Shown piece by piece: positions 1 to 64,000 of a stretch of 64,000 bases of DNA. Made by a program: the position numbers and the translations under genes. The number at the start of each line of letters is the position of its first letter. The stretch's first letter is position 1. The notes beneath the pieces are model-generated. The model was not told where the DNA came from, did not search any database, and was given only the letters and a program-made list of their open reading frames with translations. Source of the stretch: Candidatus Wolfebacteria bacterium GW2011_GWA1_44_24 (GTDB lineage Bacteria > Patescibacteriota > Minisyncoccia > UBA6257 > UBA9933); the NCBI GenBank assembly GCA_001001115.1, contig LCIO01000001.1, forward strand, positions 236,710 through 300,709, read 5' to 3'.

Positions 1-592
1 AGCAGGCGTAAAACAAAGAAAAAACAAGATACGTCGCCACATAAGCCGGATTGCCGATGGAACCGGAAAACCTGAAACCACTGCCGCCGAACGCTCCGCC
101 GATAAAACCCGACATTTTCAATCCGGCCGCCGCTCCGTAAAGAATCATCAATGCCGCGGCGGCAATCAAGACCCAAAACAATTTCAGCCAATCTTTTTCT
201 TCTCGAAAAACAACCGCCAGGAGCAGAAAGAAAACGTAAAGATGGATTATCTGGATTCCTCCTTCGCCGCGCTCAAAATTGGACCAAAAGGAATTCGACG
301 GATTAACGCCGAAAAATCCCGATAAAATAAAAATAAGGACAAAAATCGAAACGGCGATGACCAGTGGGGATTTTAATTTAGCCGATAAACGGCTGCCCAT
401 GACCGACAATTTATCCTGCAGCAATAATCCCAATAAAAAGAAAATGAGGGCTAAATCAACTGCGGCCCTGAAAAAAACATATTTGCCCACAATAAAAGGA
501 AAAAGAGTGGAGGCGGTGACAATAGCCGTCGAAAACGGCGCCAGATAAAGGAAAAATTTGGAAATTTTAAAAAAATTCAAATTATTATTCAC
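1..592 (-). CDS. O-antigen ligase-like polytopic membrane protein, N-terminal part (gene runs off the left edge)
   Basis: Hand translation of the minus strand from GTG 592 (alt TTG 580) stays open to position 1: ...FPFIVGKYVFFRAAVDLALIFFLLG...FSGSIGNPAYVATYLVFSL. Multiple hydrophobic helices and a GNP.Y.A.YL motif typical of Wzy_C/O-antigen ligase-like proteins. Absent from the ORF track because it is truncated. Confidence 0.45.
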   Translation of the reverse strand, partial: MNNNLNFFKISKFFLYLAPFSTAIVTASTLFPFIVGKYVFFRAAVDLALIFFLLGLLLQDKLSVMGSRLSAKLKSPLVIAVSIFVLIFILSGFFGVNPSNSFWSNFERGEGGIQIIHLYVFFLLLAVVFREEKDWLKLFWVLIAAAALMILYGAAAGLKMSGFIGGAFGGSGFRFSGSIGNPAYVATYLVFSLFYAC

Positions 593-650
593 AAGATTTA
601 TTTCATCTTATCACCAAGTCTTCCAGAGCGCAAATACTTTTGAAAACTAA

Positions 651-680
651 ATCGCCCCCGCGATGCGGGGGCGATTTTTC
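651..680. terminator. GC-rich hairpin terminator downstream of the surface-protein gene
   Basis: ATCGCCCCCGC-gat-GCGGGGGCGAT, a perfect 11-bp stem flanked by A-run/T-run, lying between the stop at 721 and the next gene start. Confidence 0.7.
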
Positions 681-720
681 CGATTATGCGCTATCGGGAA
701 ACTCAATTCAGAATGTCAGA

Positions 721-3700
721 TTAAGTCTTCAGCGTCACAATTTCCACCGTTGGCGTTCCTTCAGTGTAAAGGCCTGTGATGGTGTCGTTAAGATCGCCAT
801 CAAGGTTGGCGTCATAGCCGCCAAGATCGCTTTCCTTTACATAGAACAAGATATTGCCAAGAGCGTTGACGGATATTTGAACAGTATTGTTGTTTTCAGC
901 CGCAACGTTTGTCTTAACAATCAAGTACCTCCAAGAACCGCCATCAATCTTGCGATTGGATTCGGAAACAGTCTCTATGTCGCCGAACGGCAATGTTGAA
1001 GAGCTCAAGCTGGTCCACAAACTGGAAGTGCCATAGCTGACATCGGCGCTGGCGCTGCCGGCTCCCATACTGGAAGCGTAAAGCTTCCAAGTGGTGGTTG
1101 CCACCGAACTGGTGGCGCTGCCGCCGTTAGCAAAAGTGATTGTGCCGGTAGCAAAGTAAATCGGATTGTTACCGTTATTGGTAACTTTGAACACTCCGAC
1201 TGTTTGTCCAGCTGACAATCCAAGCGTAGTCGCCGTAGTCGGCGAAACACCGGAAACCGTGACTTTTTGAGGCACGATATAGGTGATGCCGGTTGATGTC
1301 GCCGTACCCGACTTGGTTCCGGTTGTTAAGCCGGTAACCGAGCCTTTTACCGCTATGTCGTCAGTCGTTGAAGCAACCATAAACCTGAAGTTGTCTCCAA
1401 GTTTGGACGCCGCACCGGAAACATCGGCTTTAACATAAATGTTAACGCCGGTTGTCGGCACTGGAGCGGAAAGCAAGTTGTCAACGGCGGTAAAGGTCTT
1501 TGAACAAGAGCTTACGCCGCACAAATCAAATTGCGCCGCTGTGGCAAACGGACTGGCTGAAGGACTACCCTCGTACAATTTAATGTTCGCGAGAGTGGTG
1601 GTCGCCAGCGCCGCGCCGGTCGATGTCGCCGTAATCTTCAACGAAGTGATTTTTTGCGGTTCAAAGAGAGAAGTCAGTTTGAACGCAAAATATGTTCCGC
1701 CGGAAGTGCCGATGGACGCCACCTGATTAACCGAAGGCGAAGCGCCCGAGCCGGAAACCACCGACAAGAGAAGCTGGCCGGAGCTAACCAAAGTCATTAT
1801 CTGTCCGCTGCCGGCGAATGTAATGTCTCCGCCGCTCAAAGTATTGCCAGTGGTAACGCCAGTCGCCGTAATCGCGCTCGTTGAAGAAGCGATTGCATAC
1901 GAACTGGTCGCATTATTGGGAATACCGGACAAAATATTGGCTTTGAAATGCAATGTAGTCGGCGAAGTTCGAGTCACCAAAAGCGGATTGCTCAAATTAA
2001 ACGTCACCGCATTGCTGGACAACGATTCGGTTGAAGCGGTTGTCGCAAGAGATGAAGTTTCGTCGCCTTTATACAGCGCATAGCCCTTAATGAAGTTGGC
2101 CGGCGAAGAACTGCTATTAGCCTGAGTCACGACAATCTTGGTGACATTGACATCTTCGCCGCTTGATTGGGCGTTCAGCTCAATGATGGCAAATTCATAA
2201 CCATTGGTGCCGGCAACAATCGATTGCGCAAGCGGAGTTGACAAAGTGGTTGCCGACAAAGCCGCCGCCTTGACCGAAATGGCGTTGCCATCGGTGGCGG
2301 TTGCTCCCGGGTCAACCAAATCGTTGGTTACCAATCTCTTAACCTGCGTCAGGTCAAAAGATTTAACCGTGTAAGTGCTGGCCGCGGTCGCAGTGGTCGA
2401 AATTGAACCCTTAACCGTGATAGTGCTGTCTGTTCCGGCTGTTAATATCGGATAAGAGGACAATGTGAAAGTGCTGGCGCTTGCCACGCCGATGCTTGAA
2501 GCCGCGGTGCTGTAAACGGTTACGCCGTTGACTTCCACTTTAACCGTGCCAGTCAAAACAATGCCTGTTCCGCTGGTGGCGATGTAGAAGCTGATTTGGC
2601 GAAGTTCCATATTTTCACCGTTCGGTTTGGCCATATATTTAGCCAAAATAACGTCGGTTGAACCCGGAGTCACCGAACTGGTCGGAGAATCCGTGGCTCG
2701 GCTGAATGTCAGCGAACCCGAACCGATTGTCTGGATATTGAATCCATTGCCAATCGGAAAGGCTGTGTCATTCGTGCCGGCGCCCGGTATCACTGATACC
2801 ATGGTGGTAGCGCCGCGAAGGTCAATGTCGTAGTTGTTATAAACCGCGAAATTGACTGTTCGGCTGGCGCCGTTGATGATTTTCGCTTTAACGATGAAAT
2901 CCTTCGAAGTTCCCTTGTCAATATTGACGGGACTGGCCGAAAGATTAAATGTGACGTATTTACCAACCTGTTGAGCCGTGGCAAGCACGGTGGTGCCGTC
3001 CTGGGCAAGGAGTTGGACGTCTTTAACATCGGTATCAGCCGCGCTGCCATAATTGTACAACATCAAAGTGTACAATTTTATCGCTTCATTGCTTGAAGAT
3101 TCCGTAATGCGGAATCGGGTAATTTCCTGAACATTATTGGGGTCAACATTTAATGTTGAAGAACCCGTGGAAGTCAGCGCGTCAAGGGTTGTTGAAGCCA
3201 ATGAAGTGCCGCCATTGACAACGCTCATCGCGTTGCCGTTGATCGGGAAAACGCCGTTAACCGCCGAAGCGTCGGAAACGATAGCCGAAGCCGAAGCAAG
3301 GCTGAAGCTTACGGTGCCGTTATAATCACCGGTTACTAAATTGAACCGAACCGTGGCGGTTTCAGTTTTACCGGCTGAAACAGCAATCGGATCAGTTGAC
3401 ATCGTAATCAACACCGTATTATCGGCGTTAATTGAAGTAACCACGGTGCCGTGACGGACGCCGCTGGAATCAACCACGTCAACGCCGTTCATTTTGGTGT
3501 TGGCCAAGAAACCGCTCTTGGTTACCGTAATAGCGGTAATTTTTGCGTCTTGGGAAGCGGTTAAATTAACTTTCAACGCTTTGTTGAAAGCCGTGCCCGA
3601 ACCAATAGTCGCTGAAGCCGGGTTATCCGAGGCCAAAGCCAAAGTCAAACCGGTTCCTGGAGTTGTCGGAGTTGTTGGAGTTGTTGGAGTTGTCGGCGTA

Positions 3701-4128
3701 GTTACGGCCAATGAAGCCAAATAAGCGCGGGTTTTGGGACCGAAATATCCGGCAGCCGGAGAAACTCCGGCGCTGGCCTGATATTCACCCAAAGCCGCTC
3801 TGGTCAAAGAACCAAAAAAGCCGGTGGCGCCAACCGCTGCCAAAGCCGCTGCCGCTGATCCTTTATTGACGGATATCAGATAATTCTGCAGGGACTTAAC
3901 ATCGTCTCCCTTGCTGCCGACCGTCAAATCGGTGGCAATCGAAGGAATTGAAGTCGCTGGCGCTTGAACCGCCAACTGCGCCTGCAAAGCCTGAATCTGA
4001 GCCAGCAAGGCCGTGATTTGCGCCTGCAAATCGACGGTTGTCTGACCCATAGCGCCAACAGGAATCATGGTCGCTATCATGGTGATGGCAACCAGGGTTG
4101 TTGAAAATTTGTTTAATGTATTACTCAT
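721..4128 (-). CDS. Giant secreted surface/S-layer-like protein with peptidoglycan-binding domain
   Basis: 1135 aa ORF. N-terminal signal/TM (LVAITMIATMIPVGAMG), QAQ coiled segment, PG_binding_1-like repeat (GSKGDDVKSLQNYL...GYFGPKTRAYL), TPTTPTTPTTPTTP linker, then ~900 aa of Thr/Ser/Ala/Val-rich beta-type sequence. Confidence 0.7.
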   Translation of the reverse strand: MSNTLNKFSTTLVAITMIATMIPVGAMGQTTVDLQAQITALLAQIQALQAQLAVQAPATSIPSIATDLTVGSKGDDVKSLQNYLISVNKGSAAAALAAVGATGFFGSLTRAALGEYQASAGVSPAAGYFGPKTRAYLASLAVTTPTTPTTPTTPTTPGTGLTLALASDNPASATIGSGTAFNKALKVNLTASQDAKITAITVTKSGFLANTKMNGVDVVDSSGVRHGTVVTSINADNTVLITMSTDPIAVSAGKTETATVRFNLVTGDYNGTVSFSLASASAIVSDASAVNGVFPINGNAMSVVNGGTSLASTTLDALTSTGSSTLNVDPNNVQEITRFRITESSSNEAIKLYTLMLYNYGSAADTDVKDVQLLAQDGTTVLATAQQVGKYVTFNLSASPVNIDKGTSKDFIVKAKIINGASRTVNFAVYNNYDIDLRGATTMVSVIPGAGTNDTAFPIGNGFNIQTIGSGSLTFSRATDSPTSSVTPGSTDVILAKYMAKPNGENMELRQISFYIATSGTGIVLTGTVKVEVNGVTVYSTAASSIGVASASTFTLSSYPILTAGTDSTITVKGSISTTATAASTYTVKSFDLTQVKRLVTNDLVDPGATATDGNAISVKAAALSATTLSTPLAQSIVAGTNGYEFAIIELNAQSSGEDVNVTKIVVTQANSSSSPANFIKGYALYKGDETSSLATTASTESLSSNAVTFNLSNPLLVTRTSPTTLHFKANILSGIPNNATSSYAIASSTSAITATGVTTGNTLSGGDITFAGSGQIMTLVSSGQLLLSVVSGSGASPSVNQVASIGTSGGTYFAFKLTSLFEPQKITSLKITATSTGAALATTTLANIKLYEGSPSASPFATAAQFDLCGVSSCSKTFTAVDNLLSAPVPTTGVNIYVKADVSGAASKLGDNFRFMVASTTDDIAVKGSVTGLTTGTKSGTATSTGITYIVPQKVTVSGVSPTTATTLGLSAGQTVGVFKVTNNGNNPIYFATGTITFANGGSATSSVATTTWKLYASSMGAGSASADVSYGTSSLWTSLSSSTLPFGDIETVSESNRKIDGGSWRYLIVKTNVAAENNNTVQISVNALGNILFYVKESDLGGYDANLDGDLNDTITGLYTEGTPTVEIVTLKT

Positions 4129-4314
4129 TTTTTATTTTTAAGTTAGGAGTCGATTTTTACTTCAAAAAGTGAGGTTTTTGAGAATAAAAATGACAATAAA
4201 ATTTTATGATTTAAATGTTTTTGTTTCTGGAAAGTTATCGCTTTCATCAACCGACCCGCTGTCTGGCCATGTGAGGTTAGGCAGCAGCTTAATAAAAGAA
4301 TAACCTGTATAGCA

Positions 4315-4342
4315 AATAAAAAACTCACTTTCAAAAAGTGAG
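4315..4342 (-). terminator. Intrinsic terminator (minus strand) inside the 390-bp spacer upstream of the surface-protein gene
   Basis: Minus strand reads CTCACTTT-ttg-AAAGTGAG followed by TTTTTT. Confidence 0.6.
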
Positions 4343-4419
4343 ACTGATGCCAAAAACCAAAGCTAACGCCAAAAGCTTGATTGCGATTCAGCCTCACTTC
4401 TGAATCTTTATATCTGTTG

Positions 4420-4448
4420 ATAATAACCGCTGGTTATCCCTTTGACAA
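4420..4448 (-). promoter_or_regulatory. Sigma70-like promoter TTGTCA-N17-TATTAT with palindrome ATAACC-agc-GGTTAT in the spacer
   Basis: Minus strand: TTGTCA (4448-4443), 17-nt spacer, TATTAT (4425-4420). The spacer contains a 6+6 inverted repeat (possible operator). Confidence 0.45.
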
Positions 4449-4517
4449 TAGCCTGACTGTGGATAACCGCTTCTTCACCTCTATAATATTTCTAACGAAT
4501 AAGGAGGCTGTTTGTTT

Positions 4518-5261
4518 CTACGGCCGCCACCTGGAAGCCGCAAAAATGACAACGATAGACGCTATAAAAATAATGATGTTTTTCAAAGCCCCTTGCCGGT
4601 TAAGGGTTCCGTTTAAATGATGGATAGCCGACTCTTTCATGACCAAAACCATCGCCAAAAGCAAAGCGCTTGAATTCAAAAAACCCAAAGGCAGAAGAGC
4701 GACGGCCCAAAAAAATTGAAGATTCAAGAAAGTAAAACCAGCGGCCAATAAATTTACTTTCGCCGCCGTTTGTCCCAAATTCAGCGCGAAACGAAACGCT
4801 TCGTGCCAAAGCAAAAATATTGCCAGACCGGCCAATAGATATTTCAACGCAAAAAAATTTGATTTATCGGAAAGAAAAAACGCGACAAAAACCAAAAACA
4901 TCAAAGAATTGTTGAAAAGATGATAGAGCGGCTGGCGATGGACGAAAATCAGATTTTTAATTCCAAGCAGAAGAAAAAATAAAAAAGATAAAATCAAAAC
5001 AACAGCTAATCGCAACGGCCATTGTTCGTTGAACGGATAAAAAACGAAAAGCAAAGAAACAACGAGGAGGATTAGAAAAGAAGAAAGCATCGGCCGGGTT
5101 TTGGAAAACGGCTGGAAATAAAAATAAGCGGCCGCGACAATGAAAATAACGGTCAACGGCCAGCCGGCGGCCGCCAAAAATACGAACAAGCCGAAAATCG
5201 CGGCCTTAAGCGCCGATCGTGATGTGTTCCCCCTTAAAACCAAGCTTAATTTTTTTGGCAT
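4518..5261 (-). CDS. Hypothetical polytopic membrane protein (start uncertain)
   Basis: ORF 4518..5303 encodes ~7 hydrophobic helices. The 5' part overlaps the clpB 3' end, so the start is probably ATG 5261 or TTG 5189. Confidence 0.5.
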
Positions 5262-7845
5262 CTTTAAGTTCGCCTTTAATAATCCGATTGGCCAATTCGT
5301 CAAGAATCAATTTTTGAATCATCCGCTTGATCGGCCTCGCGCCGTAATCCGGGTCAAAACCGGCTTCCGCAATATGCCGTCTTAAGGAATTGTCGACAGT
5401 GACTTCAAATCCCCGGTTGGCCAATTTTTCCTTCAGCATTCCGAGTTGAAGGTCGATGATTTTTTCAATTTCTTTTTTCCCCAAAGGATTAAAAATGATG
5501 ATTTCATCCAAACGATTCAAAAATTCCGGACGGAAAGTTTCTTTAAGCGATTCTTCCACCCGTTCTTTGAATTCATCGGTTTTGTTCTTTTGCTCGTCAA
5601 CGTCTATTCTGGTGCTAAAACCCAATTTGGAAATTTCCCGGAAATACTCGCTGCCGACGTTTGAAGTCAGAACGATAATGGAATTTTTGAAATTGATTAT
5701 TTTGCCCTTGCCGTCGGTCAATCGACCGTTATCCAAAACCTGAAGTAAAAGGTTAAAAACTTCAGGATGGGCTTTTTCGATTTCATCGAATAAAATCAGG
5801 CTGTATGGCCGATGACGGACGGTTTCGGTTAATTGCCCGCCTTCTTCGTGTCCCACATAGCCGGGCGGCGAGCCGATAAGCCGCGCCACGCTGTGGCGTT
5901 CCATATATTCGGACATATCGATTCTAATCAGGGCTTTTTCGTCGTTAAACATGAATTCCGCCAAAGCCCGCACCAGCTCGGTTTTGCCCACGCCGGTCGG
6001 ACCCAAAAACATAAAAGAGCCGAAAGGTTTGTCTTCGGGGGCCAAGCCCGCGCGCGCCCGGCGAAGAGCGCTGGAGATGGCTTTAATCGCTTTTTCCTGG
6101 CCGATGACTCTTCCGGAAAGAACTTCCTCTATTTTGGAAAGTTTTTCCGCTTCAGACTCAAGCATTCTCGAAACCGGAATGCCGGTCCAGCGGGAAACCA
6201 CGGCCGCAATGTCTTCTTCGTCAACTTTTTCTTTTATAAAATGCTGTTCCGCGCCTTTTTTTATTTTCCCCCTTCCTCTTTCAACATATTTTTTTTCAAA
6301 AGCTTTCAACTCTTTTTCCGCCTGAGGCAATTCGCCATAGACGATTTTCGCCACTTTCTCCAAATTTCCTTCCCGCTCGGCCAGTTCCGCTTCTTGGCGC
6401 AAATTTTCCACCTTCTTTCTCAAATTATGAAATTCTTCGAAGGTGATTTTTTCTCCGTGCCACTTGGCGGAAAGTCCGTCGTTTTTCTCTTTCAATTTAC
6501 GCAATTCTTTTTCAATTTCTTTCAGCCGCTTGTCTTTTTTATTTTCAGAAAGCAGAGCCTGGCGTTCAATTTCCAAACGAGTTATTTCTCTTCTCGTTTT
6601 GTCGATTTCTTTCGGCAAACTTTCGGTTTCCAGCCGCCGGCCGGCCGCGGCCTCGTCAATCAAATCAATGGCTTTGTCCGGCAAAAACCGGTCGGTAATG
6701 TAACGAGCCGAAAGATTGACGGCCGAAACAATCGCCTCGTCGGAAATTCTGATGCCGTGATGAAGCTCGTATTTTTCTTTAAGCCCGCGCAAAATCGCGA
6801 CGCTGTCGTTAATCGAAGGTTCATCAACCATAACCGGCGAAAATCGCCTCTCCAAAGCCGCGTCTTTTTCAATGTGGCGCTGATATTCCCTGATGGTGGT
6901 GGCGCCGATAGCCCTCAATTCTCCCCGAGCCAAAGCGGGTTTAAGCAAATTGGAAGCGTCAATCGCTCCTTCGGCCGCGCCGGCGCCGACAATCATATGA
7001 ATTTCATCGATAAAAAGAATGAGCTTCCCGCTCGATTGCTGGATTTCTTTGATAAACGCTTTGAGCCGGTCTTCGAATTCCCCCCGAAATTTCGTGCCGG
7101 CGATTAAAGACCCCAAATCAAGCATGATGATTTCTTTGTTCTTCAGCGGTTCCGGCACGTCGCCCGAAGCAATCCGCTGAGCCAATCCTTCAACCACCGC
7201 TGTTTTGCCCACGCCGGGTTCGCCGATTAAGACCGGATTATTTTTGGTGCGCCGGCTTAAAATCTGAATCAAGCGCCGAAGCTCTTCTCCCCGGCCGATG
7301 ACCGGGTCAAGTTTTCCGGCTCTGGCTGAATTCGTCAGATTAACGGCGTATTTTTCCAACACCTGAAATTTTGATTCCGGCGTCTCATCGGTAATCCGCA
7401 TTGAACCGCGAAGTTGGGCTAAAACCCTAATCGCCGTTTCCCGGCGCAAACCAAAGTTTTCCAGAATCCGGCTGGCGCTAGAACCGCTTTCCAAAATCGC
7501 CAGAAGCAAATGTTCGCAAGAAATAAATTCGTCTTTCTGGTGGCCGGCGATTTTCGCCCCCCGATCCAAAACCTGCATCAATTCCTGGGAAAGATAAAGC
7601 TGGCCGACATTAGAACCGCCGAAAATTTTCGGCTGTTTCTTCAATTCTTCATCAAGCGCCTGAGCCAGAGATTCAAGATTGACGCCGGCCCTTATCAGAA
7701 GCGGCCTGACAAGAGATTGTTCATCGGAAATCAAAGAGATTAAAAGATGGATAATCTTAAGTTCGCCGTGATTTTCTCGGGCCGCCAAATCCTGGGCATT
7801 TTGAAGGGCCTCCTGGGCCTTGATTGTAAAACGATGAAAATTCAT
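5206..7845 (-). CDS. clpB: ATP-dependent chaperone ClpB (two AAA+ modules with coiled-coil middle domain)
   Basis: 879 aa. Clp_N repeats, Walker [10 protein letters not shown] and GPTGVGKTE, long coiled-coil M-domain between NBD1 and NBD2. Confidence 0.95.
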
Positions 7846-7890
7846 AAATTTTGGTATATTATAATAAAAAAATTAAAAAATTCAACGGGT

Positions 7891-9063
7891 ATGAAAAAAA
7901 TCTATTTTGATTGCGCCGCTACTACACCGATTGATTCGACGGTCAAAAAGGCGATGCTGCCTTATTTTTCCGAAAAATTCGGCAATCCCAGTTCGCTTCA
8001 TTCTTTCGGACAGGAAGTAATGGCCGCAATTGATGACTCAAGGGAAAAAATCGCTCGCTCCATCGGCGCGAATTTTCACGAAATAATTTTTACCGGTTCG
8101 GCGACTGAAGCGAATAATCTGGCGTTGCGCGGCGCAATGAAATTTTTTAATAATCAAAAAATTTCACCCTTAAGGATAATTATTTCTGCGATTGAACACG
8201 AATCAATTTTAGAAACCGCTCGAAGTCTTGAAAAAGAAGGAATAGAAATAATTTATCTGCCGGTTAATAAACAAGGAATTGTTGATTTGAAAAAACTAAA
8301 AGATTCCCTCAATGAACGCACGATTTTAATTTCCATAATGTACGCCAACAATGAAATCGGAACAATCCAGCCAATCGCTGAAATTGCGAAAATAATCAGT
8401 GAATTTAAAAAAGGAGAAAAAATTTCTTTCCCCTACCCGCTATTTCACACCGACGCCGTTCAGGCCTTCCAATTTTTGAATTGCGATGTCGAAAAATTGA
8501 GCGTTGATCTGATGACTTTGTCGGGGCATAAAATTTACGGACCAAAAGGAGTCGGCGCGCTATTTATGAAACATATTCCAAATTCTGAATTCCAGATTTT
8601 AAATTCCATCATTACCGGTGGCGGACAGGAATTCGGTTTGCGTTCCGGCACGGAAAACGTGCCCGCCATTGTCGGTTTTGCCAAAGCCGCGGAATTGGCG
8701 GTCAAAAACCGCAAAAAAGAATCTGAAAAAATCGGCCAATTAACGAATTATTTCTGGCAAAAAATCAAAAAAATCTTTCCAAAAACGGAAATAAACGGCA
8801 GCAGAAATCGCCTGCCAAATATCTTAAACGTCTATTTTTCCAACCGTCGCGCTGAAGATTTGTTAATAAAACTTGATTTGGCCGGCGTTGCGGTTTCTTC
8901 CGGCAGCGCTTGTTCAAGCCGCTCGACAAAACTTTCTTACGTCCTCAAAGCCGTCGGCTGCGATGACAAAAGAATAAAAAGCAGTTTGCGTTTCAGTTTT
9001 GGAAAATTCACGACCAAAAAGGAAATTGATGAAGTGATAAAAATAATGGAAAATATTTTATAA
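7891..9063 (+). CDS. Cysteine desulfurase (NifS/IscS class V aminotransferase)
   Basis: MKKIYFDCAATTPID..., SGHKIYGPKGVGALF (PLP-Lys), RSGTENV, SSGSACSS active-site Cys loop. Start moved to ATG 7891 from the ORF-track 7747. Confidence 0.9.
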   Translation: MKKIYFDCAATTPIDSTVKKAMLPYFSEKFGNPSSLHSFGQEVMAAIDDSREKIARSIGANFHEIIFTGSATEANNLALRGAMKFFNNQKISPLRIIISAIEHESILETARSLEKEGIEIIYLPVNKQGIVDLKKLKDSLNERTILISIMYANNEIGTIQPIAEIAKIISEFKKGEKISFPYPLFHTDAVQAFQFLNCDVEKLSVDLMTLSGHKIYGPKGVGALFMKHIPNSEFQILNSIITGGGQEFGLRSGTENVPAIVGFAKAAELAVKNRKKESEKIGQLTNYFWQKIKKIFPKTEINGSRNRLPNILNVYFSNRRAEDLLIKLDLAGVAVSSGSACSSRSTKLSYVLKAVGCDDKRIKSSLRFSFGKFTTKKEIDEVIKIMENIL

Positions 9064-9873
9064 GCCAAATGCCAGCAAACTATTTTTAACGGTTTGCTCG
9101 CTGATTTTTTCCAGTGACAACCCCTTAATTTCCGCCAATTTCTTGGCGGTTTCAATAATATGCGCCGGTTCATTTCTCTGTCCCCGATACGACGCCGGCG
9201 CCACATAAGGCGCGTCGGTTTCCAAAAGAATTTTTTCCAAAGGAATATATCTGATTATTTCGTCAAAATCGCGATTAAAAGTAATCAAACCGCCGAAGGT
9301 GAAATAAAATCCCATTGCCAGCAATTTTTTGGCATCATCCAAGGTGCCGGTGAAAAAATGAATAACGCCGGGTTTTAAATTCTGAACTTCGGATTTTAAA
9401 ATTTCAATTGAATCATCAAACGCCTGCCGGCAATGAATCATCAACGGCTTATCGATTTCATTCGCCAATTTAATGTGTTTTATAAAAACTTCTTTTTGTT
9501 TGATTTTTGATTTTTCATCTTTAATTCTATAATAATCCAATCCGCATTCTCCGATTGCCACCACTTTTTCATTTTTTGCCAATTCCAGATAATAATTTTT
9601 GTCAAAATCTTCCCCCCTGGTTTTATATTGGATTTTCTCGCCGGCTTCCAATCTATCAACTTCTGTCTCAAAAAGGTGGGCTGGATGAAGACCGACAGCC
9701 GCGTAAACGCCTTTCTCGTAATTCTGGGCGATTTCTACGGCGCGCTTGGAAGTTGTTGACTGCGAACCGACATTAACGAGCCAGATATTATTTTTTAAAG
9801 CCTTGTCGATAACTTCCCGCCAATCGTTTTTAAAAGCATTGAAGTTTACGTGGGTATGAGCGTCAAATAACAT
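9058..9873 (-). CDS. tatD: TatD-family metal-dependent hydrolase/DNase
   Basis: MLFDAHTHVNF..., GECGLDY, IHCR, ETDAPY motifs. Confidence 0.9.
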   Translation of the reverse strand: MLFDAHTHVNFNAFKNDWREVIDKALKNNIWLVNVGSQSTTSKRAVEIAQNYEKGVYAAVGLHPAHLFETEVDRLEAGEKIQYKTRGEDFDKNYYLELAKNEKVVAIGECGLDYYRIKDEKSKIKQKEVFIKHIKLANEIDKPLMIHCRQAFDDSIEILKSEVQNLKPGVIHFFTGTLDDAKKLLAMGFYFTFGGLITFNRDFDEIIRYIPLEKILLETDAPYVAPASYRGQRNEPAHIIETAKKLAEIKGLSLEKISEQTVKNSLLAFGL

Positions 9874-9876
9874 AGA

Positions 9877-10992
9877 TTATTCAACAATTTCAAGAATTTC
9901 AAAATCAACATCGGCAATGCCATTCCCGTCATAATTAAGAAGAAAAATCGGCCGAATATAAACGGCGCCTGGATACATTTTACCCGGGTCGCCGGAACTC
10001 GGTTTACGCCCCCCGGCCGGCGTTCCATGCCCCTTAAAATAACCGGTAAAAATATCATAACCGGCTCCGGCAACCAAGGCGATGCCGTCAGCGGCAAAAT
10101 AGTGCTGACTGGTATATGTATTATCCCCGGATTCATTAAGATAAGTTGTTTTATCCGAAGCTATTCCCGCTATGCCGCAATAAACAGAAGAAGGATTTTG
10201 AATTTGGCGAATTTTGCAAGAAATTTTATACAACGCGTTCGAATCAAAAGGAATATTTTCCTGCCACTCATACCACACAAATTGATTTGCGTTCAAATAA
10301 TCTCCCTCGCTGTCGGCTCCCAACAAAACCGTTCCCGACCCGATATTTTTATACCAACCCGGTTGGCCGGCCTTATTAACAACAACGGGGAAATCATTAA
10401 ATGAAAAATTGGTTTTGCGATTAGGAGTTAAAAACAAATCGGTGCCAAGTTCATAAGCAATGGAATCGCCGCCGTCTCGCGAGACCCGAGAAAGATACTT
10501 CGTTGATTCCAACCATGCCGTCAATTCCCAACTCCCTCCCGCGACATAACTATAATAAAGATTGTTTTCCGCAATATTTATCGGGTCAACCGGTAAAACC
10601 GACAGCAAGGAGCCGATACTTAAAGAAGTTAAATCCACCGGAACCCATCCAAAACCATTGGTTTTACGATAATTATCCGGAGTTGAACAAGCATAATCCC
10701 AACCAAAAGGCAAAACAGGCAGATTTGAATTAACGCAAGTCGGCGAAGTATCGGGGATTGAGACATAAACAATTGAAGAAGAGCCGAAATTGGCGCCGCC
10801 CTGAGAAAGATAAATGTTCAAAGCGGAATTTAAAGAGTTAAGCTCCGATAATCTTTTTGAATCTCTGGTGTTTTTTAAAAGCTCTGAAGGATTTAAAACC
10901 AAAACTGTCGTTGTTGATAAAATCGCCAAAATGCCGATAACGATAAGAAGTTCGAGAAGCGTAAAAGATTTTTCGCCGTTGAATTGTTTCAT
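9877..10992 (-). CDS. Type IV pilin-like protein with large C-terminal domain
   Basis: Prepilin N-terminal methylation motif KSFTLLELLIVIGILAIL followed by a 340-aa globular region. Confidence 0.8.
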   Translation of the reverse strand: MKQFNGEKSFTLLELLIVIGILAILSTTTVLVLNPSELLKNTRDSKRLSELNSLNSALNIYLSQGGANFGSSSIVYVSIPDTSPTCVNSNLPVLPFGWDYACSTPDNYRKTNGFGWVPVDLTSLSIGSLLSVLPVDPINIAENNLYYSYVAGGSWELTAWLESTKYLSRVSRDGGDSIAYELGTDLFLTPNRKTNFSFNDFPVVVNKAGQPGWYKNIGSGTVLLGADSEGDYLNANQFVWYEWQENIPFDSNALYKISCKIRQIQNPSSVYCGIAGIASDKTTYLNESGDNTYTSQHYFAADGIALVAGAGYDIFTGYFKGHGTPAGGRKPSSGDPGKMYPGAVYIRPIFLLNYDGNGIADVDFEILEIVE

Positions 10993-10997
10993 TATTT

Positions 10998-12461
10998 TTA
11001 ACTAATTCGCGGAAATAAATTTTCACCCTTGCTGACTTTAATGATTTTTCCGGAATGTTTGACGCTTTTAATAATTTTTCCCGAAGTCTCGGGGAGAAAC
11101 GGTTCCAGCAATAAAGCGACATTTTTTAAAAGCCCGATTAAATTAAAAATGATTTCTGCTTTGTGTTTCTCGTCTTTAATTTTCCACGGCTCGGTTTTAT
11201 TGATGTAATTGTCGCCAAAACTAATCAATTTCCAGATTGCCGCCAGCGCCTCGTTAAATTTAAATTCTTCAAGTTCGTCATTAACTTGTTTTTTGATCTG
11301 TTTTATTTCTTTTGCGATAGCGGGATTAAGCCGCATTTTTTCGGCAATCAACGGCGTCTTGCCCGCCAAAGTCAAAATGCGGGCGCAAAAATTGCCCAAA
11401 CCGTTGGCCAATTCGCCGTTATAACGGAAAATAAATTTTTCCTCGCTGAAATCGCCGTCTTCATAAGCCGGAATTTCCCGCAAAAGATAGTAACGCACCG
11501 CTTCGTTTCCGTATTTCTTTATCAAATCAAAGGGGTTAACCACGTTACCGAGCGATTTTGACATTTTTTGGCCGCCGGAAGTGATGAAGCCGTGAACATA
11601 AATTTTTTGGGGCAATGGCAGTTTCGCCGACAAAAGCATCGCCGGCCAATAAAGAACGTGGAATTTCAAATTGTCCTTGCCGATAATGTGAAGGTCGGCC
11701 GGCCAGAATTTTTTGAAATTTTTCGGATTTTTGCCCCCGAAACCCAAAGCCGAAATGTAGTTTGTCAAAGCGTCGGCCCAAACATAAATAACCTGAGAAT
11801 CGTCGTCCGGCGTTGAAATGCCCCAGGGCAAATTTCTCTTGGGCCGCGAAAAGCTGATGTCTTCTATATCCTGCTTCAAAAAAGCCAGCGCTTCGTTTTT
11901 TCTGGCCAACGGAATTATCATCAATTCGTTCTTTTTTATTTTTGATTCTATCGCTTTGGCGTATTTTGAAAGCCGGAAAAAATAGTTTTCCTCCTCCACC
12001 GTTTCCGGTTCCGTCAGATGTTCCGGGCATTTGCCGTTAATCAAATCTTTCTCCGTTTTATACGCTTCGCAGCCGACGCAATACAATCCTTTGTATTTTT
12101 TTTTATAAATGTCTCCGGCTTTAACCATCGCCAGCCACATTTTCCGCGCGCCGGGCCAGTGTTTTTTCTTATCCGTGGTCCTGATAAAAGCGTCGTAAGA
12201 AATGTTCAGCGATTTATCCAATTCTTTGAATTCCAAAGCGTTCCGGTCAACCAATTCTTGCGGCAAAATTCCTTGTTCGCGGGCGGTCTTGAAAATTTTT
12301 GAGCCGTATTCATCCGTGCCGGTCAAAAAAAAGACATCGCTTCTTTTCAAGCGATGATAACGAGCCAAAACATCGGCCCTAACAAACTGCATGGCATGGC
12401 CCAAATGAGGAGAAGCGTTAACATAACCGATGGCGGTGGTAAGATAAAATTTCTTCGCCAT
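10998..12461 (-). CDS. metG: Methionyl-tRNA synthetase
   Basis: Class I signature SPHLGHA and KMSKS (GGQKMSKSLGNVV), Zn-knuckle CVGC...CPEH. Confidence 0.9.
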   Translation of the reverse strand: MAKKFYLTTAIGYVNASPHLGHAMQFVRADVLARYHRLKRSDVFFLTGTDEYGSKIFKTAREQGILPQELVDRNALEFKELDKSLNISYDAFIRTTDKKKHWPGARKMWLAMVKAGDIYKKKYKGLYCVGCEAYKTEKDLINGKCPEHLTEPETVEEENYFFRLSKYAKAIESKIKKNELMIIPLARKNEALAFLKQDIEDISFSRPKRNLPWGISTPDDDSQVIYVWADALTNYISALGFGGKNPKNFKKFWPADLHIIGKDNLKFHVLYWPAMLLSAKLPLPQKIYVHGFITSGGQKMSKSLGNVVNPFDLIKKYGNEAVRYYLLREIPAYEDGDFSEEKFIFRYNGELANGLGNFCARILTLAGKTPLIAEKMRLNPAIAKEIKQIKKQVNDELEEFKFNEALAAIWKLISFGDNYINKTEPWKIKDEKHKAEIIFNLIGLLKNVALLLEPFLPETSGKIIKSVKHSGKIIKVSKGENLFPRIS

Positions 12462-12470
12462 ATAGCGCGA

Positions 12471-13481
12471 TTATTCTTTAACCGATTTTTTTTGGATTGC
12501 CCAATCTTCAATAATTTCCTGGATTACGACCGCCGCCGGCACCGCCAGAATTATCCCCGCGAAGCCGAAGAGTTGAGCTCCGGCGAGCAAAGAAATCACC
12601 ACCACCACGGGATGAAGTCCGGTGGTGTATCTCATCACCAAAGGCACCAGCAAATGATTTTCCACCTGCTGAATAATCACGAAAAGCGCCGCTACGGAAA
12701 ATCCTAGCGTCAAAGATTGCGATATGACAAGCAGAAACGAAATAATACCGACAAGAACCGGTCCGACATAAGGAACCATTTCCAGAATGCCCGCCAAAAT
12801 TCCCAATATCAAGCTGTATTTAACTCCCAAAATCAAAAGTCCGAAAAAAACCGCCAAGCCGATAATCAAACTTAAAATCAGCTGTCCCTGAAGCCACAAA
12901 CCGATTTTGCGCCGCGCCCGAAAATAAATTTTCATCACGTATTCCTCTTGGGCAGAAGGTAAAACCGCCCTTAAAAATTTTTCAACGCCATATTTGCTGG
13001 CGGACAAATAAAAAGACAAAACAAAAACCGCCGTCAAAAACACAGCGCTCCCAAAAATGGCGGAAATAACGCCGATAAAAGAAATGCCGCCCGAAAGCAA
13101 AGTGTTGGCGAAATTGCCAAGATACACTCCTATGTTTTTAATGAAATCTAAAGAGTTGAAAACTTGAACGGCGGGCAGTTTCAATTGATACTTAGAAAGA
13201 ATATCTGAAAGATTTTTGAATTCCATAATCGCCGCCGGAACAATAGCATAAAGAAGCAAAGTCAGAACCGCCGCGCCGGTGAGAAAAATAAGAATCGTCC
13301 CTAAAATTCTGGGAATTTTTTTCCGTTCCAAAAAACTGATAGGGGCATCAAGGGCCGAGGAAATCACCAGCGCCAAAGCCAAAATTATCAAAACATCGCG
13401 CAAAAGATAAAGCGCGACGCCGAAAACTATCATCAGAAGAATCTTCCAAAGCGATGTCCAGGAAATTTCCAGCTTATTCAT
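12471..13481 (-). CDS. AI-2E family transporter (PerM-like permease)
   Basis: 336 aa, ~8 TM helices, typical ...EMVPYVGPV... motif. Confidence 0.75.
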   Translation of the reverse strand: MNKLEISWTSLWKILLMIVFGVALYLLRDVLIILALALVISSALDAPISFLERKKIPRILGTILIFLTGAAVLTLLLYAIVPAAIMEFKNLSDILSKYQLKLPAVQVFNSLDFIKNIGVYLGNFANTLLSGGISFIGVISAIFGSAVFLTAVFVLSFYLSASKYGVEKFLRAVLPSAQEEYVMKIYFRARRKIGLWLQGQLILSLIIGLAVFFGLLILGVKYSLILGILAGILEMVPYVGPVLVGIISFLLVISQSLTLGFSVAALFVIIQQVENHLLVPLVMRYTTGLHPVVVVISLLAGAQLFGFAGIILAVPAAVVIQEIIEDWAIQKKSVKE

Positions 13482-13493
13482 AATATCACGATA

Positions 13494-14762
13494 TCACAAT
13501 GTTAAAATTTTTTCAAACCGGTTTTTATCCTTGAACGGCCCGATAATCGCCAGATTTAATTTATTGTTCTGAAAAATATCTTTGGCCACCGCCATTATTT
13601 CTTCGGCTTTGACGGCTTGAATTTTTTGCGCCAGTTCGTCCGGACCAATGAGTTTTTTGGTCAAGATTTCCTGACCGCCGTAAAAACTCGCCAGTTCATC
13701 GGATGTTTCAAGCGAAAGCATTAAATTGCCGAGCAAATGGTCTTTTGATTTTTGTAGTTCTTTTTCATCAACTGCTTTTTGGCTCAATTTTCTAAATTCT
13801 TCAAGAATAGCTTTAATTACCTCCTCTATTCTTTTATTATCAACGCCGGCAAAAACAGCTAAATAACCGTGGTCGGTAAATAAATCAGCCTCAGCCCGGA
13901 TATAATAGGCCGCGCCCATCTCGTCCCTAATTTTTTGAAAAAGACGAGAACTCATGCCGCTGCCCAAAATATTAACCAACACTTGAAACGCATACTTTCT
14001 TTTATCAAAAATATCATACGCTCTGACGCCCAAAACCAAATGCGCCTGATCTGATTCTTTATATTTTAATAAAATCTGAGGATTTTCCTGAAATTCTTTG
14101 GTTTTAATTTTTGGAATTTTTTTGTTTGTTTTTATGCCAGAAAAAAAACTTTTAATTTTTCCGACTGCTTCATCATCGAATTTGCCAGAAACAACCGCGA
14201 TTGTTGACGAAGCCAAATAATGATTTTTTTTATATTTTAAAAAGTCTTCACGGTTTAGTTCTTTAATAATTTCCTTGCTTCCGGCAATATCCCAGCCGGC
14301 CGGCTGGTCGCCGTAAAGAAGGTTTAAAAATAATTGTTGAACCCGCCTCATCGGCAAATCTTCGTACATATTTATTTCTTCCACAATAACTCCTCTTTCT
14401 TTATTTATTTCGTTCTGGTCGAAAACCGGATTGAGATACATATCGGAAATAATATCTAAAATTTTATCAAAATGTTTCGGTTGAGCTTTGGCATAATAAC
14501 CCGTATATTCTTGACTGGTAAAAGCGTTATAAGAAGCCCCTAAGCTATCAAGTTCCGAAGCGATATCTATGGCGCGCGGCCTCTTTTTCGTTCCCTTAAA
14601 GCACATATGCTCCAAAAAATGGGAAATGCCGTTGATTTCTTTGGTTTCATATTTTGAACCGGCTTCAACCAAAACCAAAACCGTTGTTGAAAGACTGTCC
14701 GGCTTCGGAACAATAATAATCCGCAATCCGTTTTCTAATGTGATTTTATTGAATTTTTCCAT
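13494..14762 (-). CDS. M16 (pitrilysin/insulinase) family zinc peptidase
   Basis: HFLEHMCFKGT inverted zinc motif (HxxEH) and two-domain length of 422 aa. Confidence 0.85.
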   Translation of the reverse strand: MEKFNKITLENGLRIIIVPKPDSLSTTVLVLVEAGSKYETKEINGISHFLEHMCFKGTKKRPRAIDIASELDSLGASYNAFTSQEYTGYYAKAQPKHFDKILDIISDMYLNPVFDQNEINKERGVIVEEINMYEDLPMRRVQQLFLNLLYGDQPAGWDIAGSKEIIKELNREDFLKYKKNHYLASSTIAVVSGKFDDEAVGKIKSFFSGIKTNKKIPKIKTKEFQENPQILLKYKESDQAHLVLGVRAYDIFDKRKYAFQVLVNILGSGMSSRLFQKIRDEMGAAYYIRAEADLFTDHGYLAVFAGVDNKRIEEVIKAILEEFRKLSQKAVDEKELQKSKDHLLGNLMLSLETSDELASFYGGQEILTKKLIGPDELAQKIQAVKAEEIMAVAKDIFQNNKLNLAIIGPFKDKNRFEKILTL

Positions 14763-16056
14763 TTAACCAATCTATTAATCCGCTGATTTTTATTCTTTCT
14801 TGTTTCGTGGTATCGCGGTCGCGAACGGTAAGCGTATTGTCTTCCAGCGTTCGAAAATCAACCGTTAGACAATACGGCGTGCCGATTTCATCCTGCGAAT
14901 AATAACGCTTGCCGATGTTGCCACGGTCGTCGTAAGCAACCATAAATTTTTTGCGCAAATCGTCGTAAATTTTTTTTGCCGAATTAACCAATTCCGGCTT
15001 GTTGGCCAAAAGCGGGAAAACCGCCGCCTTATAAGGAGCCAATTTCGCGTCTAGTTTCAAATAAATCCTTTCCCCTTCTTCCCGATAAGCGTCAATGAGT
15101 AAAAACAAAATAGAACGGTCGACTCCGGCTGAAGTTTCAATGTCCCAGGGAATATATTTCTCGTCGGTTTCCGGATCGCGATAACCCATATCAACGCCGG
15201 AAAATTTCTGGTGCCGCGACAAATCCCAATCTCCGCGGTTATGAATGCCCATAAATTCCTGCCAGCCCCAGGGCGCGTTATATTCGATGTCAGTCGCGTC
15301 AATGGCGTAATGGGCGCGTTCGGTTTTTGCATGGTCGCGAAAACGCAGATTTTCCTTTCTCATTCCCAACGATAGATACCAATCCATCCTGTTATTTTTC
15401 CAGTATTCAAACCATTTTTCGCCCTCTTTTTCATCCGGCCTGATGTAAAACTGCACTTCCATTTGCTCGAATTCCCGCGAACGGAAAGTAAAATTGCCCG
15501 GCGTAATTTCATTGCGGAAAGCCTTGCCGATTTGAGCGACGCCGAAAGGAATTTTCACCCTTGTCGAATCAAGAACATTTTTGAAATTAACATGAACGCC
15601 ATTGGTGATTTCGCCACGAAGAAAAATTTCCGATTGTTCGCCTTCTACCACTCCCAAATACGCCTTGACCAGCAAATTAAATTGCCGCGGTTCAGTCCAG
15701 TCCGCTTTTTTGTCTTTGTGGATTTTTTCATGATTTTTAATTTCTTCTTCCTTATCGGCCCGAATCCGCTGATGACAAATTTTACATTCAACCAATGGGT
15801 CGGCGAACGCTTTCAAATGGCCCGAAGCTTCCCAAGCTTTCGGATTCATCATAATCGCCGCATCGATGCCGACGATATCATCGCGGCGTTCCACCATATT
15901 TTCCCACCACAAATCCTTCAAATTTTTTTTAAGCAAGGCGCCGACCGGGCCGTAATCCCAGGTGCCGGCCAAACCGCCGTAAATTTCCGAGCCGGGAAAA
16001 ATAAATCCCCGGCGCTTAGCCAAAGAAACGATTTTATCCGTCAGATTATTTGTCAT
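14746..16056 (-). CDS. glyQS: Glycyl-tRNA synthetase (dimeric GlyQS type)
   Basis: N-terminal KRRGFIFPGSEIYGGLAGTWDYGP..., class II motifs, C-terminal anticodon-binding domain. Confidence 0.9.
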   Translation of the reverse strand: MTNNLTDKIVSLAKRRGFIFPGSEIYGGLAGTWDYGPVGALLKKNLKDLWWENMVERRDDIVGIDAAIMMNPKAWEASGHLKAFADPLVECKICHQRIRADKEEEIKNHEKIHKDKKADWTEPRQFNLLVKAYLGVVEGEQSEIFLRGEITNGVHVNFKNVLDSTRVKIPFGVAQIGKAFRNEITPGNFTFRSREFEQMEVQFYIRPDEKEGEKWFEYWKNNRMDWYLSLGMRKENLRFRDHAKTERAHYAIDATDIEYNAPWGWQEFMGIHNRGDWDLSRHQKFSGVDMGYRDPETDEKYIPWDIETSAGVDRSILFLLIDAYREEGERIYLKLDAKLAPYKAAVFPLLANKPELVNSAKKIYDDLRKKFMVAYDDRGNIGKRYYSQDEIGTPYCLTVDFRTLEDNTLTVRDRDTTKQERIKISGLIDWLNGKIQ

Positions 16057-17795
16057 TGGATTACTTGAGTATAATTCAAATCCAAACCGCTGTCTTTCAA
16101 CGATTTGGTGCTAAGGGCTTCGGCGGCAACATTCAATTCGACACCGGTAAATTCGTCAACGGCGGCGGCAATGGTCTGGCTGAGCAACGGAATTTCTTTT
16201 CCGACTTGAGTGATATTAGGCAAAACTTCTATTTGAAAAATCGCTTCAATTGGTTTTCCGATAATGCCTTTGGCGGCCGAAATTCTATCAATAGACCAAT
16301 TAATCTCGCTTGTTCTTTCATTATAAATCGGCTGGGATGCGACGCTACTTTTAACAATATCTGTCAGCCGCGCCCCTGAAAGCAAACTAGCTTTAATATT
16401 TACATCCTTAACGTCTGTGGCGTAATTTTTAACGAGCCAATGAATGGTGAAATTAAGCGGCTGGTTGACTCTCGGCGGCAAAACGCCTTTATTGACAATA
16501 CCCGACGGATCGCGGAAATAAACAGCGGGTTCAACGCTGATTTGTCCTCCAACTTTCGTTTCCAAACCGCTCAAGCCAATGGTTTTGTCGGCCGAAACGT
16601 AATAAGGCACAGTAGGCGAAGAAATTTCAGCTACGACTTTCAAAACAAAATTTTTATCGGACAACTTTTTAATGGGATAAAATTGTTTTGTTTTGATTTC
16701 GAACTCAGTGCCGGCGCTTGAACCGGCCGGCACCTGCCGAAGATTCGAAACATTGGCCGCGTTCCAGACTAAAATATTATTTCGAGAATTAAAAGAACCG
16801 CCGGTTTTCAAGGTCGGAAAATCAAATATTTCTCCGTTCAACTGAGCGGTAATGACCGCATCGCTTAAAACAACATCGCTGTTATTTTGGTAAACAATCC
16901 GATATTTTAATAAATCTCCCGGCCAGGCGATATAATTTTCCGTTTCATTCAAGATAATTTTCAGAGAAAGAGGCGAGGGCGCGATGTAAACGCTGGCGGC
17001 TTTTTCGGCAATCGCATACTTTTGGCCCCGATACGCCGTCTCAATTTGCGATTTGATTTCAAAAAACGACTGTTCAGGTCCGATGATTCTGCCTTTTAGG
17101 GAAATCTTAGCCTGGGCATTTTTCTCCAGCTCGCCGATTTCCAAAATATTGCCGGACAATTTCGGATTCGATTCTTTCAAGACAAAATTTTTCGGAAAAA
17201 TAAAATTCAGTCGGGCACCGGAAAAATTGTTTTCCGAAATATTGGCGTAATTGACGATAATTTCAAATTCTTCGTTGTTTAAAACTTTTTCCGGAGCCGA
17301 CAAATCAAGTTTTACGGCCGATTCCCGAACCGACACTTCAACATTTTGTTTTTTCTCAAAACGAGCTTTTAAGGTTGAAACATAACCGACTGAAATATTA
17401 AAATTTTTCACACTGCCTTCTCCGGCGACAATCAAAATCTGAAATTTATCTTTGAAAATCGCGTCCGGTTCCAAATCGTCGATTTTTTTGGAAAATACGC
17501 GTTTCTCTCCGCTTTCGCCCAAAATTATCGCGGATTCTGGCAAAAAAACGGAAAGATTGACGTCTTGAAGAGTATTCTTTGAACTATTGTCAAAATCAAC
17601 CGACAAATCAAAAGGAACGCCGACCATCGCATTGGCCGGAACGGAAACCGAAAGATTAATTTCCCGTTCAGTGGAAAAATATTGATAAAGATAATAACCG
17701 CTGAAAGCAATCAATATTAAAACAAACGGCGTTAAAATCCAGAATAAAATCCGGCTGAAGCGGCTGATTTTGGAAATGATTATTCTTTCGGACAT
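16053..17795 (-). CDS. Membrane-anchored surface protein with repeated Ig/DUF11-like beta domains
   Basis: 580 aa, single N-terminal TM helix then repetitive beta-rich modules. Start/stop coupled to glyQS. Confidence 0.5.
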   Translation of the reverse strand: MSERIIISKISRFSRILFWILTPFVLILIAFSGYYLYQYFSTEREINLSVSVPANAMVGVPFDLSVDFDNSSKNTLQDVNLSVFLPESAIILGESGEKRVFSKKIDDLEPDAIFKDKFQILIVAGEGSVKNFNISVGYVSTLKARFEKKQNVEVSVRESAVKLDLSAPEKVLNNEEFEIIVNYANISENNFSGARLNFIFPKNFVLKESNPKLSGNILEIGELEKNAQAKISLKGRIIGPEQSFFEIKSQIETAYRGQKYAIAEKAASVYIAPSPLSLKIILNETENYIAWPGDLLKYRIVYQNNSDVVLSDAVITAQLNGEIFDFPTLKTGGSFNSRNNILVWNAANVSNLRQVPAGSSAGTEFEIKTKQFYPIKKLSDKNFVLKVVAEISSPTVPYYVSADKTIGLSGLETKVGGQISVEPAVYFRDPSGIVNKGVLPPRVNQPLNFTIHWLVKNYATDVKDVNIKASLLSGARLTDIVKSSVASQPIYNERTSEINWSIDRISAAKGIIGKPIEAIFQIEVLPNITQVGKEIPLLSQTIAAAVDEFTGVELNVAAEALSTKSLKDSGLDLNYTQVIQ

Positions 17796-18350
17796 TTATA
17801 TCAATACTATCTCTTTTTTGGGAATTTTTATAGCGCACTTGGCGCAAAAGAAAATATAGTCTTCCGGAGAGAAAAAATTTATTTCTTTCCCGCGGCAAAA
17901 AACGCAAGCCGCGTGAGCCGGGTCAAAGCCCAAAATTTTGATGATTAACCGATAAATGGCTTTTTCTTTTTTTTGATAAATAAGCCAATTGGCGACAATC
18001 TCTTTCATTGCCAGCCATAATTTGCGGTCCGGCTGAAGATCAAAAGTCATTTCCTTGAAAAATTTGATAAAATTCAAAAGCCTGAAAAAAACCGCTGGAT
18101 TTTCCTTAAAATTGGCCGAATTAGCGATAGTTAAAGCGTCGACTATCTGAAAGCCGTTTTTTTCCACCAGCCGGACTTGAATAAAATTAAGCGGCTCCAG
18201 GTGTCCGTTTAATTTTGAGGTGATTCTTTTGACGCTTTTGGCTTTAGCGGTTATTTTCCCCAAATCCTCGGTGTATAAAATTATTCTCGCGTCCAAATCG
18301 CCGCTGTCTTCCTTGTCCAGTACCAGCGCTTCGGTAAAGTATTCTACCAT
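17796..18350 (-). CDS. recO: DNA repair protein RecO
   Basis: OB-fold N-terminus (MVEYFTEALVLDKE...) and C-terminal zinc motif CVFC...CAKC. Start trimmed from 18422 to ATG 18350. Confidence 0.75.
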   Translation of the reverse strand: MVEYFTEALVLDKEDSGDLDARIILYTEDLGKITAKAKSVKRITSKLNGHLEPLNFIQVRLVEKNGFQIVDALTIANSANFKENPAVFFRLLNFIKFFKEMTFDLQPDRKLWLAMKEIVANWLIYQKKEKAIYRLIIKILGFDPAHAACVFCRGKEINFFSPEDYIFFCAKCAIKIPKKEIVLI

Positions 18351-18459
18351 AACGCGAATTTTAGCAGATCGAAAGAGTGATTTCCATTCCAATTTTACAT
18401 AAGCTTGACAAAATAAAACCACTGGTTATAATTCCTTAAAATCAATCGCGAATTATATA

Positions 18460-18478
18460 GCCCCGAAAGGGGTTTTTT
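18460..18478 (+). terminator. Short GAAA-tetraloop hairpin plus T6 (orphan, plus strand)
   Basis: GCCCC-GAAA-GGGGT followed by TTTTT. No plus-strand gene upstream. Confidence 0.35.
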
Positions 18479-18616
18479 GATTGGGATTTATAAATAAATT
18501 ATAAAAATTACGAGTGTTGTTTACATTTTCCAGCAGATTGCCTTTCAGAACCAGAATATTTTTGTTCCAGCGACAAAAATTTCTTCCCCCTCGGCGCGCT
18601 GGCTCCGACTATTGAT

Positions 18617-18690
18617 GTAAAGATTTTTGAAACCTAAACGGAAGCGCAGTCCGCCAGCTGGCGGACGTGAGCGGGTTGAAAAAACTTTAC
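18617..18690 (+). ncRNA. Copy A of a conserved 52-nt structured core (18629-18680) with its own outer stem, in the 5' UTR of the 3D-domain gene
   Basis: Core GAAACCTAAACGGAAGCGCAGTCCGCCAGCTGGCGGACGTGAGCGGGTTGAA is 51/52 identical to 24398-24449. Outer stem GTAAAG-a-TTTTT / AAAAA-CTTTAC differs from copy B but still pairs. Confidence 0.55.
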
Positions 18691-18727
18691 ATTTTCCGTT
18701 GCAGAGTAAACAACGCTTGAAAATCTT

Positions 18728-19192
18728 ATGAATAAATACAATAAATATCTGGCGGCTCTCTTGGTTGTGATGAGTTTTAACGTTCTTCAAACCAATGTTT
18801 TCCAGCCAAAAATAGCCGTTATTAACGAAAATTATTCGCTAGACGACTCTTTAACGGCCCAAAATCGGCCTGTTTTGACGCTTGAGAATCAAAAAGTTGC
18901 CAAGCCAAAAATCTTAAAAGTTTGGTTAACCGCTTATTCCAGCACGCCCGAGCAAACCGATGAAACGCCGTTTATCACGGCTTCTGGAAGTTATGTCAGG
19001 AACGGCGTTGTGGCGGCCAATTTCCTGCCAATGGGAGCTAAAATCCGCATTCCAGAAGTTTTCGGCAGCCAAATTTTCGTCGTTGAAGACCGAATGCATC
19101 CCAGATATCAGAACTATATTGATATCTGGTTTCCCGATGCCGAACAAGCCAAAAATTTCGGCAAAAAAATAAGTAAAATAGAAATCCTATAA
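18728..19192 (+). CDS. 3D (MltA/RlpA-like double-psi beta-barrel) domain protein, secreted
   Basis: Signal/TM N-terminus. LTAYSSTPEQTDETPFITASG...VAANFLPMGAKIRIPE...VVEDRM is typical of the 3D domain. Confidence 0.75.
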   Translation: MNKYNKYLAALLVVMSFNVLQTNVFQPKIAVINENYSLDDSLTAQNRPVLTLENQKVAKPKILKVWLTAYSSTPEQTDETPFITASGSYVRNGVVAANFLPMGAKIRIPEVFGSQIFVVEDRMHPRYQNYIDIWFPDAEQAKNFGKKISKIEIL

Positions 19193-19735
19193 AGACAAAG
19201 AGAAAATCGGGAGATCGACCCTAATCGCTTCTCCTTTGTTCTCTTTGTGGGGAACCATTAAATGCCCCTGATTTTTGGCAAGCTCGTACAACTCTTTGGT
19301 AATTTTAACGTCGTTAAGACAATAATTTTTTAATTCTTCCATTCTGCCTTCGCGATATAAAACCGGCGCCTCAAGGCTCAAACCGTTCTTGCCAAAACCC
19401 AAATTGGTTTTCGCCAGAATATCCAAACCGACTCGCCGGCCAAGCAAGATTTCAATCTCATCCAGAATATCAATCCGCGGGATGGAAAAAATGTCGAAAT
19501 TAAAGTGTTTTTTCAAAACCGGCAAATCAAAACGGGAGATGGCGAAACCGACGAGCAAACCGGCATTTCTCAAAATTTCGCCGGCTTCTTTGATTTCGTT
19601 CTCATGAAAATGAAAAAATTTGTCTTGGCCATACGAATAAAGACCGACCAAAGAAATTTCTAATGCGTCGAAATTATCATGACCGACTTCAATGAAAGTA
19701 TTTTTGGTTTCGATGTCTAATACAATGGTATCCAT
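19187..19735 (-). CDS. RNase H-fold DEDD-type 3'-5' exonuclease-like protein
   Basis: MDTIVLDIETKN... (ExoI DxE), ...NDV... later acidic motifs. Start trimmed to ATG 19735, 1 nt after the upstream stop. Confidence 0.55.
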   Translation of the reverse strand: MDTIVLDIETKNTFIEVGHDNFDALEISLVGLYSYGQDKFFHFHENEIKEAGEILRNAGLLVGFAISRFDLPVLKKHFNFDIFSIPRIDILDEIEILLGRRVGLDILAKTNLGFGKNGLSLEAPVLYREGRMEELKNYCLNDVKITKELYELAKNQGHLMVPHKENKGEAIRVDLPIFSLSL

Positions 19736-19736
19736 T

Positions 19737-20210
19737 TTACACGTGTCGGTCCGCCACCTTGGAAGCCGCGTAGCTGTTCGGCTTAGTGCGAGCCTCAAAA
19801 TTATAAGCCCTAACCATTCCCACCACTTCATTAATCATTGATTTTGTTTCGCCGTTTTCGCCGACATCAATATGAATTTCAAAATCAAAATGCGGCGCGT
19901 CGAAACTTTTCAAACTTGCCAGGACTTTTTGCGCCGCTTCAAGTGAAAACATCACTTCTTGGATTATCCGGTCGCGCAAAGTATGAAATTTATCCAATTC
20001 AATCCGGCGCCAAAAATAACGGCCGCCATTCCCCACCCGATGGACAACCACCGCGGTGATAAAATCAACCGGCAAGCCCTCTTTAGCCTCGGAATCAGAA
20101 CCAATGATAATTTTATAATGCCGCTTTTCGTCATCTTTCATAAAACGGATGATTTCGGAAACGGTTTGTTCAATATTTAATTTTAAGCCAAACGGCGTGT
20201 TGAAATTCAT
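19737..20210 (-). CDS. YkuK/DUF458 RNase H-like family protein
   Basis: 157 aa. IIIGSDSE...ITAVVVHRVGNGGRYFW...IHIDVGENGETK pattern as in Bacillus YkuK-type proteins. Confidence 0.6.
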   Translation of the reverse strand: MNFNTPFGLKLNIEQTVSEIIRFMKDDEKRHYKIIIGSDSEAKEGLPVDFITAVVVHRVGNGGRYFWRRIELDKFHTLRDRIIQEVMFSLEAAQKVLASLKSFDAPHFDFEIHIDVGENGETKSMINEVVGMVRAYNFEARTKPNSYAASKVADRHV

Positions 20211-20212
20211 AT

Positions 20213-21202
20213 TTATTTTTGTATCGTTTTTTTTATTTTATTCAATAAATTTTTGTCTTCTTTCAATTTTTGAGTCGCGGCATCCATTCCCACCCCCAGT
20301 TTCTCTCCTTCAAAACTATAGGTATTGCCGCTCTTGCCGACTGTTCCCTGCTTCAAAGCGACATTCAAAATATCGGCGGCGTAAGAAATTCCCTCGCCAT
20401 ACATTATGTCAAATTCCGCGATTTTAAAAGGTGGCGCCACTTTGTTTTTGGCCACCTTGGCTTTAACGCGATTGCCGACCACTTCTTCTCCTTTTTTAAT
20501 TTGCGCAATGCGCCGAATATCAATCCTTACCGATGCGTAAAACTTCAACGCCCGGCCGCCTGGAGTCGTGGTCGGCTCGCCGTATCCCATCATCCCGATT
20601 TTGTCTCGAAGTTGATTTATAAAAATTATTAAAGTGTTTGATTTTGAAGAAATAGCCGTGAGTTTTCTTAACGCTTGACTCATCATTCTTGCCTGAAGTC
20701 CGATAAACTGCGCCCCCATTTCTCCTTCAATCTCGATTTTTGGAGTAAGAGCCGCCACCGAATCAACAACAATCACGTCAATAATTCCCGAACGCACCAA
20801 GCTTTCCAGGATATTAAGCGCTTCCTCGCCGCTGTCCGGCTGGGAAATAATCAAATCATTAATTTTTACGCCTAATTTTTTGGCGTATTCCGGGTCAAGC
20901 GCGTGTTCGGCGTCAATAAAAGCGGCTTTGCCTCCCTGTTTTTGCGCTTCAGCGACAGCATGAAGCGCGAGAGTGGTTTTACCGCTCGATTCCGGGCCAA
21001 AAATTTCAATAATTCTTCCTCTCGGAAAACCTCCCACTCCTAAAGCCAAATCCAACGAAAAAGAACCCGTTGGAACAACGGCGACATCGACTTTTTTAAC
21101 ATCGCCCAATTTCATCACCGCCCCTTCGCCAAACTTTTCTTGAAGCGACTCCAGCAATTTTTCCAAATCTTGTTTTTCTTCCGCGGTTTTTTGTTTTGTC
21201 AT
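20213..21202 (-). CDS. recA: Recombinase RecA
   Basis: [12 protein letters not shown] Walker [11 protein letters not shown]1/L2 loop regions. Confidence 0.97.
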
Positions 21203-21840
21203 TATGGTTGATAAATAATTCGCCTGGTCTCTTTTACTTCTTTTCCTAAAAATCTTTTAACCTTGAATTCAATTGAATTGGCGCCGGGGTTAAGCTCGAT
21301 TTCTTTTTCAAATTGACCGTTGGCACTAACAAAAATTTCTTCGCTATTAATCATCAATTTATCCCGATAATCCCCCAACTCGCCGCTTAATTTAAAATTC
21401 GGCTCTCTGACAATCAAATTGTCGCCGGCCGGATTTAAAATTTCCATTTTCGGAATGCCCAATAAGCTGTTAATCCGCCAAACCAGAAAAAGTATAACAA
21501 AGACAAAAATAATTGCAATCGCAATTCTCTTGATTTTTCTCGGCTTAACGGCAAAACGATTAAAAGGCAGCCGATCATCAAGATTCATTCCGGCGATGAT
21601 TTCGTCTTTGTAAGCTTGCCACGTTCCTTCGCCGTCGATTCTCAAGACTTCGGAAATTTTCATCAAATAACCCCGCAAATAAGCAAGCGGAGGAAATTTT
21701 TTGAAATCGCCCTCAATAAAAGCACTTAAGTGGCGCTTGGAAATGCCGGTTAATTCCGACAGCCGCTCAATGGTCAAGCCGCGGATTTCCATGGCTTCGC
21801 CCAAAAACTCCTTAAAAGATTTTTGCTTATCGTTAGTCAT
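21202..21840 (-). CDS. RodZ-like HTH membrane protein
   Basis: N-terminal Xre-type HTH ([26 protein letters not shown]), one TM helix, C-terminal beta domain. Confidence 0.5.
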
Positions 21841-23941
21841 AATAAACTTCTCTCGGTTTGGCTCCTTCGCCGGGCCCGATAATTCCCTTGGCTTCCATTA
21901 TATCCAGAAGCCGGGCGGCCCGGGCATAACCGATTTTAAGCCGGCGCTGAAGAAGCGAAGCCGACGCCTTTTTCGCGGCTTTAACCGTTTCCACCGCCTC
22001 GTCATACAACTCGTCTTCTTCGCCGGATTCGGCGTATTCGTCAAAAATATTCGATAAATTATCGCTATTAGCTACGCCGTTTTCAAAATTTAAATCCTTT
22101 GGTTCTTCTGTGTCAGCGGAAAAATTTTTATTGTTTTCCCTAATGAAATTGGTTACTTTGCTTATTTCCTCTTCAGAAAGATAAGCCCCCTGGATTCTTT
22201 TCGGCTTTGATAATTCCGATGAAGTAAAGAGCATGTCTCCGCCGCCCAAAAGCTTTTCCGCTCCGGCTGAATCCAAAATAGTCCGGGAATCAACTTGAGA
22301 AGCGACTTGAAGGGCCATTCTGGAAGTGATATTGGCCTTAATCAAACCGGTGATGACTTCAACCGACGGCCGCTGAGTGGAAACAATCAGGTGAATGCCC
22401 GTAGCTCTGGCCATCTGAGCCAATCTGACAATCGCACCCTCGATTTCCCGGCCGTAAGTCGCCATCAAATCAGCCAATTCGTCGATCACCAGTAAAATAT
22501 AAGAAAGCGGTTCATCCGGATGCTTTTTATTATAACTTTGAACGTCGCGCGAACCGGCCCCCAAAAGCGTTTCGTAGCGCTTATCCATTTCTTCAATCAG
22601 CCAGCGAAAAACGCCGGCGGTTTTTTTGGTTTGAGTGATGACCGGCGCGATCAAATGAGGCAGGCCGTCATACGCGGAAAGTTCCACCCTCTTCGGGTCA
22701 ATTAAAATCATTTTCAAAGTTTCGGGCGAATTTTTATAAAGCAAGGAGATTAAAAGGGAATGGATGGCGATTGATTTTCCCGAACCGGTTGAACCGGCAA
22801 TGAGCAAATGCGGCATTTTTTCAATATCCGCGAAAATCGGTTCTCCCGAAACATCGCGGCCCAAAATAAAACCAAGGAGTCCGGAGTCCGCGAATTCCGG
22901 ATAATTCATCAAACTTCCCAGCCGAACTATGGCCGCCACCTTATTCGGCACTTCAATGCCAACCAATGATTTCCCGGGAATCGGCGCTTCAATCCTAATG
23001 GGATGAGCGGCCAAAGCCAAAGACAAATCTTGATTCAAAGCCATGATTCGCGACAATTTAATGCCTTCGGCCGGCTTAAGGGTATAACGGGTAACTTTCG
23101 GGCCGATGTTAATTTCTCCCATTTCCACCGGAATGCCGAATCCCTCCAACGTCCTTTTGATGATATTGGCGCTGGCGCGCAAATCTCCAGAAGTCGGTTT
23201 TTCAATGGACGACTTAAGAAGTTCTAACGGAGGAAAAACATAATTGCCCGACGCCCGGCGTTTAGGAAGAGACATTTTTTTGAATCCTATCGCGGCCGCG
23301 ATTTTTTCCTTAATTGGTTCCTGTTTATCCTCTGTTTTCGGCTCTTCAACTGCCGCAATTTCATTCGTCGGCGCTGGAGCCGGCTCGCTGACTTTCAACG
23401 GCGCCAGAGTCAAAACAGGTTCTTTGTCTTTTTTCATTCTCATTTTGAGAGGTAAATTAAGAGTAACCAGTAAAGAAGCAATATTAATAACGCCGACAAT
23501 AACCAGCGAAGCCATATAACCAAAAAGATATTCCAGGGAACCGATTCCGGCGCCGACAATTCCACTCTTGGAAGGAAGAACAATGTCAATCAGACCCAAG
23601 CCGGCAAAAACGAAAACCACGGCGCCCAGAAAAGTAATCTGATAAATCCGGCGCCGTTCGGAAATCAAAAACACGCCCGCCATAATCAAAAAAGTCAAAG
23701 GTAAGAGATAATATCCCCAGCCGAAAAGCCATTTAAAAATATCGTAAAAAAAATTGCCGACCGGACCGGCGTTTTGAAAACTCGCCAAAAACAAAATCGC
23801 GGCCGCGCCGAAAAAAATCACCGCCCAAACGCTTTTCTTGGTCTCTGGATGAAGCCGAAATTCTTCCGATTCGCCCGACATCAAAGATTTAACGCCGAAT
23901 GCTTTTTTGCTTTTTCTTTTGCGCGACATCTTTTGCTTCAA
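21833..23941 (-). CDS. ftsK: DNA translocase FtsK/SpoIIIE
   Basis: N-terminal TM helices, AGSTGSGKS Walker A, C-terminal winged-helix gamma domain (LQRRLKIGYARAARLLD). Confidence 0.92.
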   Translation of the reverse strand: MKQKMSRKRKSKKAFGVKSLMSGESEEFRLHPETKKSVWAVIFFGAAAILFLASFQNAGPVGNFFYDIFKWLFGWGYYLLPLTFLIMAGVFLISERRRIYQITFLGAVVFVFAGLGLIDIVLPSKSGIVGAGIGSLEYLFGYMASLVIVGVINIASLLVTLNLPLKMRMKKDKEPVLTLAPLKVSEPAPAPTNEIAAVEEPKTEDKQEPIKEKIAAAIGFKKMSLPKRRASGNYVFPPLELLKSSIEKPTSGDLRASANIIKRTLEGFGIPVEMGEINIGPKVTRYTLKPAEGIKLSRIMALNQDLSLALAAHPIRIEAPIPGKSLVGIEVPNKVAAIVRLGSLMNYPEFADSGLLGFILGRDVSGEPIFADIEKMPHLLIAGSTGSGKSIAIHSLLISLLYKNSPETLKMILIDPKRVELSAYDGLPHLIAPVITQTKKTAGVFRWLIEEMDKRYETLLGAGSRDVQSYNKKHPDEPLSYILLVIDELADLMATYGREIEGAIVRLAQMARATGIHLIVSTQRPSVEVITGLIKANITSRMALQVASQVDSRTILDSAGAEKLLGGGDMLFTSSELSKPKRIQGAYLSEEEISKVTNFIRENNKNFSADTEEPKDLNFENGVANSDNLSNIFDEYAESGEEDELYDEAVETVKAAKKASASLLQRRLKIGYARAARLLDIMEAKGIIGPGEGAKPREVYYD

Positions 23942-23959
23942 TTAAACACCAAATTTTGG

Positions 23960-23965
23960 TAAAAT
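23960..23965 (+). promoter_or_regulatory. -10 box TAAAAT (TGg-extended) exactly 7 nt before ATG 23973: leaderless start candidate
   Basis: aaATTTTGGTAAAATtcaatcaATG. Only 31 bp separate this gene from the divergent ftsK start. Confidence 0.45.
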
Positions 23966-23972
23966 TCAATCA

Positions 23973-24374
23973 ATGAAAATGAATCCGAAAATATTTAAAG
24001 CTTACGATATCCGCGGCAAATACCCGCGCGAAATAAACGAAAATATTGTAATGGAAATAGTGGATAAATTTTTACCCCGCAAGTTAAAAATTAAAATTAT
24101 TATCGGCCGCGACGCTCGTTTAAGTTCGCCGAATTTATACAAAGCGGCAATCAAACGATTAAAAATTCAATCCGCCGACTGGCGGAGGAAATTAAAAATT
24201 GTCCCGGCGGGATTGATTACCACACCGATGCTTTCTTTTTTGGTCAATTATCTGAAAGCTGATTTCGGCATAATGATTACCGCCAGCCATAACCCAAAAG
24301 AATACAATGGTTTGAAAATCGTCGGCAAAAACGCCATGCCGATAAGCGGAAAAGATGTTTTACAATTATTATAA
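23973..24374 (+). CDS. Phosphomannomutase/phosphoglucomutase, N-terminal fragment (domain I)
   Basis: KAYDIRGKYP..., active-site loop ITASHNPKEYNGLK. Ends at TAA 24372-24374, in the same frame as the downstream fragment. Confidence 0.8.
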   Translation: MKMNPKIFKAYDIRGKYPREINENIVMEIVDKFLPRKLKIKIIIGRDARLSSPNLYKAAIKRLKIQSADWRRKLKIVPAGLITTPMLSFLVNYLKADFGIMITASHNPKEYNGLKIVGKNAMPISGKDVLQLL

Positions 24375-24472
24375 ACAACAAATACAAAATTGTTTCTGAA
24401 ACCTAAACGGAAGCGCAGTCCGCCAACTGGCGGACGTGAGCGGGTTGAAGAAACAATTTTGTATTCGTTGTT
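24374..24472 (+). ncRNA. Copy B of the structured element: 23-bp stem + 53-nt core region = 99 nt, inserted inside the PMM coding frame
   Basis: AACAACAAATACAAAATTGTTTC (24374-24396) pairs 22/23 with GAAACAATTTTGTATTCGTTGTT (24450-24472). The core contains the perfect hairpin GTCCGCC-aact-GGCGGAC. Confidence 0.6.
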
Positions 24473-24476
24473 GACG

Positions 24477-25418
24477 ATGGCTGTTATGAATTATATAAAA
24501 ATTTACGCTGATTTTCTTAAAAAATTTTTACGACCTCGACAAAAATTGAAGGTGGTTTTTGATTGTTCCAATGGCGTTGCCGGCCCGATAATTAAACAGC
24601 TGACAACCGACAGCCAACAACTGAAAACTTTTTTGATTAATGAAAAATCCGATGGCAATTTTCCGGCTCATGGGCCGAATCCGCTTAAACCCAACGCGTT
24701 AAAACAACTCCAAAATGAAGTCAAAAAACACAAAGCTACTCTCGGAATAATTTTTGACGCCGACGGCGACAGAGTATTTTTCATCGATAATCGCGGCCGC
24801 TTTGTTGACCCGGACGTGATTTCTCGATTGTTAATTTGGCACCTTAAGCCAAAAAAAGTTGTTATCGATGTCCGGACGGGATGGCTCGTAAGAAAATTCA
24901 AAATTAAAAATTCAAAATTAAAAATTCACGAATCAAGCGTTGGGCATTATTTCATAAAAAAATTAATGCGCAAAACTAATGCGGATTTAGGCGTCGAACG
25001 TTCGGGGCATTATTATTTCGGACCAAACATTCATAATCAAAAAAATCTTTATTTTGATTCGGGAATCCTTGCCGCCATTGAAACAATCAATGCGGTTTCA
25101 AAATTGCCGTATTCTTTGGCGGATTTCAGCGATTTATTTCCGCCGCTTTATCGCTCCGGCGAAATCAACATAAAAATCGGCCAGCCGCAAAATATAATAA
25201 AAAAAATTGAAAAAAAATTGAAAAATCAAGCAATAAAAACTTCTCGCCTTGACGGCTTAACGATGGAATTCAATCCTTCGGCAAGCCCGGGAAAAGCCTG
25301 GCGGTTTAATCTGCGGCCGTCAAACACCGAACCGCTGGTCAGATTAAATATTGAAGCAACCGATAAACGATTTCTTGACAATTTTCTTAAAAAGATTTAT
25401 TCTTTAATTAGCAATTAG
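24477..25418 (+). CDS. Phosphomannomutase/phosphoglucomutase, C-terminal fragment (domains II-IV)
   Basis: KLKVVFDCSNGVAG, Mg loop FDADGDR, sugar loop ERSGHYYF, phosphate loop RPSNTEP. First in-frame ATG after the element is 24477 (ORF track starts at TTG 24390 inside the element). Confidence 0.75.
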   Translation: MAVMNYIKIYADFLKKFLRPRQKLKVVFDCSNGVAGPIIKQLTTDSQQLKTFLINEKSDGNFPAHGPNPLKPNALKQLQNEVKKHKATLGIIFDADGDRVFFIDNRGRFVDPDVISRLLIWHLKPKKVVIDVRTGWLVRKFKIKNSKLKIHESSVGHYFIKKLMRKTNADLGVERSGHYYFGPNIHNQKNLYFDSGILAAIETINAVSKLPYSLADFSDLFPPLYRSGEINIKIGQPQNIIKKIEKKLKNQAIKTSRLDGLTMEFNPSASPGKAWRFNLRPSNTEPLVRLNIEATDKRFLDNFLKKIYSLISN

Positions 25419-25444
25419 CGACAACTAAAAAGGGGGTGAGGTGA

Positions 25445-26023
25445 TTGGCAAAGCTCATAATCTTGGATTTCGACGGGGTTTTGGTTAAAAGTGGAAAGAT
25501 GGAAAAGTGCTGGCGGAAATTTTCGGAAGAACTTACCCTGAAAAAAACACCGCGTTTTTTGCTGGAATTTTGCGACATCTTCGATTTCCTGGCAAAGCCG
25601 GCTCCGGAATTAAAACCTGAGGCCAAACGCTTTATTCGGGAACGAGATTCGAAATCGGAGCTCCTGGCTCTTATTACCGACCGCAGCTTGTTCTTTATTT
25701 CCTCGTTCTTTTCCAAGAGCAAAGAAATTTCGCCGACTGATTTTGAATTTATCCAAGTCCGAGAAAGTTTTCTCAACCAATTTTCGCCCTGGATAAAATT
25801 CATCGGCGAGCCCAAAACAAAACCGCAAATTTTTGTTTCCGCTCAAACAAAACCCGCTCCGGAAGTTCTGAAAAACAAAGAGTTAAAACGCTTCTTGGAT
25901 GAAAGAAATATTAAACAAGAAGAGGTTCTTATTATTGACGACCTCTTTGAAATGAGAAAAGCGGCGCGGGAAATGGGCTTTCCGGCGCTGGCGCCGAAAT
26001 TATTTTTCCAAACCGAACCCTGA
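25445..26023 (+). CDS. HAD-superfamily hydrolase-like protein
   Basis: Motif I ILDFDGVL at the N-terminus, TTG start preceded by GGTGAGGTGA Shine-Dalgarno, IIDD near the C-terminus. Confidence 0.5.
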   Translation: MAKLIILDFDGVLVKSGKMEKCWRKFSEELTLKKTPRFLLEFCDIFDFLAKPAPELKPEAKRFIRERDSKSELLALITDRSLFFISSFFSKSKEISPTDFEFIQVRESFLNQFSPWIKFIGEPKTKPQIFVSAQTKPAPEVLKNKELKRFLDERNIKQEEVLIIDDLFEMRKAAREMGFPALAPKLFFQTEP

Positions 26024-26057
26024 TGCTTAAATCATCAAAAAGGGTCCGGTTTTTTTA

Positions 26058-26414
26058 TTAAAGCAAATTAAAAAAATGCGGCCAAAAAACTAGCAAACCG
26101 ATAATAACTGCTCCAAAACTGGCCACTAAAACTATCGCGGCCATCAAATCCTTTATAAGCCGCACCTGCTCGTTATATTTTGGCTGAAGGAAATCCAACA
26201 ATCGCTCAATGACGACATTAACCAATTCCAAAGTCAGCACCGTGAAAATTGCCGTCATCAAAACCGCTTTTTCGGTCCGACTGGTCGGAAAATAAAGCAT
26301 TGCCGCGACAACCAGCGCGGCAACGATAATCATTATCTTAAAATTCCGCTCGTGAATAAGGGTTTCTTTCAAGCCGTTAAAAGCGTATTTGAAGCTATCG
26401 CGCAATTTTCTCAT
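26058..26414 (-). CDS. dgkA: Diacylglycerol/undecaprenol kinase (DgkA family)
   Basis: 118 aa, 3 TM helices, ERNF...ELVNVVIERLLD motif. Confidence 0.8.
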   Translation of the reverse strand: MRKLRDSFKYAFNGLKETLIHERNFKIMIIVAALVVAAMLYFPTSRTEKAVLMTAIFTVLTLELVNVVIERLLDFLQPKYNEQVRLIKDLMAAIVLVASFGAVIIGLLVFWPHFFNLL

Positions 26415-27231
26415 CTTTATTTAAATTATAAAAGTTTTCAAAAACTTTTGCCACTAAAATCGGGCCGGCGCCGCCTGGCGTAGGCGTATAAAATGACAAT
26501 TGATCTCCGATATTTGATAATTGACCGCTATCTAAATCGCCGGAAATTTTATTGTTTTCATCAAAAGAATATCCGAAATCAATTATTCCGGCATCTTGTT
26601 TCAATATTTCCGGTTTTATCAAACCGGCCTGACCAACGCCAGAAATTATCAAATCGTAATTTTTCAAGTCGGATAAATCGCTGTTTTTTTTAAAAATTTT
26701 CAGCTCCTTGACTTGGTTCATTAACCAAACGGCAACCGGTTTGCCGATTAAAAAACCGGCGCCAACAACTGCGACCTTAACATCTGACAACCGACATTTG
26801 ACCTCTGACAATATTTCTTCAACTGTTTCGATTGCCGGCGGCAAAACCGGATTTCGGCCAACATAAAACGCGCCAAGCGCCCGCTCGCCCAAAACATCAA
26901 TATCTTTTTCCCGCGGAATAACGTTCAATATATAATGCTTATTAATATGTTCCGGCAAAGGCAACTGCACAATCACGCCGCCAACCTTTTTTAAAAGCGC
27001 GATTTTTAAAACTTCTTTTCGCAACTCGTCGTTTTTTAAATCTGACGAGGATTTATAAATTCGAAAATCAATACCCAACTCTTTGGCGACATTTTCTTTT
27101 TGTTTTAAAAAACTTTCCGATTGCTGATTATCGCCCGCTAAAACCGCCGCCAAAATTTTCTCCGGTTTAGGCCGGGTTTTCAATTCGTCAATGATATTTT
27201 GAGCTATTTTTTTACCGTCAATAATCTTCAT
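26395..27231 (-). CDS. folD: Bifunctional methylenetetrahydrofolate dehydrogenase/cyclohydrolase FolD
   Basis: MKIIDGKKIA..., VQLPLP, TPGGAGP motifs. Confidence 0.9.
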   Translation of the reverse strand: MKIIDGKKIAQNIIDELKTRPKPEKILAAVLAGDNQQSESFLKQKENVAKELGIDFRIYKSSSDLKNDELRKEVLKIALLKKVGGVIVQLPLPEHINKHYILNVIPREKDIDVLGERALGAFYVGRNPVLPPAIETVEEILSEVKCRLSDVKVAVVGAGFLIGKPVAVWLMNQVKELKIFKKNSDLSDLKNYDLIISGVGQAGLIKPEILKQDAGIIDFGYSFDENNKISGDLDSGQLSNIGDQLSFYTPTPGGAGPILVAKVFENFYNLNKDEKIAR

Positions 27232-27232
27232 T

Positions 27233-27625
27233 TTAAATATTTTTATAATGCTTTATTACATAATCTTTTCTACAAATTGTCAAGGCAATTAAATCTATTT
27301 GCCAACCCTTCTTGTCGTCAATCAATTCTAATCGATGATTGGCGTACAAAGAAGCGGTTCTTTGAAGTTTTGCCAATTTAACACTCGTCAGCTGATTTTC
27401 GGCCGAAATTTGATTGTAATTTTCGTTAACGGTGTGTAATTTTTCCACACCACGAACGGTTTTTACTTCTACAAACACCAGGGTTTTATCCGGCGCCTTG
27501 GCAATTATATCCAATTCTCCCCATTTTTGCCTAAAATTGCGTTCAATTATCTTATATTTATTCTCCATAAGATATCTACAAGCTATATTTTCACCAAACT
27601 GGCCGATTTCTGATTTATAAGTCAT
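27233..27625 (-). CDS. yraN: YraN-family (UPF0102) endonuclease-like protein
   Basis: GENIACRYL...GELDIIA...VFVEVKT restriction-endonuclease-like core. Confidence 0.8.
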   Translation of the reverse strand: MTYKSEIGQFGENIACRYLMENKYKIIERNFRQKWGELDIIAKAPDKTLVFVEVKTVRGVEKLHTVNENYNQISAENQLTSVKLAKLQRTASLYANHRLELIDDKKGWQIDLIALTICRKDYVIKHYKNI

Positions 27626-27632
27626 TTAATCA

Positions 27633-27638
27633 ATTATA
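27633..27638 (-). promoter_or_regulatory. -10 box TATAAT 7 nt upstream of yraN ATG (leaderless geometry)
   Basis: Minus strand ttattgTATAATtgattaaATGact. Confidence 0.45.
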
Positions 27639-27809
27639 CAATAATAAAGTGAATATGCCACACCGTAATCAATGTAAAACGTTTTCACATGCTAAACAAA
27701 AAACAAATTTGCCACAAAATGATTAAAAATGTTTCACGGCAAACATTAAAAAACGCTATGATTAAAAAACCCACATTTCATGCGGGTTTTTAAAAATGGC
27801 CGTTTCCAG

Positions 27810-27859
27810 TGTTTCACACTTTTTACAATGTTTCACACTGTTTTACACTTTTTGTCAAG
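27810..27859. repeat. Phased ~10-bp tandem motif array TGTTTCACAC / TTTTTACAA / TGTTTCACAC / TGTTTTACAC / TTTTTGTCAA
   Basis: Read directly. Related copies at 27680-27690 (CGTTTTCACAT) and 27730-27739 (TGTTTCACGG). Confidence 0.6.
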
Positions 27860-27888
27860 AAAAAAGCCCGAAATTGAATCTCGGGCTT
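27859..27888 (-). terminator. Intrinsic terminator of the galT-like gene
   Basis: Minus strand AGCCCGA-gattcaatt-TCGGGCT followed by TTTTTT. Confidence 0.75.
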
Positions 27889-27911
27889 TATAATTTTACA
27901 TCATTTACATT

Positions 27912-28946
27912 TTAGGCTTTTCTTAAAACTTCTGCCGCTTCTTCTGGAAGCACATTGTTAATATGGAAACCCGTGGCGATTTCAAATGAACTATAGAGCC
28001 GAATTCTCGGGATTATTTCGATGTGCCAGTGAAAATCTTCCCGAAGGGTCTGCCACTTTGACCAACAAGCATTCTGGTTAGGGGCGGTATAGACAACCAT
28101 TGTGTAAGAAACGCCGTCTTCTTCGCCGGTAACCACCGCGTTGAGTTTCATAATCGCGGTTTTAAGCATAGCGGCGAATTCCAGGTCAAAAAACGATTCT
28201 TCAAAAAACGGTTCATGACGCTTCGGCAATACAAGCATTTCATACGGCACCCTGCTCCATGGCGGCGCTAAAAGGATATGACTCCTGCTCTCCATTATTA
28301 TCCTTTCGCCGTTTTTCTCTTCCACTCCGAGAATATCGCACAAAAGACACCTGTTTTTCGAATTAAAATGCTTTTTCAGATGCCAGAGTTTTTCTTTCAT
28401 CGCCGACGATATTACCGGCGAACCGACCACTACCGCGTGGGGATGGGTTATTTTTACCCGCGTCCCGCTGCCGTAGTTTTTATAAACCAGGACTTGCCGG
28501 ATATTCCCGTCTTTTTTAAGGTCGCTGATTCTTTCCCCGAATACGCCTAGAATTTCCTTGATTTTTTCCGCCGGCATATTGGGCCAGGTATCATCGTGGC
28601 GCGATGACTCGACGATAATCTCATTGGCGCCCGTAGCGGAAATAAAATCGTAAATATCCATGCCGAGCCGTTTTTGTTTTTCTACCCGAAAAATCGGATT
28701 TTTATCCGGCACCACCCGGATCCGCCAGCCTGGTTGATTGGGCCAACCGTTATCGCGGCGCGCCGTTATTTCCGAAGGTGTCAATTTTTCATTGCCTTCG
28801 CAAAACGGACAAGGCTCGATACCGCATTTGCCATCTCCTTTGTGATGAATCGTATATTTGCCGCTAAGAGGATTTTTTATGAGATGCGATTCTTCCAGCA
28901 AGCTTTTTGTTTCTGACAACATCTTTTCCTTACTATTCAGTTCCAT
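27912..28946 (-). CDS. Galactose-1-phosphate uridylyltransferase-like (GalT/HIT superfamily) protein
   Basis: Zn motif CPFCEGNE, histidine motif THPHAVV, two half-barrel organisation, 344 aa. AAGGGAGGT SD upstream. Confidence 0.7.
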   Translation of the reverse strand: MELNSKEKMLSETKSLLEESHLIKNPLSGKYTIHHKGDGKCGIEPCPFCEGNEKLTPSEITARRDNGWPNQPGWRIRVVPDKNPIFRVEKQKRLGMDIYDFISATGANEIIVESSRHDDTWPNMPAEKIKEILGVFGERISDLKKDGNIRQVLVYKNYGSGTRVKITHPHAVVVGSPVISSAMKEKLWHLKKHFNSKNRCLLCDILGVEEKNGERIIMESRSHILLAPPWSRVPYEMLVLPKRHEPFFEESFFDLEFAAMLKTAIMKLNAVVTGEEDGVSYTMVVYTAPNQNACWSKWQTLREDFHWHIEIIPRIRLYSSFEIATGFHINNVLPEEAAEVLRKA

Positions 28947-29044
28947 ATAAATAACCTCCCTTTTAAGTTGTTAAGCGTTCATGCCCGTTTTGGCTCACGT
29001 TGAACGGATTATAACAAAAATTTCCAGATAAGAAAACTTTCCTG

Positions 29045-29116
29045 TGGGCGATGCAGGGATTGAGCCTGCGGCCTTCTCGGTGTAAACGAGACGCTCTGCC
29101 ACTGAGCTAATCGCCC
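29045..29116 (-). tRNA. tRNA-Val (anticodon UAC)
   Basis: Hand-folded cloverleaf: GGGCGAT/ATCGCCC acceptor, GCTC/GAGC D stem, TCTCG-TTTACAC-CGAGA anticodon arm, GCAGG-CTCAATC-CCTGC T arm. No encoded CCA. Confidence 0.85.
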
Positions 29117-29120
29117 GACA

Positions 29121-29696
29121 TTACATCCTTTTTATCATCCTTCTGACAATATTCTCAAAAATAACGATAACAACAATGAAGCCGATTATCAAGAAAGCGG
29201 CGGTTTTCAGGTCTTGACGCAAAACATTTGTTTTGTAAGCGAAAACATACCCCAAAGAAACAAAAGTAATGGACCAAATAAGTCCGGCCAGCCAGCTGTA
29301 TCTCAGCAACTCCTTAAGCGGAATTTTTACATAGCCGCTGGCCACCAAAACAAGCTTGTTAAAACTCCAGGCGAATTTTGAAATAAAAACATACAAGCCG
29401 TCGTTAATTTTCAATTTTTCCAAAAAAGCGCCGGCTTTTTCCAGATGAATGAACAGAAATTTTTTTCTTTTTGATTCGGCAAGTTTCCAGCCGATTGACC
29501 AATAGATTAAATCGTGGACAATCGAGGCTGCAAAAGCTACAATTATAACATCAAGAATATCAAGGTAGCCATTGCGGCTCAGAACTCCGGCCAAAAGCAA
29601 AATCACTTCTCCCTCAATCAAAACGGCGAGAAAAATAATTACATACGAGATAAAGCGATGAGTTTCGGAAAAATTAACGAGCAATGATTCAACCAT
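29121..29696 (-). CDS. DedA/SNARE-associated family membrane protein
   Basis: MVESLL...FLAVLIEGEVILLLAG... Start trimmed to ATG 29696, because the ORF-track extension runs through a conserved non-coding repeat. Confidence 0.7.
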   Translation of the reverse strand: MVESLLVNFSETHRFISYVIIFLAVLIEGEVILLLAGVLSRNGYLDILDVIIVAFAASIVHDLIYWSIGWKLAESKRKKFLFIHLEKAGAFLEKLKINDGLYVFISKFAWSFNKLVLVASGYVKIPLKELLRYSWLAGLIWSITFVSLGYVFAYKTNVLRQDLKTAAFLIIGFIVVIVIFENIVRRMIKRM

Positions 29697-29703
29697 AAAA
29701 AGT

Positions 29704-29834
29704 GTGCAGTATTCTTGAATTAGTCCGAACGCATTTCGTCCTGAGCTTGTCGAAGGGTGAGGAAGTCCCACCGCGAAAATTCGGAAAGGCGGCGGAGCCG
29801 CACCGCTGACAATTTCAAGTTTTTCTTTGGCGGC
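29704..29834 (-). repeat. Modular intergenic repeat, copy 1 (modules A + variable GC hairpins + D)
   Basis: Minus strand GCCGCCAAAGAAAAACTTGAAATTGTCA...GAAATGCGTTCGGACTAATTCAAGAATACTGCAC. Same ends as 51148-51285. Confidence 0.8.
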
Positions 29835-30658
29835 TACTTTATCTTTTTAACTTTAATCCCATGTTTATGCAAGAGTTTAATCCCATCATCATTTCCATAA
29901 GGATGCAAATAATAAACTTCCGAAATATGTTTTTTCAAAATTTCTTGAGAGCAAAGAATACATGGCGGAATAAGAATATAAAGTTTTGTCTTTTTCAAAT
30001 CAACACCTTTAGATTCTGCTTTTTTGATAACAATATGCTCGGCATGTATGTCTTTGCTCTCAATGTTGTCCGACTCGGCAATAATCTTTCCTTGCAAAGT
30101 AATAAGCGCGGAAATTTTTCCAATAGATGCCTTGCTATGGTCAGCCAAAAAATACAAGCGTCGAACAATTGGATTTTTAATTTTGGAATAATCGCGCTGT
30201 GCCAATATCTGTTTGGCAAGAAAACTCGTGCTGGAGCAGCGCACGTCTTTCTCAAGGAAAACTACTTTAATATTTGGAAATTTGTCGTTAATCAAACGAG
30301 CGCGGTATTTTCTATACTTCATCGTCTCTTTCGAGAAAACGTAGTTTCGCGGTTTGATAATTTCCAAATATTTTTCGTAGTGAGACGGCTTATCGAGAAT
30401 CAAAACAAAATCAACAAATTCAAGTGCCGCGACAATTTCAGCACGACGTTTTTCACTAACGATGGGGCGATTAAATCCCTTCCGAACCCTAACTGTTTTG
30501 TCCGCTTGGACGATTACGACGAGGGGTCTGCCGACTTCGCTACATTTCCGCAAATAGCGGAGGTGGCCAGCATGGAACAAATCAAAAACGCCACCGACGA
30601 GCGTTGCTGTATGTGGCTTGAGCGTCTTTTTGAGCTTTGTAAGGGTAATAATTTTCAT
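29834..30658 (-). CDS. Fusion protein: cytidylyltransferase-like nucleotidyltransferase (N) + CMP/dCMP-type zinc deaminase (C)
   Basis: GGVFDLFHAGHLRYL (HxGH nucleotidyltransferase) at the N-terminus. HAEHIV...PPCILCSQEI (HAE / PCxxC) in the C-terminal half. Confidence 0.65.
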   Translation of the reverse strand: MKIITLTKLKKTLKPHTATLVGGVFDLFHAGHLRYLRKCSEVGRPLVVIVQADKTVRVRKGFNRPIVSEKRRAEIVAALEFVDFVLILDKPSHYEKYLEIIKPRNYVFSKETMKYRKYRARLINDKFPNIKVVFLEKDVRCSSTSFLAKQILAQRDYSKIKNPIVRRLYFLADHSKASIGKISALITLQGKIIAESDNIESKDIHAEHIVIKKAESKGVDLKKTKLYILIPPCILCSQEILKKHISEVYYLHPYGNDDGIKLLHKHGIKVKKIK

Positions 30659-30661
30659 TCA

Positions 30662-30784
30662 TTATTTAAAAAATTTTCTTCCCCCAAAATGCAAAATCGC
30701 CAATTCGTTTTTGCCCCCAAAATTGAATACCGATTGGTCGCCGAGCGAAGCGAGGCGAACCTTTCAAACTTGCGAATTCCTTTC
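30662..30784 (-). repeat. Modular intergenic repeat, copy 5 (A' + internal ATTTTGGGGG duplication + C)
   Basis: Minus strand GGAATTCGCAAGTTTGA...AATTTTGGGGGCAAAAAC...ATTTTGGGGGAAGAAAATTTTTTAAATAATGA-ATG. Confidence 0.7.
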
Positions 30785-30869
30785 TGGTGCCGAGGGTGGG
30801 ATTTGAACCCACACGCCTTGCGGCGCCAGCTCCTAAAGCTGGTGCGTCTGCCAATTTCGCCACCTCGGC
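30785..30869 (-). tRNA. tRNA-Leu (anticodon UAG), CCA encoded
   Basis: GCCGAGG/CCTCGGC acceptor, CCAGC-TTTAGGA-GCTGG anticodon arm, long variable arm, GTGGG-TTCAAAT-CCCAC T arm, ACCA end. Confidence 0.88.
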
Positions 30870-30876
30870 AAAAAGA

Positions 30877-30905
30877 TTGACTTTCAATTTAGATTATGTT
30901 ATAAA
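30877..30905 (+). promoter_or_regulatory. Sigma70-type promoter TTGACT-N17-TATAAA for the SPFH operon
   Basis: TTGACT 30877-30882, 17-nt spacer, TATAAA 30900-30905. A strong SD AAGGAGGAAAT-ATG follows at 30999. Confidence 0.6.
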
Positions 30906-30998
30906 TCTAATCAAGTTCTTTCACATAAATAATATGGCGGAATTGAGATAAAAACAACTTAACTGGCCCCGCTAAACAAGGGCAAACAAGGAGGAAAT

Positions 30999-32255
30999 AT
31001 GGATATGGGAAAAAAAGAGTCGTTGCTGAAAGCGCTTAAAGGCTTCTGGCTCGCGCTTAAAGGATTCTGGCTCGCAATGGGCATAATCTGCTTAATCCTG
31101 TTTTCCGCCGATATCTGGTTATCCGGATATTCAAATTCCACGACATTTCTTGGCGCGGAATGGAAATGGAATTGGGGGTTGGCGGCATTTTTAGCCCAAT
31201 TGTTTTATGTCGTTGTAAGTTTCCGGATAGTCGGACCGACAGAACTCGGAGCGGTGCTTTTCTTCGGAAAACCTCTATATAACGTGAAGTCCGGGCTAAA
31301 CCTCGTTCCGTTCCTTGTGTGTCGGTTAGTAAAGAATACAAGGAATATTATCGAGATTGAGCTTCCTACTAGGCCTGAACTAATATTCAGGTCGGAATTA
31401 GAAAAAGAAGAGGTTGTTCCAAAGGATCTTCTGGACAATGGATACAAACCTCCAATCAGGGTTCAATTTGGCGCGCCGGGAATTGAATTGAGCACAAAAG
31501 AACTCGAGTCTCAGCTCAACGATCCCAATATCATGGAAGATGAACGCAAAAGATTGGAGAGAATCAAAAAACTCTATGAGACTTTAAATAGGTTTATAGC
31601 AAACGAAAATATCCAAAACGATCCGCTAAATGTCCGCATGACTGCGGAAACTCCTCTCACGGTTCGATTGAAAATCAAAAGCCTTGTTAGGTTTTTGATA
31701 ACGTTCGATTCACTAGAGAAAGCAAAAGGCCAAATCCAAGATATCGCGGTAGCGATGCTTAACCGCGAATTTTCAAAAATCACTCCCGCGGTGGCTCAAG
31801 CTCATCTCGGAACGTTTAGTGAGCTCATCAAAGAGGAAATCGCCGAAAGAATAGAGAGCAATAAGGGTGATGGCGGCATAGAGATTGTGACTGTGCTTTT
31901 GCGTCCTTTTGGCTACAGTCACAAACTTAACGCATCTCTTCAATCATTTGCCGAAGCGCGAGCGAAAAAGCGGGCAACGGTTATTGATGCCGAAGCTCAG
32001 AAAGAGAAAGATACGCTTGAAGGCGAAGGAAAAGGTGCCGCTGAAAAAGCTATTATTGATGGAAGGACTGAGGGGTTTAAAGGAATGATGGAAAAACTCG
32101 GAGTTTCTGCTCAAGAGGTGCTTGGAGCTGAAATCGCCAGAGAATTCGCTGTCAATCCCGGCCAAAAAACGGTTATCGTCGGTCAAAAAGGCTTTGCTGA
32201 TGTTCTTGGCATTGCCGCTGCGATAGGCGAGACTTTCAAGGAGGGAGGAAAATGA
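30999..32255 (+). CDS. SPFH/Band 7 (stomatin/flotillin-like) domain membrane protein
   Basis: N-terminal TM helices, FRIVGPTELGAVLFFGKP...V core, long Ala/Glu/Lys-rich coiled C-terminus. In-frame 21-bp tandem duplication at 31032-31073 (ALKGFWL x2). Confidence 0.75.
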   Translation: MDMGKKESLLKALKGFWLALKGFWLAMGIICLILFSADIWLSGYSNSTTFLGAEWKWNWGLAAFLAQLFYVVVSFRIVGPTELGAVLFFGKPLYNVKSGLNLVPFLVCRLVKNTRNIIEIELPTRPELIFRSELEKEEVVPKDLLDNGYKPPIRVQFGAPGIELSTKELESQLNDPNIMEDERKRLERIKKLYETLNRFIANENIQNDPLNVRMTAETPLTVRLKIKSLVRFLITFDSLEKAKGQIQDIAVAMLNREFSKITPAVAQAHLGTFSELIKEEIAERIESNKGDGGIEIVTVLLRPFGYSHKLNASLQSFAEARAKKRATVIDAEAQKEKDTLEGEGKGAAEKAIIDGRTEGFKGMMEKLGVSAQEVLGAEIAREFAVNPGQKTVIVGQKGFADVLGIAAAIGETFKEGGK

Positions 32256-32761
32256 GACTGGAGTTAATAATCTTTTTCATCTTTCTTGCAAGCGCGATTG
32301 TACTTTTCGCGTGGAAAAAAATAGAAAAAGAGGTTGAGAAGCCACAAGAGAAAAAACCCGGAGGGCCACAGCCGCCATCACCTAGCCGGAAAAAAATCCA
32401 CTTAGCTAATGGCGTTGGGCTGGCCATAATAATCCTCGCCGCAGTTATCATCTACAAGATGGTCGGAGAGGAATGGTTTCAGCCGCGGACGGCAACGGCA
32501 ATCCACAAAGTCTGGGTTTTAGACCAGACTGTGACGGTGTCATCAAATGAGTGGGTAAATTTACCCATAAAGTTTGACGGCAAGGAGTATAAGTTTGCTC
32601 CGGACACGACATCGGCAGAGATTGAATTCGTTGCCGACGGCCGTTACGGAATCGCCGACAGCCGCACCCAGTTTGACTTCGGAGAAATCCGAAAGTCGCT
32701 GAAGGCTAGAGCAATAAAGGAAAAAGCGGTGGTTTATATGTATACCGCTAATCCTTCCTGA
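32252..32761 (+). CDS. Hypothetical 2-TM protein with C-terminal beta-rich soluble domain (possible NfeD-like partner of the SPFH protein)
   Basis: ATGA start/stop coupling with the SPFH gene. Two hydrophobic helices separated by a Lys/Pro-rich loop. Confidence 0.4.
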   Translation: MRLELIIFFIFLASAIVLFAWKKIEKEVEKPQEKKPGGPQPPSPSRKKIHLANGVGLAIIILAAVIIYKMVGEEWFQPRTATAIHKVWVLDQTVTVSSNEWVNLPIKFDGKEYKFAPDTTSAEIEFVADGRYGIADSRTQFDFGEIRKSLKARAIKEKAVVYMYTANPS

Positions 32762-32778
32762 GAAGGTGATTTATTCAA

Positions 32779-32818
32779 AGCCGCGCAAGGATTTATCCAA
32801 GCGCGGCTGTTTTATTTT
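32779..32818 (+). terminator. Intrinsic terminator of the SPFH operon
   Basis: AGCCGCGC-aaggatttatccaa-GCGCGGCT then GTTTTATTTT. Confidence 0.8.
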
Positions 32819-32843
32819 AAAATTATTTGTTATTATGAATATA

Positions 32844-32871
32844 TTGATATTGGTTGAATTTAATTTATAAT
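32844..32871 (+). promoter_or_regulatory. Promoter TTGATA-N16-TATAAT for the pilin-like gene array
   Basis: TTGATA 32844-32849, TATAAT 32866-32871, ATG 8 nt later (32880). Confidence 0.55.
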
Positions 32872-32879
32872 TTAATTGA

Positions 32880-33299
32880 ATGATTAAATCATTTTCCGGA
32901 AATAAATTTTTATATTTGATTGCGATATTTATCATTTTTTTAAACATTCTGTTTTTTATCGGTATTAATAATATATCAGCGGCGGAGCCTCCTCCCGGCG
33001 GCACAACATACACCACTCCCTCTAAAAGCGGCGGTTTATACGACCCCTTGGGGGGACAAACCATCACCAGTTTAATCCAAAATCTTATCGGGTTTCTCAT
33101 TAAAATCGGCGCGCCTATCGTGGCTTTGATGGTTTTATACGGCGGTTTTTTGATATTGACCGCCGGCGACAAACCCGAGCAGATTACCAAGGGAAAAAAC
33201 ACCATTCTTTACGCGGCTATTGGCTATACAATTATCTTGTGTTCTTGGGGCGTTATTTATATAATTCAACAAGTACTGGGAGCGAAATTAATAAAATGA
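32880..33299 (+). CDS. VirB2/T4SS-pilin-like small membrane protein, paralog 1
   Basis: Signal/TM, variable Pro/Gly/Thr region, TM1-YGGFLILTAGDKPEQITKGK-TM2 hairpin. Same architecture as 34948..35337. Confidence 0.55.
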   Translation: MIKSFSGNKFLYLIAIFIIFLNILFFIGINNISAAEPPPGGTTYTTPSKSGGLYDPLGGQTITSLIQNLIGFLIKIGAPIVALMVLYGGFLILTAGDKPEQITKGKNTILYAAIGYTIILCSWGVIYIIQQVLGAKLIK

Positions 33300-33628
33300 A
33301 AATCTTAAACAAAATTTCATTATTTTCAACAATTTTTTATTTAATGGGCATTTTCCCATTAATTGGTTTTGCTCAAGAATCTCCCGTTAAAAGCATTGAT
33401 GATGTAATGAATGTTTTAAAAAGCATTGTTAATGTGATGTACACGGCTTTCTTTATTGTGGCGATTATGTTTATAATCCTTGCGGCTTTTAATTATTTAA
33501 CCGCCCAAGACGATCCGGAAAAAATCAAAAGCGCCACTCGCCAGATAATGTGGGCGGCGGTGGCGATAGCGGTGGCTTTAATTTCGGTAGGATTTAATAA
33601 AATTGTAGAAAGTTTTATAAAACCATAA
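33296..33628 (+). CDS. VirB2/T4SS-pilin-like small membrane protein, paralog 2
   Basis: ATGA overlap with paralog 1. Signal peptide...AAFNYLTAQDDPEKIKSATRQIMWAAVAIAVALISVG. Confidence 0.55.
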   Translation: MKILNKISLFSTIFYLMGIFPLIGFAQESPVKSIDDVMNVLKSIVNVMYTAFFIVAIMFIILAAFNYLTAQDDPEKIKSATRQIMWAAVAIAVALISVGFNKIVESFIKP

Positions 33629-34090
33629 ATGTTTTTGAATATAAAAAAAATCTTTATTTTATTATTGATATTGGGAATTATTTTCCCGATTTTTTCATTT
33701 GCTGCGTTTCCTGTGGGAGAAGTTGCTGGGCCTGGAGGAAAATTACCAGAAGGCGCGGGAATTAAAGAAGTTTCTGATTTAGTTGGCATTCTTACAAAAG
33801 TTCTTGCGTGGATATATACAATTCTTTTTATTATTGCGATTATATTCATCCTCATTGCCGCTTTCACTTATTTAACCGCTCAAGCGGACCCGGAAAAAAT
33901 CAAAACTGCCACTCGCCAGATAATGTGGGCGGCGGTGGCGATAGCGGTGGCTTTAATTTCGGTGAGTATTAATGTGATAATAAGCAATTTTATAAGCCCA
34001 AGCGATAGTGGAGTTTTAGTAAATCCTAGCGGACAAAGTCCTTATTATTTAGATGTAGATCTTGGAATTTTCAATAAACCGCGAAAATAA
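33629..34090 (+). CDS. VirB2/T4SS-pilin-like small membrane protein, paralog 3 (with C-terminal extension)
   Basis: AAFTYLTAQADPEKIKTATRQIMWAAVAIAVALISVS. Start abuts the stop of paralog 2. Confidence 0.55.
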   Translation: MFLNIKKIFILLLILGIIFPIFSFAAFPVGEVAGPGGKLPEGAGIKEVSDLVGILTKVLAWIYTILFIIAIIFILIAAFTYLTAQADPEKIKTATRQIMWAAVAIAVALISVSINVIISNFISPSDSGVLVNPSGQSPYYLDVDLGIFNKPRK

Positions 34091-34096
34091 ATAAAG

Positions 34097-34465
34097 ATGA
34101 AAAAAGTTTTAATTTTATCAATATTTTTATCAATATTTATTGCAAATAATTCTTTTGCCATAACTGCCGGAACAATTCCTTCAGCCGAGCAATTGGGCGT
34201 TTCTAACGCCCCGAAAATTGAAAAAGTTGACACATTAGTTAATATTATTAGAAATATCGTAAAGTGGACATATATAATTTTCTTTATCGTGGCCGTATTT
34301 TTTATAATTTTAGCGGCTTTCACTTATTTAACCGCTCAAGCGGACCCAGAAAAAATCAAAACTGCCAATAAACAAATTCTTTACGCGGTTATCGCCATTG
34401 TTATCGCTCTTTTAGCCATCGGCTTTGATACGATAATAAAATCATTTCTGCAAAGCGGCGCTTGA
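34097..34465 (+). CDS. VirB2/T4SS-pilin-like small membrane protein, paralog 4
   Basis: AAFTYLTAQADPEKIKTANKQILYAVIAIVIALLAIG. Confidence 0.55.
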   Translation: MKKVLILSIFLSIFIANNSFAITAGTIPSAEQLGVSNAPKIEKVDTLVNIIRNIVKWTYIIFFIVAVFFIILAAFTYLTAQADPEKIKTANKQILYAVIAIVIALLAIGFDTIIKSFLQSGA

Positions 34466-34533
34466 TTGCTTTTTAGCTTGAATGTTTTAATATATTAATA
34501 TGTATTGAAAAGGTCGCAAATGCTTATTTAATT

Positions 34534-34887
34534 ATGAAAACAAAAATTTTTATTATTGCCGCGGGATTATTGGCAGTTTCGGCAATCGCGGGAAATGTCG
34601 CTTTAGCGATTCAAATTCCGGGTATCAGTCAGGTCGGCCCCACATCGGTGACCGGAACAGTGGATGTGATTAAAAATATTGTTAAGTGGGTTTATATTCT
34701 ATTCTTCATCATCGCCGTTCTTTTCATTATTTTGGCGGCTTTCAATTATTTGACTGCCCAGGGCGACGAAGAAAAAGTCAAAACCGCGAAAAATCAGATT
34801 ATTTACGCGGTAGTGGCGATTGTCGTGGCTTTGCTGGCCGTCAGTTTTGACACCATTATCAGCAATTTCCTGCAAAGCGGTCAATAA
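34534..34887 (+). CDS. VirB2/T4SS-pilin-like small membrane protein, paralog 5
   Basis: AAFNYLTAQGDEEKVKTAKNQIIYAVVAIVVALLAVS. Confidence 0.55.
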   Translation: MKTKIFIIAAGLLAVSAIAGNVALAIQIPGISQVGPTSVTGTVDVIKNIVKWVYILFFIIAVLFIILAAFNYLTAQGDEEKVKTAKNQIIYAVVAIVVALLAVSFDTIISNFLQSGQ

Positions 34888-34907
34888 ATTCTCAAAATTT
34901 TCCAAAC

Positions 34908-34945
34908 AAAAAACCCCGTTAGAATTTTCTATCGGGGTTTTTGTT
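34908..34945. terminator. Bidirectional intrinsic terminator between convergent pilin-like genes
   Basis: AAAACCCCG-ttagaattttctat-CGGGGTTTT flanked by A-run and T-run. Confidence 0.8.
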
Positions 34946-34947
34946 TA

Positions 34948-35337
34948 TCAGCAGAATTTTCCCGCCTTTCCCCATTCCCAGGGCTTGAAGCTGCCTCCTC
35001 CTAAAATTTCTATAACTTCCCTAATAATCAGCCAGGCGCCCACGGCGATTAAAACGCCGATAATCGCCGATTGGATGATTTTCCGGCCTTGGGCCGCCCG
35101 TTCGGCCGATTCTCCGGCGGTCAATATTACAAATCCGCCGTAAACAATGAAAATCACCGTAACGGGAATGGCGATGTTGTAAAGAGCGAAATTAATGACA
35201 TTTTCAGCCAAAGTTTTCAGATGGCAAAAATTGCACGCCGGTTCTCCGGCGCCGCCGCACGGCACAAGACCGGCGGCTTGAACAGCCATAACAGAAAACA
35301 CGAAACAGAAAATGGAAAATAGAATTATTTTTTTCAT
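34948..35337 (-). CDS. T4SS-pilin-like protein, paralog 6 (Cys-rich LVPCGG...C..C type)
   Basis: Signal peptide, GLVPCGGAGEPACNFCHL, TM1-YGGFVILTAGESAERAAQGRK-TM2. This is the pattern I associate with CPR 'T4SS pilin' family proteins. Confidence 0.6.
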   Translation of the reverse strand: MKKIILFSIFCFVFSVMAVQAAGLVPCGGAGEPACNFCHLKTLAENVINFALYNIAIPVTVIFIVYGGFVILTAGESAERAAQGRKIIQSAIIGVLIAVGAWLIIREVIEILGGGSFKPWEWGKAGKFC

Positions 35338-36627
35338 TTAAAGATTATTTATCTCGTTTTCGGCCTGTTCCAGCGCTTTTTCCGGCGACAATCTTCCGTT
35401 TAACACAGATTCTACCATATTGGAAAAAATTTGTTTAACCGCGTTGTTGTCCGGCTGAAACCAGGATTTGGCGGTCAGAGTTTGATTAACAAATACTCCC
35501 AAGTCCGGGTCGTTTTGATATTTTTTGAATAAATCTCTTAACGCCGGCGGCCGCTTTGACGCCAGAAGATACTGTTCGGCGATTTGATTATTGGCGGCAA
35601 CGGAGATTATAAAATCCCACGCCAAAGCCGCGTTTTTGCTTTGATTAGAAACTGCCAAGCCCCAATAATCGGCGTAATTTACCGGCTTTTCTTTATTAAA
35701 CTGAAGCATCGGCGCAACCGCCAAATTCAAAAAAGGATTTTTTGATTTAATAACCGGAATTGCCGAAGCATAATTCAAAATCGCGGCGGTTGTTTCCTGG
35801 CTGAAATTATCCAAAGAAGGCCGGAGGTTGTCGTTCCAGGTGTAATAAACGCTGGAAGGATTGCCGAATTGAAGATAAAAATTCAGGGCCTCAAGGCCGC
35901 CGGTTCTGGAAAAATTCGCTTGGCCGTTTTTATCGATCATTTCGGCGCCGAACTGAAACATCAATAAACTCAATAAATCGCCGGCCTTGTCAACGCTTTT
36001 TTCCGAACCGCCGATTGCCAAAGCCGCTTTGGCGATTTTGCCGCCGGAACCGATTTCTCTGAGCCGCGGAATCAGATATTTGAATTCATCCCAAGTTTTC
36101 GGCGCCACTGCCGCGCCTTTGACGTCAAAATAATCTTTATTGTAAATCAGCGCGAGGGTATCAACATAAAGAGGCAAAGCGTAAATTCTGGCGGCGCTTG
36201 TAAAATCCTGCTCCGCCACTTGAGGGAACAATTGGCGAAATCGGGCTAAAGAAATTTGCGTTTCAGCTGCCGGAAAAATTTTATTGTAATGTTTCGGCAG
36301 CCAACTATTGCGAAACATAAAAATATCCGGACCTTGACCGCTGGCCAAGGCGTCAACCAGAGAATCTTCAAAACTGTTTTCCGGAAATTGAGCGTAAGTT
36401 ATTCTGACGCTCGGATTAATCTGGGAATAAGCGTCTATGGTTTGCCTCATTATCGTTTCATCTTCAATGCCCCAGAAAACGATTTCCGTTTGTTTTCCGC
36501 CGTAAAGGCCGCCGCCGGTTCCCGATTGCCTTAATCCCGGAAGGACGCCCAAAAGAATCAAAACGAAAAATAAAACCGCTGATCCGGCAATGCCAATAAT
36601 AATTATTTGATTGCGGGTGAAATTCAT
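35338..36627 (-). CDS. Extracellular solute-binding protein (sugar-type ABC SBP family 1), membrane anchored
   Basis: 429 aa, N-terminal TM anchor, typical SBP_bac_1 length and composition. No permease/ATPase adjacent. Confidence 0.65.
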
Positions 36628-39077
36628 AAAACAACTATTCCCGCCACCTTGTCTCCTTCTTTTAATCTCATTATTTTGACTCCGGAAGTGGCGCGGCCGC
36701 TGATTCTGACGCTGGAAATTTTTGTTCTGATAATTTGGCCCTTAGCGGAAAGCGCCAATAATTCTTCTTCATCGCCGATAATCCGGGCGCTAACGACTTT
36801 TCCGGTTTTGCTTGTGACTTTGGCGGTTTTAATTCCCGAACCGCCGCGGCTTTGAACTTTATATTCTTTAAGCGCTGTTTGTTTGGCAAATCCGTTTTCC
36901 ATCACCACTAATAGCCGCTGGTCGCTGGTTGCTGGTTGCTGGTCTTTTTTAATTATATCAATTCCAGCCACAAAATCACCGCCTTTCAACCTAATGGCCT
37001 TGACGCCGGCCGCTGTCCGGCCCGTTGGCCGCAATTGGCTTTCTTTGAATCTGATTGCCTGACCAAAAACGGTGGTTAAAATAATTTCGTCTTTCCCGGA
37101 AGAAAGCTTTGCCCACTTCAATTCGTCTCCCTTGGAAAGATTAATGGCAATGATGCCGCTTCGCCTGACATTGGAAAAATCTTCCAAAGATGTTTTTTTG
37201 ATTATTCCGTTTTTCGTCGTCATTACCAAATAGTTATCGGTTATTGATTGTTTGTTCTCGATTGAAGCGTAAGAAACTATGGCGCTGATGTTTTCCCCAG
37301 CCGGAATTTCCAAAAAATTCTGAATCAATTTTCCTTTGGCCGTCCGGGAACCAACCGGGATTTCATAAACTTTGGTCTGAAACGCTTTCCCTTTGTCGGT
37401 GAAAAATAAAATATTGTCGTGGGTATCGGCGGAAATAAAATGGCTCAATAAATCTTCTTCCGCCACTTCTCCGCCAATCAACCCCTTGCCGCCGCGGCGC
37501 TGAGCCTTAAAAGTCGTCGGGGGAATTCTTTTAATATAGCCCGCGGCCGAGAGAGAAATAACCGCTTCTTCCTGCGGAATCAAATCTTCTTCTTTGAATT
37601 CTTTGAGTCCGGCAACGACAACTTTGGTCCGACGTTCATCGCCGTATTTTTTTTTCAGTTCCAAAAGTTCGTCTTTGATGACTTTTAATATCTTTTGCGG
37701 GCTTTTAAGAAGCGTCTCAAGGCCGGCAATGAGTTTTCTTTTTTCTTTAAGTTCGTCTTCGATTTTTTGCCGTTCCAAAGCCGCCAAAGTCCTTAATTTC
37801 ATTTCTAAAATCGCGGCGGCCTGGATATCGGTGAGTTTGAAATTTTTCACCAATTTTTGGTGGGCTTCTTCGCTGTCTTTTGATTTTTTGATGGTTTCGA
37901 TAATTTTGTCGATTACCGAAAGCGCTTTACTCAATCCTTCCAGAATATGAGCTCTTTCCTTGGCTTTTTTAAGGTCAAATTCCGCCCGCCTTTTCACCAC
38001 TTCTCGGCGATGTTCGACATAAGCCAAAAGGATATCTTTAAGCGAAAAAAGCTGGGGCTGAATGCCCGCCGAAAGCGCTATCATGTTAAAATGAAAATCT
38101 TTTTGAAGGTCGGTATATTTATATAATTGATTGAGGATTTTTTGCGCCAAAGCGTCGTTTTTGAGTTCAATAACGATTCGCAGGCCTTCGCGGTCGCTCT
38201 CGTCGCGGATATCGCGGATTCCTTCAATTCTTTTCTCTTGCGCCAGTCCGGCGATTTTTATAATCAGCTCGGATTTGTTCACCTGGTAGGGGATTTCCGT
38301 TATGACAATATCAAGCTGATTTTTGGCTCGCTCGACAATTTCCGCCTTGGCCCGAACAGTAACGGGGCCGCGGCCGGAAGCATAAACTTCGCCAATCGAT
38401 TTTTTATCGTAGATAATTCCTCCGGTGGGAAAATCCGGACCCTGGACAAATCGCAATAAATCTTCAACAGCCGCTTTGGGGTTTTCAATCAGATGGATGA
38501 CGGCGTCAACGATTTCATTCAGATTATGAGGCGGAATATTGGTGGCCATTCCCACGGCAATTCCCGAAACGCCGTTTAACAAAAGATTAGGAAGTCTTCC
38601 CGGCAAAACTTTCGGCTCGTTGCGGCTAACGTCGTAATTGGGTTGCCAATCAACGGTTTCTTTCTCAATATCAAACAAGAGTTCTTCGCTAATTTTTGAC
38701 AACCGCGCTTCGGTATATCTCATTGCCGCGGCCGCGTCGCCGTCAACGCTGCCAAAATTGCCCTGGCCGTCGATTAAAGGATAACGCAAGGAAAAATCCT
38801 GGGCCATTCTGACCAAGGCGTCGTAAATCGACATATCGCCGTGCGGATGATATCGGGCCATTGTCTGGCCGATAACATTGGCCGATTTTCTGAATTTGAC
38901 ATTTGCGGTCAAACCGTCATCCCACATTGCCCAGAGAATCCGCCTTTGAACCGGCTTCAATCCGTCCCGAACGTCGGGCAAGGCGCGGGAAACAATTACC
39001 GACATCGCATAATCAAGATACGACTCGCGAAGTTCATCGGTGATTTCCCGTTTTTCAATTTTTTCTGTTTTATCCAT
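36624..39077 (-). CDS. gyrA: DNA gyrase subunit A
   Basis: [12 protein letters not shown], active-site region AAAMRYTE, C-terminal beta-pinwheel repeats. Confidence 0.97.
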
Positions 39078-39097
39078 AAAAAATCGCTTAGAAAGTC

Positions 39098-39376
39098 TTA
39101 TTCTATAGTAATTGTTCTTTCTCCCATTGCGCCGTAAAGCAAATTTCCGAATTTTTCTTTAACCTGAATCGCAATTGCCTTGAGGCCAGTCTTAAAAATA
39201 CGCCAAAAACCGATTTCCGCCTTATCCGAATGATTGCCGACCGCTTCAATTGAATATCTCAAATAAATCAGCCAAAAACCGATGACAATAACCGCTGAAA
39301 CAGCGCTCATTATAAACAGCCAGCGTTTTTTAACGCTCTCGTCGGCGGCCTGAATTTTTTTAAAAAAATTTTTCAA
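39098..39376 (-). CDS. Small hypothetical membrane protein
   Basis: 92 aa with one clear TM helix ([21 protein letters not shown]). Coupled to flanking genes. Confidence 0.4.
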
Positions 39377-39996
39377 GGTTTTAGGGTAACAATCTTTGTT
39401 TTTTTAATTTCCGCCAAATCTTTCTTTTTAATCGTTAATTTCTCCTGCGGCTCGATTTTTTGATGATTAATTTCCTCCAAAAAAATTTTCAAATCATCAG
39501 CCGGCCTTTTCAAACCGGAAATTTTATAAAAAGAAGGAATTACGATTTTCGGCTCAATCTGTTTAATCAATTTAACGGCCGACTTTTGTTCCAAAAAAGG
39601 CTTGCCGCCGGCCGGAATGAATAAAATGTCTATTTCTTCAAAATGCTCGTCGATTTCCAATTCAGGTATTTGGCTTATATGCCCCAAAAAGGCCAAGCGC
39701 AAAGATTCAACTTCGAGCAAAAAAACCGTTTTGAAAAATTTTTCCGAAGATTCTTTCAATAAATTGAAGCCGGCGATATTTATTCCTTTGATATTATATT
39801 CGCCGGGGCCGATAATCTGGCCGACTGATTCGTCGTCCGGCTGGTTAATCGGCAAAGGCGTCAAGGTTTTGAGCAAAACATCAAACTTAAAACGCGGCGT
39901 TGCCAATCCGCTCGAAGCATGGGGCGGGTCGGTCAATACAGTCGTTTCGCCGCTCATCACCTTAAAACAACCTTCGCCGTAAAAAGAAATTGTCAT
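39373..39996 (-). CDS. MBL-fold (Lactamase_B_3/UPF0173-like) protein
   Basis: MTISFYGEGCFKV...LTDP..., 207 aa, typical of short MBL-fold proteins. Confidence 0.55.
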   Translation of the reverse strand: MTISFYGEGCFKVMSGETTVLTDPPHASSGLATPRFKFDVLLKTLTPLPINQPDDESVGQIIGPGEYNIKGINIAGFNLLKESSEKFFKTVFLLEVESLRLAFLGHISQIPELEIDEHFEEIDILFIPAGGKPFLEQKSAVKLIKQIEPKIVIPSFYKISGLKRPADDLKIFLEEINHQKIEPQEKLTIKKKDLAEIKKTKIVTLKP

Positions 39997-40072
39997 GAAT
40001 ATTTTATAGTTTATATTGTATCAAAAAAGGTATTGATTTTCAACCGGCTTTGTTATAACATTCCTTACTGTT

Positions 40073-41164
40073 ATGAATTCAAAAGCAATCAACCCCGCTC
40101 TTCTGCCTCAAATCATCAAAACCGAGCCGGACTTAATTTCCTTCCTTAAAGAAGGGGATTTGGTGGAAACCAGAATTTTAACTAAAGCGCCAAAGGCGGT
40201 TTATTTTGATTTGAATAAATTCGGCACCGGCATTGTTTACGGCAACGAACTCATGAATTCCAGGGATATTCTGAAAAACTTGGCCGAAGGCGAAACAATA
40301 AGCGCCAAAGTGATTTCCTCCGACAACGAAGAAGGATTTATCGAGCTTTCATTAGCCGGCGCCTACAAGCAAAAAGAATGGCAAGTTTTGAAAGAAACGA
40401 TGGAAAATGACGAAATTCTAAGTGTTAAAATAAGCGGCGCCAATACCGGCGGCTTAACGACTGAGATCAGCGGCATCAAAGCTTTTTTGCCCGTTTCCCA
40501 ACTAAGCAATAAAAATTATCCAAGAGTCGAATCAAACAATCGGCAAGACATCGTAAAAGAACTGGGAAAAATGGTCGGCCAGGAATTAAAGGTTAAAATC
40601 ATCGACCTTAATTCCCGCACCAATAAATTGATTCTTTCCGAAAAAGAAGCGGCTGAAGAAGACACAAAAAAGCTTCTGGCCAATTACAAAGTTGGCGATA
40701 TGGTTGACGCGATTGTTTCCGGGGTGACAAATTTCGGCGTTTTTGTCCGTTTCATCGACCAGCCGGCAATCGAAGGAATGATTCATATTTCGGAACTGGA
40801 CTGGAGAATAATCGACCATCCCAAAGAAGTCGTAAAAATTGACGAAACCATCAAGGCAAAAATTGTTGAAATCAAAGACAGCCAGGTTTTTCTCTCTCTT
40901 AAATCTTTAAAATCCGATCCTTGGCAAGGTATCGAAGAAAAATTAAAAAAAGGGGAGGAGATAAGCGGCGTTGTTTATAAATGCAATCCTATAGGCGCTT
41001 TGATAAATTTGAACAACGGTCTTCAGGGATTGATTCATGTTTCCGAATTCGGCTCAACCGAAGAAATGAAAAAACAACTGGAAATCAACAAAGAATATCA
41101 GTTCGTCATTGACGCGGTCAAGCCGGAAGAAAAAAGAATTATCTTAAAAATCGCTAAAAAATAG
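40073..41164 (+). CDS. rpsA: 30S ribosomal protein S1 (four S1 domains)
   Basis: Repeated S1 OB-fold units (G.V.G.V...GA/VF V.....G.IH.SE). Confidence 0.85.
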   Translation: MNSKAINPALLPQIIKTEPDLISFLKEGDLVETRILTKAPKAVYFDLNKFGTGIVYGNELMNSRDILKNLAEGETISAKVISSDNEEGFIELSLAGAYKQKEWQVLKETMENDEILSVKISGANTGGLTTEISGIKAFLPVSQLSNKNYPRVESNNRQDIVKELGKMVGQELKVKIIDLNSRTNKLILSEKEAAEEDTKKLLANYKVGDMVDAIVSGVTNFGVFVRFIDQPAIEGMIHISELDWRIIDHPKEVVKIDETIKAKIVEIKDSQVFLSLKSLKSDPWQGIEEKLKKGEEISGVVYKCNPIGALINLNNGLQGLIHVSEFGSTEEMKKQLEINKEYQFVIDAVKPEEKRIILKIAKK

Positions 41165-41378
41165 TTATCCCCAATGGGTATTGATTTTTTTACAATAAAA
41201 TGTTAAGCTTTTAAAAGTATTGAGGAGCGGGAAAAGTGTAATCTTTATATTTTTCCAGCTCTTTAATAGTTAGTTTTGTTTGTAGGAATAAAAAGAAGGG
41301 AGGAAAAAGAACCAAGAAGGAATGGGGGTGTGTTGGAATAAAAACCTGAAGCAAAGAAAGGAAGGAGGAGAAAAAGAT

Positions 41379-41810
41379 ATGGAAAACGCGGACAGACACG
41401 GACGGGGGAGGAAATGCATTATATGTCTCAAGCCCTTCAAAAAGGGGGAAGATTCCATTTCGGGAGCGCATTCGGACCGCTGCTACACGGAATTAGGGAT
41501 AGTTTTGGAGATAAAAACGATCTCCAACCAGATTATTAACCTCCTCAGCGAGAAAGGCGTGATAATCAACGCCGCCATCAAAACAAACATCATGGAAGCG
41601 GTACGCTTCGATGGGGTAAAGAAAGCGGCAAAGGCCCTCATCTCATTCCTGAAAAAAAACTTCGGGAAAATAAAAGCGTTGCCGTTCGCCGAGTACGTTC
41701 GCTTCGTCGTCAAAGAAACGGAAGAGCTGGCGGACATCCTCGGCCTTCGTCGCTCGCCCTTCGCTGTCTTTATCGCCACTTCAAACAAAGAAATGCGCGC
41801 CAGTCCGTGA
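41379..41810 (+). CDS. Orphan hypothetical protein with N-terminal Cys/His cluster
   Basis: GGAGGAG SD 8 nt before ATG 41379. MENADRHGRGRKCIICLKPF...HSDRCY. GC visibly higher than its neighbours. Followed by a terminator. Confidence 0.45.
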   Translation: MENADRHGRGRKCIICLKPFKKGEDSISGAHSDRCYTELGIVLEIKTISNQIINLLSEKGVIINAAIKTNIMEAVRFDGVKKAAKALISFLKKNFGKIKALPFAEYVRFVVKETEELADILGLRRSPFAVFIATSNKEMRASP

Positions 41811-41865
41811 AGTCCGCGGGCGCGCTGATAAAAGAGGACGCCTCCCCTCTTTTATCTCTTCAAGA

Positions 41866-41897
41866 GCCGCAAGGTCTTTCTGACTTGCGGCTTTTTT
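41866..41897 (+). terminator. Intrinsic terminator after the orphan ORF
   Basis: GCCGCAAG-gtctttctga-CTTGCGGC then TTTTTT. Confidence 0.8.
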
Positions 41898-41906
41898 ATT
41901 TCAAAA

Positions 41907-41933
41907 TTGACAGTAAATTTGTTATAATATAAT
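41907..41933 (+). promoter_or_regulatory. ftsH promoter TTGACA-N15-TATAAT with -10 exactly 7 nt before the ATG
   Basis: TTGACA 41907-41912, TATAAT 41928-41933, CTCTGGA, ATG 41941. Confidence 0.5.
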
Positions 41934-41940
41934 CTCTGGA

Positions 41941-43779
41941 ATGATGAATAATTTATCAAAAAATATTTTGTGGGCGGTGATGACTCTTCTAATAATCGCT
42001 TTTGTTTTTTCTTTGCTCTATTCGGGACAAAAAACGCCGGCGGTTCTAACTTTGGACCAATTGGCGACAAAAATCAATTCCGGTGAAGTTTCAAAAATTG
42101 TTGTCAGCGGCAATGATTTAAAGATTGAATTAAAAACCGCTGAAAAAGCGGTTTCTAAAAAAGAAGCTGAAACCAGTTTGACCGAAACTCTTAAAAATTA
42201 CGGCGTTGAGCCGCTGGCGCTTCAAAAAGTCGGCTTTGAAATTCAGGAAGAATCGGGATTGCGATTTTGGCTTTCAATTCTAATCCCGTCGCTTCTGCCC
42301 CTGATTATTATCGGCGTTTTCTTCTGGCTGATGTTCCGCCAGGCAAAAACCGGAATGAGCCAGGCCTTCACTTTCGGCAAAGCCAATATCAAGCTTTTTT
42401 CTCAATTTAAAGACCGGATCACCTTCGAAGACGTGGCTGGACTCAAAGAAGCCAAACAAGAATTGATGGAAGTGGTTGATTTTCTGAAAAATCCCAAAAA
42501 ATATCTGGAAATCGGCGCCAAAATTCCGCGAGGCGTTTTATTGTACGGCGCGCCGGGTACCGGGAAAACGCTTTTGGCGCGCGCCGTTGCCGGCGAAGCC
42601 AATGTTCCGTTTTTCCATATCTCCGGTTCGGAATTTGTGGAAATGTTTGTCGGTGTGGGAGCTTCGCGCGTCCGCGATCTTTTTGACACCGCCAAAAAAG
42701 CCGGCCGGTCAATAATCTTTATCGATGAAATTGACGCGGTGGGACGGGAACGCGGCGCCGGACTCGGCGGCGGGCATGACGAAAGGGAACAAACCTTAAA
42801 TCAAATTTTGGTGGAGATGGACGGCTTTGAAAAAAACGACGCCCGGATAGTTATCGCGGCCACCAATCGTCCGGATGTTTTGGACCCGGCGTTGCTTCGG
42901 CCGGGCCGGTTTGACCGCCGGGTAATTCTTGATTTGCCGGATATCAACGACCGCGAAGAAATTTTAAAAATCCATTCTCTCGGTAAAATGCTGGTAAAAG
43001 ATATCAGTTTGCGGAGAGTGGCGGAACGCACGCCGGGATTTTCCGGAGCTGATTTGGCGAATTTAATGAATGAAGCGGCTATTTCAGCGGCTCGTCAAAA
43101 TAAACTCTCCATCAGCCAGCAGGATATTTTTGATTCCGTCGAGAAAGTTCTGCTCGGACCCGAACGCCGCTCCAGAATTCTATCCAAAAAAGAAAAAGAA
43201 ATTACCGCTTATCACGAAGCCGGACACGCTTTGGTGGCGGCGGGCTTAAAAAATGCCGACCCGGTTCATAAAGTATCAATCGTCGCCCGAGGCCGAGCCG
43301 GCGGCTACACCATGAAGTTGCCGATTGAGGAAACTTATTTGCGCACCAAATCCCAGTTTATGGCGGATCTCGCCACTATGCTTGGCGGGTATGTTTCCGA
43401 AAAAATCGTTTTCAGCGATATTTCCACCGGCGCTTCTAATGATTTGCAATCCGCTTCTTCTTTAGCGAGAAAACTGGTGACTAAATTCGGGATGAGCGAA
43501 AAATTGGGACCGATAACTTTCGGCAAAACCGACGAATTGGTTTTTTTAGGCCGGGAAATCGCCATGGAAAAAAATTATTCCGAAAAAGTGGCGGCGGAAA
43601 TAGATAAAGAAATAAAAGAAATCATTGAAAAGGCTCGTCAAGCGGCAAAAAGAATTATTGTTTCCAAGCGGAAATCCCTGGAAAAACTCGCTAAAACTTT
43701 GATGGAGAAAGAAACGCTTGAACGGGAAGAGTTTGAAAGCTTGATAAAAAGTTTTAAATTAAGAACAATAACTGTATAG
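41941..43779 (+). CDS. ftsH: ATP-dependent zinc metalloprotease FtsH
   Basis: [11 protein letters not shown] Walker A, SRH region, zinc site HEAGHA. Confidence 0.97.
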
Positions 43780-43794
43780 ATAAAACCGTTAAAC

Positions 43795-43868
43795 GCGCCT
43801 GTAGCTCAGTTGGTCAGAGCGCCGAGCTTATACCTCGGTGGTCCTTGGTTCGAATCCAAGCAGGCGCA
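43795..43868 (+). tRNA. tRNA-Ile (anticodon UAU)
   Basis: GCGCCTG/CAGGCGC acceptor, GCTC/GAGC D stem, CCGAG-CTTATAC-CTCGG anticodon arm (34-36 = TAT), CTTGG-TTCGAAT-CCAAG T arm. Body resembles bacterial tRNA-Ile. Confidence 0.8.
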
Positions 43869-43872
43869 CCGC

Positions 43873-45123
43873 ATGAAATTCATCGCCGACCTTCACATCC
43901 ACTCCAAATATTCCCGCGCCACTTCTCCAAACATGGTTTTGGAAGAACTGGACCGCTGGGCTGACGACAAAGGCATTTTGGTTATGGGAACCGGAGATTT
44001 CACCCATCCGAAATGGTTTAAGGAGATTAAAGAAAAATTAGAACCGGCCGAACCCGGGCTTTTTAAGTTGAAGCCACAATACAAGAAAAAAACCTTCAAA
44101 GAAACTCTGGCTGAAACGCGATTTTTGTTAAGCGTGGAAATTTCCGGTATTTACAAAAAAAATGGAAAAGTTCGCAGAATCCATAATTTAATTTTTAGCC
44201 CGAATATTAAAATAGCGGAAGAAATAAACAGTCAGTTGGGTAAAATCGGCAATTTAAAATCCGACGGCCGGCCGATTCTGGGACTTGATTCCGAAAGGTT
44301 GGCTGAAATCATTTTTAACATCAACTCCGAAGCGGCAATTATCCCGGCTCACGCCTGGACGCCGTGGTTCAGTATTTTCGGCTCAATGTCCGGTTTTGAT
44401 TCCATTGAAGAATGTTTTGGCAAATACGCTGATAAAATTTTTGCCATTGAAACCGGCTTGAGCAGCGACCCGGCAATGAACTGGCAGCTTTCAAAACTGG
44501 ACAATATTGCTCTGATTTCCAATTCCGATTCTCACAGCTTGGAAAAAATCGGCCGCGAAGCCAACATATTCGACACAAAATTGTCTTATAAGGGAATAAT
44601 AGATGCGATAAAAAGCGGCGCGCCAAAATTTGTCGCCACCATCGAATTTTTCCCGGAAGAAGGCAAATATCATTATGACGGCCACAGAAACTGCGATGTC
44701 ATTTTCCATCCCGACGAAACAGCCAAACACAACGGCATTTGTCCGGTCTGTAAAAAACCGCTGGTCATCGGCGTAATGAATCGCGTCGCCAAACTAGCGG
44801 ACAAAAAAAACCTAAAAATAGAAATTGAAAATAATATCCGTAAATATGATGATTTTACGCCTTACTATAACTTGGTGGCGTTGAGAACCATTATCGCCGA
44901 AGCTTTTGCTGTTGGTCCGACTTCCAAAAAAGTAAAAGCCGAATACGAAAAATTGGTAAAAATATTCGGCAATGAACTTAAAATCCTTATGGAAACTGAT
45001 TATGACGATTTAAAATCCGCCGCCGGCGTCAAAATCGCCGAAGGAGTAAAAAGAGTCAAGGAGGGCAAATTAAAAATCCGTCCCGGCTATGACGGCGAAT
45101 ACGGAGAAGTCAAAATTTTTTAA
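43873..45123 (+). CDS. Endonuclease Q (PHP-domain, TIGR00375-type) family protein
   Basis: MKFIADLHIHSKYSRA..., PAHAWTPW, SNSDSHS, zinc ribbon CPVCKKPL, C-terminal PGYDGEYGEVKIF. Start reset to ATG 43873, since the ORF-track start overlaps the tRNA. Confidence 0.85.
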   Translation: MKFIADLHIHSKYSRATSPNMVLEELDRWADDKGILVMGTGDFTHPKWFKEIKEKLEPAEPGLFKLKPQYKKKTFKETLAETRFLLSVEISGIYKKNGKVRRIHNLIFSPNIKIAEEINSQLGKIGNLKSDGRPILGLDSERLAEIIFNINSEAAIIPAHAWTPWFSIFGSMSGFDSIEECFGKYADKIFAIETGLSSDPAMNWQLSKLDNIALISNSDSHSLEKIGREANIFDTKLSYKGIIDAIKSGAPKFVATIEFFPEEGKYHYDGHRNCDVIFHPDETAKHNGICPVCKKPLVIGVMNRVAKLADKKNLKIEIENNIRKYDDFTPYYNLVALRTIIAEAFAVGPTSKKVKAEYEKLVKIFGNELKILMETDYDDLKSAAGVKIAEGVKRVKEGKLKIRPGYDGEYGEVKIF

Positions 45124-46832
45124 ATTTCAATCACCACCGGCAAAATCATCGGACGGCGATTTGTTTTATTGTACAAAAACTGCCCGATTTGGTCTCTTAT
45201 CATCGCCTTAATATAATCAGCGTCAATCTGCTGGGAAGGAACGCGAGTTACCATTGATTTGATTCTTTTTCTGATTTCTTCAACAAGCTCCTTATTCTCT
45301 TTCAAATAAATAAATCCGCGGGAAATAATATCGGGATTTTTCAAAAACCTGCTGGTATGGCGGTCTAATGTCGTGATTATCACAACCATTCCCTCCTGCG
45401 CCAACACTCGGCGATCCCTTAAAACAACCTCTCCCACATCGCCCACTCCCAACCCGTCAACCATAACGTAATATGACGGCACCATTTCTTCGGAAATCCG
45501 CGCCGCATCTTTTGATAATAATAATACTTGACCGTTGTCAACAATCGGCGTTTCTTCCGGCCTTAATTTCAGCGCCTCTTGTGCCAATTGAGCATTGCGC
45601 CAACGCATAAAATAATATCCGTGAACCGGAGTATAAAATTTCGGCTTCACCATTTTCATCACAATTTTAAGATCTTCCTGAGGCGCGTGCCCGCTGGAAT
45701 GGATATCAACCATCCTTGAGTGATAAATTATTCCGCCTTGCCTGGCGATGTCATCTAAAAGAATTTGGACGCTTCTTTCGTTCCCGGGAATAACCGACGA
45801 AGATAAAAGCACGATGTCTCCTTTCTTAATCTGCACTTGCTTGTGGTCGCCGTTAATAATGCGCATTAAACTAGCATTGGATTCTCCCTGAGCGCCGGTG
45901 CATAAAAGCACAATTTTATCATCTTTATATTTATTAATTTCGTTGAGCGGAATAATGGTTTCTTTTTTAATTTTCATAAAACCGAGATTCTGGGCGATTT
46001 GAATGTTATTTTTCATTGAAAATCCGCTGACGAAAATCTTCCTGTTATATTTTTCGGCGATTTTAATTATTTCCGAAAGCCTGTCTAAAAGCGAAGCGAA
46101 TGTGGCAACAATAATTCTTCCGTCGGCTTTTTTGAATATCTTTTCTATTTCCGCTTCCACAATGCGTTCAGAAAGAGAATGTCCCTCTTTGTCGGCTCCG
46201 GTTGACTCAAGCAAAAGAGTGTGGATTTTTTGCTTTCCGATTTTTTCCCAAGTATCCAGATTTTGAGGGTTTCCTTCAACATCATAATCAACCCTAAAAT
46301 CTCCGGGATGGACCATTTTCCCGACGGGCGTGTCTAAAATTACGCCGATGCTGTCGGGGATTGTATGAGCGGTGCTAAAAAATTCTACCCTGAAATTCTC
46401 CGATATTTGCTTGATTTCGCCGTCTTTCACTATTTCAAATTCAAGTTTTGGCGCGTTTGGAAAATCTTCCTGGCGGCGATTTATCATTGCCCTATTAAGC
46501 GCTGTCGTATATATCAGAGGATTGCCGATTTTATTCATTATATAAGGAATAGCGCCGATGTGGTCCAAATGGCCGTGCGTGACAATCAGCCCTTTGATAT
46601 TTTTTTTCTTGGCCTCCAGATAAGAAATATTGGGAATGATAAAATCTATCCCGGGAGTCGTTTCTTCAGGAAATTGAAGGCCGGCGTCAATAACGACAAT
46701 TTCATTTCCGTATTCGAAAAACATCATATTGCGCCCGACTTCTTCAAGCCCGCCTAAAGCGACAAATCTAACAACCCCTTCCTTTGGATGAGTTTTTATA
46801 AATTCTTTTTTAATTGTTCGTTTAATGGGCAT
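45120..46832 (-). CDS. rnj: Ribonuclease J (MBL/beta-CASP)
   Basis: VTHGHLDHIG motif, beta-CASP and C-terminal domains. Start reset to ATG 46832 (MPIKRT...), because the ORF-track extension crosses tRNA-Leu. Confidence 0.9.
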   Translation of the reverse strand: MPIKRTIKKEFIKTHPKEGVVRFVALGGLEEVGRNMMFFEYGNEIVVIDAGLQFPEETTPGIDFIIPNISYLEAKKKNIKGLIVTHGHLDHIGAIPYIMNKIGNPLIYTTALNRAMINRRQEDFPNAPKLEFEIVKDGEIKQISENFRVEFFSTAHTIPDSIGVILDTPVGKMVHPGDFRVDYDVEGNPQNLDTWEKIGKQKIHTLLLESTGADKEGHSLSERIVEAEIEKIFKKADGRIIVATFASLLDRLSEIIKIAEKYNRKIFVSGFSMKNNIQIAQNLGFMKIKKETIIPLNEINKYKDDKIVLLCTGAQGESNASLMRIINGDHKQVQIKKGDIVLLSSSVIPGNERSVQILLDDIARQGGIIYHSRMVDIHSSGHAPQEDLKIVMKMVKPKFYTPVHGYYFMRWRNAQLAQEALKLRPEETPIVDNGQVLLLSKDAARISEEMVPSYYVMVDGLGVGDVGEVVLRDRRVLAQEGMVVIITTLDRHTSRFLKNPDIISRGFIYLKENKELVEEIRKRIKSMVTRVPSQQIDADYIKAMIRDQIGQFLYNKTNRRPMILPVVIEI

Positions 46833-46846
46833 TTTTTTATTTTTTG

Positions 46847-46929
46847 TGGGCGCGGAGGGATTTGAACCCTCAAGGACAAAGTCCATACGCTCCTGAAGCG
46901 TACGCGTATGCCAATTCCGCCACGCGCCC
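46847..46929 (-). tRNA. tRNA-Leu (anticodon CAG)
   Basis: GGGCGCG/CGCGCCC acceptor, TACGC-TTCAGGA-GCGTA anticodon arm, long variable arm, GAGGG-TTCAAAT-CCCTC T arm. No encoded CCA. Confidence 0.85.
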
Positions 46930-46941
46930 GCAAAATCTGCT

Positions 46942-48579
46942 TTATTTAAACACTCTTGCTGTCTTAATATACCATTGAGCGATATTTTTAAAACGCTCCT
47001 CGGGAGAAGAAATCGACGATTCTTCCACTCCCGAAAGCGTCTTCTTGCTGACATAAAGATAATCCGGCGAATAAAGGAAAACTGCCGGATGGTCCTGCTC
47101 AATCAACGATTGAAGACTCATGAATTCGGACTGCCTTTTTGTTTCGTCAAAATCCTTCCTGATCGATTCAATCAGACTGTCCGCAATTTTATTCTCGTAA
47201 AGCGCCAAATTCAGGCCGGGATAAAATCTTTCCGAAGAATGCCAGAAAGAAAAAAGGTCTGGGCTTTTGCCCAAAATATTGCCGAAAAGAATCATCTGAT
47301 AATTTCTATTTTTAATGATATTGTTGTTAATCTCGGCCAAAGAAAGAACTGAAATGTTCAGTTTAACTCCGATCTTCAGCCATTGGTCGCGAATAAGTTC
47401 CGCGGTTTTGATTAAGAAAGGCATTTCCGGAACCGTCAAATTAAATTCCAGTTTAACCGTATTTTTTTCTATCTCTTTTGTCCGGACGTTCTCCTTATTA
47501 TTCCATTTCCAGCCGGTATTTTCAAGAATGGCGTTGGCTTTATCAAAAGAAGAAGATTCTGAACCAAGTCCGGAAGGCCCGCCAATCAACGGTCCGGAAA
47601 CCGGCGTTGCTTGCCGTTTTAAGACTTTGTCGATAATTTCATTTTTGTCAACGGCCGTATTCAGCGCCAATCTCACATTTTTATCCTTTAGGGCTGGCTG
47701 GGCGTTGATATTGAAAAAGACGGCATAATATTTCAGCGTCTTAAAAAAAGAAATTTTATGGGTAAAAGCGATTTTAGACAAATCATCGGGGTTTGTCAAA
47801 CCAAAACCGTCGATGGCGCCGAGATTAAAAGCGTTGACCATTTCTTCTTCGTTGGTAAAAAAAACAAATTCGATTTCTCCCAAGTAAGGCGCTGGCCCGA
47901 AATAATTTTTACTTTGCTCTAAAACATAAGAGGTAATATAACCGTCAGAGCGTTTGCTCAAATTTTTGAACCGAAAAGGACCGCTGCCGACCGGCTCAAA
48001 ATTATAATTGGAGAGTCGCAAATTGGCGGCCGGAATATCGGCAAAAATGTGTTTGGGAATTGGTTTAAGACCCAAAACGGTGTCGTTGAAAAAAGAGTAA
48101 GAGGCGGGAAGATTAAATTCCACTTCCCGTTCGCTGACCCTTGAAATTTTAACGCCTTGCCAATTGGAAAAAAGAGGAGAGCGGACATCCGAATTCTGAA
48201 TGGTTTCCACCGTAAAAATAACATCGTCGGAAGTTATCGGCCGGCTGTCCTGCCAGAAAATTCCGTCTTTCAAGCGATAACGCCAGCTTTTGCCGTCTTC
48301 GCTGATTTTATAAGTGTCAATCATTCCGGAAAAATCGCCGAAAAGCAATTCAACCAAATCCTTATCTGCGCTTGAAACCGTCAAAACCGGATTGATAAAA
48401 CTCGGCTGGCCAAGAACACCTTCCCTGTGTTCGCCGCCGGAAACCGCCACAATTTTTGTGTTTTCCTTGATATAATTCGCCGCCAGCAAGGAAAAAGAAA
48501 GCAAAAATACGAACAGCGCTCCGCTGAAAATAAAAATTTCCTTGCGCGAAAAAAACTTGAATAATTGTTTAATAAACAT
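46942..48579 (-). CDS. ABC-type substrate-binding protein family 5 (peptide/nickel type), membrane anchored
   Basis: 545 aa, N-terminal TM anchor, SBP_bac_5-like length and motifs (WQDSRPITSDDV...). Confidence 0.7.
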   Translation of the reverse strand: MFIKQLFKFFSRKEIFIFSGALFVFLLSFSLLAANYIKENTKIVAVSGGEHREGVLGQPSFINPVLTVSSADKDLVELLFGDFSGMIDTYKISEDGKSWRYRLKDGIFWQDSRPITSDDVIFTVETIQNSDVRSPLFSNWQGVKISRVSEREVEFNLPASYSFFNDTVLGLKPIPKHIFADIPAANLRLSNYNFEPVGSGPFRFKNLSKRSDGYITSYVLEQSKNYFGPAPYLGEIEFVFFTNEEEMVNAFNLGAIDGFGLTNPDDLSKIAFTHKISFFKTLKYYAVFFNINAQPALKDKNVRLALNTAVDKNEIIDKVLKRQATPVSGPLIGGPSGLGSESSSFDKANAILENTGWKWNNKENVRTKEIEKNTVKLEFNLTVPEMPFLIKTAELIRDQWLKIGVKLNISVLSLAEINNNIIKNRNYQMILFGNILGKSPDLFSFWHSSERFYPGLNLALYENKIADSLIESIRKDFDETKRQSEFMSLQSLIEQDHPAVFLYSPDYLYVSKKTLSGVEESSISSPEERFKNIAQWYIKTARVFK

Positions 48580-48625
48580 TAAATCTGTCCGGGCCTGCTT
48601 GGTCGGATTGCCGGATTTACAAAAA

Positions 48626-48838
48626 CTATCTAAGCAGGCTGAATAAAGATAATCCCATTAAGATGACGACCAAAACAATGGTTGCGCCGAAAATTATCCG
48701 TTCCAACCCGCGGCGAGTCTGGTAAAACCCCCCTTCGGACCCGCCAAAAACTCCGGAAAGTCCGGAAGAGCGTTCTTGCAATAAAATTAAAACAATCAAA
48801 ACAACGGAAACAATAATTTGAATGACGGAGATAAGCAT
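48626..48838 (-). CDS. secG: Preprotein translocase subunit SecG
   Basis: 70 aa, two TM helices around LLQERSSGLSGVFGG. Confidence 0.8.
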   Translation of the reverse strand: MLISVIQIIVSVVLIVLILLQERSSGLSGVFGGSEGGFYQTRRGLERIIFGATIVLVVILMGLSLFSLLR

Positions 48839-49206
48839 TATTTATGGAATCTTTTCGCCAAAAAATCGGAAATGAGGTGAACCGCGCTAATAATCAACGT
48901 GGCGTATAATAAAGACAATATGCCGTTAATTTTAACGCTTTCGGAATAAAAGTCAAGAAAATAAAGAATGGCGGCGTTGATGAAAATCAGTCCCGCCCCC
49001 AGAGTAACAATAATAAAAGGGCTGAAGATGAGTTTTAAAACCGGCTTGATGAAGATATTAATGGCGGTAAAAATCACCACCGTTGTCAAAAATTGAACCG
49101 ATAAAAAACCGGCGGTAATTTCAAAACCTTTAATAAAATAAGCAGCCAGCCAAAGAGACAAAAAATTGGAAAGAAAAAGAAAAATTAGCTTAAAAATCAA
49201 TCTCAT
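48838..49206 (-). CDS. Phage-holin-family-4-like (YvlD-type) small membrane protein
   Basis: ~122 aa, four hydrophobic helices. Start trimmed to ATG 49206 to avoid overlapping the divergent gene. Confidence 0.5.
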   Translation of the reverse strand: MRLIFKLIFLFLSNFLSLWLAAYFIKGFEITAGFLSVQFLTTVVIFTAINIFIKPVLKLIFSPFIIVTLGAGLIFINAAILYFLDFYSESVKINGILSLLYATLIISAVHLISDFLAKRFHK

Positions 49207-49299
49207 AATTATCCACAGCTTCTGTTTGGAATATCCGGGATTATCCATTATACTATAAAATAGTAATCCAAAGGTCGATAAATATTTTATCACAAAGAA

Positions 49300-49977
49300 A
49301 TGATAATTCAAAATTTAGCGGATGCCACAATTAGTTCACTTCTGAACACTTGGGGCGGTGTCATCGGTTTTATTCCGTCGTTGATCGGCGCGTTGATTAT
49401 TTTAATCATCGGCTTGATTGTCGCGGCCGGTTTGAAATCGCTGGTAGAAAGAATTCTTAGCGCCGTCAAATTGGACAACTTGCTTCGCCGATTGGAGGTG
49501 GAAAGTTATTTCCAGCGCGCGGGAATGTCGTTGAATTCAGGCAAATTTTTCGGCTCATTAGTTTACTGGTTTTTCGTGATTGTTTTTGTTCTAGCGGCAG
49601 CCGATACGGTTGGCCTAAGAGGGCTTTCTCAGTTTCTGGGAGAAGTCGTCGCTTACATTCCAAACATTATCGTTGCCGCATTGATAATGCTGGTAACGGC
49701 ATTGGTGGCTAGCGCTCTAAGAACCGCGGTCAGCTCATCGGTGATGAGCGCCAAGCTTCACGCTTCCAAATTTTTGGGAACATTGGTTTGGTGGGCGGTG
49801 GTGGTTTTCGGCTTTATCAGCGCTTTGATACAGCTGGGAATCGCGCCCATGCTTCTCAACACCCTGATTACCGGCTTGGTTGCGATGTTGGCCTTAGCCG
49901 GCGGCATTGCTTTCGGTTTAGGAGGCAAAGATTACGCGGCTTATCTTTTAAACAAATTAAAAGAGCGCGTTGAATAA
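49300..49977 (+). CDS. Membrane protein with conserved TM-helix repeats (mechanosensitive-channel-associated type)
   Basis: 225 aa, repeated helix-loop units (IPNIIVAALIMLV..., LGIAPMLLNTLI...). Confidence 0.45.
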   Translation: MIIQNLADATISSLLNTWGGVIGFIPSLIGALIILIIGLIVAAGLKSLVERILSAVKLDNLLRRLEVESYFQRAGMSLNSGKFFGSLVYWFFVIVFVLAAADTVGLRGLSQFLGEVVAYIPNIIVAALIMLVTALVASALRTAVSSSVMSAKLHASKFLGTLVWWAVVVFGFISALIQLGIAPMLLNTLITGLVAMLALAGGIAFGLGGKDYAAYLLNKLKERVE

Positions 49978-49995
49978 AAAATTCATAGATTATTC

Positions 49996-50027
49996 AAAAA
50001 CCCCCGCATTGCGGGGGTTTTTGTTTT
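49996..50027. terminator. Bidirectional intrinsic terminator
   Basis: AAAAA-CCCCCGC-att-GCGGGGG-TTTTTGTTTT. Confidence 0.85.
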
Positions 50028-50072
50028 CTTATTTACTATCCTATTTTACGATCGTTAAATAGGATAGTAAAC

Positions 50073-50408
50073 TTATTTCCCTCTGCCTTCGTATTTTTCA
50101 AAAATCGTCCAAAAACTGAGGTTTTTTTCTCCCTGATTATAAACCTTGTGGAAATCGCCGGCAGGCACAAGCACCATATCCCCGGTTTTGACTTGAATTT
50201 TGCGGCTGGCCGCCTCCATCAATCCTTCGCCGTCAATAAAAACGTAAACCTCATCGGCATCGACATGGGAATGACCGGTGGTGGCTTTTTGCGGCTCAAG
50301 CTCGGTCAAAGAAACCGTTAAATGATTCAGGTCAGATAAATCGTAAACTTTATAAATCTCGTTGTCTCTTATAAGCTTGGCCGATTGTTTATACTCCTTA
50401 ATATCCAT
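50073..50408 (-). CDS. Cupin-domain protein
   Basis: 111 aa. GHSHVDADEVYVFIDGEG...GDMVLVPAGDFH, a two-motif cupin signature. Confidence 0.65.
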   Translation of the reverse strand: MDIKEYKQSAKLIRDNEIYKVYDLSDLNHLTVSLTELEPQKATTGHSHVDADEVYVFIDGEGLMEAASRKIQVKTGDMVLVPAGDFHKVYNQGEKNLSFWTIFEKYEGRGK

Positions 50409-50450
50409 ATATCCATAGAATAATAAATTATGGCGATAATTTCAATTGTA

Positions 50451-50491
50451 AAAAATAAAAAAAGCCCCGAGCAATAAACTGCAAGGGGCTC
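50451..50491 (-). terminator. Intrinsic terminator downstream of 50513..50998
   Basis: Minus strand AGCCCC-ttgcagtttattgctc-GGGGCT then a T-rich run. Confidence 0.6.
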
Positions 50492-50512
50492 GATGATTAA
50501 CAAGCGCTGTCG

Positions 50513-50998
50513 CTAACTCGCTATGCGCTTGTAGAGGAAAAACGGCATAAGCCGGAGAATTAACTCTCGGCTCCACCATTTTACCCAGGAACGGGTGCGC
50601 GGTTGCGTCGAGTCCGAACAGAACCACCCGTCGTTGGGGAACGGAAGCGCACAGACCCGAAGCGCAATCCGCGCTCCAGCTTCTTTAATTGCTTCCCGCA
50701 TATCTCTCTTGCACCGCCAAAGATGCGGTTCAGCGGCAACGACCCAGAGCTCTCCGAATCCTTTCTTTATTGCCCACTGGACAGCTCCTCGCGCAACACG
50801 GAGAGTCGGCGGCGGATTGCCGGGTTCCTCCTTGATATATTCCACCGAAATAGCATCCCCAACACAAACATCGCTTTGAGTGTACACCGTAGCGTCAAGG
50901 TTATACGCTTTTGTCGAGCAAATTGTAGTGATGAGCCGATTAGAACGGATGGTTTTTGGGACTCCAAATCCAAATGCAACAATGCCTGTGTTTTTCAA
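50513..50998 (-). CDS. Hypothetical protein, possibly DUF218/YdcF-like; GC-rich
   Basis: TTG start 4 nt after GGAGGTGA. ...LWVVAAEPHLWRCKRDMREA resembles the DUF218 LVTS..H..RA motif. A hand-counted 100-nt sample is ~59% GC. Confidence 0.4.
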   Translation of the reverse strand: MKNTGIVAFGFGVPKTIRSNRLITTICSTKAYNLDATVYTQSDVCVGDAISVEYIKEEPGNPPPTLRVARGAVQWAIKKGFGELWVVAAEPHLWRCKRDMREAIKEAGARIALRVCALPFPNDGWFCSDSTQPRTRSWVKWWSRELILRLMPFFLYKRIAS

Positions 50999-51147
50999 TC
51001 TTCACCTCCTATATTTGAAGTTGTAAAAAGAGCTGATTTCTAACTAAATTAAATATAACATAGATTATTTTATTTGTAAAGAGTGAGAAAAAATTTACTG
51101 ATTTGCTTTGTCCGCCGATGGCCTAAATCTTCTAAAAAGAAAATTTG

Positions 51148-51285
51148 GTGCAGTATTCTTGAATTAGTCCGAACACATTTCGCCGCCTGCGGCGGCAAAG
51201 ATTCGCCTGCCTGAATTGGTGCGGCTCGCCCCGCCGAGCGGGGCTCGCCGCGTTCTTTGACAATTTCAAGTTTTTCTTTGGCGAC
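51148..51285 (-). repeat. Modular intergenic repeat, copy 2 (A + variable GC hairpins + D)
   Basis: Minus strand GTCGCCAAAGAAAAACTTGAAATTGTCA...GAAATGTGTTCGGACTAATTCAAGAATACTGCAC. Confidence 0.8.
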
Positions 51286-51339
51286 AAATTCATTCTCGGA
51301 AAAGAAAAAAGCGGCTTTGTCATTCATGACAGGGTGCCG

Positions 51340-52200
51340 CTAAACCCTCTGTTTAAGTTCTTTTCGAACATACAGTGTTGGTCGCCAAGGGTGGCACATA
51401 AAAATAGAGCCGAAGCTGACGGCTTTCGCGCCGAGACTTCTGACTTTTTCGAGATCGTCGAAATCCCACACGCTTGGTCCGATTACAGGAATTGTTGTCA
51501 GCTCGGTAAGTTTCTTGACCAAACCCCATGTGAATGGCTGAGCAATTTTTCCAGATACACCACCACCCCCAAGGATTTCAAGAGGGCTTCGGCGATTTGG
51601 GAAAGCTACTGCCCAGGGAATGCTGTTGATTGAAATGGCTTCGACAAGATTCTCAGCCCCTTTCACGATTTGCGAAATATCGTGAGTGACAGACACTTTA
51701 AGAATCAACGGCAGACGAGAATTGGTCTTGACCGCTTCGCAACTTGCAATGACTCTCGCTGTGTCTTGCAAGACGTAAGTTTCAGCGTTCGGACATGAAG
51801 CGTTGATTTCCAACCCAGCTAAGTCAAAGCCGTTCAGCATCCCTGCCATTTCCGCTAATTCTTCCGGTTCTCCGAAAATCGAAACAATCAGAGGAATTTT
51901 TGTTGAATTGAGTGATGGGCCGATTTTCTTACACCACCAATCAATCCCTGGGTTTGACAGCCCGACTGCGTTGACAACCCCGCCACGGACTAATCGCAGG
52001 CAACGAAATGGATTATACCATCGCAGATTTCCTTCCGTTGGCCGAAGTGTCAATGTTTTGGTTACCGAAGTAAAGAGTGTTGGGTCAAGAAGCCCGATCC
52101 AACGCCAAGGTTGTTCCCATAGCCAACCCTTTCCGTCGAAACTCAATGCACCACTTGCGGTCATGTATTCAAAGGTATGACCATTGGAAAACCTTATCAT
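51340..52200 (-). CDS. Dihydroorotate dehydrogenase-like (class 1 DHOD/DHPD family) TIM-barrel flavoprotein
   Basis: NAVGLSNPG, EINASCPN (catalytic Cys loop), GGGGVSG, GAKAVSFGS. AAGGAGGTG SD upstream. Confidence 0.7.
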   Translation of the reverse strand: MIRFSNGHTFEYMTASGALSFDGKGWLWEQPWRWIGLLDPTLFTSVTKTLTLRPTEGNLRWYNPFRCLRLVRGGVVNAVGLSNPGIDWWCKKIGPSLNSTKIPLIVSIFGEPEELAEMAGMLNGFDLAGLEINASCPNAETYVLQDTARVIASCEAVKTNSRLPLILKVSVTHDISQIVKGAENLVEAISINSIPWAVAFPNRRSPLEILGGGGVSGKIAQPFTWGLVKKLTELTTIPVIGPSVWDFDDLEKVRSLGAKAVSFGSIFMCHPWRPTLYVRKELKQRV

Positions 52201-52340
52201 GGTTATTCACCTCCTTTTTGTGTTGTAAGGTACAAAATAAGTTAGATTTTCCCAACCTATTGCCAAACAGATATTACACCTCAAAAAATAAAAAATCAAA
52301 CAAAAAACAGAAATTCCCCAGAATTTCTGTAACAAATAAT

Positions 52341-52481
52341 ATGAAAAAATTTTCTTTTACCCAAAATTCAAAATATGGTTTCCTCCAGAGGTGGGCAGGC
52401 GAGCCGATGTTTTTCTCTGGGTTCTTTTGCGGTTTTGAGCGGAGCCGCACCGCTGACAATTTCAAGTTTTTCTTTGGCGGC
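52341..52481 (-). repeat. Modular intergenic repeat, copy 3 (A + B + C)
   Basis: Minus strand GCCGCCAAAGAAAAACTTGAAATTGTCAGCGGTGCGGCTCCGC-TCAAAACCGCAAAAGAACCCAGAGAAAAACATCGGCTCG...ATTTTGGGTAAAAGAAAATTTTTTCAT. Confidence 0.8.
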
Positions 52482-52534
52482 ATTTAATTATGAATTCTCA
52501 AAACAAGAATAACGCTATGACTACAAATCAACAA

Positions 52535-53263
52535 CTACTTGCTTACATCGTAAGCAACGCGGACATTAGACCCCTCGGGTTTTATTTTTCTGATTGTTAT
52601 TCCGCGAATATCTGCAAGATTGTTTACATGTGTCCCGCCACAAGGAACGCCGAAGTCTCCATACATCACAACGCGAGCAGGTTTTCCCTCTAGCAGATAT
52701 TCAGGGACATGATGGCAAACTTCGTGCATCTTTTCCTTCGGCATAAAAATAAGTTTGGTTGGGCGATTTTCACCAATAAATTTATTGCACAAATTTTCAA
52801 TGTCGGTTTTCAATTTTTCCTTATCCAGTTCGCCAAGACTTCCGGCGTATTCAACATAAGGACCTTCTGGAAAATGATAGCCCTTGCCGGGCACCCAATT
52901 AAGTTTCAAGGCAGTAACCGCCATGTCAACAACATGACCGGCAGAGTTAATACGACTGTTGAGTGCGCGGCGTGTTTCATCAACTACACACTTGACGGTT
53001 TCTCCGGTTTGAAAAGTTACGGAATCAAATTTTCCGATGTGCTTCACTACTCCCTCAACAAAGCGCACTTCTTCAACGGAAAATTTTCCAGAAGGTCTTT
53101 CGATTACGCCCTTGTCGTATGGCTGACCGCCACCTTGCGGATAGAAAACAGTTTGATCCAAAAGAACAATATCCTTACCGTTTTCTTGCGTTACCTCCAA
53201 AACCTTTGCTTCAGTAGCAAGGAGATTGAAATCTTCCAAATAAAGCAGTTTCGTTGGTTGCAT
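52535..53263 (-). CDS. alaX: AlaX-type alanyl-tRNA editing protein (tRNA_SAD domain)
   Basis: QTVFYPQGGGQPYDKG, SAGHVVD, PCGGTHV zinc/editing motifs. 242 aa. Confidence 0.75.
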   Translation of the reverse strand: MQPTKLLYLEDFNLLATEAKVLEVTQENGKDIVLLDQTVFYPQGGGQPYDKGVIERPSGKFSVEEVRFVEGVVKHIGKFDSVTFQTGETVKCVVDETRRALNSRINSAGHVVDMAVTALKLNWVPGKGYHFPEGPYVEYAGSLGELDKEKLKTDIENLCNKFIGENRPTKLIFMPKEKMHEVCHHVPEYLLEGKPARVVMYGDFGVPCGGTHVNNLADIRGITIRKIKPEGSNVRVAYDVSK

Positions 53264-53267
53264 AGGA

Positions 53268-53387
53268 TTAAAAAATTTTCTTCCCCCAAAATTAAAATAT
53301 GGTTCGAGCCGATGTTTTTCTCCGGGTTCTTTTGCGGTTTTGAGCGGCGCGGCTTCGCCGCCTTTCCGATCAAACTTGCAATTTCCT
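53268..53387 (-). repeat. Modular intergenic repeat, copy 4 (A' + B + C) filling the tRNA-Arg to alaX spacer
   Basis: Minus strand GGAAATTGCAAGTTTGA...TCAAAACCGCAAAAGAACCCGGAGAAAAACATCGGCTCG...ATTTTGGGGGAAGAAAATTTTTTAATCCT-ATG. Confidence 0.8.
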
Positions 53388-53390
53388 ACA

Positions 53391-53465
53391 TGGTGCCCCC
53401 GCGAGGAATCGAACCTCGATTTTAGCCTTCGGAGGGCTATGTTCTATCCATTGAACTACGGAGAC
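53391..53465 (-). tRNA. tRNA-Arg (anticodon CCG), CCA encoded
   Basis: GTCTCCG/CGGGGGC acceptor (two G-U pairs), GTTC/GAAC D stem, TAGCC-CTCCGAA-GGCTA anticodon arm, CGAGG-TTCGATT-CCTCG T arm. Confidence 0.8.
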
Positions 53466-53467
53466 AG

Positions 53468-53725
53468 CTATTTTATAAAATTTTTATCAATTTTACGATA
53501 AAATTTAATTCTTTCGTTTGTATTATTTTTTAAAGTATATTCTCGAAATCTTGCTTCTGAACGAAAATTAAAATATTCTTCTCCCAATAAAACGAGTGGC
53601 CGTCGGTCTCTCGTCGCCACAACAAATCCTTTATTATGACGCTCTAATCTTTGTTTTAAATTATCAGTATGCCCGACATAATACTTGCCGTCAATTAGAG
53701 ACTTTAATAAATAAACATAATACAT
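53468..53725 (-). CDS. Small stand-alone GIY-YIG nuclease family protein
   Basis: MYYVYLLKS..DGKYYVGHTDNLKQRLERHN: GIY/YIG motifs plus conserved Arg and Asn. Confidence 0.85.
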   Translation of the reverse strand: MYYVYLLKSLIDGKYYVGHTDNLKQRLERHNKGFVVATRDRRPLVLLGEEYFNFRSEARFREYTLKNNTNERIKFYRKIDKNFIK

Positions 53726-53802
53726 GACTCCTTCGGTCTCCGACTCTTCGAGTCGTTAGACTCGGAGAGAGGGAGGCATTGTATCCATTCAACTACGAGG
53801 AC
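53726..53802 (-). pseudogene. tRNA 5'-half remnant (acceptor + D arm only) followed by an 11-bp hairpin
   Basis: GTCCTCGTAGTTGAATGGATACAAT matches the first 25 nt of the adjacent tRNA-Arg at 20/25, with a compensatory D-stem change. No anticodon-stem partner or T arm follows. Confidence 0.55.
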
Positions 53803-54308
53803 AAAAACATTAATTTAATATAAACCACATCGCTCGGCGCGGGCGAGTAAGAAATTTTTTCCTCCACTTTTTTAAAAGCGTCTTTGATTTTTTTCGCCAA
53901 TTGTTTAGCCAATTGATTTTCCGTTGAAGTAACAATCAAGTTTCTTTTGTCTTTCTTAATTTCAATCAGGCGGTGCTGGGAATCGCGAGCGTAAGCTCGA
54001 CGGCCAAAAGCCTCTATTAAATGGACGAGTTCTTTTAAAAACTTGTCGGGGATGTTTAAAATGACGATTTCTCCTTCAAACTGCTTGTTTTTTATCATCT
54101 TGCAGGCCGGACAAAGCAAAAATTTTATCGCCAGATTCTCGGCAAGGTTCTTATAATGGCGAAGATTGTGGTGCCAAGATTTTTTATAGTAAACCGCGTT
54201 GCAGTTTTTACAGAAAACCAGTCCAGTTTTCCCGCGGACAAATTCATGCTCCTCGGTACGCGGCGCGTAAAATTCAATGGCTTCGGTTTTAACGATATTT
54301 TTTTTCAT
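53793..54308 (-). CDS. Zinc-ribbon protein of unknown function (resembles BCAM0308-type family from memory)
   Basis: CKNC...CPAC pairs, ...LIVTSTENQLAKQLAKKI... The last 3 codons and the stop lie inside the tRNA-like remnant. Confidence 0.45.
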   Translation of the reverse strand: MKKNIVKTEAIEFYAPRTEEHEFVRGKTGLVFCKNCNAVYYKKSWHHNLRHYKNLAENLAIKFLLCPACKMIKNKQFEGEIVILNIPDKFLKELVHLIEAFGRRAYARDSQHRLIEIKKDKRNLIVTSTENQLAKQLAKKIKDAFKKVEEKISYSPAPSDVVYIKLMFLSS

Positions 54309-55432
54309 CAGTAAACTAAGTTATATATTAACCCCGAAATAAAAACAAGAATCAAAAAATAAACGATAACCGGGTTGATTTTGCGTAAAAATCCAACCGC
54401 CGGCGCGGCTTTGAAACTTTTTTGCCACATCAAAATCACTAAAATTCCTTCCAAGCCGACAAAAACGCCGCCGGTCAGCGCCACCATCTCCAAAAAATTC
54501 TGAAAACCCAAAAAATAAAGAATTAAAGGAGAAAACGCCGCGACTAAGCCGGATAAAATATGCGGAAAATTCAAATCGTGTTCCAAACTTTTTTTGATGT
54601 CGCGGCCGATAACGATGTAGGTACTCCACAAAGAAATTATCCCCAAAACGCCCAAAACTCCGATAATTAAAAGAGGAGTTTGGCCCAACAAACCGGAAAT
54701 GGAATCTTCGGAAACTATTTTTGACAAGCCTAAAATTCCAAAAATAAACAATGTGAAAACCGCGGCCGGCGCGACGCTCCCGACAATAATCGATTTTTTT
54801 GCCAAAAGAGGCGAGAGACTGTTGTTTCGGAAATAGCCGAGCAACGCCGGAATAGCCACCCTGCCGGCCAAAGAAAATAGAATGACTCCGTACGGCAGAA
54901 AAGCGTTATTAAAATTAAAAAGCGGCGCAGTAAATATTTTTCCCAAATTTTCCGCGCCAAAAAGAAAAACTATCAAAACGATTAAGGCCGTGCCGAGAAA
55001 AATCAGAAGCTCGGAAATCGCCAATTTATTAATTCCCAAAAAAATCGCGGCTGAGCCGAAAAACCAAAAAATCAACAGTTTGTGAATATCGCTTGCTCCC
55101 GGCAAAATCAAATTAATAAAACTGATGGAGAGAATCAAATAAACGGTGAGAGAAAAAATCGCTCCCAAAATCGTCATCAGCATTCCGGACCAAAAACCAA
55201 TATCGCCGAAATAGATTCTCGCGTAGCCGGCAAAACGATGATTTTCCGAAGTTCGTAAAATAATATCCGCGTACATTAAATGAATCAGAATGGAAACCAA
55301 GCCGAAAAAAAATAAATAAAATAAACCCAAGCCAATGCCGGATTTTTGAAAAACATAAGGCAGGGCAAACATTCCGGCGCCGATAATCGTTTCAGCCAGT
55401 AAGCCGGCCGGCAGAATAAAATTCTTATACAT
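54308..55432 (-). CDS. Amino-acid transporter-like polytopic membrane protein
   Basis: 374 aa, ~11 TM helices, N-terminal GAGMFALPY motif typical of aromatic/amino-acid permease families. Confidence 0.55.
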   Translation of the reverse strand: MYKNFILPAGLLAETIIGAGMFALPYVFQKSGIGLGLFYLFFFGLVSILIHLMYADIILRTSENHRFAGYARIYFGDIGFWSGMLMTILGAIFSLTVYLILSISFINLILPGASDIHKLLIFWFFGSAAIFLGINKLAISELLIFLGTALIVLIVFLFGAENLGKIFTAPLFNFNNAFLPYGVILFSLAGRVAIPALLGYFRNNSLSPLLAKKSIIVGSVAPAAVFTLFIFGILGLSKIVSEDSISGLLGQTPLLIIGVLGVLGIISLWSTYIVIGRDIKKSLEHDLNFPHILSGLVAAFSPLILYFLGFQNFLEMVALTGGVFVGLEGILVILMWQKSFKAAPAVGFLRKINPVIVYFLILVFISGLIYNLVY

Positions 55433-55438
55433 ATATAA

Positions 55439-55684
55439 TTAAACGGCGTAAATTTTGTCTCCCTCTCTCACCTTTTCGCCGACCTTAATCCCAACCTCCT
55501 GTCCTTTTTTGGCGCTTTCAATGTCTTTGTGGTCGTACTGTATCGATTCAATGGTTTGGGTGAAATCCGTGTGAGCGCCCTTTAAATGGACGGTTTCTCC
55601 GATTTTTACCGCCTGATTGAATTTCGCGATTGCCACGCCCAGATGGCCGTAATAATGAGTGATTTCACCGATTGGTTTTTCCAT
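55439..55684 (-). CDS. Translation-elongation-factor-domain-II-like small beta-barrel protein
   Basis: 81 aa. IGEITHYYGHLGVAIAKF...GETVHLKG...GQEVGIKVGEKVREGDKIY. Confidence 0.55.
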   Translation of the reverse strand: MEKPIGEITHYYGHLGVAIAKFNQAVKIGETVHLKGAHTDFTQTIESIQYDHKDIESAKKGQEVGIKVGEKVREGDKIYAV

Positions 55685-55726
55685 AAAGCGTTCGCTAATT
55701 AGCGATTACTTCGCGACCTTTAGTTT

Positions 55727-56320
55727 TCAGTGATTGTGGTTGTTTTCTTTTTCTTTTTTAATTATATCCGCCAGTTTATCCAAAAGCGTTTTGGGGTCAG
55801 CAGCAAAAACAATTTTTCCCTCCATTTCTTTGGCCCGGTGGGATTTTTCAATCAAAGTTTTGAAAAGTTCGTCTGTTTCCCATTCCCCCTGCAAAATGCC
55901 AATGGGCTTTTTGTCTTCAAAAGTAATGGTGAATTCATTTAACGTGCCCATCCGGCCGCAGCCGAAAATCACGGCGTCGGCCGATCTCACCAAAAGCAAA
56001 TTTCTGCCCGAATAATTAAAGCCGGTATAAATGATTAAATCATGATAATCGGTGGGCAGCTGAAAATCTTTAATGTGTTCTTTTTCGGTGGCAGCCGGAG
56101 ACAAACCAACCACGATGCCTCCCTCAGCTTTGGCGCCTTTGGCGGCCCAGTAAGGGAAGCCGGTAGTGGCGCCGGTTACCAAAACTGCGTCATGCCGGAC
56201 AATTTCTTTTCCCAATTCTTCGGCAATATTAAAAGCCGTTTGTCCGCAATGGCCGGTTTCCGCCGCGCCGGAAACGCAGATTTTATATTTATAAGTTGTA
56301 TGACAAATATTATTATCCAT
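55727..56320 (-). CDS. TIGR00725/LOG-like (Rossmann SLOG) family protein
   Basis: ICVSGAAETGHCG...AVLVTGATTGFPYWAAKGAKAEGG...GTLNEF. Confidence 0.65.
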   Translation of the reverse strand: MDNNICHTTYKYKICVSGAAETGHCGQTAFNIAEELGKEIVRHDAVLVTGATTGFPYWAAKGAKAEGGIVVGLSPAATEKEHIKDFQLPTDYHDLIIYTGFNYSGRNLLLVRSADAVIFGCGRMGTLNEFTITFEDKKPIGILQGEWETDELFKTLIEKSHRAKEMEGKIVFAADPKTLLDKLADIIKKEKENNHNH

Positions 56321-56328
56321 CCAAAAAA

Positions 56329-57696
56329 TTATAACACAACCGCGTCTCCCATTGAAGGCACAATCGCCTCAACCGCCAAGTCGTCCATAATTTTGCCAGC
56401 CAAAGGCAAAGACTGGTCTTCTTCTCCCTGGACCACAAAAACTTTTTTTAATGATTTTTCGGCCGACCTCAGCCACTTCAACAGTTTTAAACTGTCGGCG
56501 TGAGCCGAATAACCTCCGATATTTTCTTTCCGGCAATTAACCGAAACTTCTTCGCCAAAAATTTTCACTTTTTTCTCTCCGTCCAAAATCCGCCGGCCCA
56601 AAGAATCTTTTGACTGATAACCGATGAATAAAATGGCGCTTTTGTGGTCGGGCAAATAACGAAATTCATGATGAAGAATTCTGCCGCCCTGAGACATTCC
56701 GCTGCCGGCGATAATGATTTTCGGCGGCGGCACGCCGTTGATTTCTTTTGACTGTTCGGTGGTTAAAGAGAATTTTAATCCCGGAAAGTCAAAAATGGCG
56801 TCTCCTTTGCGCATCAAAGCCAGGGATTCCTTGTCGAAATAATCCGAATCTTGGGAATATTTCTTATAAATCGCGGTAAGTTTAATGGCCAGCGGACTGT
56901 CGATAAAAATCGGAACTCGCGGAATACGGCCGTTTTCCACAAGTTCATTAAGTTCATAAAGCAAGTCCTGCGTCCGTTCCATGGCAAAAGCCGGAATCAT
57001 CAACGTTCCGCCGGCCTCTATCGTATCTTCGATCACGTCTTCTAAAATGTCTTTTCTTCTTTCCAAATCTTCGTGGACTCTATTGCCGTAAGTTGATTCA
57101 ATAACCGCGTAATCGACAGCCGGAAGATTTTCTGTGTCTCTGACAATCGGAGTGGCAACATTGCCCAAGTCGCCGGAAAAAGCGATTTTTTTGCCGTCAA
57201 CGGCAACAACGATGAAGCTTGAGCCAAGAATATGGCCGGCGTCAAAAAATTCTATCTCAATCCCGCCCTGGGCAGAGCCAATTCGAAATTTTTGGCGATA
57301 CCTGATTGTTTTCCAAAGCTCCATTGTTTTATTGATGTCTTCAAGAGAGTAAAGCGCTGGCATCTTTTTTTCTTCGGCTTCCTTATTCAAAAGATGCTCG
57401 GAATCAATCAAAAGATGTTCGGCAAAATTTTTGGTCGGCGCCGTAGAAAAAATTTCTCCTCTGAAGCCGTCTTTATAAAGTTTCGGCAAACGACCGGTGT
57501 GGTCTATATGAGCGTGAGTAATCAAAACCGCGTCAATGATTTTCGGATCATAGGGAAACGGCTCGAAATTGTGACGCTCGCAAAAACTCGAACCCTGAAA
57601 AAGCCCGCAATCGATCAAAATTTTCGCGTTTTCGCTTTCCAATAAATAATTGGCGCCGGTTACCGTCCGGGCCGCGCCGTAAAAAGTCAGTTTCAT
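56329..57696 (-). CDS. MBL-fold beta-CASP RNA-metabolising hydrolase (CPSF73-like)
   Basis: ITHAHIDHTG motif, beta-CASP insert, C-terminal RMMBL-like region. 455 aa. Confidence 0.8.
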   Translation of the reverse strand: MKLTFYGAARTVTGANYLLESENAKILIDCGLFQGSSFCERHNFEPFPYDPKIIDAVLITHAHIDHTGRLPKLYKDGFRGEIFSTAPTKNFAEHLLIDSEHLLNKEAEEKKMPALYSLEDINKTMELWKTIRYRQKFRIGSAQGGIEIEFFDAGHILGSSFIVVAVDGKKIAFSGDLGNVATPIVRDTENLPAVDYAVIESTYGNRVHEDLERRKDILEDVIEDTIEAGGTLMIPAFAMERTQDLLYELNELVENGRIPRVPIFIDSPLAIKLTAIYKKYSQDSDYFDKESLALMRKGDAIFDFPGLKFSLTTEQSKEINGVPPPKIIIAGSGMSQGGRILHHEFRYLPDHKSAILFIGYQSKDSLGRRILDGEKKVKIFGEEVSVNCRKENIGGYSAHADSLKLLKWLRSAEKSLKKVFVVQGEEDQSLPLAGKIMDDLAVEAIVPSMGDAVVL

Positions 57697-58148
57697 AAAT
57701 AAATTATTCTTTCATTTTCCCTTTTCCCGTGTTCAAATTTTATCTTAATTATATTTTTGGGTAAATACCTTTTAACTACTTCCGGCCATTCAATCAAAAC
57801 AATGTTCTGCGGATTGTTTAAAATTTCTTTTAATCCCAATTCCAGCAGTTCTTTGGGTTTGTGAAGGCGATAATAATCAATATGATAAATATTTTTAAAT
57901 CTTAAATTTTTGATCTTAAATCTTTTTGCCAGTACAAAAGTCGGACTGGTTATTTTTTTTCTGATTCCCGCGCCCCTCATAAATCCTTGGACAAAAGTTG
58001 TTTTGCCCGTTCCCAAATGGCCGCTTAAAGCCAAAACCAGAGCAGCTTTGCCGGAAAATTTCGTTTTAAGGATTTCTCGGGCCAGTAAGGCGGCGAATTT
58101 TTTAGTCTTAATGAAACCGTTGGATTCTATCGAGCTATATTTAACCAT
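57693..58148 (-). CDS. tsaE: tRNA t6A biosynthesis ATPase TsaE
   Basis: LSGHLGTGKTTFVQG P-loop, HIDYYRL, 151 aa. Confidence 0.8.
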   Translation of the reverse strand: MVKYSSIESNGFIKTKKFAALLAREILKTKFSGKAALVLALSGHLGTGKTTFVQGFMRGAGIRKKITSPTFVLAKRFKIKNLRFKNIYHIDYYRLHKPKELLELGLKEILNNPQNIVLIEWPEVVKRYLPKNIIKIKFEHGKRENERIIYL

Positions 58149-59128
58149 TTATAAGTCTCTTCTGTTGCCATCCTGCCGATCGGCGTTCTCTGAAGAAAAC
58201 CGATTTTTATCAAATAGGGCTCGTAAACTTCTTCAATAACTCCTTTTTCTTCGCCCAAGGCCGCGGTCAAGGCGTTGACTCCCACCGGTCCACCCCCAAA
58301 TTTCTCAATTATCATTTTCAAAAGATGGCGGTCGTAGGATTCCAGTCCCATTTCGTCAATTTCCAAAATTTTAAAAGTTTCCGAGACAATCTCTTTGTCA
58401 ATAATTTTTAAATTTCTCATCTCGGCAAAATCTCTTGAACGCTTAAGCAAACGGTTAGCCAAGCGGGGAGTGAAGCGCGACGCCCTAGCAATGGCTGAAA
58501 CCGCTTCCGAAGCGATTTCAAAACCAAGGATTTTGGCCGAGCGCTCGACAATCGCTTCGATGTCTTGTTTTTCATAATAATCAAATCTGAAAATCGCGCC
58601 AAAACGCGAACGCAAAGGAGGAGAAATTAAATTAACCCGGGTGGTGGCGCAAATCAGAGTAAAATAAGGCAAGTCCAGGGAAATCGCCCTTGCCGAAGGG
58701 CCCTTGCCGAGAGTCAAATGAATTTTCCTCTCGTCAATGGCTGAATAAAATAATTCTTCAACGGGCCTCGGTACCCGATGAGCTTCATCAATAAACAAAA
58801 TGTCTTTTTCTTCCAAGTTGGATAAAATGGCCGCCAAATCGCCGATTCGGCTTAAACTCGGCCCCGAGACAACCCGCAAATTACTTTTGCTCTCTGCGGC
58901 GATTAAATGAGCCAGAGTGGTTTTCCCCAGTCCCGGCTGGCCGTAGAATAACAAATGATCGAATGGTTCGTTTCTTTTATTAGCGGCCTCCAAAATTATT
59001 TTCAGGCCTTTTTTAATTCTTTTCTGGCCGATATAATCATTCCAAGAAAAAGGCCTCAATACAGCATCGAGAGATTGGTCATCTTTCGGTTTTTGATTCC
59101 TTGTTTTCTTAATATTGACTTTTTTCAT
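58127..59128 (-). CDS. ruvB: Holliday junction branch migration helicase RuvB
   Basis: LRP..W.DYIGQ, GQPGLGKTTLA, FIDEAHR, sensor and winged-helix C-terminus. Confidence 0.95.
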   Translation of the reverse strand: MKKVNIKKTRNQKPKDDQSLDAVLRPFSWNDYIGQKRIKKGLKIILEAANKRNEPFDHLLFYGQPGLGKTTLAHLIAAESKSNLRVVSGPSLSRIGDLAAILSNLEEKDILFIDEAHRVPRPVEELFYSAIDERKIHLTLGKGPSARAISLDLPYFTLICATTRVNLISPPLRSRFGAIFRFDYYEKQDIEAIVERSAKILGFEIASEAVSAIARASRFTPRLANRLLKRSRDFAEMRNLKIIDKEIVSETFKILEIDEMGLESYDRHLLKMIIEKFGGGPVGVNALTAALGEEKGVIEEVYEPYLIKIGFLQRTPIGRMATEETYKWLNIAR

Positions 59129-59143
59129 AAAGTATGCTATGTT
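59115..59143 (+). promoter_or_regulatory. Promoter TTGACT-N17-TATGTT pointing into the pilB-ruvB spacer (antisense to ruvB start)
   Basis: TTGACT 59115-59120, 17-nt spacer, TATGTT 59138-59143. The predicted +1 (~59150) sits at the foot of the 19-bp helix. Confidence 0.5.
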
Positions 59144-59149
59144 GTTGAT

Positions 59150-59302
59150 AACCGTCTGACCCTGTGGGCAAATTAGGAATTGTTTTTAGTTTTCGGACGA
59201 TTCGGCTCCGGCTGGGTCTATCCTCGGAACAATTCTTGACCTTGCGGGATTTATCTCCCGCGAGACTTTAACCAATGTGCCCACAGAGTCAGGCGGTTTT
59301 TT
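59150..59302 (+). ncRNA. Candidate ~150-nt structured sRNA (three-way junction closed by a 19-bp helix, ending in U6)
   Basis: CCGTCTGACCCTGTGGGCA (59152-59170) pairs with TGCCCACAGAGTCAGGCGG (59278-59296). Internal helices AGGAATTGTT/AACAATTCTT and GCGGGA-tttatc-TCCCGC. TTTTTT at 59297-59302. Confidence 0.5.
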
Positions 59303-61028
59303 ATTGCCACGCTATCGATCCGGTCGCCGATTCCACTTCCTCAAAAGAAGTGAAGCCGGAAATTATTTTCAAAATACCATCCTGCTGCATAGTTACCATT
59401 TCCTGATTCAGGGCGAATCTTTCAATCGCTGATTCCGGAGCTCCGGCCAAAATCAAATCCTCCAACTCTTTACGAGAGGAAAGGTCGCGATGAGCCGGAT
59501 TAATAAGCAATTTTTCATACTCCGGGTCGTTTAATAATAATTCATAAATTCCGATTCGGCCAAGATAACCGGAGTTATTACATTTTAAGCATCCTTTCGG
59601 CTGATAAATTTTAATTTCTTTGAAATTGTCCCGGCTGACTCTTCTCGGCAATTTATCAAAGAATTTCTCGATTTTGTTTTTAAGTTCGGGGTTGGTCTCT
59701 TGGGGACTTTTACAAAACCGGCACAAGCGGCGAACCAGTCTTTGGGCGATTATCAAATTCAGCGCCGGCCCGATGCTGGACGGCTTAACGCCCAAATCAA
59801 GCAGCCGAGGAACGACGCCCGAAGCCGAATTGGCGTGAACCGTTGAAAAAACCAAATGTCCGGTCAGGGCGGCTTGAATACCGATTTCCGCTGTTTCTTT
59901 GTCGCGCATTTCGCCGACTAAAATAACGTCTGGGTCCTGACGCATTAAAGAACGTAAACCGTTGGCAAAAGTGTACCCCGCCCCTTCGTCAACCTGGGTC
60001 TGTTCAATCCCTTCCAAATGATACTCAATCGGATCTTCAATGGCGATGATTTTTATGGTCGGGCTTTTTTTATATTTAAGGAAAGCGTAAAGGGTGGTGG
60101 TTTTGCCGGCGCCGGTCGGTCCGGCGTTTAAAATCATGCCGTTGGGCCTTTTCAATTCGGTTTTAATAATTTCTAAATCGTCTTCCCTGATCCCCAAATC
60201 CGACAGGGTTAAGTTGACGACTTCCGGGTCAAGCAAACGCATTACCGCCACTTCCCCGAATTCCGAAGGCGCGATCGCCACCCTGACTTCGATTTTTTTA
60301 TCAGGGAAAGAAATGCTGAATCGGCCGTCTTGCGGTTTGTTGCGAATATTAATTTTCAGATCGGAAAGCAATTTGACGCGCGAAAGCAATCGGGAATAAA
60401 AATCGCGCCCAAAATTTTCAAACGCGTCGTGCAAAATGCCGTCAATTCTAATTCTTAATTTCACCCTATCTTCAAGCGGCTCAAAATGAACATCCGATGC
60501 CCGCAAGACAAGCGCGCCGAACAAAACAATTTCAAAAATTTTGCCCAACTCATCATTAAGAAAATCAATTGAGCCAAGTGCTTCGGTAAAATTTTTAACC
60601 GAAACCAATTTCTCTTTAAGTTTTAAGAATTTGTCCGTCTGAATTTCAATTTTGCCGGTGATTTGCTTTTGACGCTCGGAAATAAAGCGGTAAAAATCAA
60701 AAGCGCGGGAAAGGCCGCTTAAAGAAGCGGTAAAAAGCCGAATTTCAAACCCCTGGGACTTCAGTTTTTTAGTCAATTCTTTGACTAAAAACGAGTCGGG
60801 GTCCGCGGCCGCTATAAATAATTTTTTTTCTTTAATATCAACGGCAACAATTTGCGTCTTTTTGGCGATTTCCTTAGAAATCAATCCCAGCGCTTCAGTA
60901 TTAATGGGTAAGGCCGACAAATCAATATAGGGATGGCCACTTTTTTGAGCTCTTCTTTGAGCGTCTCGCTCTTCGGCTTGGCGCCGCAAATTAGTCAATT
61001 TTTGCTGAAGATTAGAACCTGGCAACAT
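59301..61028 (-). CDS. pilB: Type II/IV secretion ATPase (GspE/PilB family)
   Basis: N-terminal T2SSE_N domain, GPTGAGKTTT Walker A, Asp and His boxes, tetracysteine CRFC...CLKC. Start set to ATG 61028. Confidence 0.88.
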   Translation of the reverse strand: MLPGSNLQQKLTNLRRQAEERDAQRRAQKSGHPYIDLSALPINTEALGLISKEIAKKTQIVAVDIKEKKLFIAAADPDSFLVKELTKKLKSQGFEIRLFTASLSGLSRAFDFYRFISERQKQITGKIEIQTDKFLKLKEKLVSVKNFTEALGSIDFLNDELGKIFEIVLFGALVLRASDVHFEPLEDRVKLRIRIDGILHDAFENFGRDFYSRLLSRVKLLSDLKINIRNKPQDGRFSISFPDKKIEVRVAIAPSEFGEVAVMRLLDPEVVNLTLSDLGIREDDLEIIKTELKRPNGMILNAGPTGAGKTTTLYAFLKYKKSPTIKIIAIEDPIEYHLEGIEQTQVDEGAGYTFANGLRSLMRQDPDVILVGEMRDKETAEIGIQAALTGHLVFSTVHANSASGVVPRLLDLGVKPSSIGPALNLIIAQRLVRRLCRFCKSPQETNPELKNKIEKFFDKLPRRVSRDNFKEIKIYQPKGCLKCNNSGYLGRIGIYELLLNDPEYEKLLINPAHRDLSSRKELEDLILAGAPESAIERFALNQEMVTMQQDGILKIISGFTSFEEVESATGSIAWQ

Positions 61029-61035
61029 TGATAAT

Positions 61036-61041
61036 ATTATA
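61036..61041 (-). promoter_or_regulatory. -10 box TATAAT 7 nt upstream of pilB ATG (leaderless geometry)
   Basis: Minus strand gttaTATAATattatcaATGttgcc. Confidence 0.4.
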
Positions 61042-61159
61042 TAACAGAAATAGTTTTCCACAACTAATTCACAGATTCTTGGTTTCGCGTCATTTGACTA
61101 AATCTATAATCAAAATAAAATAGGGATAATCGTTTGCAAAATAAAAATTTAAAACAACC

Positions 61160-62515
61160 ATGAACTCCGAACAACTCTGGGAAACAACTTTATCGGAACT
61201 TGAACTCCAAATCTCGCGAGCCAACTTTCTGACTTGGCTTAAAAACAGCCGCTTGCTCGAAAAAAAAGACGGTGGAGAAGTTTTGATCGGCCTGGCGAAT
61301 AATTTTGCCAAAGAATGGGTGGAAAATAAATATCACAAGATGATTTTTGAGATACTTAAAAACCATGACGACTCCGTTAAAAAAATTGAATATACGGTTG
61401 TCGGCTCAAAAATATCTTTTTCGGAAAAAAATTTTTCAGAGAACAAAGAACGTCAACCAACTCTTCCGGAATTCAAAGTTGATCCCGAGACGGGACTGCA
61501 CCCCCGATACGTTTTAAATTCGTTCGTTGTCGGCTCTTCCAACGAGCTAGCTTACGCGGCCAGTCTCGCGGTTGTTAAAAATGTAGGATCAAAATATAAT
61601 CCGCTTTTTATTTATGGCGGCACCGGCCTCGGCAAAACCCACCTGATTCAGGCCATCGGCAATGAAATTAAAAAAATTTATAAAAATAAAGTTAAGGTTA
61701 AATATGTGCATTGCGAAAAATTCGTCAATGAAGTGGTTAGCGGCATTCGCAATAAAAGAATGGAGGATATTAAAGATAGATATCGCAGTATTGATGTTTT
61801 AATTATTGACGACATTCAATTCATCGGCGGCAAAGAAAGAAGTGAGGAAGAATTTTTCCACACCTTCAACGTTTTGCATGAAAATAACAAACAAATCATT
61901 ATTTCCTCCGACCGGCCGCCGGCCTCTTTGCCGACGCTTCACGAACGGCTGCGTTCGCGTTTTGAGGGCGGAATGGCCGCGGACATCACTTACCCGGACT
62001 TTGAAACGCGAATGGCTATTATTAAAACCAAGTTGGCGGAAATAAAAGGCGATTTGCCGGATAATATCTGCCAAATTATCGCTTCCCGGGTGCAAAGAAA
62101 CATTAGAGAAATTGAGGGAATTTTGAATAAAATCTTGTTTTATGGAGAAACAAAACGCATCGGGTTGGATTCTAAAACAGTTGAAGAAATAATCGACAAC
62201 ACCATCAAGCGGGTGGATAAAAAGGTGACTCCCAATCAAATAATTGGGGCGGTGGCTAATTTTTTTGAAGTTTTGCCCGAAGATATCTCTAACCACTCTC
62301 GCCGGAAAAAAGTGATTGAACCGAGGCAAATTTCTATTTTCCTGCTTCGGGAAATATTGGGGATGTCTTATCCGGATATTGGGGAAAAAATAGGGAAAAG
62401 AGACCACACCACCGCCATTCACTCTTATGAGAAAATTTTAAGGGAAACCAACAAAAATCAACCGTTAAACCAAAAAATCGCGCTAATAAAAGAATTAATT
62501 TACGAAAATCAATAA
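61160..62515 (+). CDS. dnaA: Chromosomal replication initiator DnaA
   Basis: GGTGLGKTHL Walker A, IIDDIQF, box VII, C-terminal DNA-binding helix (DHTTAIHSYEKI). Confidence 0.97.
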   Translation: MNSEQLWETTLSELELQISRANFLTWLKNSRLLEKKDGGEVLIGLANNFAKEWVENKYHKMIFEILKNHDDSVKKIEYTVVGSKISFSEKNFSENKERQPTLPEFKVDPETGLHPRYVLNSFVVGSSNELAYAASLAVVKNVGSKYNPLFIYGGTGLGKTHLIQAIGNEIKKIYKNKVKVKYVHCEKFVNEVVSGIRNKRMEDIKDRYRSIDVLIIDDIQFIGGKERSEEEFFHTFNVLHENNKQIIISSDRPPASLPTLHERLRSRFEGGMAADITYPDFETRMAIIKTKLAEIKGDLPDNICQIIASRVQRNIREIEGILNKILFYGETKRIGLDSKTVEEIIDNTIKRVDKKVTPNQIIGAVANFFEVLPEDISNHSRRKKVIEPRQISIFLLREILGMSYPDIGEKIGKRDHTTAIHSYEKILRETNKNQPLNQKIALIKELIYENQ

Positions 62516-62668
62516 ACTTATTAACCCCCGCTTATTCACAAGCAGTCTGGGTTTAAAAATTAAAAACAGTTAATTTAGTAATGGACATTTTAAGTTTATC
62601 CACAAATTAACATCCCCCAACTAAAACTACTAATTATTTATTTATATAGTTATTATATAATTGTTATT
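62516..62668. other. Probable oriC: dnaA-dnaN spacer with DnaA boxes and AT-rich unwinding region
   Basis: Perfect TTATCCACA at 62596-62604, one-mismatch TTATTCACA at 62532-62540, then an ~45-bp almost pure A/T tract (62625-62668). Confidence 0.6.
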
Positions 62669-63784
62669 ATGAAATTTATTGTTCTTAATAAAAATCTTAA
62701 AGATGGGTTGCGGGCAATAGAGCGGATTGCCGAAGAAAATTCTAATCTGCCGATTTTAAAGAATTTTTTAATTGAATCGTTTGAAAATAAAATTAAACTG
62801 GCGGCGACCAATCTTGAACTGGGAATAATTAGTTTTATTTCTGGGAAAATTATTGAAAACGGCGGATTAACAATACCGCTGAATTTATTTAATTCAATAA
62901 TTAATAATCTTCAAGTTGAAAGAATTAATTTGGAGTTAACTAAAAATAATAAATTATCAATAAAAACCGACAACTATCAGGCGGAAATTCAAGGAATTAA
63001 AAAAGAAGAATTCCCAATTATTCCAAAAATAAAAAACGACGAATTTTATTTAAAAATTCAAAATTCGGAACTAAAAAACATTTTATCGTTAATTGTCGGC
63101 GCCGCGGCCCAAGAAAACAGGCCAGAACTCAACGGTATTTTATTGGACTACCAAACAACTTTATTAAAATTAGCCGCCACCGACACCTTCCGGCTTTCGG
63201 AAAAAACTATTTTCAACACCCAGTTTGAATCAAATATAGATAAAAATTTTAAAATAATCATCCCCCTAAAAACAATCCAAGAAGTTATTCGGGGATTACA
63301 ATTTAATGAAGAAGGAAAAACCGCTATTTTTTTTGACGCCAATCAAATTCTTTTCAAAACCGAAAACACGGAAATAATTTCTCGGCTGATTAACGGCGAG
63401 TATCCTGATTATCAGCAGATTATTCCCAAAAATTTTGAAACGGAAATATCCCTAAACAAAGATGAATTAATCGGCGCCCTTAAACTAGCCGGTGTTTTTA
63501 CAGACCAACTCAACGAAATAAAATTTATTATCAAAGAAGGCGCTAAAAACATAGAAGTATTTTCTTTTAATCAATCTCTGGGAGAAAACCGGTATTTGAT
63601 TCCGGCAAAAATAAAAGGAGCGGCGGCGGAAGTTGCGTTTAATTGGCGATTTTTATTGGATGGAATAAAAAACCTGGCTTCGGAAAATGTTTTTATCGGG
63701 CTGAACGGTTCGGCTAAGCCGGCGCTTATTAATTCGCTAAAAGACTCTTCTTGGTTTTACGTTTTAATGCCGATTAAGGGCTAA
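62669..63784 (+). CDS. dnaN: DNA polymerase III beta sliding clamp
   Basis: 371 aa, three-domain clamp. N-terminal MKFIVLNKNLKDGL..., ATDTFRLSE, C-terminal LMPIKG. TATAAT 62656-62661 lies 7 nt before the ATG. Confidence 0.93.
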   Translation: MKFIVLNKNLKDGLRAIERIAEENSNLPILKNFLIESFENKIKLAATNLELGIISFISGKIIENGGLTIPLNLFNSIINNLQVERINLELTKNNKLSIKTDNYQAEIQGIKKEEFPIIPKIKNDEFYLKIQNSELKNILSLIVGAAAQENRPELNGILLDYQTTLLKLAATDTFRLSEKTIFNTQFESNIDKNFKIIIPLKTIQEVIRGLQFNEEGKTAIFFDANQILFKTENTEIISRLINGEYPDYQQIIPKNFETEISLNKDELIGALKLAGVFTDQLNEIKFIIKEGAKNIEVFSFNQSLGENRYLIPAKIKGAAAEVAFNWRFLLDGIKNLASENVFIGLNGSAKPALINSLKDSSWFYVLMPIKG

Positions 63785-64000
63785 TCGGATTTTGCCGGGT
63801 CCATATTTGAACTGGCGCTTCCCAATTTTTGAATTGGGCGTCGTTTTCGGGATTTTGGGGAGACTGGCCCAAAGGATCGTTTTTGTCCGCGTAATAAAGA
63901 ATGTTGTGAATCCCCCCGTCAAGGTTTACATAATTGCCGCTTAACATCGGTTTTTCGATTATGTCTTGAGTCGGCGGTTTGTTAAAGGTCTCGGGGGCGT
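63774..64000 (-). CDS. 3' end of an unidentified convergent gene (runs off the right edge)
   Basis: Hand translation of the minus strand is open from 64000 to TAA at 63776-63774: ...NYVNLDGGIHNILYYADKNDPLGQSPQNPENDAQFKNWEAPVQIWTRQNPISP*. It overlaps the dnaN stop by 11 nt. Confidence 0.35.
   Translation of the reverse strand, partial: APETFNKPPTQDIIEKPMLSGNYVNLDGGIHNILYYADKNDPLGQSPQNPENDAQFKNWEAPVQIWTRQNPISP

What the first reader, a model, noticed from the sequence alone, without database searches (positions are those of the whole stretch)
59115..59302. Promoter-to-terminator delimited ~150-nt structured sRNA candidate, antisense-oriented between pilB and ruvB
The 172-bp pilB-ruvB spacer is dominated by a 145-nt element (59152-59296). 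Its ends form a 19-bp helix, CCGTCTGACCCTGTGGGCA with TGCCCACAGAGTCAGGCGG, containing one G-U pair and one mismatch. Inside are at least two more helices: AGGAATTGTT/AACAATTCTT, and GCGGGA-tttatc-TCCCGC. Together these give a three-way junction. On the plus strand a TTGACT-N17-TATGTT promoter places +1 at about 59150, the foot of the helix. The 3' arm is followed directly by TTTTTT. So the unit looks like an independent plus-strand RNA gene whose promoter overlaps the ruvB start codon in antisense. The size and closing helix are compatible with a 6S-like, Y-RNA-like or novel sRNA. I did not find the SRP helix-8 motif. On the minus strand it could alternatively be a structured ruvB leader.
Basis: partly seen in the sequence, partly recalled or inferred. 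Interest (0 to 1): 0.6.

Follow-up and report, generated by a model that had tools for sequence, protein, structure and literature searches.

The report
New conserved structured RNA in Parcubacteria
The flagged spacer holds a real, strongly promoted RNA gene of about 150 nt whose fold is kept by compensatory base changes in at least 136 relatives among candidate-phyla-radiation bacteria; it matches no known RNA family, nearly always sits tail-to-tail with a pilus-type ATPase gene, and its job is unknown.

Summary
Window 59150-59302 (+) is a single-copy RNA gene. It has a near-consensus extended -10 promoter, a 19-bp closing helix and a U-run.

It is not a chance fold (MFE -73 kcal/mol, z = -8.5). 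Homologs lie in the same spacer in 9 of 9 relatives fetched through RuvB. A covariance model finds it in about 65 species-level Patescibacteria genomes and 79 metagenome contigs, 136 distinct sequences in all. About 95% of cells pair, and 28-37 of 43 pairs show double changes. No shuffle matched this (0/500). G·U outnumbers A·C 7-9 fold, which fixes the plus strand.

The promoter travels with the RNA (58/67 loci against 0.4% background). Rfam 15 gives no hit at this RNA even at E<=10, for the window element or for 10 diverse members. The defining features of 6S and SRP were tested and not met, Y RNA had no model hit, and the literature search found no description.

The conserved core is the helix CUGNGGG/CCCNCAG, a UAG bulge, a GGA/UCC clamp and a UNCG-capped hairpin carrying a G·U next to a G-C. 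The third hairpin is variable.

A PilB/GspE-like gene converges on the RNA's 3' end in 122 of 123 loci. The function is not known. My best guess is a stable, protein-bound, trans-acting RNA.

The parts
59115..59143 (+). Promoter of the RNA gene. The -35 is TTGACT (59115-59120). A TG lies at 59135-59136. The -10 is TATGTT (59138-59143). The ruvB start codon (59126-59128, minus strand) lies in the promoter spacer.
   Evidence: Promoter scan. TTGAC[AT]-N13-16-TGnTAnnnT occurs within 90 nt upstream of 58 of 67 distinct family members. The background rate is 0.4% of 90-nt windows in the same loci.
59150..59302 (+). The RNA gene, about 153 nt. The start is inferred at about 59150, 7 nt after the -10. 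The end lies in the U-run.
   Evidence: Covariance model R1 scores 133.2 bits (E = 4e-37) on the plus strand and 34 bits on the minus strand. It is the only copy in the window with filters off. The fold has z = -8.47.
59152..59170 (+). P1 5' strand, CCGUCUGACCCUGUGGGCA. The distal part, CUGUGGGC, is conserved in sequence. C59161 faces the conserved A59287.
   Evidence: The proximal pairs covary. The distal CUGNGGG/CCCNCAG is conserved even in hits found with a pattern that did not include P1.
59278..59296 (+). P1 3' strand, UGCCCACAGAGUCAGGCGG.
59176..59186 (+). P2a 5' strand, GGAAUUGUUUU. It pairs with 59226-59236.
   Evidence: Ten of the 11 P2a pairs show double changes in alignment A4, and 11 of 11 in A6.
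59187..59194 (+). Asymmetric internal loop, 5' side. It holds the conserved UAG (59187-59189) and a variable U/A-rich linker (59190-59194). Opposite it are only U59224 and C59225.
   Evidence: Column frequencies: U 43, A 46 and G 50 of 52 sequences. These positions were not part of the genome search pattern.
59195..59223 (+). Conserved apical module. It comprises the GGA/UCC clamp (59195-59197 with 59221-59223), a 1x2 internal loop (C59198 / U59219-A59220), and an 8-bp hairpin (59199-59206 with 59211-59218). The hairpin carries a G·U beside an invariant G-C, two pairs below a UCCG tetraloop (59207-59210).
   Evidence: The base of the hairpin covaries, for example GAUU/GGUC, GAGC/GCUC, GGUU/AACC and GGCU/AGCC.
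59226..59236 (+). P2a 3' strand, GGAACAAUUCU. It is preceded by the invariant UC (59224-59225).
59241..59264 (+). P3, the variable hairpin CUUGCGGGA-uuuauc-UCCCGCGAG.
   Evidence: It is in the minimum-energy fold. Its length and sequence vary across the family. Harrisonbacteria-type members have two hairpins here, and L170 has none.
59265..59277 (+). J3/1, a single-stranded joiner (ACUUUAACCAAUG). It varies across the family.
59297..59302 (+). U-run directly after P1, giving an intrinsic-terminator-like 3' end. It overlaps the pilB stop codon (59301-59303, minus strand) by 2 nt.
   Evidence: A run of at least 4 T sits at the 3' end in 38 of 67 members. In L041 a separate GC hairpin with a T-run follows 25 nt downstream instead.
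59301..61061 (-). PilB/GspE-family secretion ATPase gene, convergent with the RNA. It is context rather than part of the RNA.
   Evidence: NCBIfam GspE 430 bits and PilB 429 bits, both below the equivalog cut-offs. A homolog converges on the RNA 3' end within 1 kb in 122 of 123 assessable loci, and within 60 nt in 98.
58127..59128 (-). ruvB, divergent from the RNA. Its first codons overlap the RNA promoter. It is context rather than part of the RNA.
   Evidence: NCBIfam RuvB 435 bits, above the cut-off. A divergent ruvB lies within 700 nt in 90 of 117 assessable loci.

Best explanation
SHOWN. Window 59150-59302 (+) is a single-copy gene for a structured RNA of about 150 nt that belongs to a previously undescribed family. 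The family is widespread in Parcubacteria/Paceibacteria-type candidate-phyla-radiation bacteria, including Wolfe-, Colwell-, Harrison- and Brennerbacteria and related groups. The gene is transcribed on the plus strand from its own near-consensus sigma-70 promoter with an extended -10. Transcription ends at, or just after, a 19-22-bp closing helix.

The conserved core has four parts:
1. The distal part of the closing helix, CUGNGGG/CCCNCAG, followed by an invariant A.
2. A long second arm with an asymmetric internal loop, UAG plus 2-7 nt facing UC.
3. A 3-bp GGA/UCC clamp.
4. An 8-bp hairpin capped by a UNCG-type loop, with a non-Watson-Crick G·U (or G·G) pair stacked on an invariant G-C.

A third hairpin is variable and dispensable.

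INFERRED. Sequence is conserved inside helices and in a small bulge. There is no conserved single-stranded stretch long enough to pair with a target. I therefore think the RNA works through its shape, as a stable and abundant trans-acting RNA that is bound by, scaffolds or titrates a protein. In other words it is a housekeeping-type ribonucleoprotein RNA specific to this lineage, not a base-pairing regulator.

Its near-invariable tail-to-tail position against the PilB/GspE-like gene has two possible readings. One is that its terminator is interlocked with that gene's stop codon. The other is a functional link that is still unknown. In this window its strong promoter inside the pilB-ruvB spacer must also run against transcription from pilB towards ruvB, as a side effect or second role.
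For: - Fold: -73 kcal/mol, z = -8.47.
- Synteny-based homologs: found in 9 of 9 loci of RuvB relatives at 60-70% identity.
- Covariance model R1: about 65 species-level genomes, all Patescibacteria, and 79 metagenome contigs.
- Covariation in A4: 95.6% of cells paired, 28 of 43 pairs with double changes, 0 of 500 shuffles as good, slid controls 36-52%.
- Covariation in A6: 94.3% of cells paired, 37 of 43 pairs with double changes, 0 of 500 shuffles as good.
- P1 distal sequence: conserved, with N:N' covarying, in hits found by a pattern that did not constrain P1.
- Strand: G·U:A·C is 341:46 and 475:53. Antisense model scores are 19-43 bits against 42-145 bits for sense.
- Promoter: 58 of 67 loci against 0.4% background. 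It moves with the RNA in L011, L014 and L016.
- Independence from ruvB: intact RNA in loci without an adjacent ruvB, and with a separate terminator in L041.
- No known family: Rfam 15 finds nothing at this RNA at E<=10, for the element or across the whole window at E<=1. Among 10 diverse members the only overlapping match is a chance-level mir-22 hit in L090, 19.7 bits against a gathering score of 48, E = 6.1.
- Single copy in the window with filters off.
- Absent from the viral collection.
Against: - No expression data. The transcript, its ends and its abundance are inferred from promoter and terminator signals.
- No protein partner is identified. 'Protein-bound' rests only on the pattern of conservation.
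- The strict linkage to the PilB-like gene (122 of 123 loci) fits a cis or partner relationship at least as naturally as a generic trans-acting role.
- In this window the promoter overlaps the ruvB start. The scan shows no minus-strand promoter or terminator in the spacer. So sense and antisense transcripts probably overlap, and an antisense effect cannot be excluded.
- Alignments A4 and A6 were fitted to the model, which favours the model's structure.
- Part of the apparent invariance (CTGYGGG, GGAYR, TCCTC and CCCRCAGA in A4; the P2 core in A6) comes from the search patterns. Only the 10 synteny-derived sequences, and the reciprocal unconstrained regions, are free of this bias.
Confidence: 0.5

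Rival explanations
1. A cis-antisense or transcription-interference element of a pilB-ruvB operon. Under this reading the RNA matters mainly because it is transcribed against the pilB-to-ruvB read-through transcript. Colliding polymerases and a perfect duplex of about 150 bp with the intercistronic RNA would uncouple or lower expression of ruvB, or shape the pilB 3' end. The structure would serve only stability and termination.
For: - The RNA lies on the opposite strand between two co-directional genes.
- Its -35 overlaps ruvB codons 3-5, and its U-run overlaps the pilB stop.
- The scan finds no minus-strand promoter-like or terminator-like site in 59129-59300.
- A convergent PilB-like gene is present in 122 of 123 loci, at a median of 16 nt.
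- A divergent ruvB is present in 90 of 117 loci.
Against: - A pure antisense role needs no particular sequence or fold. Yet helices covary, and specific nucleotides are conserved across PilB identities down to about 40% (UAG, GGA/UCC, CUGNGGG, G·U/G-C).
- The RNA is intact in 27 of 117 loci without an adjacent ruvB.
- In the Wolfebacteria group it is also intact. There it lies 470-930 nt from pilB, and in L041 a separate terminator follows the RNA.
Confidence: 0.2
2. A dedicated RNA partner, either cofactor or regulator, of the orphan PilB/GspE-family hexameric ATPase encoded tail-to-tail with it.
For: - The linkage holds in 122 of 123 loci. These were found by searching for the RNA alone, without using the protein.
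- It holds over PilB identities from 100% down to about 34-45%.
- Outer flanks are rearranged in the same loci.
- The ATPase gene has no PilB/PilT-type paralog in the 64-kb window by tblastn. Its neighbours are replication and repair genes.
Against: - The orientation is convergent rather than operonic.
- The overlap of the terminator with the stop codon is by itself a neutral reason for the pair to stay together.
- I know of no RNA-dependent member of this ATPase family. That is my own knowledge, not a test.
- Nothing here tests binding.
Confidence: 0.08
3. A radically remodelled version of a universal bacterial RNA. The candidates are SRP 4.5S RNA (a rod with a conserved asymmetric loop near a capped apical helix) and 6S RNA (a long closing stem and a hairpin on the 3' side of a central loop).
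For: - The size, the paired ends, the strong housekeeping-type promoter, single copy, and presence in every relative examined.
- The asymmetric loop has its long side on the 5' strand, as in SRP helix 8. That comparison rests on my own knowledge of E. coli 4.5S RNA.
- No SRP or 6S gene was seen in the 64-kb window or in 286 kb of member loci. This sample covers only a small part of each genome, so it is weak evidence.
Against: - No Rfam hit to any SRP or 6S model at E<=10, for the window RNA or for 10 diverse members.
- The tetraloop is UNCG-type, not GNAR.
- There is no purine-rich symmetric loop. An 8-bp regular helix takes its place.
- The 5' joiner between P1 and P2 is only 0-8 nt in most members, and P2a covaries. 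There is therefore no 6S-type open bubble.
- CPR RNase P RNAs, although diverged, are still found by the Rfam model (PMC8172020). This suggests that universal RNAs remain recognisable in these genomes.
Confidence: 0.05
4. Not an RNA with a function of its own. It would be an elaborate convergent terminator, a DNA-level inverted repeat or mobile element (a MITE with 19-bp terminal inverted repeats), or the structured minus-strand leader of ruvB.
For: - 19-bp terminal inverted repeats flank about 107 bp.
- The position between convergent transcription units, with a U-run.
Against: - Single copy in the window and in every locus.
- Internal helices covary, and their loops are conserved.
- It has its own promoter in 58 of 67 loci.
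- G·U:A·C of 7-9:1 favours the plus strand over the ruvB-sense strand.
- P1 is conserved in L041, where termination is provided by a separate hairpin.
Confidence: 0.03

Closest known systems
SRP (4.5S) RNA, Rfam Bacteria_small_SRP
   Same: A rod-like RNA with paired 5' and 3' ends. It is a single-copy gene with a strong promoter. A conserved asymmetric internal loop, with its long side on the 5' strand, lies a few pairs below a tetraloop-capped apical helix. Sequence is conserved inside the apical module while the basal helix merely covaries.
   Different: No GNAR tetraloop; the loop here is UNCG-type. There is no symmetric loop with the conserved A/G residues that bind Ffh. The apical helix has 8 regular pairs. 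A branch hairpin is often present. No model hit at E<=10.
6S RNA (Rfam RF00013)
   Same: About 150 nt, with a long closing stem and a second long irregular stem. An optional hairpin sits on the 3' side of the junction. The promoter is a strong sigma-70 type, and the RNA is expected to be abundant.
   Different: No large two-sided central bubble. The 5' joiner is 0-8 nt, and the adjoining helix covaries. Primary sequence is strongly conserved, which is unlike 6S. No model hit.
Orphan structured bacterial ncRNA classes found by comparative genomics (for example the raiA motif RNA, PMC10861870, and the candidate motifs of PMC5737381)
   Same: Defined by covariation. It is restricted to one lineage, intergenic, promoter-to-terminator, and of unknown function.
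   Different: It matches none of those motifs as held in Rfam 15. It comes from uncultured CPR bacteria. It has an unusually strict positional link to one gene.
Cis-encoded antisense RNAs embedded between operon genes or overlapping convergent 3' ends
   Same: Opposite strand between co-directional genes. The promoter overlaps the start of the downstream gene, and the terminator overlaps the stop of the upstream gene.
   Different: The fold and specific nucleotides are conserved over deep divergence. The RNA is retained where one or both overlaps are lost.
phi29 prohead RNA. This is a lead from my own memory, not tested here.
   Same: A three-way-junction RNA of about 120-170 nt that works with a ring ATPase.
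   Different: That system is a phage packaging motor with a different ATPase family. Here there is no phage context, and the RNA is absent from viral contigs. There is no evidence of any interaction.

Membership tests
6S RNA | Match to the Rfam 6S covariance models | tested here: not met
   No 6S hit at E<=10 on 59050-59400. None at E<=1 on the whole window. None at E<=10 on 10 diverse members.
6S RNA | A large central bubble that is single-stranded on both sides, flanked by closing and terminal stems (an open-promoter mimic) | tested here: not met
   The joiner between P1 and P2 is 0-8 nt in most members. It is 1-2 nt in the CUGGGGG class. P2a begins directly after it and covaries in 10-11 of its 11 pairs.
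6S RNA | Binds the sigma-70 holoenzyme and templates product RNA | not testable with these tools
   Needs biochemistry.
SRP 4.5S RNA | Match to the Rfam SRP covariance models | tested here: not met
   No SRP hit.
SRP 4.5S RNA | Helix 8 apex: a GNAR tetraloop on a short helix above a symmetric loop with conserved A/G residues | tested here: not met
   Loop columns are U47 / C29,U21 / C36,A12 / G51 of 52 sequences, a UNCG-type loop. Below it are 8 regular pairs and a 1x2 loop of pyrimidines or mixed bases. The description of the SRP consensus comes from my own knowledge.
Y RNA / YrlA | Match to Rfam Y RNA models; a Ro-binding helix with a conserved bulged C; an rsr gene nearby | tested here: not met
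   No model hit. The neighbours are ruvB, a PilB-like gene, dnaA, tsaE and a beta-CASP gene. Presence of rsr elsewhere in the genome was not tested.
Riboswitch / cis-regulatory leader | Lies in the 5' untranslated region of a gene on the same strand, with a short switchable P1 | tested here: not met
   Downstream on the plus strand is the 3' end of a convergent gene. P1 is 19-22 bp.
Cis-antisense RNA | The transcript overlaps an oppositely transcribed gene or its untranslated regions | tested here: inconclusive
   In the window the promoter overlaps the ruvB start and the U-run overlaps the pilB stop by 2 nt. The scan shows no minus-strand promoter or terminator in the spacer. No transcript data are available. 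The overlap with ruvB is lost in 27 of 117 loci.
Intrinsic terminator | A GC-rich stem followed directly by a U-run | tested here: met
   Met in the window and in 38 of 67 members. In L041 the U-run follows a separate downstream hairpin, so termination is not the only role of P1.
MITE / repetitive palindromic element | Several dispersed copies with terminal inverted repeats | tested here: not met
   One copy in 64 kb. One sense hit per locus.
RNase P RNA / tmRNA / 5S rRNA | Match to the Rfam models | tested here: not met
   No hits. The size of about 150 nt and the lack of the conserved motifs also argue against these. CPR RNase P RNAs are still detectable with RF00010 (PMC8172020).

The most novel reading that the evidence does not exclude
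The RNA is an obligate partner of a conserved machine in these reduced-genome bacteria. One possibility is an RNA subunit or regulator of the orphan PilB/GspE-family ring ATPase to which its gene is locked in 122 of 123 loci. That would be the first RNA-dependent member of that ATPase family. The other possibility is a lineage-specific replacement for a universal RNA such as SRP or 6S RNA.
Probability: 0.12. Interest if true: 0.88.

Novelty: new variant of a known kind. Interest (0 to 1): 0.68.

Why it matters
Candidate-phyla-radiation bacteria have tiny genomes with few recognised regulatory RNAs, and nearly all are uncultured. This RNA is single-copy and strongly promoted. It is conserved in sequence and shape across at least several candidate phyla of Parcubacteria. 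That profile suggests a core cellular component that current annotation misses entirely.

The finding adds a new family for RNA databases. The model built here already separates true members from chance matches by more than 100 bits.

It also gives a concrete handle for metatranscriptomics and pull-downs in groundwater communities. Its strict pairing with a pilus/secretion-type ATPase gene raises a testable question about an RNA link to that machinery or to the neighbouring repair genes.

Tried and rejected
- **Known RNA families.** I ran Rfam at gathering and at permissive thresholds on the element, the whole window and 10 diverse members. No family matched this RNA; the only overlapping match was a chance-level mir-22 hit in one member (L090, E = 6.1).
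- **SRP, 6S, Y RNA, RNase P, 5S, tmRNA.** Rejected on the models and, for SRP and 6S, on the anatomy.
- **MITE or repeat.** Rejected because the element is single-copy.
- **Minus-strand leader.** Rejected by G·U:A·C ratios of 341:46 and 475:53.
- **Riboswitch controlling antisense read-through into pilB.** Considered and dropped. P1 is 19-22 bp, and no alternative pairing is conserved.
- **Known 3D motifs in the UAG/UC loop** (K-turn, sarcin-ricin loop, UAA/GAN). The sequences do not fit. The base after UAG varies, and GGA/UCC are Watson-Crick pairs.
- **CsrA-type GGA sites.** There are only two, and both sit in stems.
- **S15-like G·U/G-C motif.** Noted as a resemblance only. About half of the metagenome members have G·G instead.
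- **Proving SRP lies elsewhere.** I scanned 286 kb of member loci with Rfam and found only tRNAs, which is uninformative.
- **Finding Ffh.** A search of the held sequences for the M-domain motif found none.
- **Literature.** PMC8172020 concerns diverged RNase P RNAs, not this RNA.
- **Phage origin.** One pattern hit in viral contigs was not a family member.
Full report
**What is in the window**

The 172-bp spacer 59129-59300 separates two minus-strand genes. One is ruvB (58127-59128; NCBIfam RuvB 435 bits, above the cut-off). The other is a PilB/GspE-family ATPase gene (59301-61061; 430 and 429 bits, both below the equivalog cut-offs). dnaA follows on the plus strand at 61160.

- The 19-position closing helix is 59152-59170 with 59278-59296. 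It has one U·G and one C·A, and it is the only such pair in 64 kb.
- The two inner helices are present.
- The promoter TTGACT-N17-TATGTT is at 59115-59143, with a TG before the -10.
- A TTTTTT run follows directly after the helix.

The plus strand folds to -73 kcal/mol, against -41.7 +/- 3.7 for dinucleotide shuffles (z = -8.47). The minus strand folds less well (-60 kcal/mol, z = -5.68).

After a bulge come a GGA/UCC clamp and an 8-bp hairpin with a UCCG loop (59195-59223).

**Organism and first homologs**

RuvB's closest relatives in the protein collection are 60-70% identical. The named ones are Patescibacteria: Wolfebacteria, Colwellbacteria and Harrisonbacteria. Contigs from the same species carry an identical element.

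I fetched nine loci through RuvB relatives. All keep the order PilB-like gene, spacer, ruvB. All nine spacers hold a recognisable homolog on the strand opposite to the genes.

These nine were found without using the RNA sequence. In them:
- The proximal half of the closing helix and the base of the apical hairpin change by compensatory substitutions. Examples are GAUU/GGUC, GAGC/GCUC, GGUU/AACC and GGCU/AGCC.
- CUGYGGG, UAG, GGA, UCCUC and CCCRCAG stay fixed.
- Where the spacer is longer (L011, L014, L016), the promoter sits next to the RNA rather than next to ruvB.

RNAalifold on eight of these sequences gives 43 pairs, 13 of them with double changes.

**Family size and statistics**

I built a covariance model, R1, from those eight sequences.

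*Genome scan.* A pattern scan of one genome per species returned 111 stretches.
- R1 accepts about 65 of them at 42-145 bits. Where their titles name a group it is Patescibacteria, apart from a few records labelled only 'bacterium'.
- The hits in Actinobacteria and other phyla are chance matches with no model hit.
- On the resulting alignment (52 distinct rows), 95.6% of cells pair and 28 of 43 pairs carry double changes. No shuffle out of 500 reaches any measure. Sliding the partners drops pairing to 36-52%.

- 79 contigs were accepted by the model.
- 94.3% of cells pair, and 37 of 43 pairs carry double changes, again with 0 of 500 shuffles as good.
- In this set P1 was unconstrained, yet its distal part is still CUGNGGG/CCCNCAG. 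The N:N' pair appears as U-A, G-C, C-G and A-U.
- A further class reads CUGUAGGC/GCCUACAG and carries an extra hairpin after P1.

The conservation of sequence inside this helix is therefore real and not a product of the search. In all there are 136 distinct sequences, 117-180 nt long with a median of 144.

**Which strand, and is it its own gene?**

- G·U cells outnumber A·C cells 341:46 and 475:53. On the other strand these numbers would be reversed.
- The model scores the reverse strand about 100 bits lower (34 against 133 bits in the window).
- A strict promoter, TTGAC[AT]-N13-16-TGnTAnnnT, lies within 90 nt upstream of 58 of 67 distinct members. Only 0.4% of 90-nt windows in the same loci have one, and most of those are these same promoters.
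- A run of at least four T follows the closing helix in 38 of 67 members.
- In the complete Wolfebacteria genome (L041) a separate GC-rich hairpin with a T-run follows 25 nt later. The closing helix is nevertheless conserved there, so it is more than a terminator stem.

**Anatomy of the family**

- **P1**: 19-22 bp, with a covarying proximal half and a sequence-conserved distal half. A C·A or U-A pair faces an invariant A.
- **Joiner after P1**: 0-8 nt, or an inserted hairpin in some lineages.
- **P2a**: 11 bp.
- **Asymmetric loop**: UAG plus 2-7 variable nt, facing an invariant UC.
- **Clamp**: GGA/UCC.
- **Internal loop**: 1x2.
- **Apical helix**: 8 bp. Its upper part is Y-U-G-G-Y / R-C-K-R-R, with a G·U or G·G pair stacked on an invariant G-C.
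- **Tetraloop**: UNCG-type.
- **P3**: variable. Some members have two hairpins here, and L170 has none.

The only conserved unpaired nucleotides are UAG and UC.

**Genomic linkage**

The loci in this count were found by searching for the RNA alone. A PilB-like gene converges on the RNA's 3' end within 1 kb in 122 of 123 assessable loci. It is within 60 nt in 98 of them, with a median of 16 nt. This holds although PilB identity falls to about 34-45%.

A divergent ruvB lies on the promoter side in 90 of 117 loci. Where it is missing, the neighbour is the LTD-domain gene that otherwise follows ruvB. In the Wolfebacteria group the neighbours are unrelated ORFs.

The ATPase gene has no PilB/PilT-type paralog in the 64-kb window by tblastn.

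**What it is not**

- Rfam 15 gives no match at this RNA, at gathering or at E<=10, for the element or the whole window. Among ten diverse members the only overlapping match is a chance-level mir-22 hit in L090 (19.7 bits, E = 6.1).
- 6S is excluded by the missing two-sided bubble.
- SRP is excluded by the UNCG loop and the missing purine-rich symmetric loop.
- A riboswitch is excluded because no gene follows on the same strand and P1 is too long.
- A mobile element is excluded by single copy.
- A phage origin is excluded by absence from viral contigs.
- Literature searches found no description. The one paper on diverged CPR RNAs concerns RNase P RNA, which is still detected by its Rfam model (PMC8172020).

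**How it most likely works**

Shown: this is a real, independently promoted, structured plus-strand RNA gene of a new family.

Inferred: the conserved features are helical sequence, a three-base bulge, a clamp and a non-Watson-Crick pair next to a stable loop. There is no conserved single-stranded seed. The RNA therefore probably acts through its shape, as a stable trans-acting RNA recognised by a protein. I give this about 0.5. I give about 0.9 or more to the narrower claim that it is a genuine new RNA gene.

The strict pairing with the PilB-like gene may be neutral interlocking, since the terminator overlaps the stop codon. It may instead reflect a functional tie.

Rivals and my rough weights:
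- A cis-antisense or interference role in a pilB-ruvB operon (0.2). The structural conservation argues against it, as does retention of the RNA without ruvB.
- A dedicated partner of the ATPase (0.08).
- A remodelled SRP or 6S RNA (0.05).
- A mere terminator, repeat or leader (0.03).

**Caveats**

- There are no expression data.
- The alignments used for the counts were fitted to the model.
- Part of the invariance follows from the two search patterns. Each pattern, however, left the other half of the molecule free.
- The record names of several metagenome-assembled genomes ('uncultured Candidatus Saccharibacteria', 'Microgenomatus') are depositors' labels and may be loose.
- I could not inspect whole genomes for ffs or ssrS.

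Noticed in passing
window 18624-18685 and 24393-24454 (+): Two 95%-identical copies of a core of about 60 nt: TGAAACCTAAACGGAAGCGCAGTCCGCCAGCTGGCGGACGTGAGCGGGTTGAAAAAAC. Each is enclosed by an outer inverted repeat whose sequence differs between the copies, which looks like a compensatory outer stem. Both lie just upstream of plus-strand ORFs (18728..19192 and 24390..25418). Neither has an Rfam hit. They are a candidate structured cis element.
   Followed up: partly
window 49945-50089: A pile of sub-threshold Rfam matches on both strands, to leader-type and small-RNA families among others (Phe_leader, rimP, Leu_leader, DPB, STnc490). The best E-value is 0.07. Probably a low-complexity or hairpin region, but no explanation was sought.
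   Followed up: no
window 29781-29834, 52400-52481, 53305-53369: Direct and inverted repeats of 40-54 nt (D2, D14, I2), which lie within about 1 kb of the tRNA genes at 30788-30869 and 53394-53465. They may be duplicated tRNA flanks or integration scars.
   Followed up: no
window 33406-34880: Four copies of a 222-nt unit at 62-73% identity, spaced 375-456 nt apart (D1). Whether they lie within a coding region was not checked.
   Followed up: no
window 56329-57696 (-): A beta-CASP metallo-beta-lactamase protein in the same gene string as ruvB and tsaE. Its best NCBIfam match is the 'type VII CRISPR-associated Cas14' model, at 425 bits and far below the 800-bit cut-off. The next match is archaeal aCPSF1. 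It is conserved next to tsaE in the relatives.
   Followed up: no
L041 5225-5660 (Wolfebacteria complete genome CP011209.1): In this lineage the RNA is followed by its own GC-hairpin terminator (5237-5262). A non-coding-looking, GC-richer stretch of about 400 nt then precedes the PilB-like gene, and ruvB is not adjacent.
   Followed up: partly
L021, L081, L088, L092 (insert after P1); L135, L187, L192, L205 and others (CUGUAGGC class); L018, L079 and the Harrisonbacteria type; L170: Lineage-specific additions to the RNA. Some members have a hairpin inserted between P1 and P2. Some have a second hairpin after P3. One member has no P3 at all.
   Followed up: partly
window 59115-59128 and the equivalent position in L010, L013, L030, L042, L070: The -35 box of the RNA promoter (TTGACT) and the T-run after it are the reverse complement of ruvB codons 1-5 (MKKVN). 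The start of RuvB and the RNA promoter therefore constrain each other. In L011, L014, L015 and L016 a second promoter-like copy stays at the ruvB start while another sits next to the RNA.
   Followed up: partly
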